A DNA stretch of 64,000 nt. Source: Dendrobates tinctorius (taxonomy: Eukaryota). Of this stretch, positions 1 to 64,000 are shown one piece after another. Position 1 is the stretch's first letter, and every line of letters starts with the position of its first letter. Made by a program: the position numbers and the translations under genes. Where the stretch lies: positions 3,224,001 to 3,288,000 of the forward strand of contig NW_027361810.1 in the NCBI RefSeq assembly GCF_039654945.1. Reading direction: 5' to 3'. The notes beneath the pieces are model-generated. The model searched no databases, had not been told where the DNA came from, and was given only the letters and a program-made list of their open reading frames with translations.

Positions 1-277
1 ACTGCACAGCCCCGGTCACCACTGACATGGACATAAAGTGCAGCTCTGGGGTATAGTACTGCACAGCCCCGATCACCACTGACATGGACATAAAGTGCAG
101 CTCTGGGGTATAATACTGCACAGCCCCGATCACCACTGACATGGACATAAAGTGCAGCTCTGGGGTATAATATTGCACAACCCCGGTCACCACTGACATG
201 GACATAAAGTGCAGCTCTGGAGTATAATACTGCACAGCCCCGGTCACTACCGGCACGGACATAAAGTGCAGCTCTGC
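1..277. repeat. 57-bp satellite (family A), left array running off the window edge
   Basis: Unit ACTGCACAGCCCCGGTCACCACTGACATGGACATAAAGTGCAGCTCTGGGGTATAAT, about 5 copies. Confidence 0.95.
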
Positions 278-1044
278 TCCAGCTATACAAAAGACTTCAG
301 ATTTCACACTACCTGACTCCAGCAGACAATGTAGCTAAGTTCCATGTCACAGAACTAAGCTGCAGTGTAAAGTATGGGAAAGAAACAGACAAGAGTCTGA
401 GCCTCTGATGAAACATTTTGTGCTTCCTCAAACTCTAGTAGACAGTGCAGACAAGCTGAAGTAACTGCTAAAAGCTTCCCTTGATAGAGCAGAGCTGCAG
501 TGTAAAACATAAGGGTGGGACAGAGCTGAACTTAGGGCCCCCTGAGAATCGGATGACAGATTCTTGACTCCATACAGGTCTAATATAGAACGCAGCTTCT
601 TTGGAGTGACTTGTCGAGACTGGAGCGGCGCTGTCGATGGAGATCGGCAGCAGATAGGGGTCAGTATTGGGGGCTGAAGAGCAGATTCTGGAGATGTGGA
701 AGATGACTCCTCGTTTAGGGAAATACTTCATTATTCTGTAGCCCTTAGGTGTCGGCAGCAGGCGGATGAGGCCAAATGTCTCATAAATCTGTTTAATGTA
801 GTAATAAACTTTTACCAGGTCCTCAGACAATAAATGTCCCCCCACCCGACAGGTGTCAAACACAGCGCCGACCCATCAGCCACGTCCAATCTGCGGATCC
901 GCACGTGCTTGGTCCCGGAGCTGCCCTGGCGCCCTTACAGGGATATTTGCTCTGGAGTTACAGGACTTTTATTCCTGGTTGGGTCCCACTTCACAGCTGG
1001 AGACTCGAACATTAACCTTCATGGCCGCTCCCTCATTCACCGGA

Positions 1045-1051
1045 TATAAAA
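1045..1051 (+). promoter_or_regulatory. TATA box of the fibrinogen-like gene
   Basis: TATAAAA 60 nt upstream of the ATG at 1105. Confidence 0.6.
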
Positions 1052-1104
1052 AGCTTTTTTTTGTACGTGTCTGAGTGTTTGGGCCCAGATCTCCCAGTGC
1101 CAGG

Positions 1105-1279
1105 ATGCTGCCGGTAAAGCTGTGGACCTGCTGCTGCCTGATGCTGTCGGGTGTCTCCGTCTCCTGGACGGATGAGGGGAATGATCCCAATCAAAAGGCA
1201 AATCCGCTGATTGCTAATATCAAAATGATCGATGATGTGGGCACCATCATCAACTATAACGATCTACGACAGCGGAAAG
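1105..1279 (+). CDS. Fibrinogen-like (FGL1-like) protein, exon 1: signal peptide and short linker
   Basis: MLPVKLWTCCCLMLSGVSVS hydrophobic leader; donor AAG|GTAAGA at 1279/1280; 175 nt (phase 1), matching the exon 2 phase. Confidence 0.8.
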
Positions 1280-1373
1280 GTAAGACCCCCGCACTAGGAA
1301 GAGACTGCACGAGTTTGACTGGGGAATAGTCATCCATCGGCGGTCCATCAGTCAGAGGCAGACATACTGCTAG

Positions 1374-2050
1374 GCCGGATCATCACCCCCAGGACTCCCC
1401 TAGTCCTAGTGACATTGGATGATGGGTGTTCGGGGGCCGGATCATCAACCCCAGAACTCCTCGTCCTAGTGACAGTGGATGATGGGTGTTCGGGGGTCGG
1501 ATCATCACCCCCAGGACTTCCCTAGTCCTAGTGACATCAGATGATGGGTGTTCGGGGGCCGGATCATCACCCCCAGGACTTCCCTAGTCCTAGTGACATC
1601 AGATGATGGGAGTTCGGGGGCCGGATCATCACCCCCAGGACTCCTCGTCCTAGTGACAGTGGATGATGGGTGTTCGGGGGCCGGATCATCAACCCCAGAA
1701 CTCCTCGTCCTAGTGACATTGGATGATGGGAGTTCGGGGGCCGGATCATCACCCCCAGGACTCCTCGTCCCAGTGACATCGGAAGATGGGTGTTCGGGGG
1801 CCGCATCATCACCGCCCCAGGACTCCTCGTCCTAGTGACATTGGATGATGGGTGTTCGGGGGCCGGATCATCACCCCCAGGACTCCTCATCCTAGTGACA
1901 TCAGATGATGGGAGTTCGGGGGCCGGATCATCACCCCCAGGACTCCTCATCCTAGTGACATCAGATGATGGGAGTTCGGGGCTGCAGGGGCCAGATCATC
2001 ACCCCCCCAGGACTCCTTGTCCTAGTGACATTGGATGATGGGGTTCGGGG
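1374..2050. repeat. 60-bp intronic minisatellite, about 11 copies
   Basis: Unit CCGGATCATCACCCCCAGGACTCCTCGTCCTAGTGACATTGGATGATGGGTGTTCGGGGG; period 60 seen at 1621/1681/1741. Confidence 0.9.
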
Positions 2051-2114
2051 ATCTCTTCTGTTATTTTGTTAATTGACAAAACTATTACCTCTTCTGGCTT
2101 TGATACCTTTCTTA

Positions 2115-2307
2115 GGCCTCATTCACACATCAGTATTTTTGATCAGAATTTCACCAGCATTTGTATTTGCCAAAATCAGGAGTGTCTCCTAAACAAAGAT
2201 CAGCCGTCAGTCTTTCCATCATAGTTTTTCTCGGTAAGTTCCATTCCTGGCTTTGGCTACAAACACTGATGCAAAATACTGACCAAATACTGGTGTGTGA
2301 ATGAGCC
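2115..2307. mobile_element. Degenerate MITE (Harbinger-like)
   Basis: Inverted ends CTCATTCACACATCAGTATTT ... AAATACTGGTGTGTGAATGAG. Confidence 0.55.
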
Positions 2308-3338
2308 TGTACTCTGTAGCATTTTTCAGCTCCTGCCCAAGTCCTTTGCACAGTTCCGTATGTTACATGTAAATCACTTTTTTACAGTTTTATGACATAT
2401 TTTTGTCTTCAGCCCTGAGATCTTCACCACGGTGGCCTTAGGATGGGTGGTACAGGGGTGCAGCAGACACTTTAGAGATGCTCCCTAGAAACGTCACTCC
2501 ATTCCCTGACTCTAGCGCCATTTCTGGGGAGGGGCAGGAGGTTTATTAAGCGACATGTCCCTTATAATGACTTTGGCGCATTTTACCCCTCCGCGGCCCC
2601 TTCACCCAGACTGTACAACCCCAATCATAATGAATCGGCCCCTTTGTGTTTCCTCACTGTTTTTAAGATCTCTGCTTGCTGACAGTGAGATGAGCAGTCA
2701 TTGCGTCTGTCCAGACCTAATGCTGAGGGTTTGTTACCGGCGATCCTCTGTGAGCCGCACGGCTCTCTCCTGGACGGGCTCACACCATTAGTCCGGAGTC
2801 CAGGCTGCTGACGCTGAGGATTCGTTTTTCAGTCCCTAAATGTAAGTAAACTTGCTTTTATAAACTGACATCAAGCAGAGATCTTACCCCAAAGTTTCAC
2901 ATAGAAAATCAGAAAAGCTCTTTAATATTAGTAAATATTCCGAGTTGGGTTTCTCCAGAATTATTGTTCTGTGTAATAGACGCGAGACGGCTTATGGCAA
3001 CGATGATTAATATGATGGTGCCCTAAGAGGGTCCGATGTCCATCCCACTACTGGCTTCTCCTACATAGGTGATAACGATGGGGTAATTCCCACCATCCTC
3101 CAGTATAGAGCACCCCCCAGTATACAGCGCCCCCTATAGCTCATTGGGGCCAAGTTGCTCCTAATCTCTTCTCCAGGACGGACCCTCCAAATTCCTGACC
3201 TCTGGGTGTTGCGGAGAGTGGGGTGTAACTTCAGGCATCCAGAGGGGTCTTTGGACCCCCCGGTCACCCACCCGCACAACGTCCGTATAATTGATCTGTG
3301 AACGTCCTGATGGTTTCATTAGTTTTGGTCTCTTTCAG

Positions 3339-3988
3339 TCTTTTTCACCAGGGACTGTGATGAACTCTACCTCCTGGGGCACAGGAAGAGCGGAGTCTAC
3401 GTGATCCAGCCGGTGGGCTCCCCTTACCTCGTAGTCCAGTGCTACATGTATGACTGCGGGGGCTGGACCGTCATCCAGAGGAACAGCCTCGGCACAAACA
3501 TCACTTGGAGCGAACCGTGGACAGGGTACGAGTACGGCTTCGGGAACATCGAGCTGGATCATTACCTCGGCAATCACTATATCAATCTGTTAACGGAGCA
3601 GAAGTGGAACAAAGTCCGGTTCCTCCTGGTTGATTCTGAGAACAGGACCAAGACGGCGGACTACGACAGCTTCTACCTGACCACCGCTGCGGACAAGTAC
3701 CGCCTGAGGCTGGGGACATACGAGGGAGACGCTGGGGACGCCATGTCAGCGGGGACCCACAAAAACCTACACGACAACATGAGGTTCTCGACCCACGATG
3801 ATGACAACGACCGGCTCTACAATACAAACTGCGCCAATAATTACGGCGGCGGCTGGTGGTACGACTCCTGCTACGATGCCCACCTCAACAATAAGGGGCT
3901 TCTGCACTGGAAAAAGCTCTGCGACCATAACTGCAAGGGCTCGCTCATCCTGATCAAACCCGTCCATATGTATTGTCACCGGGTGTAG
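3339..3988 (+). CDS. Fibrinogen-like (FGL1-like) protein, exon 2: complete fibrinogen C-terminal (FReD) domain
   Basis: Acceptor TCTTTCAG|TC. Reads RDCDELY..SGVYVIQP..GGWTVIQR..YGFGN..YLGN..FSTHDDDND..NCA..GGWWYDSC..LN. Spliced CDS is 825 nt = 274 aa. Confidence 0.92.
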
Positions 3989-4080
3989 AGACCGCACCGA
4001 CTGAGCCCCAATCCTCTACATTCCCTGTAGTCCTGCGAATATAAAATCCGTTAATCAGTAATACGTGTGATCATCTGATT

Positions 4081-4086
4081 AATAAA
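4081..4086 (+). promoter_or_regulatory. Polyadenylation signal of the fibrinogen-like gene
   Basis: AATAAA about 90 nt after the stop. Confidence 0.65.
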
Positions 4087-5629
4087 GAGCAACACGTGAG
4101 CGGAGTCTGGAAACGTTACTGCGTCCGGCGAGCAAAAGGTCACAGTCACATGATCAGCCATGGCTGGATGTATGGGGGGCACTCAGCCATGATGGGGGGG
4201 GGGTGTGTATGATAGGGGTGCTCCTCTGTGCCAAACAGCCACCATTATGTCATACAGCCGTAGTCAGTCACCAGTAAAGGTACTGTCACACTTAGCGATG
4301 CACCAGCGATATGACGCGGTCAGGATCGCTGGTGCATCGCTAAGTGGTCGCTAGTGAGCTGCCACACAGGCAGATCTCACCAGCGACATAAGAGTCCGGC
4401 CACAGATATTGTAGTTATGCCCCCCACGACTGATGGCCTCCTAACGCCACTGCAAGCACTGCCAGGATGAGGCCCAGAATCTCACCCACGAGGGTCGATA
4501 AGAGTCTGAGGCCGGACTGTTCTGGGTAGAAGTGAAGCCCAGGGGAATGAGAGAAGTCACCGGCGTACGCTGACCAGATGGCGTTCTGCACCAGAGGCCG
4601 ATGCACCATCATTTATGTCTTTTTTTGAGCCATTCTCTCATTTGTTTCTTTGCCTAATTTATCCATTTTGTATCTTTTTTTTTAAGCTTTCGGACACCTT
4701 TATTATTTGTTCATCGCCGTGGGCATAGAGAACGATCATAAGTCCAGATGTTCTCGACTAATTCTTCATTTGGATCTTTTCAAAAAGTTATAATGTTTAG
4801 TAGAAATGTACGTTACTACACCCGCAGCGGGTTTTTTTTTTTTTTTTGTGCAGAAGATAAATGTGCAACATTTTAAAGCATCAGGCAACTTTCAACTCAA
4901 TTTCAAGGGCGCAAAATACCCAAAAGATTCTTTTTTTTTTTTTTTTTTTTTAAAAAGGGCACAGTAATTTCTGTATTTATGTCCCTAACACCTGAAAACC
5001 AACCATCATCTGGACGAGGCTCAGAACTGAGTGCAACATGGACACAGCTGGACCGTGCGGAGCACTGTACAATGTGACGGTGTGCCATTCACTCGCCCAG
5101 CGCTCTACCACTGCTCCTCGCCAAACCTGCAGTGATGACCTCATGTTCATATCAACGCTGCAGCCAATCACCAGCATCAATAGTCCCTCTCATATAAGTA
5201 AAGATTACCTCTGAGGCTGTGGATTGGCAGCACCATCACATTATGGACATGACGCCATATTAAATACTTCCAGACTTCCTGCCCTCCTGGCTACGCCACT
5301 TAAGCAAATTGGCGCATTTGGTTGCATTTTACTTTTTTTTTGGTAACAAGACTGCTAACTATGTAAAATGGACCAGAGTTTCTATTGCCTGACAGCAAGC
5401 AGAGGTGTTGGAAACTGTAAGGATTTCCTCATCAGCTTCTGACCTTTGATTTTTTGCACTTGTGTTGAGCAGAGGAGGTAACATAATACATAATGTCTGT
5501 GTAACGAATCAATAATGTGCCGGATTCTCTGCTTGCCGTCAGCTCCTCTCAGGGTCACGCTTGGCGCAGGGAATGTACGTAGCCTGAAATTAAAATCTAA
5601 TCCCTGTCCTCCTGATACAGCAGGATTGC

Positions 5630-6915
5630 CACACTACCGTCACATGTATCCACACCGCCCACTACCGTCACAGGTACCCGCACCACACGCTGCGGGCACA
5701 TGTATCCGCACCGCACGCTGCGAGCACATGTATCCGCACCGCACGCTGCGAGCACATGTATCCGCACCGCACGCTGCGAGCACATGTATCCGCACCGCAC
5801 GCTGCGAGCACATGTATCCGCACCGCACACTGCGAGCACATGTATCCGCACCGCACGCTGCGAGCACATGTATCCGCACCGCACGCTGCGAGCACATGTA
5901 TCCGCACCGCACGCTGCGAGCACATGTATCCGCACCGCACGCTGCGAGCACATGTATCCGCACCGCCCACTACCGTCACAGGTACCCACACCACACGCTG
6001 CAAGCACATGTATTCACACCGCACCGCCCGCTGCCAGCACATGTATCCGCACCGCACATGTATTCACACCGCACCGCCCGCTGTGAGCACATGTACCGAC
6101 ACCGCACGCTGCGAGCACATGTATCCGCACCGCCCGCTGCGAGCACATGTATCCGCACCGCACGCTGCGAGCACGTATTCACACCGCACCACCAGCTGTG
6201 AGCACATGTATCCGCACCGCACGCTGCGAGCACATGTATCCGCACCGCACGCTGCGAGCACATGTATCCGCACCGCACGCTGCGAGCACATGTATCCGCA
6301 CCGCACGCTGCGAGCACATGTATCCGCACCGCACGCTGCGAGCACATGTATCCGCACCTCCCACTACCGTCACAGGTACCCACACCACGCTGCAAGCACA
6401 TGTATTCACACCGCACCGCCCGCTGCCAGCACATGTATCCGCACCGCACATGTATTCACACCGCCCGCTGCGAGCACATGTATCCGCACCGCACGCTGCG
6501 AGCACGTATTCACACCGCACCACCAGCTGCGAGCACATGTATCCACACCGCACCACACGCTGCGAGCACATGTATCCGCACCGCACGCTGCGAGCACATG
6601 TATCCGTACCGCCCGCTGCGAGCACATGTATCCGCACCGCACGCTGCGAGCACATGTATCCGCACCGCACGCTGCGAGCACATGTATCCGCACCGCACGC
6701 TGCGCGCACATGTATCCGCACCGCACGCTGCGCGCACATGTATCCGCACCGCACGCTGCGAGCACATGTATCCGCACCGCACGCTGCGAGCACATGTATC
6801 CGCACCGCACACTGCGTGCACATGAATCCGCACCGCCTGCTGCGTGCACATGAATCTGCACCGCCTGCTGCATGCACACGTATCTGCATCGCCTGCTGCG
6901 AGCACATGTATCCCT
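5630..6915. repeat. 28-bp CpG-rich minisatellite
   Basis: Unit CATGTATCCGCACCGCACGCTGCGAGCA with recurring variant blocks. Confidence 0.92.
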
Positions 6916-7715
6916 GATGTGTCTGCAATGAGGACACACAGCCACCAAGGAATATTCCGGAAACGTGGACAAATCCGGCAGGATTCTTCACGATATGTAG
7001 AGTAATCTGGTGTATAACATTCAATAGTCAGTATGTCAGACCCCCACAATCACATGAGCACCACTGGGGGGGGGGGGGGTTGTAACTACTACGAGACTAA
7101 GCAGAGCTGCAGTGTAAAGCAGAGCTGTATGTGTTTATGGACAGACCGCTGACCCATTATAGTCAATGGGGCTATTCACATTGTATCTTCCCTGATCCTC
7201 CATTGGGGAGGCTCAGAGCAGCAGCTGAGCTAATGAGACAGGAGGGGTATAGTTCAGACTACTGTAGACTCCAGTAGACAGTGGAGCTAAACTGAAGTCA
7301 TTGATCAGAGTTATGCATTAAAGGGATCATCTGGAAAGTGCTCACGTCCACATCAGGGGGGTGTTGTGATGACTTCAGATGCATGCCAACTCGCATGAGC
7401 CAAAAAACAGATGACGCGGCGTTAAAACCCGGTGCAGAAGTGAGCAGGGCCAGATTACCCCTTTAATAGAGCAGTGTTGCTTTGTGAAGCATGGGGAGCC
7501 TCCAGGCTAAGGCCAGGTTCACTCACATATAGAGCTCTCTGCTGACTACCGTCAGGTTTACGCCGTAACCCCCCTAACACAGAAATCCAATGAACTACAA
7601 TGAGGCCGTCAGAGGCTGTGGACACTCTCTGGCCTCCATGTCTTTTTCCGACATGCATAAAAACGATGGATTTATGGGAAAAATATATAAAATTATGAAT
7701 TGTAGAAAGCAACGG

Positions 7716-7721
7716 TTTATT
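7716..7721 (-). promoter_or_regulatory. Candidate TMEM177 polyadenylation signal
   Basis: TTTATT on + (AATAAA on -), about 410 nt after the stop. Confidence 0.5.
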
Positions 7722-8128
7722 GTGTCGGATCAGCTGATGCCATGACGCTCATCAGCTCACATGACAGAGCGTCCACACTGCAGGAACGCAGGTTCGCGTC
7801 TCCAGGATTCGCCGCATGACTTGTATCTATCGTGGCTCCTTGGTAAATGGCCAGAAACTTCTCCAATGTGGCAGCATCAGATAAGTGCTGCCGAGTGCTC
7901 GGGAGCAGCTAAGAGCATGATGGATCTCAGAGAAAGTGGAACCATGGGTGCCATATACAGACCGCAAACAGGGCAGGACAGACGGATGGACGACCCCTGG
8001 GTGGTCATGCCCTCTGCAGCCTAGTGCGGACGGTGGGGATATTGGGAACGGCTCCGATCCGGTGAGAGAACATTTAGGGAACTCTATAAGGATGCACACG
8101 GTCTGGCCCGATCATTCCTGACGATGCT

Positions 8129-9061
8129 TCACTCCTTCAGCTTCTCCAGAGCGTGCAGGATCCGGTCTCTCCGGCATGTGTACGGGGCGTGCTTCAGTCT
8201 CAGTTTATGTTTTGGGAACAGGTTCCCACTGGGTGCGTACATGGTCTCCCCCTGTTTACCCATAATCCCCCGGAGCAGCCTATTACGTGCCAGTATCTTC
8301 TCGTAGAACTCCAGCCCACCCTGGGCATACTCCGCAGACACCGCAGCCGCCTTCCTGTCTGACCTGTAGTCCAACCAGTGACTGACTGCTTCATAGCACA
8401 GACAATAGCCCGTAAAGCCCAGGAGAACGGCGAGAACATTGAAGACCCCCCGCAATATCAGGGGTCCGGAGTACAGACCGAGGAGCTGCTTGATGGCCAC
8501 ACTGGATACACAGACGCTGGTCAGGCAGAGCGGGGCCACCGACGCCTGCAAGATGGGGCCACTGGACTGGGCGTGAAGAGCTTCCCGGGCCATGGAGAAT
8601 TTCTGGGCCTTTACGGATAAGGTCAGGGAGTCTCGTAGCCGGATCCCGGCTTCACTCGCCCAGTCCACCTCCTGGCCATTGATCACCAGCAGACGGTCCG
8701 CGGTGCCGGCTCCATCCGCCTCCGTACTGTTATAATTAGCGGGAATTCCAATCAAGCTGCCGCTGGGAAACCACGGGACCCCGGCACTGACAGGCTGGAA
8801 GCCGTACGCAGCAAATGCAGTGAAGCCTGAGGGGGACAGGTGGGCGTCAGCCAGGACCCCTCGGAGCAGGGTCTGCAGGTGCTCGCTGAGTGGTGCCGGC
8901 TCGCCTCTCGTCCACGCCTGATACAATCTCCTGAACGTCTGCTCCGGGAACACGTGGTACGAAACGTTCACAGCAAGCAGAGCCAGAGAAGACGCCCCGA
9001 GAAGCCTCCCCCGGTGCTGCCGAGCCGAGCCGCAGAGCTTCAAGAACAGGGCGGACGCCAT
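8129..9061 (-). CDS. TMEM177: Transmembrane protein 177 (mitochondrial, COX20-associated), single coding exon
   Basis: 310 aa from MASALFLK; motifs FQPVSAG.P, IGIPANY, AQKF..ARE, WLDYR.DR.AA, GG.EFY.K.L..NR.LR, Y.PSGN..P.H; acceptor TTGTCAG| at 9073/9072, 11 nt before the ATG. Confidence 0.93.
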   Translation of the reverse strand: MASALFLKLCGSARQHRGRLLGASSLALLAVNVSYHVFPEQTFRRLYQAWTRGEPAPLSEHLQTLLRGVLADAHLSPSGFTAFAAYGFQPVSAGVPWFPSGSLIGIPANYNSTEADGAGTADRLLVINGQEVDWASEAGIRLRDSLTLSVKAQKFSMAREALHAQSSGPILQASVAPLCLTSVCVSSVAIKQLLGLYSGPLILRGVFNVLAVLLGFTGYCLCYEAVSHWLDYRSDRKAAAVSAEYAQGGLEFYEKILARNRLLRGIMGKQGETMYAPSGNLFPKHKLRLKHAPYTCRRDRILHALEKLKE

Positions 9062-9373
9062 GCTCCGACAACCTGACAACAAGAGAACAGACAACAGTCA
9101 GAAATCTGCCAGACACCCCAAAACTACCTACAGGGGCAACAGGCTGAGCATAGACCCCCAAATAACGCCCAGGACAGCGTCCCAGTCACTGAAAGCAAGC
9201 AGAGATGTGGACAGTGGGGGGACAGTGAAACTAAGCGGCAGCAGCTCACTACATGAGGACAATCCCACCCAGAGGCCAAGACCCCTAATAAGTATCAGCC
9301 TGCAGACCCCCAGGGGCCCCCGGTGCCTCATGTCCTGCAGAACCTGCAAACAACCACAATACGTGCAGGTTAC

Positions 9374-9600
9374 CACATGTCGTGACACTATAAGCCACTA
9401 TCGCGATAATCCCTGCAGCTGCCCCGAAACAAGTTCCGGTTCTGACCTCCAACACGAGCAGCCTCTGCGGCCGTAAAGCGCGGCCTGACGAACAAGCGCA
9501 GATGACGCTGCGTTCCAGTGACGCAGGGCGCGGTGACGTCAGTAGACACGTTGTATCAACATTGCGCGCTATAGACGGCGACGGCAGAAAATGCTGAGAT
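9374..9600 (-). promoter_or_regulatory. CpG-rich TMEM177 promoter and probable non-coding first exon
   Basis: High CpG density; candidate donor TG|GTAACC at 9374/9373; palindromic CRE TGACGTCA 9534-9541; ETS-like CCGGAA on - near 9434-9439. Confidence 0.6.
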
Positions 9601-9604
9601 CGCC

Positions 9605-9962
9605 CGATCCCGTGTGACTTGTGATCGCTCCGGACCCTGTGAGATCCCTCCGGATACTGTGATCGCCTCGAACCCTGTGTGATTCCTATGGACGCTGTGT
9701 GATTCCGTGTGATCCTCCTTGACCCCGTGCCATCAATCATCCTCCTGGACCCCGTGTGATCTTTCCTGACCCCGTGCGATGGCCCCAGACCCCGTGTGAT
9801 CGCTGCGGATCCTAAGTGATCCTTCCTGACCTCATGCAATGACCTCGGATCCTGTGTGATCCTTCCTGACCCCGTGTGATCACCTCGGACCCCATGTGAT
9901 CGCCCTGGATCCCGTGTGATCCCACCTGAACCTATGCGATGGCCCCAGATCCCGTGTGATCT
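9605..9962. repeat. Degenerate ~20-bp tandem repeat
   Basis: Recurring GACCCCGTGTGATC core. Confidence 0.7.
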
Positions 9963-10831
9963 CTCATCCTGCGGCTCAGATCAGGAGATATTTTAATTTC
10001 TCAGTTTTTACGAGGCGCTGAACGCACTGGCGATGTTCTGTGATCTGACAGAAGCCATCATAAATCCACTGGTGTATTAATAGTGGCCCTTTAGGCTGGT
10101 CCTTAGTGGTGGGCTGACGGCTGGCGCCCCCTATCAGCCGGCACCGCATATTACTGTTAGGAATCTATGGGTAATGGCGCAGTGACTTTCAGCAGCAGCA
10201 GCCGGGCTCTGCAAGCCAAACCTCCAACTCCTCAGTTACCCTGACACTGACTACACAACTCAGACTCCACAGCCCCGGTCACTACTGACATGGACATAAA
10301 GTGCAGCTCTGGAGTATAATACTGCACAGCCCCGGTCACCACTGACATGGACATAAAGTGCAGCTCTGGAGTATAATACTGCACAGCCCCGGTCACTACT
10401 GACATGGACATAAAGTGTAGCTCTGGGGTATAATACTGCACAGCCCCGGTCACCACTGACATGGACATAAAGTGCAGCTCTGGAGTATAATACTGCACAG
10501 CCCCGGTCACTACTGACATGGATATAAAGTGCAGCTCTGGGGTATAATACTGCACAGCCCCGGTCACCACTGACATGGACAAAAAGTACAGCTCTGGGGT
10601 ATAATACTGCACAGCCCGGTCACTACTGACATGGACATAAAGTGTAGCTCTGGAGTATAATACTGCACAGCCCCGGTCACTACTGACATGGACATAAAGT
10701 GTAGCTCTGGGGTATAATACTGCACAGCCCCAGTCACCACTGACATGGACATGAAGTGCAGCTCTGGGGTATAATACTGCACAGCCCCGATCACCACTGA
10801 CATGGACATAAAGTGCAGCTCTGGGGTATAA

Positions 10832-13800
10832 GGAAGGTGAAAAGTTCTTGGACAGAGCAGAATTATCTCTTCATGTTACAGAAAGAGAAGAAATTCGAAG
10901 TGCACCTGAAGAAACAGAGGAATGGAGACATGTGACCCAGAGAAGCAGGAGGATCAGGAGGCAGTCAGCACCCATACTGCTCAGAAACCAGTACCAGGCT
11001 CTCACGCAGGAAAACGATGAAGAAATACATCAGGATAAGACTTTGCCAACAAACAGCAACCTTGTACGCCTTCAGAGTCCTCCTGGATGGAGAAAGAAAA
11101 ATGTTGTGAAGAAGAAACTGAGAGTGGTGGTCATGGGGGATTCCCTGCTGAGAGGAACAGAGGCCGCTATCTGCAGACCGGATATAACTTCAAGAGAAAT
11201 GTGCCGTCTTCCAGGTGCAAAAATTAAAGATGTGTCTGACAGGATATCAGGACTCTTCAGACCTACAGATGACTACCCATTCCTGCTACTACATGTGGGG
11301 ACAAATGACACCGCAAGAAACGACCTGGAAACCATCTGCAGAGACTTTGAAGACTTAGGCAAGAAAGTGAAAGAACTAGGAGCGCAGGTGGTCTTCTCTT
11401 CCATCCTCCCAGTGGATGGCCATGGAACAAGGAGGTGGAATAAGATTCTGCAGGTGAACAACTGGCTACGTCGATGGTGCCGTCAGCAACGATTTGGATT
11501 TCTGGATCACGGAGTGAACTACTTATACGATGGACTACTTCCTAGAGATGGGGTGCACCTTACGAAGACTGGAAAGCAGGTATTTGGAAGTCGCCTTGCT
11601 ACACTTGTAAGGAGAGCTTTAAACTAGAACAACATGGGAAGGGAAGCAAAAGACCAGAAAAAGCCATACACCTGACAAATGCTATTGAGAACTCTGCTAT
11701 TAGAAGTGGAAAGGAAGAACAAAGACGAAAGAATCTAATTAATAAACATATTGGAGAAAGAGAAACTAATCACAAACTAAAATGTTTCTATACTAATGCA
11801 CAAAGCATGGGCAACAAACAAGGAGAATTGGAACTACTAACACAGGAAAAGAAATATGATGTCATTGGAATCACTGAAACTTGGTGGGACGATACACATG
11901 ATTGGAATACAAGACTAGAAGGATACAACTTATTTGCAAGAAACAGACTTGATAAACGAGGAGGGGGTGTTGCATTTTATGTTAGAAACGCGTATATCTG
12001 CACAGAGATTGAAGCTTCAGAGACTGGGAGTTCTGTGGAAACTGTTTGGGTAAGAATACAAGGACAGAACAATGGAAAGGACACCATTGTAGGCATTTAC
12101 TACAGGCCGCCTGTGCAAGCTGAAGATATGGATGAACTCTTTATGCATCAAATGGCCAAGTTCTCCAAAAAATATGACATAGTTGTCATGGGAGATTTCA
12201 ACTATCCAGACATTTGTTGGGAATCTCTCTCAGGCAAAACTAACAGGTCAAGGAAATTCTTATCCTCTCTTGCTGACAACTTTATCTTCCAAAAGGTAGG
12301 GGAGAAAACAAGGGGAACTGCTACCTTGGATCTAATCCTTATAAACAGGGAGGAAATGGTTGAGGAGGTAAAAGTGGCTGGGACCCTAGGAGGTAGCGAC
12401 CATGCTATTTTAGAATTTTGGATAACTAGAGGCGGAAGACCTGTGAAGACTCAGACGTCAAGGTTAGATTTCAGAAAGGCAGATTTGAAGGGATTCAGAA
12501 AGATAATTGGAGGGATCCAATGGCTGGATATCCTTAAAGACAAAAATGTCCAGGAAGGATGGGAAATCTTGAAAAATGAAATTCTCAAAGCACAGTTGTT
12601 AACAATTCCGAAAAAAGAGGGAAGAATAGGAAGCATTTAAGGAAACCAGGATGGATGAACACAGAACTTAAGCACATGCTAAAAAGGAAGAAAAAAATGT
12701 TTATAAAATGGAAAGAGGGAGGCATATCTAAAGAAGAATATAATGCTGTCTGCAGAACCTGCAGGGCACAAAGCAGATTAGCTAAAACTGAAAATGAATT
12801 GAGGCTTGCAAGAGATGTCAAAAGCAATAATAAAGGATTTTGGGGATATGTCAAAAGTAAAAGAAAAGTCAAAGATGCTATAGGATTTTTTACAGGATGA
12901 AAATGATGAAATGGTAAGACAGGATGTTGAGAAGGCTGAACTTTTAAATTCCTATTTTGCATCTGTTTTCTCTCAGAAAGGAAATGTAACACCAACTGTT
13001 ATTCACTGTCCTATTAAAGGAATAGAAGAATCCAGGATATCTATAAACAGAAAGATAGTGAGGAAACACTTAGCTAACTTAAATGAATTCAAGTCTCCAG
13101 GTCCAGATGAATTACACCCCAGAGTACTGAAGGAGATAGCAGAAGAAATTTTTGAACCCGTCTCCATAATCTTTGAAAATTCTTGGAGAACAGGAGAAGT
13201 GCCAGAAGACTGGAGAAGAGCAAATGTTGTTCCTATCTTCAAAAAGGGGAAGAAGGTGGACCCAGGCAACTATAGGCTGGTGAGTCTGACTTCTATACCA
13301 GGAAAGATCTTTGAACAAATTATTTAAACAACATGTATGTCAATACCTGGATAAGAATGAAGTGATCAAACAGAGTCAGCATGGGTTTGTAACTAATAAG
13401 TCATGTCAGACTAACTTAATTTCCTTCTATGACGGTATCACTGATTGGGTGGATCAAGGAAATGCTGTAGATATAGTATATCTTGACTTCAGCAAAGCAT
13501 TTGACAAAGTCTCTCATACAATCCTTATTGAAAAAATGACTAAGTATGGAATGGACAAGGCAACTGTTAGGTGGATTCATAACTGGCTTAGTGATCGGAC
13601 CCAAAGAGTGGTTGTAAATGGCTGCACATCCAGTTGGAAGAATGTCTCAAGTGGGGTACCACAGGGCTCTGTCCTGGGCCCTGTATTGTTCAACATCTTT
13701 ATCAACGATTTAGATGAAGGAATTGAGGGTAAACTGATTAAATTTGCTGATGACACAAAGCTAGGAGGGATAGCTAATACTAGAGAAGAGAGAGAGAGGA

Positions 13801-14615
13801 CTCAAAAAGATTTAAATAAACTGAAGAAGTGGGCAGCAACTAACAGAATGGTTTTTAACAGGGAGAAATGCAAAGTACTACATCTGGGCAATAAAAATGA
13901 AAAAAGCATATATAGAATGGGAGGAATAGGGCTAAGCAACAGCACATGTGAAAAAGACTTGGGTATACTAATAGATCACAGACTGAATATGAGTCAACAG
14001 TGTGATGCAGCAGCAAAAAAGGCAAATGCAATTCTAGGATGTATTAACAGAAGCATACAGTCTAGATCACGTGAAGTCATTATTTCCCTCTACTCCTCTT
14101 TGGTCAGATCTCATCTGGAATATTGTGTGCAGTTTTAGGCACCACATTTTAAAAAAGACATCAACAAACTGGAGCAAGTTCAGAAAAGAGCGACCAGAAT
14201 GGTGACCGGTCTGCAAACCCTGTCTTATGAGGAAAGGTTGCAGGATTTGGGAATGTTTAGTTTGCAAAAGAGAAGACTGAGAGGAGACTTAATAGCGGTC
14301 TACAAATATCTAAAGGGCTGTCACATTGTAGAAGGATCAACTTTATTCTCATATGCACAAGGAAAGACTAGAAGCAATGGGATGAAACTGAATGGGAGGA
14401 GACACAGATTAGATATTAGAAAAAACTTTTTGACAGAGTGATCAATGAGTGGAACAGGCTGCCACGAGAAGTTGTGAGTTCTCCTTCAATGGAAGTCTTC
14501 AAACAGAGGCTGGACAGACATCTGACTGGGATGATTTAGCGAATCCTGCTTTGAGCAGGGGGTTGGACCAGATGGCCCAGGAGGTCCCTTCCAACTCTAC
14601 GATTCTATGATTCTA
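10832..14615 (+). mobile_element. CR1 LINE, 5'-truncated and decayed (ORF1 esterase part plus ORF2 APE-RT)
   Basis: ORF1 SGNH motifs GDS/GTND/DGVH; endonuclease motifs GITETW, MGDFN, SDH; RT motifs [10 protein letters not shown] and KFADD; 3' tail GATTCTATGATTCT; ORF2 broken near 12620, 12900, 13325 and 14138. Confidence 0.93.
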
Positions 14616-15127
14616 ATACTGCACAGCCCCGGTCACTACTGACATGGACATAAAGTGCAGCTCTGGAGTATAATACTGCACAGCCCCGGTTACCACTGAC
14701 ATGGATATAAAGTGCAGCTCTGGGGTATAATACTGCACAGCCCCGGTCACCACTGACATGGACATAAAGTGCAGCTCTGGGGTATAATACTGCACAGCCC
14801 CGGTCACCACTGACATGGACATTAAGTGCAGCTCTGGGGTATAATACTGCACAGCCCCGGTCACTACTGACATGGACATTAAGTGCAGCTCTGGGGTATA
14901 ATACTGCACAGCCCCGGTCACCACTGACATGGACATAAAGTGCAGCTCTGGGGTATAATACTGCACAGCCCCGGTCACCACTGACATGGACATAAAGTGC
15001 AGCTCTGGAGTATAATACTGCACAGCCCCGGTCACCACTGACATGGATATAAAGTGCAGCTCTGGAGTATAATACTGCACAGCCCCGCTCACTACTGACA
15101 TGGACATAAACTGCAGCTCTGGGGCAT

Positions 15128-16872
15128 AATTATTATTATTATTTATTGTTATAGCGCCATTTATTCCATGGCGCTTTACAGGTAAGGAGGGGTATACATA
15201 ATACATACAAGTACAATAATCTTAATACAAATCATAACTGGTACAGGAGGAGAGAGGACCCTGCCCGCGAGGGCTCACAATCTACAAGGGATGGGGGAGA
15301 ATACAGTAGGCGAGGGTAGAGCTGGTCGTGCAGCGGTTTGGTGGATCGGTGGTTACTGCAGGCTGTAGGCTTGTCGGAAGAGGTCGGTCTTCAGGCTCTT
15401 TTTGAAGGTTTCAATGGTAGGTGAGAGTCTGATATGTTGTGGTAGAGAGTTCCAGAGTAGGGGGGATGCGCGAGAGAAATCTTGTATGCGATTGTGGGAA
15501 GAGGAGATAAGAGGGAAGTAGAGAAGGAGATCTTGTGAGGATCGGAGGTTGCATGCAGGAAAGTACCGGGAGACGAGGTCACAGATGTATGGAGCAGACA
15601 GGTTGTGGATGGCTTTGTATGTCATGGTTAGGGTTTTGTAATGGAGTCTCTGGGCAATTGGGAGCCAGTGAAGGGATTGACAGAGGGGAGATGCTGGGGA
15701 ATAGCGGGGGGACAGGTGGATTAGTCGGGCAGCAGAGTTTAGAATAGATTGGAGGGGTGCGAGAGTGTTTGAGGGGAGGCCACAGAGCAGGAGGTTGCAG
15801 TAGTCAAGGCGAGAGATGATGAGGGCATGGACCAGGGTTTTTGCAGATTCTTGGGTGAGGAATGAACGGATTCGTGAAATATTTTAGAGTTGAAGTCGGC
15901 AAGAAGCGGAAAGGGCTTGGATATGTGGTTTGAAGGAGAGATTAGCATCAAGGATTACTCCGAGGCAGCGAGCTTGTGGGACTGGGGAGAGTGGGCAGTC
16001 ATTTACTGTAATTGATAGGTTCGTGGGGGGGGTCACGTGAGATGGGGGAAAGATGATGAATTCTGTTTTGTCCATGTTGAGTTTCAGAAATCTAGCGGAG
16101 AAGAAGGATGAAATAGTGGACAGACATTGAGGGATTCTGGTTAGTAGGGAGGTGATATCTGGTCCAGAGATGTAGATCTGTGTGTCATCAGCATAGAGAT
16201 GATACTAAAAGCCATGAGATTCTATGAGCTGTCCCAGGCCAAGGTGTAAATAGAGAACAGCAGGGGCCCAAGGACTGAACCTTGTGGGACTCCGACAGAT
16301 AGGGGGTGAGGTGAGGAGGTGGTGTGTGAGTGGGAGACGCTGAATGTCCGGTCTGTTAGGTATGATGAGATCCAGGATAGGGCCAAGTCTGTGATGCCGA
16401 GGGATGAGAGGGTCTGTAATAATAGGGAATGGTCCACTGTGTCAAAGGCAGCCGACAGGTCCAGGAGGAGGAGGACAGAGTAGTGTCGCTTGCTCTTGGC
16501 GGTTAAGAGGTCATTGGTGACCTTAGTAAGGGCAGTTTCAGTGGAGTAGTATGACCGGAAGCCAGATTGTAAGCAGTCGAAGAGGGAGCAAGAAGAGAGA
16601 TGGGAGGACAGTTCAAGGTAGACGTGTTGTTCCAGTAGCTTGTAGGCGTAGGGGAGAAGTGATATAGGGCGATGGTTAGATACAGAGGATGGGTCAAGAG
16701 AGGGCTTTTTGAGGATAGGTGTGATGGAGGCATGTTTAAAGCTTGAGGGGAAAACACCAGTTGTTAGTAATAGGTTGAAGAGATGGGTTAGGGTTGGGAT
16801 GAAGACTGTGGTGAGGTTTGGTATGAAGTGGGATGGGATGGGGTCAAGTGCACAGGTGGTGAGATGTGAGAT
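15128..16872 (-). mobile_element. L2 LINE 3' fragment, copy 1
   Basis: RT motifs [10 protein letters not shown] and YADD; C-terminal SRLDYCN and LHWL; 3' stem-loop AGCGCCAT..ATGGCGCT and (AAT)n tail; frameshifted. Confidence 0.9.
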
Positions 16873-19800
16873 GTATAATACTGCACAGCCCCGGTCACCA
16901 CTAACATGGACATAAAGTGCAGCTCTGGGGTATAATACTGCACAGCCCCGATCACCACTGACATGGACATAAAGTACAGCTCTGTGGTATAATACTGCAC
17001 AGCCCCGGTCACTACTGACATGGACATGAAGTGCAGCTCTGGGGTATAATACTGCACAGCCCCGGTCACCACTGACATGGATATAAAGTGTAGCTCTGGA
17101 GTATAATACTGCACAGCCCCGGTCACCACTGACATGGACATAAAGTGCAGCTCTGGGGTATAATACTGCACAGCCCCGGTCACCACTGACATGGACATAA
17201 AGTGCAGCTCTGGGGTATAATACTGCACAGCCCCGGTCACCACTGACATGTACATAAAGTGCAGCTCTGGGGTATAATACTGCACAGCCCCGGTCACTAC
17301 TGACATGGACATAAAGTGCAGCTCCGGGGTATGCTGCACAGCCTCGGTCACCACTGACATGTACATAAAGTGCAGCTCCGGGGTATAATACTGCACAGCC
17401 CCGGTCACCACTGACATGGACATAAAGTGCAGCTCTGGGGTATAATGCTGCACTGCCCCGGTCACTACTGACATGGATATAAAGTGCAGCTCTGGGGTAT
17501 AATGCTGCACTGCCCCGGTCACTACTGACATGGATATAAAGTGCAGCTCTGGGGTATAATACTGCACAGCCCTGGTCACCACTGACACGGACATAAAGTG
17601 CAGCTCTGGGGTATAATACTGCACAGCCCCAGTCACCACTGACATGTACATGAAGTGCAGCTCTGGGGTATAATACTGCACAGCCCCGGTCACTACTGAC
17701 ATGGACATAAAGTGCAGCTCTGGGGTATAATACTGCACAGCCCCGGTCACTACTGACATGGACATACAGTGCACAGCCCCGGTCACCACTGACATGGACA
17801 TAAAGTGCAGCTCTGGGGTATAATACTGCACAGCCCTGGTCACCACTGACATGGACATAAAGTACAGCTCTGGGGTATAATACTGCACAGCCCCGGTCAC
17901 TACTGACATGGACATAAAGTGCACAGCCCGGTCACTACTGACATGGACATAAAGTGCAGCTCTGGGGTATAATACTGCACAGCTCCGGTCACCACTGACA
18001 TGGACATAAAGTGCAGCTCTGGGGTGTAATACTGCACAGCCCCGGTCACCACTGACATGTACATAAAGTACAGCTCTGGGGTATAATACTGCACAGCCCA
18101 GGTCACTACTAACATGGACATAAAGTGCAGCTCTGGGGTATAATACTGCACAGCCCCGGTCACTACTAACATGGATATAAAGTGCAGCTCTGGGGTATAA
18201 TACTGCACAGCCCCGGTCACTACTGACATGGACATAAAGTACAGCTCTGGGTTATAATACTGCACAGCCCCGGTCACTACTAACATGGACATAAAGTGCA
18301 GCTCTGGGGTATAATACTGCAAAGCCCCGGTGACTACTGACATGGACATAAAGTGCAGCTCTGAGGTATAATAATGCACAGCCCAGGTCAGCACTGACAT
18401 GTACATAAAGTGCAGCTCTGGGGTATAATACTGCACAGCCCCGGTCACCACTGACATGGATATAAAGTGCAGCTCTGGGGTATAATACTGCACAGCCCCG
18501 GTCACTACTGACATGGACATAAAGTGCAGCTCTGGGGTATAATACTGCACAGCCCCGGTCACTACTGACATGGACATACAGTGCACAGCCCCGGTCACTA
18601 CTGACATGGACATAAAGCGCAGCTCTGGGGTATAATACTGCACAGCCCCGGTCACCACTGACATGGACATAAAGTACAGCTCTGGGGTGTAAAACTGCAA
18701 AGCCCCGGTCACCACTGACATGGACATAAAGTACAGCTCTGGGGTATAATACTGCACAGCCCCGGTCACTACTGACATGGACATAAAGTGCAGCTCTGGG
18801 GTATAATACTGCACAGCCCCGGTCACCACTGACATGGATATAAAGTGCAGCTCTGGGGTATAATACTGCACAGCCCCGGTCACCACTGACATGGACATAA
18901 AGTACAGCTCTGGGGTATAATACTGTATAGCCCCGGTCACTACTGACATGGATATAAAGTGCAGCTCTGGGGTATAATACTGCACAGCCCCGGTCACCAC
19001 TGACATGGATATAAAGTGCAGCTCTGGGGTATAATACTGCACAGCCCCGGTCACCACTGACATGGACATAAAGTACAGCTCTGGGGTGTAAAACTGCAAA
19101 GCCCCGGTCACCACTGACATGGACATAAAGTGCAGCTCTGGGGTATAATACTGCACAGCCCCGGTCACTACTGACATGGATATAAAGTGCAGCTCTGGGG
19201 TATAATACTGCACAGCCCCGGTCACTACTAACATAGATATAAAGTACAGCTCTGGGGTATAATACAGCACAGCCCTGGTCACTACAGACATGGACACAAA
19301 GTGCAGCTCTGGGGTATAATACTGCAAAGCCCCGTTCACCACTGACATGTACATAAAGTACAGCTCTGGGGTTTAATACTGCAAAGCCCCGGTCACCACT
19401 GACATGGACATAAAGTACAGCTCTGGGGTATAATACTGCACAGCCCCGGTCACTACTGACATGGATATAAAGTGCAGCTCTGGGGTATAATACTGCACAG
19501 CCCCGGTCACTACTAACATGGATATAAAGTGCAGCTCTGGGGTATAATACTGCACAGCCCCGTTCACCACTGACATGTACATAAAGTACAGCTCTGGGGT
19601 TTAATACTGCAAAGCCCCGGTCACCACTGACATGGACATAAAGTACAGCTCTGGGGTATAATACTGCACAGCCCTGGTCACCACTGACATGGACATAAAG
19701 AGCAGCTCTGGGGTATAATACTGCACAGCCCCGGTCACTACTGACATGGATATAAAGTGCAGCTCTGGGGTATAATACTGCACAGCCCCGTTCACCACTG

Positions 19801-22224
19801 ACATGTACATAAAGTACAGCTCTGGGGTTTAATACTGCAAAGCCCCGGTCACCACTGACATGGACATAAAGTACAGCTCTGGGGTATAATACTGCACAGC
19901 CCCGGTCACTACTGACATGGACATAAAGTGCAGCTCTGGGGTATAATACTGCACAGCCCCGGTCAATACTGACATGGATATAAAGTGCAGCTCTGGGGTA
20001 TAATACTGCACAGCCCCGGTCACTACTGACATGGATATAAAGTGCAGCTCTGGGGTATAATGCTGCACAGCCACGGTCACCACTGACATGTACATAAAGT
20101 GCAGCTCCGGGGTATAATACTGCACAGCCCCGGTCACCACTGACATGGACATAAAGTACAGCTCTGGGTATAATACTGCACAGCCCCGGTCACTACTGAC
20201 ATGGACATAAAGTGCAGCTCTGGGGTATAATACTGCACAGCCCCGGTCACTACTGACATGGACATAAAGTACAGCTCTGGGGTATAATACTGCACAGCCC
20301 GGTCACTACTAACATGGATATAAAGTGCAGCTCTGGGGTATAATACTGCACAGCCCCGGTCACTACTGACATGGACATAAAGTGCAGCTCTGGGGTAGAA
20401 TACTGTACAGCCCCGGTCACTACTGACATGGACAAAGTGCAGCTCTGGGGTGTAAAACTGCACAGCCCCGGTCACTACTGACATGGACATAAAGTACAGC
20501 TCTGGGGTATAATACTGCACAGCCCGGTCACTACTAACATGGATATAAAGTGCAGCTCTGGGGTATAATACTGCACAGCCCCGGTCACCACTGACATGGA
20601 TATAAAGTGCAGCTCTGGGGTATAATAGTGCACAGCCCCGGTCACCACTGACATGGACATAAAGTGCAGCTCTGGGGTATAATACTGCACAGCCCCGGTC
20701 ACCACTGACATGGATATAAAGTGCAGCTCTGGGGTATAATACTGCACAGCCCCAGTCACCACTGATATGGATATAAAGTGCAGCTCTGGGGTATAATACT
20801 GCACAGCCCCGGTCACTACAGACATGGACACAAAGTGCAGCTCTGGGGTATAATACTGCACAGCCCCGGTCACTACTAACATAGATATAAAGTACAGCTC
20901 TGGGGTATAATACTGCACAGCCCGGTCACTACTAACATTGATATAAAGTGCAGCTCTGGGGTATAATACTGCACAGCCCCGTTCACCACTGACATGTACA
21001 TAAAGTACAGCTCTGGGGTATAATACTGCACAGCCCCGGTCACTACTGACATGGATATAAAGTGCAGCTCTGGGGTATAATACTGCACAGCCCCGGTCAC
21101 CACTGACATGGACATAAAGTGCAGCTCTGGGGTATAATACTGCACAGCCCCGGTCACCACTGACATGGACATAAAGTACAGCTCTGGGGTATAATACTGC
21201 ACAGCCCCGGTCACTACTGACATGGACATAAAGTGCAGCTCTGGGGTATAATACTGCACAGCCCCAGTCACCACTGACATGGACATAAAGTGCAGCTCTG
21301 GGGTATAATACTGCACAGCCCCGGTCGCTACTGACATGGATATAAAGTGCAGCTCTGGGGTATAATACTGCACAGCCCCGGTCACCACTGACATGGACAT
21401 AAAGTGCAGCTCTGGGGTATAATACTGCACAGCCCCGGTTACCACTGACATGTACATTAAGTGCAGCTCTGGGGTATAATACTGCACAGCCCGGTCACTA
21501 CTGACATGTACATTAAGTGCAGCTCTGGGGTATAATACTGCACAGCCCGGTCACCACTGACATGGACATTTACCGCAGGGCGATCGCTCGTTTTGTTTGT
21601 GTCCTGGGCTTGGTGCTTGTATATGAAGCTTCACGCTGACGCTTCAGTGTTGTGATTTTTTGGCTGATTTAGGGTTGGAGTCTTCATTGTGAAGGTAGAA
21701 AACACAACATTGTATCACGCTATCGCGTAATCTCTCACGAAGAAGGTTCCGCAAACGTCAATCATCGTATGATCGTCCTCCAGTGATCAGCCGCAGCAGT
21801 CGTCTTATGTCGTGATCACCAGGAGAGGGCGCTCATTGCTCAGGGAACTCTTCAGAAAACCGTTGCAGGAGGAGCTGGGAGCGATCATTGATGATGAAGC
21901 GTCTGGCTGCCGCTTCTGCGTGTTCTCTGAGGAAGGGACCTGAGAAGTCCCGGAAGCTGCTGGGGAACATCATTTATTTTTTTCAGCCATTAAAAGGTCT
22001 CATAACTACAAGATTATCTTGTTTTTCACACTGAGCATTCATTTATCAGCTGCTAACACGGTGCCAAACCCATTTTTTTCTTTTAATTAAAAGGATTGTG
22101 TCTTCTTTGTAAATGGTTAAAATAGCAGCAAACTTGTACAAAAAAAAACAACAACTTTTCAATTTCCCTCTAAATAAACATTTCTGTTCTAATGGAGTTT
22201 TTATTTGTGTATTACACTTTTTGT

Positions 22225-22862
22225 AAGGTTCCAGGCCACCTGCACAGTGTACGGGCCGGGCCGCAAAACGTGCACACAGTGCACACGGAGAACAGTGCAC
22301 ACGGAGAACAGTGCACACGGCGAACAGTGCACACGGAGAACAGTGCACACGGAGAACAGTGCACACGGAGAACAGTGCACACGGCGAACAGTGCACACGG
22401 CTCCGCTACTGTGAGCCCTTGTTCCCTAGCGGCAGCTGCTGAACTCGGCTGTCATCCATTCTCCCCTGCTCTGCCGGTGAGCAGAGGAGAATGAATGAAA
22501 AACTGGCCTGCTGTGACCTCAGGACCGTGGGAAAATGCAAGTGATGAGGTCACGGCCGTTCAAGCTCTGACACAGTGACCTTATCACTTACATTCTCCCA
22601 CGGTCCGGAGATCACAACAGGTCAGATTCTCATTCATTCTCCTCTGCTCGCGCTGACCACGGCAGAGCAGGAGGAAATGGATGAAAGCCGGCTTCAGCAC
22701 CAGCTGCCATGGGACAGCGGCTTACAGTAGCGCTCCTTCCCCGGCGGCGTCCATGTGCTACTGATGCGGCACACGGTTGCCACACGTAGTAAACACACAG
22801 ACACTGATAACTCTGGTACCATTTTTTCTGGAACCTGAAATATCAGGATGTGTGAAACCGAC
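22225..22862. mobile_element. MITE-like element with internal hairpin and a 16-bp repeat (AACAGTGCACACGGAG)
   Basis: Inverted arms about 22425-22560 and 22575-22720; Harbinger-like right end GTGTGAAACCGACC|TTA; left terminus unclear. Confidence 0.5.
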
Positions 22863-25235
22863 CTTACATGGATTTCTGGGTGTGTGTCTTACATGGATTT
22901 CCAGTGGTGTGTCTTACATGGATTTCTGGGGGTGTGTCTTACATGGATTTCTGGGGGCGTGTCTTACATGGATTTCTGGGGGCGTGTCTTACATGGATTT
23001 CCAGGGGCGTGTCTTACATGGATTTCTGGGGGCGTGTCTTACATGGATTTCCGGGGGCGTGTCTTACATGGATTTCCTGGGGCGTGTCTTACATGGATTT
23101 CTGGGGGCGTGTCTTACATGGATTTCTGGGGACGTTTTACATGAATTTCCAGTGGTGTGTCTTACATGGATTTCCGGGGGCGTGTCTTACATGGATTTCC
23201 GGGGGCGTGTCTTACATGGATTTCCGGGGGCGTGTCTTACATGGATTTCTGGGGGCGTTTTACATGGATTTCCGGGGGCGTGTCTTACATGGATTTCCGG
23301 GGGCGTGTCTTACATGGATTTCCGGGGGCGTGTCTTACATGGATTTCCGGGGGCGTGTCTTACATGGATTTCTGGGGGCGTTTTACATGAATTTCCAGTG
23401 GCGTGTCTTACATGGATTTCCGGGGGCGTGTTTTACATGGATTTCCGGGGGCGTGTTTTACATGGATTTCCGGGGGCGTGTCTTACATGGATTTCCGGGG
23501 GCGTGTCTTACATGGATTTCCGGGGGCGTGTCTTACATGGATTTCCGGGGGCGTGTCTTACATGGATTTCCGGGGGCCTGTCTTACATGGATTTCCGGGG
23601 GCGTGTCTTACATGGATTTCCGGGGGCCTGTCTTACATGGATTTCCGGGGGCCTGTCTTACATGGATTTCCAGTGGTGTGTCTTACATGGATTTCCAGTG
23701 GTGTGTCTTACATGGATTTCTGGGGGCCTGTCTTACATGGATTTCTGGGGGCCTGTCTTACATGGATTTCCAGGGGCCTGTCTTACATGGATTTCCAGTG
23801 GTGTGTCTTACATGGATTTCCAGTGGCGTGTCTTACATGGATTTCCGGGGGCCTGTCTTACATGGATTTCCGGGGGCCTGTCTTACATGGATTTCTGGGG
23901 GCCTGTCTTACATGGATTTCTGGGGGCCTGTCTTACATGGATTTCTGGGGGCCTGTCTTACATGGATTTCTGGGGGCCTGTCTTACATGGATTTCTGGGG
24001 GCCTGTCTTACATGGATTTCCGGGGGCGTGTCTTACATGGATTTCCGGGGGCGTGTCTTACATGGATTTCTGGGGGCGTGTCTTACATGGATTTCTGGGG
24101 GCGTGTCTTACATGGATTTCCGGGGGCGTGTCTTACATGGATTTCCGGGGGCGTGTCTTACATGGATTTCTGGGTGTGTGTCCTACATGAATTTCCGGGG
24201 GCGTGTCTTACATGGATTTCTGGGGGCCTGTCTTACATGGATTTCTGGGGGCCTGTCTTACATGGATTTCCAGTGGTGTGTCTTACATGGATTTCTGGGG
24301 GCCTGTCTTACATGGATTTCTGGGGGCCTGTCTTACATGGATTTCCGGGGGCCTGTCTTACATGGATTTCCGGGGGCCTGTCTTACATGGATTTCCGGGG
24401 GCCTGTCTTACATGGATTTCCGGGGGCCTGTCTTACATGGATTTCCGGGGGCATGTCTTACATGGATTTCCGGGGGCCTGTCTTACATGGATTTCCGGGG
24501 GCCTGTCTTACATGGATTTCCGGGGGCATGTCTTACATGGATTTCCGGGGGCATGTCTTACATGGATTTCCGGGGGAATGTCTTACATGGATTTCTGGGG
24601 GCATGTCTTACATGGATTTCCAGTGGTGTGTCTTACATGGATTTCCGGGGGCGTGTCTTACATGGATTTCCGGGGGGTGCGTCTTACATGGATTTCCGGG
24701 GGCGCGTCTTACATGGATTTCCGGGGGCGCGTCTTACATGGATTTCCGGGGGCGTGTCTTACATGGATTTCCGGGGGCGTGTCTTACATGGATTTTCGGG
24801 GGCGTGTCTTACATGGATTTTCGGGGGCGTGTCTTACATGGATTTCCAGTGGTGTGTCTTACATGGATTTCCGGGGGCGTGTCTTACATGGATTTCCGGG
24901 GGCGTGTCTTACATGGATTTCCGGGGGCGCGTCTTACATGGATTTCCGGGGGTGCGTCTTACATGGATTTCCGGGGGCGCGTCTTACATGGATTTCCGGG
25001 GGCGTGTCTTACATGGATTTCCGGGGGCGTGTCTTACATGGATTTCCGGGGGCGTGTCTTACATGGATTTTCGGGGGCGTGTCTTACATGGATTTCCAGT
25101 GGTGTGTCTTACATGGATTTCCGGGGGCGCGTCTTACATGGATTTCCGGGGGCGTGTCTTACATGGATTTCCGGGGGCGTGTCTTACATGGATTTCCGGG
25201 GGCGTGTCTTACATGGATTTCCGGGGGCGTGTTTT
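22863..25235. repeat. 25-bp satellite, about 95 copies
   Basis: Unit CATGGATTTCCGGGGGCGTGTCTTA. Confidence 0.95.
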
Positions 25236-25550
25236 CAGGCTGCTTTGCATAGTGACCCCTGTGTACAATGCCCCCTTAGTAAAGACCAGAAAAATCAGCG
25301 CTAAATATAAAAGTCCGCAACTCAGGAGAAGAGGCAAAGAAAGCGGAATTGTCAGGGAGGCAGCCGGACTAATAAAAGGGTAAAGCGTCCGCTCCTCAGC
25401 GGGGAAAGCTCCTTCGCTCCACGTCTCTGACGATTCCTGCGCAGATAATGGCGCCGTCCGTCGCCCCCACAAGTGCCGCCTCTCATTCTGCCCGATATAT
25501 CGTGTTCAGTGTTTCCAGCTGTTTATCACACATTATTCATTGGCTTTTAA

Positions 25551-25925
25551 ACCTCTCCTGTGTGATACTGACTGCTGAGCCGTGCATCTAATCCTATCCT
25601 GTGTGATACTGACTGCTGAGCCGTGTATCTAATCCTCTCCTGTGTGATGCTGACTGCTGAGCCGTGTATCTAATCCTCTCCTGTGTGATGCTGACTGCTG
25701 AGCCGTGTATCTAATCCTCTCCTGTGTGATGCTGACTGCTGAGCCGTGTATCTAATCCTCTCCTGTGTGATGCTGACTGCTGAGCCGTGTATCTAATCCT
25801 CTCCTGTGTGATACTGACTGCTGAGCCGTGTATCTAGTCCTCTCCTGTGTGATACTGACTGCTGAGCCGTGTATCTAATCCTCTCCTGTGTGATGCTGAC
25901 TGCTGAGCTGTGTATCTAACCTATC
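25551..25925. repeat. 41-bp minisatellite, about 9 copies
   Basis: Unit TCTCCTGTGTGATGCTGACTGCTGAGCCGTGTATCTAATCC. Confidence 0.92.
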
Positions 25926-26908
25926 ATTCCCAGAGAGTTCTGCTCCCTTGCTCCAGGGATCCAGTGTTGAGAACATCACATTAGCAGCAGTCGCAGCATT
26001 GATTATTTGTAACAGGATCAAGTTCAGAATCTGCAAGTATCTTCCATGTGGAGCTCTGCAGACAGAACAGCTCCCTAGAGGGCTGTAAATAACATTACCC
26101 ATGGATTTCACTGCTCATCATTCATTATTATTTATGGTCTCAGTAAGTGACTGAAAAATGAAATAGAATCTGAAAGCGTTAAAACCCCAATAATCTTCCC
26201 AGGACCACCCTGCACCACCCGCAAATCTATGTAACATAAACACGAGCAACATGCGAATAAAACCTAAGTTATTACTTATGTTAGATCAGCTTTATATACT
26301 ATACTTTTCTTTTTCCTTTTATAATAATCAGTAATCAATAATTACTATAATACTGCCCCCTATGTACAAGAATATAACTACTATAATATTGCCCCCTATG
26401 TACAAGAATATAACTACTATAATACTGCCCCTATGTACAAGAATATAACTACTATAATACTGCTCCTATGTACAAGAATATAACTACTATAATACTGCCC
26501 CTATGTACAAGAATATAACTACTATAATACTGCCCCTATGTACAAGAATATAACTACTATAATACTGCCCCCTATGTACAAGAATATAACTACTATAATA
26601 CTGCCCCTTATGTACAATATAACTACTATAATACTGCCCCTATGTACAAGAATATAACTAGTATAATACTGCCCCTATGTACAAGAATATAACTAGTATA
26701 ATACTGCCCCTATGTACAAGAACATAACTACTATAATACTGCTCCTATGTACAAGAATATAACTACTATAATACTGCCCCTATATACAAGAATATAACTA
26801 CTATAATACTGCCCCTATGTACAAGAATATAACTACTATAATACTGCTCCTATGTACAAGAATATAACTACTATAATACTGCTCCTATGAACAAGACTAT
26901 AACTACTA

Positions 26909-28541
<1,633 letters not shown>

Positions 28542-29107
28542 TATAGTACTGCTTCTATACACAAGACTATACTATAATACTGCCCCCTATGTACTAGAAT
28601 ATAACTACTATAATACTGCCATCTATGTACAAGAATATAACTACTATAATACTGCTCCCCATGTACAAGAATATAACTACTATAATACTGCCCCTATGTA
28701 CAAGACTATAACTACTATAATACTGCTCCCTATGTACAAGACTATAACTACTATAATACTGCCCCCTATGTACTAGAATATAACTACTATAATACTGCTC
28801 CCTATGTACAAGAATATAACTACTATAATACTGCCATCTATGTACTAGAATATAACTACTATAATACTGCTCCCCATGTACAAGACTATAACTACTATAA
28901 TACTGCTCCCTATGTACAAGAATATAACTACTATAAAACTGCCCCCTATGTATTAGAATATAACTACTATAATACTGCTCCCTATGTACAAGAATATAAC
29001 TACTATAATACTGCTCTCTATGTACTAGACTGTAACTACTATAATACTGCTCCCTATGTACAAGAATATAACTACTATAATACTACTCTCTATGTACTAG
29101 AATATAA

Positions 29108-29727
29108 GGCCGGGGTCACACTGGCGAGGAATACGGCCGAGTGAGAGGCGCTAAAAGCACGCACTAGACACGGACCAATGATTCTCTATGGGGTCCCTCG
29201 CACCAGCCGTATATATTTCTCATCCGTATTCTACGGTCCATGCCAATCGCAGCATGCTGCGATTGTCAGCGTACTATGGCCGTAGTACGCCAATGCAAGT
29301 CTATGGGTGCGCAAAAAATACGGATTACACACGGACCACACATGTGACTTGCAAGAAATACGCACCCGGTGTCTTTTAGCAAAGCCGGCAATTCAGTGCA
29401 CGATACAGTAAACTCACACTGACAGTTTTAATAAAGAAATGAAAGAACAGATATATACACATAGAATGCCTATATATATATATATTTTCATTCTATGTGT
29501 CTATATCTAATCTTTGATTTCTGTTATAAACCCTGTCATAGGGCTCCATTATATGTCCATTTTGCAAGCCTGCGAGAAAATCTCGCCATACGGATGCTCA
29601 CATGCGCAAAATACGCGACCGCACCTTGCTTACGGATGACCTACGAAGCACTATTTAGGGGTCATTCATCCGTATTTCGCCTGTAAACTGAGGACCGTAT
29701 TTTGCGCAGGTTAGTGTGACCCCGGCC
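29108..29727. mobile_element. PIF/Harbinger-type MITE, 620 bp
   Basis: TAA|GGCCGGGGTCACACT ... AGTGTGACCCCGGCC|TAA. Confidence 0.9.
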
Positions 29728-30356
29728 TAACTACTATAATACTGCTCCTATGTACAAGAATATAACTGCTATAATACTGCCCCCTATGTGCAAGAATATA
29801 ACTGCTATAATACTGCCCCTATGTGCAAGAATATAACTACTATAATCCTGCCCCTATGTACAAGAATATAACTACTATAATACTGCCCCTATGTACAAGA
29901 ATATAACTACTATAATACTGCGCCTATCTACAAGAATATAACTACTATAATCCTGCCCCTATGTACAAGAATATAACTACTATAATACTGCCCCTATGTA
30001 CAAGAATATAACTACTATAATACTGCTCCTATCTACAAGAATATAACTACTATAATACTGCTCCTATCTACAAGAATATAACTACTATAATACTGCCCCT
30101 ATGTAGAAGAATAGAACTACTATAATACTGTCCCATGTAGAGACGAATCTGAAGCGTTGGGACTTTCTAGATCAGAGTTGCTCCCTCTTTCTCGGTGACA
30201 CAGGACTCCGTTACCTTGACGTTGTTCTGTTTTCGTTCTCTGCTCCGGATTCTTTCAGCCTCCTGTGGATTTTTCTTGCTATAAATATAAGATCCCTTTA
30301 ACCTCTTGGATTTGGAATAAGCGGCGACACTTCCCTGCTGCAGACGCTTTTACTGT

Positions 30357-30362
30357 TTTATT
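30357..30362 (-). promoter_or_regulatory. Candidate MRAS polyadenylation signal (3' UTR about 1.25 kb)
   Basis: TTTATT on +; U-rich 3'UTR-like sequence on - between the stop and this site. Confidence 0.45.
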
Positions 30363-31148
30363 CCCTAGAAATAAGTTAATACATTCACATGGAAAAAAAA
30401 TTAAAAAAGTAAAACACAAGTCAGTGGAATGACATCTGCGTTCCTTTTACCCACTGTCTCGTAATTCTCATCGGATTTTGTGTCTCACGAAAACGCTACT
30501 TGACAAGTCCTCATACAAATTAAAACACACAAGGAAGAAAAGGGCCTTTTCATTCCTTGTGGCCTGGCTTGGCCCGGTGCCAGGCTTTGACACATTGTCT
30601 GGGGTTCCCCCCAACTGGAATGTATACTCCCTCCCAAAATTCTTATTCATTTCGGATGGGCTGGTTAACCCTTTAAGTACTGGCCTATGGCTTTCAGACA
30701 TTCGGTAAGCACCAGAGAGACAGTCACAGGATAAGAAGTTTAAAAAAAAAAAAAAAAAAAAGTGCTTTATGGCCAATTCATTTACAAATGAAGGAAAATG
30801 CTGATAAAAAAAGATACAAAAACAAATCCTCCAGTGGTCCAGGTCCTTAGAAAAGAAGAAGCAAAGTTTGTAATCGTGGCTGAGACCATGTAACATAGCA
30901 CCAGGATGGGCGTCTCTAGAGGGCTTCTGGGGGGCCACAGGCATCCTGCTGCTCCTGGGTTATTGTGGGTCTGCGGTGAGCAGCAGGGTCCTTGCCCCAC
31001 GTCGGGGGTCTTCCAGCGCAGTTTCTCTACCTTACATTATTCAAGTGTGTATGGTCCTTTGTGTTGTGTATACACTGCATCCGAATATTTAGTTTTTCCC
31101 ATAGGGGATGGGAGTTCATGATGAGAAGTACTAAATACTTAAAAAGTG

Positions 31149-31149
<1 letters not shown>

Positions 31150-31186
<37 letters not shown>
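31150..31186. repeat. (TA)n microsatellite in the MRAS 3' UTR
   Basis: Direct reading. Confidence 0.9.
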
Positions 31187-31189
<3 letters not shown>

Positions 31190-31600
31190 TTGGGGTGTTG
31201 TGGCACTTTAAGACCATCAGCGGTGCGCGCTCTGGCAATGCAGTGGTTAATGCCGGAATCTCTGATCTTCTCCCCATTCAGCAGCCAAATGTCTCCAATC
31301 CCTTAGGATCTGACTCCTTCCAACATGAAAAAAAAGTAAATTCCTGCCACAGAAACTTCAAAGAAATGTACCACATTATACAGGAATAAATACATCCACA
31401 GTCCAACAAGTGGGGGAGGGGGTCTCAGTCTGACCCATCTCATTGGGGGCATTGCCCACCTTCTCTGGTCGGGAGCGGTGATCTGCCCAGACATCGCGGG
31501 CTCAGCCCTAGCATCAAGTATTGGATCTGGCAGCCCCCAGGTCGCTGCGGGTCCCGGACAGGCAGTGCTCATGCTCGGCAGTTCTGGCAATGCCCAGGTG

Positions 31601-31700
31601 TCACAAGATCACACAGAACGGCCGGTGAGTGCCCGTCCCGCGGTCGCCTCGCCACTTGGTGTTCCTCTTCTGTTTGTGACTCTTCTCTGGAAGCTGCTGC
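31601..31700 (-). CDS. MRAS: M-Ras coding exon 5 (hypervariable region, CAAX)
   Basis: (R)[32 protein letters not shown]; 100 nt; acceptor ACAG|. Confidence 0.93.
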
Positions 31701-31959
31701 CTGTGAAACATTGTAACAAAAGGAAAACGTTTAACATTCTACAACATTGATACTTTATTGTTTCACTAGCGTCTGTCAATGTGGAGGCTTGGCTGCCGCA
31801 GTAGTGATGGCACATTGTAGCCAGCATACAGTATGGTATATCTACACAAAAATGCTGCAGTATAAAGCATGGAGGAAGCAGAAACTATCAGCTGTCTCGT
31901 GGAAGAAGTAGCAATGAGAACAGGGCTGAAATCATCCTGTATGTGATGAGCGCATCTTA

Positions 31960-32154
<195 letters not shown>

Positions 32155-32477
32155 TCACATTGCAAATGTATGGATTTTAGCAAGCAATAGGTAATGCACC
32201 TTCCTCTTCCCACAGTTTGGGATCTCTGATTGTTGTCATGCAATGGAAAGAGATTAACTCAGCTCTCTTGAAAAGTGAACAGGAGGTTGTCTGAGATTTT
32301 TTGCCCTATTGCTCATCTGCAGCTTCTTCCCGCAGAGTTTGGAGGGGCCTGGGTTTACAGGATGAGGGGGGAGGGGGGAGACGGTGTTGCAGCCAGAAGT
32401 CTCACAGCCAGACACAGGATTGTGGAGGGGGCTGCCCCTGCATTTGCGCAGCACTTTGTCATCGCCCCTGCACTTAC

Positions 32478-32577
32478 GTTGTGTTTTACTGCCATCTCTT
32501 TTCCTTGCTCGCTTGATATTTTCCTTAAGTGCATCAGATCAACTTTGTTTGCAACTAAAATCATTGGGAACGATTCT
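32478..32577 (-). CDS. MRAS: M-Ras coding exon 3
   Basis: [33 protein letters not shown]; 100 nt; canonical splice sites. Confidence 0.95.
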
Positions 32578-32816
32578 CTGAAACAAGAAAAAAAAACAAA
32601 CATCATAACATCCAAATCCTGACTGACAGCCTATATTTAAAGGGATACCATCCCTTTAATTACATCCTCTGATTGGAGTGGTGTCAGCTGAATTAAAGAA
32701 TCTCCACAAATTATAATAATTCAGAGATCTGGATTATCACCACATGCTTTGTAAAATAAATCCCTTTTAATAATTCGCCCTGCCCCCCCACATCCGGCTG
32801 CCACTCTCCATTCTTA

Positions 32817-33071
<255 letters not shown>

Positions 33072-34035
33072 TCACAATGATTTTCACGGCATCAGGACTT
33101 TAGATTCTTCCTCCCCAGAAAGAGCCACGTACGCCGCCGCTACCCACCAACTACTGCACTGCTATGAAGTGCTGACAAATACTACGGCGTTCCACCAATT
33201 CCGGGAAAGGGTTTGATACATTGTGTATGACAAGTCTGGAAGACACACGTGTTACTGGGGTCCTTCCCCCATGCTTTACATTGCAGCTTTACACCATTTT
33301 AGCACAGATCTCATCTACATTGACACATGGAGTCTGAAGTAGCCAGAATTCTACATATTGTCTCAGCAGAGGTCCAGATTGCTGCATTATCGCCTACCCA
33401 TCCTTGCACAATTAGAGCACAGCTATTATTTTAGCTGCATTGTCGAATGGAGGCAGCCCAAATACGGTCTCACCCATGGCCCGGATTGCATCTCCCCACC
33501 CATGCTTTACACTGCAGCTCGGCTTGATCAGATTAGCTGCTGTGTATAAGCAGAAGAGCACAGGAGGTGAGTGCATGAAGATGTCAGTTTAGAGCAAAGA
33601 CAAAAAGATCATAGACCCCAAGAAATATGCTGAAAAATGAGGGGTGGCGCCAGGAGGGTCGGGGCATTGGCGCAGCTTGAGCTTCATTACTCAGAGCAGA
33701 GGAGGCTTATAATCTGGGATTTTACACCTTCTTTTACCCTTTGGATCACATGTCAAACTCTGGCCATCAAGGGGAGTATATTTGACCTGCGGTGCCAGAC
33801 GGCACCCCCCACCCGACTTCGAACCTTAAACTATAATCAAATAATGGAGATCGGAGCATCAGCTGACTCTTCCCCCATCATTCTTCCTCTGTGTCGGATA
33901 TCTCACCGCAGCGGGCGCAATGACGTTATTACAAAGCGCCCGCTGTACCGAGATGTGCAGAGGATCTGAAGTCAACATGAAGAGACCGGAGCACAGGGAG
34001 AACGGGCAGAAGTGGTTTTATTTTTAAATGTGAGC

Positions 34036-34625
34036 CCCATTATACTGTATGAAGGACTATGTGTGTGGGGTGCATTATACTGTATGGAGGACTATGTGGG
34101 GCCATTATACTGTATGGAGGACTATGTGGGGCCATTATACTGTATGGAGGACTATGTGGGGCCATTATACTGTATGGAGGACTATGTGGGGTGCATTATA
34201 CTGTATGGAGGACTATGTGGGGTGCATTATACTGTATGGAGGACTATGTGGTGCCATTATACGGTTCTGTATAGAGTGCTATGCTGGGCCATTATACTGT
34301 ATGGAGCATGATGCAGGGCCCACTGTACTGTATGGAGGGCTATGTGGGGCCATTATACTGTACTACATAGAACACGATGCAGGGCCTTTATTCTGTATGG
34401 AGGACTATGTCAGGCCATTATAATCTCTGGAGCACTATGCGGGGCCCAATATACTGTATTCATGACAATGTGGGTCCCATTATACTGTACTGAAGGCAAC
34501 GCAGGGCCCATTATACTGTACTGAAGGCAATGCGAGGCCCATTATACTGTACTGAAGGCAACGTGAGCCCCATTATACTGTATGGAGCATGATGTGGGCT
34601 CCATTATACTGTATGGAGGACTATG
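34036..34625. repeat. 30-bp minisatellite, degenerating towards its 3' end
   Basis: Unit CCATTATACTGTATGGAGGACTATGTGGGG. Confidence 0.88.
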
Positions 34626-35675
34626 TGGAGATTACAATTGGAGAATCATACTGTGATGGGGTCACCATAGGGTCAGCACACCGTGGGTGCGGAGGTTACT
34701 GTGGGGATACTTGTGTTTTCATCACACTTTAATACCTGTATTAATCAAAGATTATCCTTCGTTATTACAGATTTACATTCGGTCATCTGCTTTTTACTGC
34801 TCTTGCATAACATACTATATTGTTCTATATCTTATTCTACGATCTATTAATTAATATACACTTTGTTCAGGGGACAAACTAAGTTTGTTGCAATATTAGA
34901 AACGCCATTGTTATACGTAATAAGGAAAAACGTCCTCAATTGTAGGCATTAATAAATATCAAGGTCGGCTGAGACTCAGTCCAAGCTTTGAGTTCTGTCC
35001 CCGTGTATTTATTTCGTCCCTGCTGTAGATGGATCAGATCCTTCCGATCGTCTCTGGATATTTCACAATCTGCAGCTCTTCACTTGCCGGCACAGGTCGC
35101 CGCTGGGTGCGGCCGGACTTGTGATGACGTATTAAGGAGCGGTTGTGATAAAAAGGAGAACTTACAAATGTGAAACTGACGGCATCTTGGCATGGACACC
35201 TTATAATGAACAGCAGGCTTAACCCCCTCAGCGCTGAGCTGGCCTCCGCATCAATGCTGGAAGCCCTGCAGGCGGCATCGTCCACTGCAGCTCCGGCTCT
35301 CAGTCAATGGCAATGATCCCAAGGCCAAACGCACTGTAGTCAGGACTGAAGTGAAAAACTGAGAAAGTTCTCTCAACTCTGTAGGATTGTTGGTTGTGGA
35401 CAAGCTATAAATCGCAAACACACCAACCTTTATATTCCTCCAAGATAATGATGGAATAACAGACACGTATCAGAGGACAAAGCGTTAGTGACGGTCTCAT
35501 CTTTAATAAATGTTGGTTTTCTGTTAAAAAATGAATGGATATATAATTCTATAGTTTACTGCTCGTTGCTTATGCTGCCGACCTCTTCTGCAGAGGTGGC
35601 CAGTTTCCTGGGCAAGGAGTGTAATGCTTACAAGCTCTACGCCCTGAAGCAGGACCCATAGAGAGATCAGTGTCC

Positions 35676-35796
35676 CTCTGCGGCAGAGGCACAGCCACCA
35701 CTGCGGCAGAGGCACAGCCACCACTGCGGCAGAGGCACAGCCACCACTGCTGCAGAGGCACAGCCACCACTGCTGCAGAGGCACAGCCACCACTGC
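35676..35796. repeat. 23-26-bp tandem repeat
   Basis: CTGCGGCAGAGGCACAGCCACCA, 4-5 copies. Confidence 0.8.
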
Positions 35797-37386
35797 TAGG
35801 AGCAGCTCAACTATGCCGACTGCCAATAGTCAGGCACGCCTTGCCCCCTGGCAAGCAGGACGGAGGGGAGCGGTGCGTTCCTGAAGAAAAACGTCAATAT
35901 ACAATTTTAAACATCTCTGCCAGCTGTCAGTGAGTGGAGTCTTCCTGCTTATACTTTGAGGTTTAGCTACAGTGTATCCAGTGCAAGGGAGAATTCTCTC
36001 TCCGGTCTTCAAGGTTTGTTCTAATGTATCACGTCAGGTAAGACGCATCAGGCTGGGGTCCGAGGTGCGTCACTCACAGAAGATTGCACGGACTGAATAA
36101 AACTATAGCAAATCTTCAGCAATGAGGGTCTTTTCCCCTGTATATAAAGAACACTGCTGCCGTCCATTCCAAGCAGCATTCTCTAAAATGGTGAATCAGA
36201 GCACAACGTATATTCAAGACAAACGCTGCTGGCAAAGCAGAAAACCCATCTGCCCACATCACAGGCTCAGCCAGATATTGTACAATGTAGAGTTAACTCG
36301 TTTTCCATCTACAGCTGAAGTTCTGGTACATCAGCTGCCTGGATATCAGACTGATACAATGTAACAAACTCTCAGGCCAGGAGAAGGTTCATGCTGATGG
36401 GTTTACTCCCAGGATGTAACATAAAATGCTCCATCTACTGACAACAAGCAGAGATCTTGAAATGAGACATTAAGACATCGATCAGTTATTAGCACAGCTT
36501 CCATAACTCTGCTTAATAACAAGACTTTACTGTGTAACTGAAGTCTCACAGGGGGAGGAGGAAACAAATAGTAGATTTGTGTCAGTGTTACCCCCATGTC
36601 TTCTCCGTCAGGGGCTCCAATGTCGCAGGTAGTGAGCGGCTACATGAAAGCGATTAGTGGCGGTTGTCAGATCAGATTTAGGGCAGGATGTTCAGCAGGG
36701 AAACGTGAGCGGGGTTGTCAGGCTGTATTATAGGGTGGTGATGAGAGGCGGACTGGCGGGGGAGGCCGCGCCGGTGGAAAGTATCAGCCACACTGACAGC
36801 TTGTCAATCACCACCCCTGCCACAGGGCTCTCAATGCATTACTAAAGCTCTGGTGGATCTATATACTATAAATGTACAGAAATGCAGAGATCTTGTACTC
36901 CAGTCCCTCCCAAAGCTGTCACAGATCTGGCTGTGGCACCATCGCAATACTCGCTGGTTCAGGGCGCACTGCTGTGACTCTGGAGATTTCCACATCGGCC
37001 TCCCGTCTTGCAGAAAGCATCATTTTTGTATAGCGCTCGTGGATTCAGGGTCACTGACAGCAGAATGGAGAATGCAGCTTTGAGTGTGACTAGAGTACAA
37101 GACATGATGCAACTCGAAATCATCACAAAGCAAGTGAAACCATGCTGCGGACCGCTTTACACCCCGTGCAGCATGTGCTCTACTCATAAATCTGCAGATG
37201 CTTTGAGGACACGATGGGGTTGAAGCTTTGTATGTGATCATCGGCTGCGAATATCGGCCCTTGTGCTGATCACGTAATGGATCGGATTTTGTAGGAAAAC
37301 CCTATGACAACTCCTCCAGACCCACCACATTCTAACACAACTATCCAACTGGAAAGGCAAATCTGCCCCCAAATCCCCCCGAATTA

Positions 37387-37749
<363 letters not shown>

Positions 37750-39291
37750 TTACACAACCCGACTATGAGAAACCAGCGAGAGGAACGGCACAATGAGACT
37801 CATGATAAGACCCCCGGCTGTGGGGAAAGCCGGTACCCCGGACTGTCCAATGGCCGATTACTGGGACATTACTGTAATGTGAGGAGAGCGCCGGGCTCAG
37901 GTAAGGGCGCGTTCTCACAGCGCAGGAACGTTGCTGTTTATGACATAAAAATAAAAAAACAAAAACTCGCAATCCGACCGCGCCATGTGAATGCGTCCTA
38001 TTTCTATTGTGATCGGGATCTTTACAGATAGAAAACCCCGCAAGAGATAAAATGCACGGGGACGACTAAGGGACCGACGGAGGTTCACACAACAGAGAGC
38101 GGCAGATTTATGGGGTTCTCGGAAAACGGAGAGAAAAAAACCCGAAATAAAGCAGAGTCATTGGAGATCATATGCCTTCCCATGGCGCAATGTTCGGAGG
38201 GTCCTCACCACAATCACGATCTGGAGACTCGTCACCAATCAGCTGATAAAGTCTCCCCTAGTGATCGACAGTAACTGCTCGGCACACCTGGTGTACGCTC
38301 TGTTTCCCTGCAGTGCCCCCGCAGGGATAATGAGGCATTACACCATTCTCCATCATATCAATGGTTTGTCTGGGAAAGCAGGAAACGAAAAGTCCTCCAG
38401 AGAAAGATGGACGTCATCATTAGTCTCCACTCAACCCAAGAGGAAGTGCTCAATACTGGAAACCATCGATTAACACAGAAATCCTAGAAGGAATTGTCCC
38501 CCATTCTATAACTTACTAATAACTGGGGGTGCGGCCAGGAATCCCAAGAACAAGGCTCAGCAGAACGGAGGTACGCATGCTTCACCTCGGCTTCCTTCCC
38601 GGTCTATGAGAGTGCTGGGGAAAGCCGAGTACAGCACCCCACAGTGGAGTATGCACACCTCCGCTCCATTCATTGTCTATGGGACTAATGGAGATAGGAA
38701 GCCAAGAGCACAAACCTCTGATAACACAGGATGAGAGCAACGGGCCCCATCGCCCTACAGCCTGGCCGACCACCCAGTCACCAGGTGCACACGGGTTAAT
38801 GCTCCATCCATGGCGAGCCTCGACGAATTCCACACGGACCATCAGAAATTCTTCAGACGCACATTCCCAGAGAAGCAATTCTTGTATCTGTGGCAACGTG
38901 TGATGTCTAAATTGCTTAATCCCATTACACCCCCTCCTCTGCAAAAGGAAAATAGCAGCTGCAGAATCTCTGATATCTGAACATCTCACCCCAGAGAGGA
39001 GAACATTCAGATAAAAGATCGGAGACCCCCCGAGGGGAAGAAACACCACATCCCCCCCATGTGTCATATTATAAACCCCTCATAGAATTCTCAAATTCTG
39101 ACCTCGTTTCTCTAAAATATCAGAAGAAACAATTGGGAAACCAAGAAGACGGAAGATGACGCATCTCAGAGAAAGGTGAAGCTGCAAAACCTGTGGTCAA
39201 TCCAACAAGTAACGTCATAATACAGGAGCAGCAATGAGCCGATATAGCGAGAGCGTGAAACGCCCCAGGCACGGGGCAGACATCCACGGAC

Positions 39292-40277
39292 CAGTAGTTA
39301 TATTCCTGTACATAGGAGCAGTATTATAGTAGTAATATTCTTGTACATAGGGGGCAGTATTATAGTAGTTATATTCCTGTACATAGGGGGCAGTATTACA
39401 GTAGCTATATTCTTGTACATAGGGGCAGTATTATAGTATATTCTTGTACATGGGGGCAGTATTATAGTAGTTATATTCTTGTATACAGCGGCAGTATTAT
39501 GTACAAGAATATAACTACTATAATACTGCTCCTATGTACAAGAATATAACTACTATAGGAGCAGTATTATAGTAGTTATATTCTTGTATATAGGGGCAGT
39601 ATTACAGTAGTTATATTCTTGTACATAGAGGCAGTATTATAGTAGTTATATTCTTGTACATAGAGGCAGTATTATAGTAGTTATATTCTTGTACATAGAG
39701 GCAGTATTATAGTAGTTATATTCTTGTACATAGAGGCAGTATTATAGTAGTTATATTCTTGTATATAGGAGCAGTATTATAGTAGTTATATTCTTGTACA
39801 TAGAGGCAGTATTATAGTAGTTATATTCTTGTACATAGAGGCAGTATTATAGTAGTTATATTCTTGTACATAGAGGCAGTATTATAGTAGTTATATTCTT
39901 GTACATAGAGGCAGTATTATAGTAGTTATATTCTTGTACATAGAGGCAGTATTATAGTAGTTATATTCTTGTATATAGGAGCAGTATTATAGTAGTTATA
40001 TTCTTGTACATAGAGGCAGTATTATAGTAGTTATATTCTTGTACATGGGGGGCAGTATTATAGTAGTTATATTCTTGTACATAGAGGCAGTATTATAGTA
40101 GTTATATTCTTGTACACAGGGAGCAGTATTATAGTAGTTATATTCTTGTATATAGGAGCAGTATTATAGTAGTTATATTCTTGTACATAGGAGCAGTATT
40201 ATAGTAGTTATATTCTTGTACACAGGGAGCAGTATTATAGTAGTTATATTCTTGTATATAGGAGCAGTATTATAGTA
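39292..40277 (-). repeat. 35-bp satellite (family B), reverse orientation, in MRAS intron 1
   Basis: GCAGTATTATAGTAGTTATATTCTTGTACATAG repeats. Confidence 0.95.
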
Positions 40278-40458
40278 CTAAAGTGCTTTCTTTGAAAGTT
40301 TTATGGAGAATCTGGTGTAGGAATCCTAGGGTACACGTTATGATATTTTACGCCCCAAGCTGTTCGTATCCAGGTACTGTACAGAATGCTCCTGCATTTT
40401 CCTGATGTATGGATCGGTGTCTCCATCCCGTTGCTTCCATGCTCCACTCTCTATTTTA

Positions 40459-40649
40459 GGGCTCACACTCACTTGAGAGAAACTCAGATAAGTCTCCCAC
40501 CTCAATACCCGGCACTGCCGACAGCACTCAGGACCAGAACATTCAGCTGCATAGAAATACATGGAGCTGAACGCTCCAATCCGAGTGCCGGTGGCAGTGC
40601 CGGGTATTGAGACGCGAGAATCATCTGAGTTTCTCTCGAGTATGAGCCC
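40459..40649. mobile_element. Small palindromic MITE (Harbinger-like)
   Basis: TTA|GGGCTCA ... TGAGCCC|TTA; internal inverted arms CTCAATACCCGGCACTGCC / GGCAGTGCCGGGTATTGAG. Confidence 0.7.
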
Positions 40650-42210
40650 TTACAGTGGCGCTTTATTCCGCTCAGCAACTGTCAGCATGAAATGGCCTAA
40701 TTCACTTCTGATTCATGATTTAAGAACGCAATAGCTAAAAAGCTGAAATGTGAGTGAACGATACTGGAGGATCAGGCGGGGAAGGAGGAAGGAAAATGAA
40801 AACTATGAATTGTTAATGAACTGTTTACACCACCTCCTCCATCCATTAACCACCGATACTGCCGATAGAGTCTCACTCCAATATTTCATATTAATGTTAC
40901 TGGAGATTGACCTCAAACTGACAGAAACCACAGCCAGGTCTACCCTTATATGCCCCATAACATACATTGGAATAACAAAGTGGCTGTGAAGAGGTGTGAA
41001 ACAGACATTGCTGTGCAGCCATGACATCCTGTATTATACCCCAGAGCTGCACTCATTATTCTGCTTGATACTTGTGAACATGCACTGGGTGGGGTTTTTT
41101 TTTTTTTTTTTTGAAAGTTTAATCTAGCATTTTTCTTGCCATTTGTACCTGTTTTTTTTTTGCACCTCTCCCACAGTCACTCTCCTCTCAGCAATCTGTC
41201 TCCTTCACTCGAGCCCTCGATTCTCTCAATCCTGATATTCGGTTCACAGAGACGTGGCACAGATCTGAACGCTTCTTTCCAGCCGCCTAAGATCCTTTCT
41301 ACATTCAACTGGCACAAATGTTAATTAGATCTCTGAGCACTGGATGTTCTGATGGATCGTGGAAGAGAATGGCGCTAATTGCTGTCTGTTAGCCGAGATA
41401 CGGAACGTTAACCCTCTCCTGGCCTCTAGGAGGCCACATGGCAGCACCGCCTTGTAACCAGCTGGCACCACATTCCGCCACTGCTCAGGTACACAGTATT
41501 CTTCATGTGATACAATGTAGCACGGTGCAGCCATCATTGTAAGCTACAGAGCACAGGTCGCTACCGCTCCAATAATATTCAGAAAGGTCGAAGTTGTGCA
41601 ACTCTCTTTACATTGCATCACGCTTGCTCCAGTCACATCCAGAGCTGCATCACAATTTACCTTTATATGCATTTGAAGATGCGGCTTGTTCTCTGGATGG
41701 AGGATGCTGGGTGGTGAGATATGTCATTTCTCTTCTGACTGTCCATATGAGGTCATACCTTACATTATTATTAAAAGGAGCATTTAAAGGGAATCTGCCA
41801 CTGTCTTTGCGGTCATGGGCCACAGGATGTAGGGGCAAAGACCCTCATTTCAACAATGTGTCACTTATTGGGCTCCTTGCTGCAGTTTTGATAAATCCCT
41901 GTGTTTTCCCGCTGCAGTTCTAGCAATTTTTTTGAATGCGGAGTAATGTATAACCTGCCTCTGATTGACAGCTCTCTTGTACACAGTGCATAGGCAGAAA
42001 GCAACCAGTGTTGGTGGAGGTGTTATACAGAGCTCCAGGGCCGGTTTAGAGAAAGTGGGGCCCCAAATGCTCACATATCTCACATCACACAAACATTTCG
42101 GTTGTATTTAAAGGTGCAGAGTTCAGACTGTTAAACAAGCGTGATTGACAGCATTGAAGTCGTTTGATGCTTGTTCCCACGATTCTTTACACCAGCTGAG
42201 GAAGAATGAT

Positions 42211-42507
42211 CCTGTGTGCACACGCTGCGGATTGTCCTGCGGATTTTGCTATGGACCGCCATATGGACACCTGCGGTGTATCTGCAGTTTTTCCCCTGCG
42301 GTTTGACACCTGTCATGGAGCAGGTGCCAAACCGCAGCGGAATCCGCACAAAGATTTGACATGCCGCAGTTTTGAAACAGCAGCAAATCCGTGCGGAAAA
42401 TTCCGCACCGTCTGCACTGCGGTTTTTAATTACCGTTGATTTTAATGATCCTGTACACCGCACACAGGACCAAAACCGCTGCAGATCCGCAGCGTGTGTA
42501 CACACCC
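42211..42507. mobile_element. Harbinger-type MITE (GTGCACACGCTGCGG family), degenerate
   Basis: TGTGTGCACACGCTGCGGAT ... ATCCGCAGCGTGTGTACACA. Confidence 0.7.
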
Positions 42508-42651
42508 TGACGGGCACAGTCCTTGATACAGTATAATACAGATCCCATGTAGTATATACAGGTGCATGCCACAGACTTAGAATATCATCAAAAAGTTATT
42601 TATTTCAGTTCAATACAAAAAGTGAATCTCATATTCCATTATTACATAGAG

Positions 42652-43830
42652 TGTCACGTACCGGCTTCTCAACACGCGAATTGGGGTTGCACCTGCAAGG
42701 GTTAATCCATCTCCTCTCACTCGGTGCAGCATTCAACCTGTGTTCTATGCTGCAATTAGAGCATAAATCACACCCCGACACAGACCACACACCTTGGTCA
42801 CACACGCTGCCACCACTCACCGAACACACGGGCGATGAGTACCGGAGATGATACTACTACTATGTGCCAGTCACCAGGAGCGCACACTCTAAGGCTATGG
42901 ATTCTTTAGAGCATACAAGGTTCAAACCTATTAAAGTTTTAAGCTTTAATAGAAAAGGTACAGTGCTTACAATAAAAAGATATTAAAAAAAAAAAATGGA
43001 ACTAAAAAGTGACATTCAAATATGCCAAACAGTGATAAAATTAAAGGGAGAAACTTACAGAAATGTCTAAACTTTGCAGTCTGGCATTCTGCTCCCTGGG
43101 GGGGGGGATAATTATGGAATGGCTCACACCAGCTTGGCTGTCCCTAATTTATAGATTTAATCTGGAGATCAGATTTCTAGACCGGCCTCTCATGTTAATA
43201 TTCCAATTGCTGATTTGTGACTGGATCATGGCGACTCGACCAATGAATAAATTATTTTTCTCTGAATTCTGTTTGTATAACTTTTCTTTCTCATAGTAAA
43301 TACAGTGTCAGGCTGTGTGCACACGCTGCGGATTAGGTGCGGATTCATCCGCGCGGATTTTGTAAAATCCGCAGGTGAAACCGCAGGTCAAAATACCTGC
43401 AGTTTTACCTGCGGATTGCTCTGCGGTTTTTCCATCTCCTCAATGGAGGAGATGGCAAACCGCAGCAGAATCCGCACAAAGAATTGACATGTCAATTCTT
43501 TCTGCGGATTGAAAACCGCAGATAATCCGTGCGGAAAATTCCACACCGTCTGCACTGTGGTTTTTGATTCCCATAGGGAATCATTGTACTGTACACCGCA
43601 GCAAAATCCGCAGCGTGTGCACACAGCCTCAGGCTGCATTTTGGCATCTCACTGCAGAGGCACCAGAAGTTGTGAAATGTCCCCAATTCTGTGTGCTCTT
43701 AGGAAGGCCCCCCTGGGGTTGAGACCTTGAAAACTGTTTTTTCTGAGTATAACACAGGTCAAGACCTTTGTGAAGGGCTGCAGCCTAGAACAGATGCCAA
43801 TTTAATACTGGTCATACATATTTCACTACA
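42652..43830. mobile_element. Probable solo LTR inserted in the left Tc1 TIR
   Basis: TG...CA termini; 5-bp TSD TAGAG/TAGCG; removing it restores TAGAGTCATTAC as seen in the right TIR. Confidence 0.65.
43311..43628. mobile_element. Harbinger-type MITE inside the solo LTR
   Basis: TCA|GGCTGTGTGCACACGCTGCGGATT ... AATCCGCAGCGTGTGCACACAGCC|TCA. Confidence 0.88.
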
Positions 43831-46800
43831 TAGCGTCATTACAGAGTGATCTATGTCACGTGTTTATTTCTGTTAATGTTGATGATTATGGCTTACAGCC
43901 AATGAGAACCCAAAAGTCATTATCTCAGTAAATTAGAATATTTCATAACACCAGCTTAAAAAATTATTTTACAATCCGAAATGTTGGCCTACTGAAGTGT
44001 ATGACCTACACCAGCAGATGACATGGCTCCCCAAACCATCACTGATGGTGGAGACTTCACACTAGACCTGCAGCAGCTTGGATTGTGGCCTCCACTCTTC
44101 CTCCAGACTCTGGGACCGCGATTTCCAAGGTCTAGTGTGAAGTCTCCACCATCAGTGATGGTTTGGGGAGCCATGTCATCTGCTGGTGGAGGTCCACTGT
44201 GTTTTATCAAGACCAAAGTCAGAGCAGCCGTCTACCAGGACATTTTAGAGCACTTCATGCTTCCCTCTGCCGACAAGCTTTATGGAGATGGAAAGGTCAT
44301 TCTCCAGCAGGACTTGGCCCCTGTCCACACGGCCAAAAGTACCAATACCTGGTGTACACACAACAGTATCACTGGGCTTGATTGGCAGCAAACTCGCCTG
44401 ACCTTAACCTCATAGAGAATATATGGAGTATTGTCAGGAGGAAGATGAGAGACACCAGACCCAACAATGCAGACGAGCTGAAGGCTGCAATCAAAGCAAC
44501 CTGGGCTTCCATAACCCCTCAGCAGTGCCACAGGCTGATCGCCTCCATGCCACACCGCATTGATGCAGGAATTGATGTAAAAAGGAGCCCGACCAAGTAT
44601 TGAGGGCATTTACTGAACAGACATTTCAGTAGGACAACATTTCAGATTTTAAAATCATTTTTCATGCTGGTGTTATAAAGTATTCTAATTTACTGAGATA
44701 ATGACTTTTGGTTTTCATTGGCTGTAAGCCATAATAATCAACATTAACAGAAATAAACCCGTGAAATAGATCACTCTGTGTGTAATGACTCTACAGAATA
44801 GAGGAGAGTCACTTTTTGTATAAAAAACTGAAATAAATTCACTTTTTGATGATATTCTTATTTTGTGAGAAGCACCTGTATAGTATAATGCACTCCCCAT
44901 GGTCCTTGATAGAGTATAATGCAGCCCCCGTCAGGGCACACTGCAGCCACACACACACATAGTATAATGCAGCCCCCGCATTCATTCACACACACTATAC
45001 TCACCTCTCCTCCTTGTTTCCCGTACTGCTCCAGGCTCTGCTCCGGTCTCATTGGCTCCACTGCTGGCACACAATGAAGTGACGTCATCACGCAACGGCT
45101 GAGTCAGAGGCAGAGGGGGAGTGATGGGTGAGGGAGTGTCATGTGACGCTTTCAACTGTATTGGCGTCTAGGACGCTGATAAGTTGAACGAGCGAATGGG
45201 GGGGGGGGGGTTGGAGCTCCTCTAACTGGCCCCATAGCGGCTGCGTGGTGTTGTGCTATTAGCGCACACCACTGGCTCAGCTGGGGGTCCCTCGAGGAGC
45301 GGACACCTGGTCTGCCTGCCCCCAACACTGGCCCTGCAGAGCTCATATGTCAGCAGGTGTACTAGTCCTTTAGTAATAGTCTCCTTCTGATAGAACTGCA
45401 GCAAGCGGCCAAGTAAACGACACATTGCTGGAATCAGGGTCTCCGTCTCTACATTATGCTGCTCTCAGATCGGGGAGCAAAAACCTGGTGACAGATTCCC
45501 TTTAAATCCCAGCACAAGCTACGCAGGATCCCATACATCTATGGGGCACATTTGGACACGTGGCTCCCGGGCCGTTTCGTGGGCGGTTGTGCGGTTTACA
45601 CGGGCTTTGGACTCGGACACTGGACCTGTTGTCAGATAAAATTATTCCGGTTTATGAGACAGAACAGATTCCTGATTACCAGTGGTCTGCAGAGCTGTAG
45701 AATGAACCTGTGAATGCCGATGTAAAGCGACTTATGATTCCACATTCCCTGCAGATCCATAAGACCTGGAGCCCCGATACCTCAGAGCTACACCTCTATA
45801 TAGAAGCTGTAACTGGCGCATGCCAGCGCCGCGTCGGGGTAACGAGCAGCGCCATTCACCAGAGCAGCTAATAACTAAAAATCTGCTGTGCGAAGCCACC
45901 GAGCGTCATCGTGTCTCCGGTAATGAATCACAAGAGCCGAGCTGAGACCTCACTCGCTATGAGACACGTCCGGAGCCATCTGCCCCGCACCAAGAATCGC
46001 CCTGCGGAATTACTGAAGAGTCCTAACCCCAGGCCACATCTGCACCGCTGATCAGACAGACGGCACCGCTGGCAAGGGGCAGAGCGCTGTTCAGCCGCCC
46101 GGCGGTCCAGGCGCTCGGCTGGATTTGCATCCGTGGTTTATGCACACAGGAAATGTCATGAGTGGATGCAGAAGTTCACTGTGGAGAGTGAAGGGTTAAC
46201 AGTGCAAGGGGTTATTACTGGGTGGGCAACATATTCCCCATTAACATGATAAGTGATCCCCAGAAATCTGCAGGTTAAGAGACTGCCGGGACCCCCACTG
46301 ATCGCGGGAACAGACCTCTGAAATGCACTGGTAGAATGGAGCAGTGGCCGCATATGTGCACCAAGTCTATGGGGCGGGGGAGCATGTGGGGTCCCAGGAA
46401 TCAGCAATTTATTGCCTATTCGGTGGCCTCTTGGCAATAACCCTTTGTAGATGGTCTACTCTAGTGGTCTCCAACCTGCGGCCTTCCAGCTGTTGAGAAA
46501 CTACAACCCCCAGCATGCTCCAAGATCTTGAATTCCAGAGTAACTCATTAACAGATCTTGGGTGAGAACCAAAAAACGCTGCTCTCTCCGGCTGAAATTC
46601 ATAAACCACACAACTGATCGTTACAATCTTCCGCTGTGTCAGTCTCTACTGTTGTACAAGAATTCTATTCAGGAACAAGGAGGCTCAGGATGAGCAGAAT
46701 CCACCCATATAGTTCATAGAAACAGGAATATGAAAAAAAAAAAATTCACATAAACCCAGAGATTGCTATGTAAGGAATGACGAGGATATGCCGGCAGCGC

Positions 46801-46930
46801 CAACTGTCAGGTCCCCGCCCAGCACTGTAGTCCGGCCTAGAAGGGGCTAAATATAGCGGCTCCGTAATAAAAAGATGAAAGGTATTCACTAAAAATAATG
46901 GCGTCTGCCGAATGCAGGACAAAGAATATA

Positions 46931-47790
46931 CTGTACTGATATAACCCCCAGACATTACACCATATGTGACTGATATCAGCCCCTCTTATAACGCTCCAGT
47001 ACTGATATAACCCCCAGACATTACACCATATGTGACTGATATCAGCCCCTCTTATAACGCTCCAGTACTGATATAACCCCCAGACATTACACCATATGTG
47101 ACTGATATCAGCCCCTCTTATAACACTCCAGTACTGATATAACCTCCAGACATTACACCATATGTGACTGATATCAGCCTCTTATAACGCTCCAGTACTG
47201 ATATAACCTCCAGACATTACACCATATGTGATTGATATCAGCCCCTCTTATAACGCTCCAGTACTGATATAACCTCCAGACATTACACCATATGTGATTG
47301 ATATCAGCCCCTCTTATAACACTCCAGTACTGATATAACCTCCAGACATTACACCATATGTGACTGATATCAGCCTCTTATAACGCTCCAGTACTGATAT
47401 AACCTCCAGACATTACACCATATGTGACTGATATCAGCCTCTCTTATAACGCTCCAGTGCTGATATAACCCCCAGACATTACACCATATGTGACTGATAT
47501 CAGCCCCTCTTATAACGCTCCAGTACTGATATAACCTCCAGACATTACACCATATGTGACTGATATCAGCCTCTCTTATAACGCTCCAGTGCTGATATAA
47601 CCCCCAGACATTACACCATATGTGACTGATATCAGCCCCTCTTATAACGCTCCAGTACTGATATAACCTCCAGACATTACACCATATGTGACTGATATCA
47701 GCCCCTCTTATAACGCTCCAGTGCTGATATAACCCCCAGACATTACACCATATGTGACTGATATCAGCCCCTCTTATAACGCTCCAGTAC
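46931..47790. repeat. 66-bp minisatellite, about 13 copies
   Basis: Unit AGTACTGATATAACCCCCAGACATTACACCATATGTGACTGATATCAGCCCCTCTTATAACGCTCC. Confidence 0.93.
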
Positions 47791-48555
47791 TATTAGGGGC
47801 TTCTTCTATGTTGTGGAGCAGGAGGTTCCTCCGATGTTATGCACTATATTGATTATTCGGGGGGGGGATCTGCCGTTGGTTTTGGCCGCCATCTTGCACC
47901 TCACAATTCTATCCTGTCCAAGGAAGAAGACCAGGAACCCCCCTTGTGTGCTAATGATGGTATCACCATGGAGACCCCGATCACCGCTCCCGCATCCAGA
48001 TCGTACTGAACATTACTGTGAAAACAGAAAAAAAAATAATTTGATGGCGAGGAGCAGAAGAGGAGGATGGGGGAGATGGTGGTGGAGGACGATGCTCCTC
48101 TCCCTCCATCCCACATTGTCTACAGTAGTGGATACACAGTAACCACTGACCGGGGGGGGGGGGGGGGGCAGTCCACAAGCACAGACCCTGATGGATTCTG
48201 ACTTTAATGGGGACCAGTGTTCTGGTATTTTTTCAGGAGGAATCACACCGACACATTGTAGCAAAGGATCAGCTCAGGAGGAGGAGATCTGTGCATCCAT
48301 TACTCACATGTATTGTAACGAACCTTCAGCTGTCAGATTAGGTCAACTATCAACCTCCTCATTCACAGACCACAAGCGGAGTGATGTGAAGTATACTAGA
48401 GAGCTGCAGAGGTCGTTTTACAATTCAGATTTATTCTGGAGTCTGAACTGTATTATAAGGAAATTCAGGCACCAAAGTGGTAAATCAGTTTGGAAGAGTC
48501 AGGTCTCATTCAGACAGAAGGAATTTTTCTTGTACACAAAAAACAATTTAAGCGA

Positions 48556-48710
48556 CAGCAGCGTCCCGCCGTCAGCAGCAGCGTCCCGCCGTCAGCAGCA
48601 GCGTCCCGCCGTCAGCAGCAGCGTCCCGCCGTCAGCAGCAGCGTCCCGCCGTCAGCAGCAGCGTCCCGCCGTCAGCAGCAGCGTCCCGCCGTCAGCAGCA
48701 GCGTCGTCAG
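48556..48710. repeat. 20-bp CpG-rich minisatellite
   Basis: CAGCAGCGTCCCGCCGTCAG, about 7.5 copies. Confidence 0.92.
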
Positions 48711-49439
48711 TTTTTACTACTTTCTTTTATGCAAATAAAAGCCCACCCCAAATTACTGGAGAGCAATACAGACGGCAGCCCCCGCTGAGCTGAAGGTGTG
48801 GCTACCAGGAGAAAATGTCCTTTATTCCTTCCAGGAGTCACCGGCCTTCAGCCATACTGTGTGCACAGAGCGGCTACAGAAATGGCGCAGTGTCCAGTGA
48901 CTGGCAGCAGCACAGGCAGTTTGATTGACAGATGACGCTGCAATGTATCTGTGCACAGCGACGGGTCAAAGTGACGGGCGTGCCGACAGCTGCGCGTGTA
49001 GACAGAATCGGCTACCTACCGCGTCACCAAGGCTGAAAGCTGGCGGCTGCAGGTCGGAAAATAAAGTTCATTTCCTCCCAGGAGCCACACGTTCAGTACA
49101 GCGGCTGGACGGCTTAGTAACGCTGCTAGCCTGCAGACTAATAGCAGAAACCAGGTTTACACAATGCATTTGGGATACCTTGTGTGATTTTCCAAATATG
49201 TGGACAGAATTTAAGCAATTTTACATTGTTTACAGAAAATGTGGCAAAAAACAAAGATGCATTGTGTCAACTCGGCTTTTTTCTGTTTATACCTGCAATA
49301 TATTGTGTGCGGACAGCAGCCGGTGTGATCAGATGCTGCATGGAGCGCAATTACTTAATAAGACCATTATTGTGATCGATGTCATCTCCTCCTATCAGAA
49401 GTCATAACAGAGGAGGCAACAGGAATCTCACCGGCATTA

Positions 49440-49744
49440 GGCTGTGTGCACACGCTGCGGATTAGGTGCGGATTCATCCGCGCGGATTTTGTAAAATCCC
49501 CAGGTCAAAATACCTGCGGTTTTACCTGCGGATTGCTCTGCGGTTTTTCATCTCCTCAATGGAGGAGATGGCAAGCCGCAGGGGAACCCGCAGAAAGAAT
49601 TGACATGTCAATTCTTTCTGCGGACTGAAAACCGCAGATAATCCGCGCGGAAAATTCCGCACCGTCTGCACTGCAGTTTTTGATTCCCATAGGGAATAAT
49701 GGTACTGTACACCGCAGCAAAATCCGCAGCGTGTGCACACAGCC
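49440..49744. mobile_element. Harbinger-type MITE, sister of 43311-43628
   Basis: TTA TSD, same TIRs, closely similar internal sequence. Confidence 0.88.
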
Positions 49745-51428
49745 TTAGACTAGGGGCTGTGTGTGGCGGCCTGGACCCGACGCCCATGCACACAGGTGGA
49801 ATGCTATGAGGGTAACAGTGGGATTTACACTTTAGGATCCAGTGTGGAGACCCATTAGGTCACATGTCAGGGAACTGATCGTAAAGCACAATCGTAATAG
49901 ATCTTCCGAAATCAATCCTTGTTGGAGTGAAAACGATTTACGAACAGGAGCGAGAGGTATGAATATTTCTTAGATTTCATGACACGCTTACACTGCCGGT
50001 GCCATCCCCGTCGTCCCGCACAGCAGCACATGGTGACGCCGAGTCCCTGCGGCCGCGTGACAGGCGCTTCACCTAGCGTCATACGACCTGCGCACGGCTC
50101 GGCAATAAATGGGCCCAGTGTGCAGTGACGTTTTTGTATCAGTTTTGTTCTGAGACAAATTAACAAACTCTTAAATCAATTGTTTTCCCTTTTTTACAGA
50201 ATATGTATCAAAAACAACTAACCTTCAGGTGCGGTTGCCGCCTTACACCCCAATATAGGTTTTTAAGCTTAGTATAAAAGATAACAATGACCCCCATCAT
50301 CCGTTGTAATAGTTTTTGTCATTGTCACTTATCAGATTTAAGGAAAAGCAACGATAGCAAAGTGTAAGGGAATGTTCTCACAAAGCTTTTTTTTTTTTTA
50401 AGCAGCTTTTTTTCTGCAAGGAAGATGCAGGCTACTGTTTGGAAAATGTAAAGTAAACTAATTTTTTTATGCCTTTTTCATCTCATTGGTGAACAGCTGA
50501 AGTGAAAATTCAGAAAGAATTGACTTGCAGCGTGTTTTTCCCTTTAAACTCCACTACAAGTGAATTGTAGAAATCCCATTTACTTTACTCTTCTTGTAAA
50601 ATGTGCAGAAGATAAAAAAAAACGCAACGTGTGAAGAAGCCCTTGGGAGTCCCAGCAGATCTACCCCTCATCAGAGATCTCTGTTATATAGGTAATATGT
50701 GTCTGCAGTCTGAGGTCATCCAGACATTTGTATCCTCTGCTGGGAATTATTGGGAATCTTAATCCATAGACACTCACAGATTATACGGTGAGTGAGAACT
50801 AAATGGGAGTCTCCACAGCAAGCTCTGCGCAGGCACCGAACCAGCAGGGAGAACGCGGAGGCTCAAACCTCCTGTGCGTGAATATTATATACATCTCATT
50901 TATTATGCACATGTCTTAAGATAAAATACAATTCCATCTATATTTTATGGGATTTAGCGATATTTGAGGTTATTGTGGGGGAGATCTACAGAACCGACCT
51001 CCCTGCTGGAGCAGTCACCGTATTGGATAGAGGGTCAGGGTCCGCTTCCTTCAGCCCTCTGCCTCTACATTTAGGGCCTTTCAAGGTCACATGATAACTT
51101 TTTCTTTTTACTTAAAATCCTGTGTTTGGTAATCCAGAGACCTCATTACATGATTTCTGTTTATACAGCACTTAGCATAAGTGACTTTCTAGATTCTGAA
51201 ACAGATTTTTATGAAGATTGCTACAGCAACAAGCGAGATGGCGCAGCATCGTTGCACGGATCAACCTCCTCCGTTGTCGGGATGCGGCTTGAGAACCACT
51301 GCAACAGATCGCAGATGTCTCAGATTTTCTATTGCTGGTCGCAAGTCAAACGCTATCATGCAAGTCACACGCCATCGCAACGCGCCTGTGACGTTTCCGT
51401 TTTATTCACAGCAAAATCAGAGCTCTAA

Positions 51429-52318
51429 GGCCAAGTGCCCACGTTGCAGAAATGCTGCAGAATTGTCCGCAGCTCCGCAACTCCCCGCTGCAGGTAAAAC
51501 GCATGCGGAATTCACATGCGTTTTCCCACAAAACACAAGCTTTTTTTTTTAGCTTGCAGAATGCTAGCGCTTTCCAAGTGATTTGAAGCATCGCTTGGAA
51601 AAGTGATTGACAGGTTGGTCACAGGCATAGCGCTTGACGAGTGTGACCAACCTTTTACTATTGATGCGGCCTATGCAGCATCAATAGTAAGAGATAGAAT
51701 GTTAAAAATAAATAAAAATAATAGGGATATACTTGCCCTCTGTCAGCCCCCGGAGTCCTTCTGGCCCTCAGCAGCGCTGCCAACAAGTTCCGTTCCCAGG
51801 AGTGCTTTGCGCGAAGGACCTTTGATGACGTCGCGGTCACACGACGTCAAAGGTCATTCGCGCAGGAACTTGTTGGCAGCGCTGCTGAGGGCCGGAAGGA
51901 CTCCAGGGGCTGACAGAGGGTGAGTATATCCCAATTTTTTATTTTAACTCTATTTTTACAGGATTATGGTACCCAGGGCCTGGAGGACAGTCTCCTCTCC
52001 TCCGGACCGTGTGTACCATCCGCACATGAAACGCTCACTTTTCGTATGGTGAGCATGGCCACATGCATAAAGTGAGCTTTTCAATGCAATCCTATGGCGG
52101 CAGAATCGCCACGATTCCGCAAAATTGATGGACATGCTGCGGATTTTACCGCGGTGCGATTCCGCAGAGGAAACATCCACAGCATGGGCACAGTAATTGC
52201 GGATTGCGTTGAAAATCAATGTATGTGATGCGTTTTGTTAACATTTTTTAAGAGTTTCCACAGTGGCAAAAATGTGGCGGAAACACTTAAAAAAAAAATG
52301 CAACGTGGGCACACCGCC
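51429..52318. mobile_element. Harbinger-type MITE with central hairpin
   Basis: TAA TSD; GTGCCCACGTTGCA / TGCAACGTGGGCAC; internal palindrome about 51735-51920. Confidence 0.8.
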
Positions 52319-52898
52319 TAATATTGTGCCACAAAAGCAAATCGCAGACAAGTTGCTCAAGTTGTTTTTAAATACAGCCGCTCTCACACAGCTGTCTGGC
52401 AATGTGTCAGCATCTTCATTCAACAACAATTATTATCGAATGGGGCTGAGCTGCAGTACAACAAACCACCAGTTGACAGGTGTGGCGCTGTTTGGGGGAG
52501 GAAAGCAGCAGAGTTTTCCTAACCTTGCTCATTAGAACTCATTGCGTAGCTTGACGTTCTAGATTCCGCATTCAGGATTGTGCACACTCCCGCTTATCTG
52601 GTGCCCTGTATAGCATTTTTTACATTCTAAGATACAGCACTCAGCCCTGTTGGCCAAACAGAAAGTGAAGGAAGAGCCGTCCATTCCTTCCACCCACAAG
52701 AACAGTTTCTGCAGATTCCCCTCACCAAACTTTTTCCTTATTTGACAAAAGTTAATTACTGCAAAAGGTGGGAAAATTAGTCCCCCCATCGCCCCATTTT
52801 TCATTCTGGTGGGGATCCGGTGTCAAAACCAAACAGACCTGACACAACTAACAGAAAACTGTCACGTCACTGGCAGAATGAGTGAGCACATTACAACT

Positions 52899-53247
52899 CT
52901 GGACCAGGCGCCGGCCCCTGGGCTGCAACATGACTGACTGGACCAGGCGCCGGCCCCTGGGCTGCAACATGACTGACTGGACCAGGCGCCGGCCCCTGGG
53001 CTGCAACATGACTGACTGGACCAGGCGCCGGCCCCTGGGCTGCAACATGACTGACTGGACCAGGCGCCGGCCCCTGGGCTGCAACATGACTGACTGGACC
53101 AGGCGCCGGCCCCTGGGCTGCAACATGACTGACTGGACCAGGCGCCGGCCCCTGGGCTGCAACATGACTGACTGGACCAGGCGCCGGCCCCTGGGCTGCA
53201 ACATGACTGACTGGACCAGGCGCCGGCCCCTGGGCTGCAACATGACT
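52899..53247. repeat. 39-bp minisatellite, 9 essentially identical copies
   Basis: CTGGACCAGGCGCCGGCCCCTGGGCTGCAACATGACTGA. Confidence 0.95.
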
Positions 53248-53820
53248 CAGACATCACCCAGCACAATGTGCAGCACTACAAGTCCCAGTCTACCCTGTGA
53301 CAAGAGTTTCTCAGCAGGTGGAGACCTGAACATATATGCAATTCTTATATAAATGGAACAGTCCCATGCAAATTGCTATTATTTCCTAAGGGAGCCACAC
53401 AAACTGATAAAGCATTCTCTAACAGGACGTCGCGGCTCAGACAAGTTAGGACCACAGAGATCAGATCTTCAGTCTTGATGAGAAGTTTTTTCATTTATAT
53501 TAAGCAGAAAAAGAAATAAAGAATGAAAAACAAAAAACTCCCCCAAACAACTCATTATTAACCCTTCCATAGGTCACTCCTCCATGGTCTCCAGAGGATC
53601 ACCCTGGGGGATGTAGTGAGGGTCTGGAGCAGTTAACCCCTGCATGCCTGGGCAGAAGCACTTTTGCTTTTTAGTAATTGACACTTCTCTGCAGACTCTG
53701 GGCCCCCCCCCACCCCAGGAACAGGGAGTATCAGGTCTGGCAGCAGTGACAGGGTTAACCACTGATGAAGAGGAGCTCACTGCAGATTCCTTCCTGCCAT
53801 CCCCTTGTATCTGTGCCCAA

Positions 53821-55170
53821 CTGTGGCCCCTCACTTCATGCTGTGCGGGGTCCCTGTGCCCCCCAGCCCTGTGACATGGGGCTGCTGCCCGGTACTCACC
53901 AGCTGTGGCCCCTCACTTCATGCTGTGCGGGGTCCCTGTGGCCCCAGCTCTGTGACATGGGGCTGCTGCCCGGTACTCACCAGCTGTGGCCCCTCACTTC
54001 ATGCTGTGCGGGGTCCCTGTGGCCCCAGCTCTGTGACATGGGGCTGCTGCCCGGTACTCACCAGCTGCGGCCCCTCACTTCATGCTGTGCGGGGTCCCTG
54101 TGGCCCCCAGCCCTGTGACATGGGGCTGCTGCCCGGTACTCACCAGCTGTGGCCCCTCACTTCATGCTGTGCGGGGTCCCTGTGGCCCCAGCTCTGTGAC
54201 ATGGGGCTGCTGCCCGGTACTCACCAGCTGCGGCCCCTCACTTCATGCTGTGCGGGGTCCCTGTGGCCCCAGCTCTGTGACATGGGGCTGCTGCCCGGTA
54301 CTCACCAGCTGTGGCCCCTCACTTCATGCTGTGCGGGGTCCCTGTGGCCCCAGCTCTGTGACATGGGGCTGCTGCCCGGTACTCACCAGCTGTGGCCCCT
54401 CACTTCATGCTGTGCGGGGTCCCTGTGCCCCCCAGCCCTGTGACATGGGGCTGCTGCCTGGTACTCACCAGCTGTGGCCCCTCACTTCATGCTGTGCGGG
54501 GTCCCTGCGGCCCCAGCTGTGACATGGGGCTGCTGCCCGGTACTCACCAGCTGCGGCCCCTCACTTCATGCTGTGCGGGGTCCCTGTGGCCCCCAGCCCT
54601 GTGACATGGGGCTGCTGCCCGGTACTCACCAGCTGTGGCCCCTCACTTCATGCTGTGCGGGGTCCCTGTGGCCCCAGCTCTGTGACATGGGGCTGCTGCC
54701 CGGTACTCACCAGCTGTGGCCCCTCACTTCATGCTGTGCGGGGTCCCTGTGGCCCCAGCTCTGTGACATGGGGCTGCTGCCCGGTACTCACCAGCTGCGG
54801 CCCCTCACTTCATGCTGTGCGGGGTCCCTGTGGCCCCAGCCCTGTGACATGGGGCTGCTGCCCGGTACTCACCAGCTGTGGCCCCTCACTTCATGCTGTG
54901 CGGGGTCCCTGTGGCCCCAGCTCTGTGACATGGGACTGCTGCCCGGTACTCACCAGCTGCGGCCCCTCACTTCATGCTGTGCGGGGTCCCTGTGGCCCCA
55001 GCTCTGTGACATGGGACTGCTGCCCGGTACTCACCAGCTGCGGCCCCTCACTTCATGCTGTGCGGGGTCCCTGTGGCCCCCAGCCCTGTGACATGGGGCT
55101 GCTGCCCGGTACTCACCAGCTGTGGCCCCTCACTTCATGCTGTGCGGGGTCCCTGTGGCCCCAGCTCTGT
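53821..55170 (-). repeat. 81/82-bp tandem array carrying 16 splice-donor motifs
   Basis: Each unit on - reads ...CAGCATGAAGTGAGGGGCCACAGCTG|GTGAGTACCGGGCAGCAGCCCCATGTCACAG... Confidence 0.93.
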
Positions 55171-55285
55171 GGAGCCCCCACACTCCAGTGCTCGCAGCTC
55201 TGCGCACCGCTCCTTATATCGCCGCCGCCGGGCTGATGATCCTGCCGGGGAGGCGCCGCCGCCTCTGCTCCCTCTCCGCAGCTCT
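55117..55285 (-). promoter_or_regulatory. Putative MRAS promoter and non-coding first exon
   Basis: CpG-rich GGCGGCGGCG tracts; TATAA on - at 55218-55214; first donor CTG|GTGAGT at 55117/55116; exon at 37678 starts with an acceptor, so an upstream exon is required. Confidence 0.55.
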
Positions 55286-56072
55286 TGTCATCAGTTCAGG
55301 CTTTTTCTGCTGTTACATGATACAAAGTTTCATCTTTTTTCCCTGTTGGGATTTGTATCCACTAAGACCATAGAGCCAGACAGTGAAATATCAGCACGCG
55401 GAATGCTCCCCCCCTCCAGGACACAATGGACTCTTCCACAAGCTGAGGGCTCAGAATGTGGCTCTTAAGGTGGACTGGGACTGGCAATGGCTAGAAGCCT
55501 CTGTGAGAGCAGGAGTGCAGAGTCTGGGGGACTGAGGGGCAGTTATTAATTGGGGGGTTGGCAGAGACGTGATGGATTTAGGGCTCTAGTTACTGTGGTG
55601 GAAGAATAAGAGACTTTGCATTTGGACTTCCTTAAGAAAACCACTCCTTACATGGGGCTGGTGAGCTGTCACTCTTTTGAGCTGGCAGTCCTGTTATCAT
55701 GGGGCTGCCCAGTGCCCAGCCCTGTGCTGCCTGCTGGGTGCACATAATAACAATGGCTCCTGGTCATAGTGTGACTCAGATCCTCACCTGATCACCTAGA
55801 GCAGGCATGACAGGGCAGGAAACAGTGTGACAATGCACAGGTCCCCCTCAGCAGATAAAGCAACCCAAGGAAACCGAACCTGAACCCCAATATTAGGAGC
55901 ATCTCCCCTGCACTGAGAGGCACTCACTGCAGAGATTTATCATCATTATTACTTTGATTTTTAGGCACCGCTATGGACACGTTAGGTGGCCCTTCTGAAT
56001 CCTAAGTAATTGTAACATTACAGCTAATATTATCCTTAAGGGGTTGTCAAAAATGAAAAAAAAACTCCTTTA

Positions 56073-57154
56073 AAGGGGTTGTCCGGCCTTTTCACATAAT
56101 CTCAGTACATATCTGGGCTGCAGAATTATGACATTAAGTAATTTACTTTCTGTCACTAGTTTGCACGGTTTTCTAGATATTCTGAACAGAACGTCCAAGG
56201 GGGTTGTTATGGCATTGAAATGAGAACTAGTCGTAACGTCCTACTCTACTCCAAACCTGCCCTCTATAGCAACAACCCCACCCTCCATAGCTACAGGCCC
56301 TCCCCGTCCACATGAACAAGCCCTCCTCACACAGTAACAAATCCTCCCCCTCCAGAAGCCTCACTGCAGAGAGCAGAACCACCCAGCTGCTCCTCCCCCA
56401 GACACACACTGAACAGTGATCTATGGAAAGTGAAACTAGTGAGGAGGGAAAATTGTCCTGTATTCTGGGCCACTCCATGATTACAATACATAACTCATTA
56501 TCAGTAATTCCTTCCCTCACTGTCCCAGGCTGCTGGCAGCAGTGAGAACAGGCTGTGTGATGGCCAGTGATGGGGGTCTGCAGCTTCTAATCTGCACAGG
56601 GGATGGCAGTCACTGATGTAATCTGTTGTGTGACAAAGCCTCTGCTGTGTGAATAAGACAGCTCTGTGTCACTGATGTCTTCACACAGCAGCAGATTTGG
56701 TGCAGTGTATGTGTGAGCACTGTGTCTCTAATGACACAAATACTGATGGGAGGAGCCTATCCCAGAATACAGGACGATTTTCCCTCCTCACTAGTTTCAC
56801 TTTCCATAGATCACTGTTCAGTGTGTGTCTGGGGGAGGAGCAACTGGGTGGTCTGCTCTCTGCACTGAGGCTGCTGGAGGGGGAGGATTTGTTACTGTGT
56901 GATGAGGGCTTCTTCATGTGGACGGGGAGGGCTTGTAGCTATGGGGGGTGGGGTTGTTGCTATAGAGGGCAGGTTTGGAGTAGAGTAGGAGGTTACGACT
57001 AGTTCCCATTTCAACCATAACACACTCCCCCTTGGACGTTCTGTTCAGAATATCTAGAAAACCGTGCAAACTAGCGACAGAAAGTAAATTACTTATTGTC
57101 ATAATTCTGCAGCCCAGAAATGTACTGAGATTATGTGAGAAGCCAACAACCCCT
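56073..57154. mobile_element. T2/Kolobok-type MITE with ~400-bp inverted arms
   Basis: TTAA|AGGGGTTGT ... ACAACCCCT|TTAA; about 56073-56470 mirrors 56760-57154. Confidence 0.88.
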
Positions 57155-57308
57155 TTAAGGCAGCAGTCCTTCTGTGAATTAAGAATTCTATAAAAAAAAA
57201 TCTACTTCCACTTGGAGAGGATGTGCAATAGGGGGTGCAGAGGTAGCGGTGGCATGCAGGCCTTGATGTTTGAGAGTGCATCAAAGAGAGTGCTACAAAA
57301 GCAGACAC

Positions 57309-57490
57309 TAATAATAATAATATTAATAATTTTATTTCTATAGCGCTGACATATTCCGCAGCACTTTACATTTCAGAGGGGATTTGTACAGACAATAGAC
57401 ATTACAGCATAACAATAATCACATACAGTAGATTATAACAAATACCAAGAGGAGTGAGGGCCCTGCTCGCAAGCTTACAGTCTATGAGGA
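57309..57490 (-). mobile_element. Old L2-related 3' end
   Basis: (TAA)n tail, TATAGCGC..GCACTTTAC stem, GAGGGCCCTGCTCGCAAGCTTACA resembling the L2 3' UTR. Confidence 0.55.
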
Positions 57491-57750
57491 AAGAGGTAGA
57501 CACGAAAGGTGGGTGGTAACAGTTGCCCTGATTGTATGGACCAGCCACAGCGTAAGAATCGGGTGTTAATATAATGCTGCATGAGACGGTTATCAGCCAG
57601 AAAATGTAACAGTACAGACACAGAGGGCGATTAAATAAAAAAACCAGTGTGAGAACATGACAGGAGGATGCACTGACTTACCCTAAACTGTACATGAATA
57701 GCAATATACATCACATTACACTAAGAAACGCAGTCTCCAAAGCATGGTAA

Positions 57751-58441
57751 GGCTGTGTTCACACACAGCGTTTTTTAGCGGTATTTTTAGCGGTTTTTCC
57801 TATAAAACCGCTAAAAATAAAGCTTCCCAGTCATTTCTATGCATTTTGCACTTTTTGTGCATATTGATGCGTTTTTCACTGCAAAAAAAACACATCGCTG
57901 TAAAAAACGCAGCATGCACATTAATTTCGCGGCTTTTTCCGCATTTCTGGCTATTTCTATGCGTTTTGAAAACGCGCGGAAAAAACGCATAAAAACCGCG
58001 CAGAAAACGCACGGAAAACGCACAGAAAAAAACGCACGGTTTCTGGGAAGGGAGTCAGGTATTCCATCAGAAATTTTCTGCTACGTGTGCACTTAGACTA
58101 AGTGCACACGTACTTTTTGCCCTGCGGATTTTTCCGCGCAGAATTAAAGAAATCCGCAGGTCAAATGACCTGCATTTTTCCTGCGGATTTCTTCCTTTCT
58201 TCTTACAGTTTTCTTGTGGATTTGGAGAATGGAGCAGGTGGAAAACCGCACAAAAGAAGTGACATGCTGCATATTTTGAACCACAAGAAAACCGCACGGA
58301 AAAATCCGCAGCGTCTGCACAGCAGTTTTTTTCTTCTATTGATTAACATGCTATTGTACATCACAATGCGGATCTGCAGCATTTCTGCGCGGTAAAATCC
58401 GCTGCGGATCCGCTGGAAATCTGCATCGTGTGCACACAGCC
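57751..58441. mobile_element. Two abutting Harbinger-type MITEs, or one composite element
   Basis: Outer ends GGCTGTGTTCACAC / GTGTGCACACAGCC; palindromic junction 58082-58112. Confidence 0.7.
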
Positions 58442-58483
58442 TTACACATATATAAATGTGGCAGTACCCAAAATGTGAGCGGT

Positions 58484-59633
58484 AATTATTATTATTATTA
58501 TTATTATTATTATTTATTGTTATAGCGCCATTTATTCCATGGCGCTTTACATGTGAGGGGGGTATACATAAAAACAAGTACAATAATCTTAAACAATACA
58601 AGTCATAACTGGTACAGGAGGAGAGAGGACCCTGCCCGCGAGGGCTCACAATCTTCAAGGGATGGGTGATAATACAGTAGGCGAGGGTAGAGCTGGTCGT
58701 GCAGCGGTTTGGTCGATTGGTGGTTACTGCAGGTTATAGGCTTGTCGGAAGAGGTGGGTCTTCAGGCTCTTTTTGAAGGTTTCGATGGTAGGTGAGAGTC
58801 TGATATGTTGTGGTAGAGAGTTCCAGAGTAGGGGTGATGCGCGAGAGAAATCTTGTATGCGATTGTGGGAAGAGGAGATAAGAGGGGAGTAGAGAAGGAG
58901 ATCTTGTGAGGATCGGAGGTTGCGTGCAGGAAAGTACCGGGAGACGAGGTCACAGATGTATGGAGGAGACAAGTTGTGGATGGCTTTGTATGTCATGGTT
59001 AGGGTTTTGTAATGGAGTCTCTGGGCAATTGGGAGCCAGTGAAGGGATTGACAGAGGGGAGAAGCTGGGGAATAGCGGGGGGACAGGTGGATTAGTCGGG
59101 CAGCAGAGTTTAGAATAGATTGGAGGGGTGCGAGAGTGTTTGAGGGGAGGCCGCAGAGCATGAGGTTGCAGTAGTCAAGGCGAGAGATGATGAGGGCATG
59201 GACTAGGGTTTTTGCAGATTCTTGGGTGAGGAATGAACGGATGCGTGAAATATTTTTGAGTTGAAGTCGGCAGGAAGTGGAAAGGGTTTGGATATGTGGT
59301 TTGAAGGAGAGATCAGCATCAAGGATTACTCCGAGGCAGCGAGCTTGTGGGACTGGGGAGAGTGGGCAGTCATTTACTGTAATTGATAGGTTCATAGGGG
59401 GGGTCACGTGAGATGGGGGAAAGATGATGAATTCTGTTTTGTCCATGTTGAGTTTCAGATATCTAGTGGAGAAGAAGGATGAAATAGTGGACAGACATTG
59501 AGGGATTCTGGTTAGTAGGGAGGTGATATCTGGTCCAGAGATGTAGATCTGTGTGTCATCAGCATAAAGATGATACTGAAAGCCATGAGATTCTATGAGC
59601 TGTCCCAGGCCAAAGGTGTAAATAGAGAACAGC
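58484..59633 (-). mobile_element. L2 LINE 3' fragment, copy 2 (same family as 15128-16872)
   Basis: Open 240-aa C-terminal ORF2 segment ([12 protein letters not shown]); same 3' UTR and (AAT)n tail. Confidence 0.92.
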
Positions 59634-59678
59634 TATGTTCCTATGTAGCAGTACCGCAAGCATTCATCATAGACATTA

Positions 59679-60990
59679 CACAGGTCAACGAAAAAAAATT
59701 TTTTTTCTGGTGTCCAAAATATTTTAATGAATTTGGGGTATTTTTGGGGTGCTGATTCTGAATATGTCATCAGTTTTGCCAGATTGGCTCAAGTTTTTGA
59801 GATTTTTGGTATCTTATTTATAGCACTTGTTGGTAAATGCGACGCATCATCTCATTAATTTCTTTGGATTAGTACTTGAACTGAGCAGTTCTCAATATAG
59901 TTTTGTGTTAATTAGTGTTCTAAAAGTTTGTTCATAGCTTGATTTTTGCACTAACTTTATGTTGTTGTCTGTTTTCCAGTGAAAAGCATGAACTCATCAT
60001 GAAGAAGTTGTCTTAACGATCCAGACTCATTCTGTTACATTTGTGGTGAATATACACTGCCAAAACATAGAAGAAACATAACACACTTCGTAAAAAAAGT
60101 GTATTTTGCCTATTTTGGGGTTATGCTTGGGGACCAAGACAAGTTTTGGGCACCACACATAGTGTGCAAAGCATGTATCGAATTATTACGAAAATGGAGC
60201 AAAGGACAAAGAAAAAGCTTCAAATTTGGTGTTCCAATGGTGTGGAGAGAGCCAAAAAATCATCATGATGACTGTTATTTCTGTGCAGTGCAAGTGCAAG
60301 GATTCAATAAGCATAAGAAACGAAAATGGGAGTAACATGGAATCTGCAAGAAGGCCTGTCCCTCATTGTGAAGATGTGCCTGTACCTGTGTTTACCATAA
60401 ATAACAGTCATCATGATGATTTTTTGGCTCTCTCCACACCATTGGAACACCAAATTTGAAGCTTTTTCTTTGTCCTTTGCTCCATTTTCGTAATAATTCG
60501 ATACATGCTTTGCACACTATGTGTGGTGCCCAAAACTTGTCTTGGTCCCCAAGCATAACCCCAAAATAGGCAAAATACACTTTTTTTACGAAGTCTGTTA
60601 TGTTTCTTCTATGTTTTGGCAGTGTGTATTCACCACAAATGTAACAGAATGAGTCTGGATCGTTAAGACAACTTCTTCTTGATGAGTTCATGCTTTTCAC
60701 TGGAAAACAGACAACAACATAAAGTTAGTGCAAAAATCAAGCTATGAACAAACTTTTAGAACACTAATTAACACAAAACTATATTGAGAACTGCTCAGTT
60801 CAAGTACTAATCCAAAGAAATTAATGAGATGATGCGTCGCATTTACCAACAAGTGCTATAAATAAGATACCAAAAATCTCAAAAACTTGAGCCAATCTGG
60901 CAAAACTGATGACATATTCAGAATCAGCACCCCAAAAATACCCTAAATTCGATGAAATATCTTTGGCACCAAAAATGCTGTTGACCAGTG
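59679..60990. mobile_element. Chapaev3-like (CMC) foldback non-autonomous transposon
   Basis: TTA|CACAGGTCAAC ... GTTGACCAGTG|TTA; both arms encode the N-terminus CLNDPDSFCYICGE..LGDQDKFWAPH..C..C..VPMVWREPKNH..DCY. Confidence 0.75.
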
Positions 60991-61448
60991 TTATCAACAA
61001 TAGCAACATGTAAACATCAACAGATCAAAGACAATTAGAGAAAGGGAAGCAAGGAGGTAATTCTCTCTCACCCCCTTACACTCCATTTATTGCTTTAACC
61101 ACACAGACACAACACTGGAGCGCAGTAACAGGAGGGTCATCACTATGTGTAGCCCTGTGTGATTGTTATCTTGTTGCCTTTAGTTACACTACAGCCACAA
61201 TAACAAAATAGTTACACTGATGTAGTGGAGGAGGAACTGTGACGTGTTCTCAGTCAGTGACACCTGACAGCAGCGACACATGAGCATGCGACACCATGGA
61301 ACACATTGCACCTGTAACGAGGGCCCCGGGCATCATCAGTGCGCAGAACAGAGCAGGAGACGTTCACAGCTATTTGGAACAATTATTTATGAGAAAGCGA
61401 GTCACCTGGTGCGTCTGTTGAGCCCCCAGGTAAAAGTGTAACGAGGAT

Positions 61449-64000
61449 AGTGTCCACATAATACTGTCATACACTGCATATATACTAGTACCCTACAGTG
61501 GTCACATAATACTGCTATACACTGCATATATACTAGTACCCTACAGTGGTCACATAATACTGCTATACACTGTATATATACTAGTACCATACAGTGTTCA
61601 CATAATACTGCTATACACTGTATATATACTAGTACCCTACAGTGGTCACATAATACTGCTATACACTGTATATATACTAGTACCATACAGTGTTCACATA
61701 ATACTGCTATACACTGTATATATACTAGTACCATACAGTGTCCACATAATACTGTCATACACTGCATATATACTAGTACCCTACAGTGGTCACATAATAC
61801 TGCTATACACTGCATATATACTAGTACCATACAGTGTTCACATAATACTGCTATACACTGTATATACAGTATACTAGTACCATACAGTGGTCACATAATA
61901 CTGCTAGACACTGTATATATACTAGTACCATACAGTGGTCACATAATACTGTCATACACTGCATATATACTAGTACCCTACAGTGGTCACATAATACTGC
62001 TATACACTGCATATATACTAGTACCCTACAGTGGTCACATAATACTGTCATACACTGCATATATACTAGTACCATACAGTGGTCACATAATACTGCTAGA
62101 CACTGTATATATACTAGTACCATACAGTGGTCACATAATACTGTCATACACTGCATATATACTAGTACCATACAGTGTTCACATAATACTGCTATACACT
62201 GTGTATATACTAGTACCATACAGTGGTCACATAATACTGTCATACACTGCATATATACTAGTACCATACAGTGGTCACATAATACTGCTATACACTGCAT
62301 ATATACTAGTACCCTACAGTGGTCACATAATACTGCTATACACTGTATATATACTAGTACCCTACAGTGGTCACATAATACTGCTATACACTGTATATAT
62401 ACTAGTACCCTACAGTGGTCACATAATACTGCTATACACTGTATATATACTAGTACCCTACAGTGGTCACATAATACTGCTATACACTGTATATATACTA
62501 GTACCATACAGTGGTCACATAATACTGCTATACACTGCATATATACTAGTACCCTACAGTGGTCACATAATACTGCTATACACTGTATATATACTAGTAC
62601 CATACAGTGGTCACATAATACTGCTATACACTGTATATATACTAGTACCCTACAGTGGTCACATAATACTGCTAGACACTGTATACATACTAGTACCATA
62701 CAGTGGTCACATAATACTGCTAGACACTGTATATATACTAGTAACATACAGTGGTCACATAATACTGCTAGACACTGTATATATACTAGTAACATACAGT
62801 GGTCACATAATACTGCTAGACACTGTATATATACTAGTAACATACAGTGGTCACATAATACTGTCATACACTGCATATATACTAGTACCATACAGTGGTC
62901 ACATAATACTGCTAGACACTGTATATATACTAGTACCATACAGTGGTCACATAATACTGCTAGACACTGTATATATACTAGTAACATACAGTGGTCACAT
63001 AATACTGCTAGACACTGTGTATATACTAGTACCATACAGTGGTCACATAATACTGCTATACACTGCATATATACTAGTACCATACAGTGGTCACATAATA
63101 CTGCTATACACTGTATATATACTAGTGCCATACAGTGGTCACATAATACTGTCATACACTGCATATATACTAGTACCCTACAATGGTCACATAATACTGC
63201 TATACACTGTATATATACTAGTACCATACAGTGGTCACATAATACTGCTATACACTGTATATATACTAGTACCCTACAGTGGTCACATAATACTGCTATA
63301 CACTGTGTATATACTAGTACCATACAGTGGTCACATAATACTGCTATACACTGCATATATACTAGTACCATACAGTGGTCACATAATACTGCTATACACT
63401 GTATATATACTAGTACCATACAGTGGTCACATAATACTGTCATACACTGCATATATACTAGTACCCTACAGTGGTCACATAATACTGCTATACACTGTAT
63501 ATATACTAGTACCATACAGTGGTCACATAATACTGCTATACACTGTAAATATACTAGTACCATACAGTGGTCACATAATACTGCTATACACTGTATATAT
63601 ATACTAGTACCATACAGTGGTCACATAATACTGCTATACACTGCATATATACTAGTACCCTACAGTGGTCACATAATACTGCTATACACTGCATATATAC
63701 TAGTACCCTACAGTGGTCACATAATACTGCTATACACTGCATATATACTAGTACCATACAGTGGTCACATAATACTGCTAGACACTGTATATATACTAGT
63801 ACCATACAGTGGTCACATAATACTGCTAGACACTGTATATATACTAGTAACATACAGTGGTCACATAATACTGCTAGACACTGTGTATATACTAGTACCC
63901 TACAGTGGTCACATAATACTGCTATACACTGTATATATACACTAGTACCAAACAGTGGTCACATATATACACTGCATATAAACTAGTACCATACAGTGGT
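61449..64000. repeat. 48-bp satellite (family C), running off the window edge
   Basis: Unit CATACAGTGGTCACATAATACTGCTATACACTGTATATATACTAGTAC. Confidence 0.95.

What the first reader, a model, noticed from the sequence alone, without database searches (positions are those of the whole stretch)
53821..55285. Putative MRAS first-exon/intron junction amplified into a ladder of 16 splice donors
Seen: on the minus strand a CpG-rich tract with TATAA (55218-55214) leads directly into an 81/82-bp array. Each unit holds a near-consensus donor CTG|GTGAGT; I count 16, from 55117 down to about 53900. The MRAS exon at 37678 opens with an acceptor 19 nt before the ATG, so a non-coding exon must lie upstream. 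Inference: this is that exon, and the repeat unit straddles its 5' splice site. A VNTR could then set 5' UTR length in 81-nt steps and the number of U1 sites next to the promoter. U1 density near a TSS is known to affect premature polyadenylation and promoter-proximal transcription, so copy number could act as a splicing or expression rheostat on a Ras gene.
Basis: partly seen in the sequence, partly recalled or inferred. Interest (0 to 1): 0.75.

Follow-up and report, generated by a model that had tools for sequence, protein, structure and literature searches.

The report
Splice-donor minisatellite after MRAS exon 1
The short non-coding first exon of a frog's MRAS gene, together with its splice signal, has been copied 16 times in a row into the following intron. 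Assembled messenger RNA uses only the first copy, so this is a real but ordinary example of a repeat type already known from human genes such as F7.

Summary
An 81-bp x 16.7 tandem array lies at 53817-55171 on the minus strand. It carries 16 exact copies of CTGGTGAGT (0.8 expected by chance). A short CpG-rich tract with a TATAA box precedes it.

In four public runs from two studies, assembled contigs join the sequence ending at 55117 directly to the MRAS coding exon at 37678. Three contigs end at 55178-55180, 34-40 nt below the TATAA. Exon 1 is therefore about 64 nt, and its last 55 nt plus the first 26 nt of intron 1 form the repeat unit.

The functional reading is not supported. Every junction contig uses the first, cap-proximal donor. 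No contig covers the intron part of any unit, so no 81-nt ladder of 5' UTRs is seen. Minor isoforms cannot be excluded from contigs.

This arrangement is a known class, described for human F7, IFI6, CBS, LMNB2 and PDGFA (PMC1557585). This scan has already noted at least nine other cases on other DNA of the same genome, including GALNT16, SURF2, TLN1, ROGDI and HGD. Minisatellites make up 31% of this window. The array is most likely a tolerated by-product of rampant minisatellite formation, kept harmless by most-upstream donor choice.

The parts
55181..55330 (-). Core promoter of MRAS: a short CpG-rich tract with a TATAA box at 55218-55214
   Evidence: Sequence. CpG obs/exp is 0.64-0.85 here against 0-0.3 in the flanks. 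Contig 5' ends lie 34-40 nt below the TATAA. Promoter function is inferred.
55117..55180 (-). MRAS exon 1, non-coding, about 64 nt as seen in RNA contigs. The last 55 nt (55171-55117) are the exon part of the first repeat unit. It holds a 2-codon uORF (ATG AAG TGA).
   Evidence: X1 contig piece 55116-55180, followed by Illumina adapter letters at 55180. X3 and X2 contigs end 8 and 7 letters above the repeat part. uORF read.
55111..55119 (-). Authentic 5' splice site CTG|GTGAGT (exon ends at 55117), the one used in RNA
   Evidence: Loose letters at 55116 in X1 and X4 are, reverse-complemented, the first 30 letters of exon 2 after its initial G.
53817..55171 (-). 81-bp minisatellite, 16.7 copies. 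Each unit is 55 nt of exon-1-like sequence plus 26 nt of intron start.
53894..55037 (-). 15 downstream pseudo-donors, identical in the 9-mer CTGGTGAGT, spaced 79-82 nt apart. They lie inside intron 1 and are unused in assembled RNA.
   Evidence: positions. (no contig on the intron part of the units; no junction from a later donor that can be told apart from the first).
37679..55116 (-). MRAS intron 1, 17,438 nt. It starts with the array and also holds a perfect 39-bp x 8.9 array at 52899-53247.
   Evidence: Junction. Length and PAS-like hexamers (first at 51943). 39-bp array.
37467..37678 (-). MRAS exon 2, the first coding exon. The acceptor AG is at 37680-37679 and the ATG at 37659. The 3' end at 37467 is inferred from the GT and the reading phase.

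Best explanation
This is an intronic minisatellite whose first monomer spans the exon 1/intron 1 boundary of MRAS.

Origin (inferred): an 81-bp segment, made of the last 55 nt of the non-coding first exon plus the first 26 nt of the intron, was duplicated. It then expanded by slippage or unequal exchange to about 16 further copies, which all lie in intron 1.

Splicing (junction shown, mechanism inferred): transcription starts about 35-40 nt below a TATAA box. The spliceosome pairs the first, cap-proximal donor at 55117 with the acceptor at 37678. The 15 identical downstream donors are removed with the 17.4-kb intron. The choice of the most upstream site follows position, not sequence or structure. 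It fits the 5'-to-3' 'oriented scanning' rule shown for F7, and cap-binding-complex help for the cap-proximal site (the latter from my own knowledge).

Function (inferred): the array is most likely a tolerated by-product of the very high minisatellite activity of this genome, not a regulator. It turns over between individuals, which alters the 5' UTR by a few bases.
For: - Array and 16 identical donors.
- Junction: in X1 and X4 the contig leaves the genome at 55116 and continues with AACCGTACTGAGGACAAGATGGCTACCAGC, which is exon 2 from 37677.
- X2 and X3 (another study) show the same junction. Their exon-1 pieces were placed on 54061-54117 and 55034-55090. These two 57-mers are identical, so the placement among units is arbitrary.
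- The X3 contig carries GGGGGCTC, the unique exon-1 letters 55179-55172, directly before that single unit. It therefore uses the first donor of an allele whose first unit is the 82-bp 'B' type.
- Contig 5' ends at 55180 (followed by adapter letters), 55179 and 55178 agree on one start.
- Depth is zero over the intron parts of all units in all four runs.
- Predicted accessibility of donors 1-3 is alike (0.31, 0.34, 0.31). The 9-mer and its downstream context are the same, so only position distinguishes donor 1.
- Class precedent: PMC1557585 describes such minisatellites in F7, IFI6 (6-16), CBS, LMNB2 and PDGF intron 4, with only the most upstream site used in F7, LMNB2 and PDGF.
- Background: 25 arrays cover 31% of the window. 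At least nine other donor arrays are noted in this genome.
Against: - Logan contigs drop rare variants, so low-level use of donors 2, 3 and beyond is not excluded. IFI6 and CBS do use the two nearest pseudo-sites.
- Only four runs from two studies were laid, with unknown tissues and library type not on record.
- 'By-product' rests on abundance and parsimony, not on a test of neutrality.
- No orthologous locus could be compared, so the direction (exon copied into an array, or array captured as an exon end) and the age are unknown.
- Copy-number variation itself was not measured. Only a sequence difference in the first unit was seen.
Confidence: 0.85

Rival explanations
1. Copy number of the donor array tunes MRAS output, either through the number of U1 snRNP sites next to the promoter (telescripting, or 5'ss-stimulated initiation) or by setting 5' UTR length in 81-nt steps.
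For: - 16 strong identical donors (8 of 9 consensus positions) lie within 1.3 kb of the start site.
- The array has no PAS-like hexamer; the first in the intron is at 51943.
- The first unit differs between animals, so the array does turn over.
- Effects of promoter-proximal 5' splice sites on transcription and premature polyadenylation are established in other systems (own knowledge, not tested here).
Against: - No 81-nt ladder appears in assembled RNA; only the first donor is seen in 4 runs.
- The same array type sits at internal exons of many genes of this genome, far from promoters, so proximity to a promoter is not needed to explain it.
- 31% of the window is minisatellite.
- There is no measurement of expression against copy number.
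Confidence: 0.07
2. Leaky pseudo-sites. The first donor dominates, but donors 2-3 (146 and 227 nt from the start) are used at a low level, as in human IFI6 and CBS. This would give longer 5' UTRs that add upstream ATGs and so reduce translation of a minor fraction of transcripts.
For: - PMC1557585 reports constitutive use of the two nearest pseudo-sites in IFI6 and CBS.
- A second-donor isoform would add two uATGs, one opening a 13-codon uORF.
- The donors are identical and equally accessible in the predicted fold.
Against: - No contig with the intron part of a unit was laid in any run.
- In F7, LMNB2 and PDGF the pseudo-sites are silent.
Confidence: 0.2
3. Reverse order of events. A minisatellite was there first, and the MRAS promoter or first exon came to use the donor of its first unit. 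In this case the exon end derives from the repeat rather than the repeat from the exon.
For: - 86% of exon 1 (55 of 64 nt) is repeat sequence.
- Arrays are everywhere in this genome.
- The array is not a whole number of units (16.7), and its far end stops at the donor position.
Against: - The unit was found nowhere else in the window. The scan's index also gave a blank, which counts for little.
- A 5' non-coding exon is needed by the acceptor before the ATG regardless.
- The flanks show no degenerate units; the best local alignments are 17 and 9 nt.
- This is not decidable without orthologues.
Confidence: 0.12
4. The array is a coding or otherwise transcribed repeat. Open frames of up to 222 codons run through it on the plus strand.
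For: 81 = 27 codons, so frames stay open across the units.
Against: - Open frames appear on both strands and in several phases, as in any stop-free 3n repeat.
- There is no RNA contig over the array apart from the exon-1-like pieces attached to MRAS exon 2.
- There is no Rfam family.
Confidence: 0.01

Closest known systems
Human F7 intron 7 37-bp VNTR (Borensztajn et al. 2006, PMC1557585)
   Same: The first monomer spans the exon-intron boundary, the donor is reiterated identically in the intron, and only the most upstream donor is used.
   Different: - F7 has 5-9 copies of 37 bp at an internal coding exon, and only 4 nt of exon in the unit.
- Here there are 16-17 copies of 81 bp at the non-coding first exon, 64 nt from the start site, with 55 nt of exon in the unit.
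- The functionality of the pseudo-sites was shown by mutagenesis in F7, not here.
Human PDGF (A chain) intron 4 and LMNB2 minisatellites (cited in PMC1557585)
   Same: These are long monomers (81 bp x 16-18 copies; 100 bp x 10-15 copies) that repeat the exon/intron junction, and only the authentic donor is used. The size and copy number of the PDGF array happen to match this one.
   Different: They are different genes with internal exons and no sequence relation. The likeness in 81 bp x 16 is coincidence.
Human IFI6 (6-16) intron 2 and CBS intron 13 minisatellites (cited in PMC1557585)
   Same: They are donor-reiterating minisatellites.
   Different: There the two nearest pseudo-sites are used constitutively. 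Here no such isoform is seen in contigs, and minor use is untested.
Other donor minisatellites of this same frog genome noted by this scan (GALNT16, SURF2, TLN1, ROGDI, HGD, EIF1AD, MRPL37, perlecan, and an array 29.5 kb before this window)
   Same: They are the same construction in the same genome. Follow-ups report that only the first donor is used in assembled transcripts.
   Different: Most are at internal, coding exons. This one (and MRPL37, not followed up) is at exon 1. Here the exon is wholly non-coding and next to the promoter.

Membership tests
Minisatellite spanning an exon-intron boundary (F7 IVS7 type) | Tandem array whose first monomer contains the end of an expressed exon and the start of its intron | tested here: met
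   The array begins at 55171, inside the RNA-supported exon 1 (55180-55117), and runs on into intron 1.
Minisatellite spanning an exon-intron boundary (F7 IVS7 type) | The donor sequence is reiterated identically in the following intron | tested here: met
   There are 16 exact CTGGTGAGT sites; 15 lie downstream of the authentic one.
Minisatellite spanning an exon-intron boundary (F7 IVS7 type) | The most upstream donor is the one used; pseudo-sites are silent or nearly so | tested here: met
   Junction contigs of 4 runs. X1 and X4 sit on the first donor. X3 has the unique exon-1 letters directly before a single unit. No contig covers the unit intron parts. This holds at the level of assembled major forms only.
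Minisatellite spanning an exon-intron boundary (F7 IVS7 type) | Variable number of repeats between individuals (VNTR) | tested here: inconclusive
   Exon 1 in the study-P2 animals matches the 82-bp B-type unit, not the reference's first unit. This shows exchange among units. Array length was not measured.
Minisatellite spanning an exon-intron boundary (F7 IVS7 type) | Pseudo-sites are functional when the upstream site is inactivated | not testable with these tools
   This needs minigene mutagenesis.
Promoter-proximal U1 / 5' splice-site control of transcription and premature polyadenylation | 5' splice sites close to the start site | tested here: met
   The donors lie 64 to about 1,280 nt from the contig 5' end.
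Promoter-proximal U1 / 5' splice-site control of transcription and premature polyadenylation | The number of sites changes RNA output or the use of nearby poly(A) signals | not testable with these tools
   There are no expression data by genotype. The first PAS-like hexamer is 3.2 kb into the intron.
M-Ras (the gene the exon belongs to) | The coding exon spliced to this exon encodes the M-Ras N-terminus and G1/switch I | tested here: met
   The 63-aa translation matches M-Ras chains at E = 7.6e-36 over residues 1-63, and other Ras proteins at 1e-17 or weaker.

The most novel reading that the evidence does not exclude
Because this donor array sits 64 nt from the cap of a Ras-family gene, it could act as a copy-number-dependent U1 snRNP landing pad that raises or stabilises promoter-proximal transcription. 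Alternatively, through occasional use of donors 2-3, it could load the 5' UTR with uORFs. Either way, array length would be a heritable quantitative dial on M-Ras dosage in this frog.
Probability: 0.06. Interest if true: 0.6.

Novelty: new member of a known kind. Interest (0 to 1): 0.27.

Why it matters
The value is mainly as annotation. It fixes the MRAS promoter, start site, non-coding exon 1 and the 17.4-kb intron 1 in this genome.

It also adds a first-exon case to a growing list of donor-reiterating minisatellites in one frog genome. Taken together, these arrays are a natural series of experiments on 5' splice-site choice: many identical strong donors, with the most upstream one chosen. 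The first-exon case isolates the cap-proximal situation, where there is no upstream 3' splice site to define the exon.

On its own it does not open a new question, and the proposed rheostat has no support yet.

Tried and rejected
- Use of later donors: the X2 and X3 pieces were placed on units 13 and 1 (54061-54117 and 55034-55090), which at first looked like use of later donors. The two 57-mers are identical, and X3 carries the unique exon-1 letters just upstream, so this is an allele of the first unit.
- RNA structure hiding the later donors: the predicted unpaired probabilities of donors 1-3 are alike.
- Degenerate units in the flanks, which would hint at an older, larger array: only 17-nt and 9-nt local matches were found.
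- The unit elsewhere: there are no copies outside the array in the window. The scan's index was blank.
- Rfam on 52500-57500: no family.
- Coding reading of the array's ORFs: rejected.
- Pfam on two ORFs upstream (58724-59446 and 60392-60700, minus strand): no family.
- Two findings look-ups gave nothing: 'MRAS' and a six-word query.
The junction was read from loose ends exon by exon. A local script read uORFs across the junction.

Full report
**Observation**

On the minus strand, Tandem Repeats Finder reports an 81-bp unit repeated 16.7 times at 53817-55171. Matches are 96%, with a weak three-unit (244-bp) higher order.

The 9-mer CTGGTGAGT occurs 16 times on that strand, with its C at 55119, 55037, 54956 ... 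53902. Shuffles give 0.81 sites on average and at most 4. Cutting the array at each GT gives units of 79-82 bp that fall into a few variant types. The 17th, partial unit ends in CAGTTGGGC and has lost the donor.

The TATAA at 55218-55214 is there. The CpG-rich tract is real but short. CpG observed/expected is 0.64-0.85 in 55100-55399 and 0-0.3 on either side; the array itself is G+C-rich but CpG-poor, at about 0.26.

The downstream exon opens behind an AG at 37680-37679, with 19 nt before the ATG. Its 63-residue translation matches M-Ras chains of the PDB at E = 7.6e-36, while other Ras proteins score 1e-17 or weaker. All parts of the observation are confirmed.

**Is it MRAS exon 1?**

The one run search gave four runs of the same species label, from two studies, all kept as Logan contigs. 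Laid on 53500-56500, each run has one contig that matches the exon-like sequence ending at a donor. Each contig then leaves the genome with the same 30 loose letters. Reverse-complemented, these read AACCGTACTGAGGACAAGATGGCTACCAGC, which is the coding exon from 37677 onward. The shared G makes the aligner stop at 55116, so the junction is CTG|GAACCG, that is 55117 joined to 37678.

These contigs are 462, 1280 and 1548 letters long (the X4 contig is not listed), and the exon-1 piece sits at one end of each. Introns and the array have no depth, so the runs behave as RNA.

The contig 5' ends agree. X1 stops at 55180 and runs into Illumina adapter letters. X3 carries 8 further letters (GGGGGCTC, 55179-55172) and X2 carries 7. 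The RNA therefore starts at or a few bases above 55180, which is 34-40 nt below the TATAA.

Exon 1 is thus about 64 nt and non-coding. Its last 55 nt plus the first 26 nt of intron 1 make up the repeat unit.

**Which donor is used?**

X1 and X4 sit on the first donor. X2 and X3 (the other study) were placed on 54061-54117 and 55034-55090, with one mismatch each. Those two 57-mers are identical, so the placement among units is arbitrary.

In X3 the unique exon-1 letters lie directly before the single unit. This is first-donor use in an allele whose first unit is the 82-bp 'B' type (one more G, and G for A at two sites). It is not use of a later donor.

No contig covers the intron part of any unit in any run. 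The assembled major form therefore always uses the most upstream, cap-proximal donor. Contigs drop rare variants, so minor use of later donors stays open.

The difference in the first unit between animals shows that units are exchanged. It changes the 5' UTR by one base in length and by one or two substitutions.

**Mechanism**

All 16 donors share the 9-mer (8 of 9 consensus positions) and the same downstream context. Predicted accessibility of donors 1-3 in the first 308 nt of pre-mRNA is alike, at 0.31, 0.34 and 0.31. Position is therefore what sets donor 1 apart.

This matches the rule shown by mutagenesis for the F7 intron 7 minisatellite. [quoted passage not shown] For a first exon, the cap-binding complex is known to favour U1 binding at the cap-proximal site. 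That point is my own knowledge and was not tested here.

The 15 pseudo-donors then leave with the 17,438-nt intron. If donor 2 were used, the 5' UTR would gain two upstream ATGs. That would be a cost rather than an obvious benefit.

**Why is it there?**

The window holds 25 minisatellite arrays of period 10 or more, covering 31% of its length. With arrays this dense, some are expected to be seeded across exon-intron junctions. An array that spreads into the intron is harmless as long as the first donor wins.

The scan's notes on this same genome (a poison frog, by those notes) list the same construction at GALNT16, SURF2, TLN1, ROGDI, HGD, EIF1AD, MRPL37 and perlecan, and at an array 29.5 kb before this window. 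The follow-ups report first-donor use. I did not re-test those loci. So the scan has found this kind before on other DNA of this genome.

**Known class**

- F7, 37 bp x 5-9
- IFI6/6-16
- CBS intron 13
- LMNB2, 100 bp x 10-15
- PDGF intron 4, 81 bp x 16-18

In F7, LMNB2 and PDGF only the authentic site is used. In IFI6 and CBS the two nearest pseudo-sites are used as well.

The present array meets the defining features that could be tested. Length polymorphism and pseudo-site competence could not be tested. What is particular here is the position: a wholly non-coding first exon, 64 nt from the start site of a Ras-family gene.

**The rheostat idea**

Nothing seen here supports steps of 81 nt in the 5' UTR. 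The U1-density idea is untested. It is not excluded, but it is not needed either, since the same arrays occur at internal exons far from promoters. I give it about 6-7%.

**Limits**

- Only contigs were available, from four runs, with tissue and library type not on record.
- No orthologous frog sequence could be reached with these tools, so the age and the order of events (exon copied into an array, or array captured by the exon) are open.

Noticed in passing
window 52899-53247: A 39-bp x 8.9 array with 100% identical copies lies inside MRAS intron 1, 570 bp below the 81-bp array. It looks like a very young expansion or recent homogenisation.
   Followed up: no
window 56088-57142: A large inverted repeat has arms 56088-56469 and 56761-57142 that are 95-98% complementary, with a 291-nt loop, about 0.9 kb upstream of the MRAS start. 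In all four runs its left arm is covered by many short RNA contigs with mismatches and differing loose ends (summed depth up to about 630). It looks like a multi-copy, expressed foldback element. No Rfam family matches.
   Followed up: partly
window 55190-55349: One X1 contig (160 nt, depth 6.6, against 252 for the exon-1 contig) lies upstream of the TATA box. It could be weak upstream or divergent transcription, or DNA carry-over. Contigs give no strand.
   Followed up: no
whole window: 25 minisatellite arrays (period 10 or more) cover 31% of the 64 kb. Two are dispersed families: a 57-bp unit (1-276, 10264-10831, 14614-15130, 16873-21569) and a 35-bp unit (26338-26908, 28570-29107, 29728-30139, and inverted at 39293-40277 in MRAS intron 1).
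   Followed up: partly
window 58724-59446 (-) and 60392-60700 (-): Two ORFs of 240 and 102 aa lie upstream of MRAS. They look like remnants of mobile-element proteins (own impression), but neither matches any Pfam family.
   Followed up: partly
window 61455-64000: A 48-bp x 53 array runs off the end of the window. Long open frames on both strands are a by-product of the 3n period.
   Followed up: no
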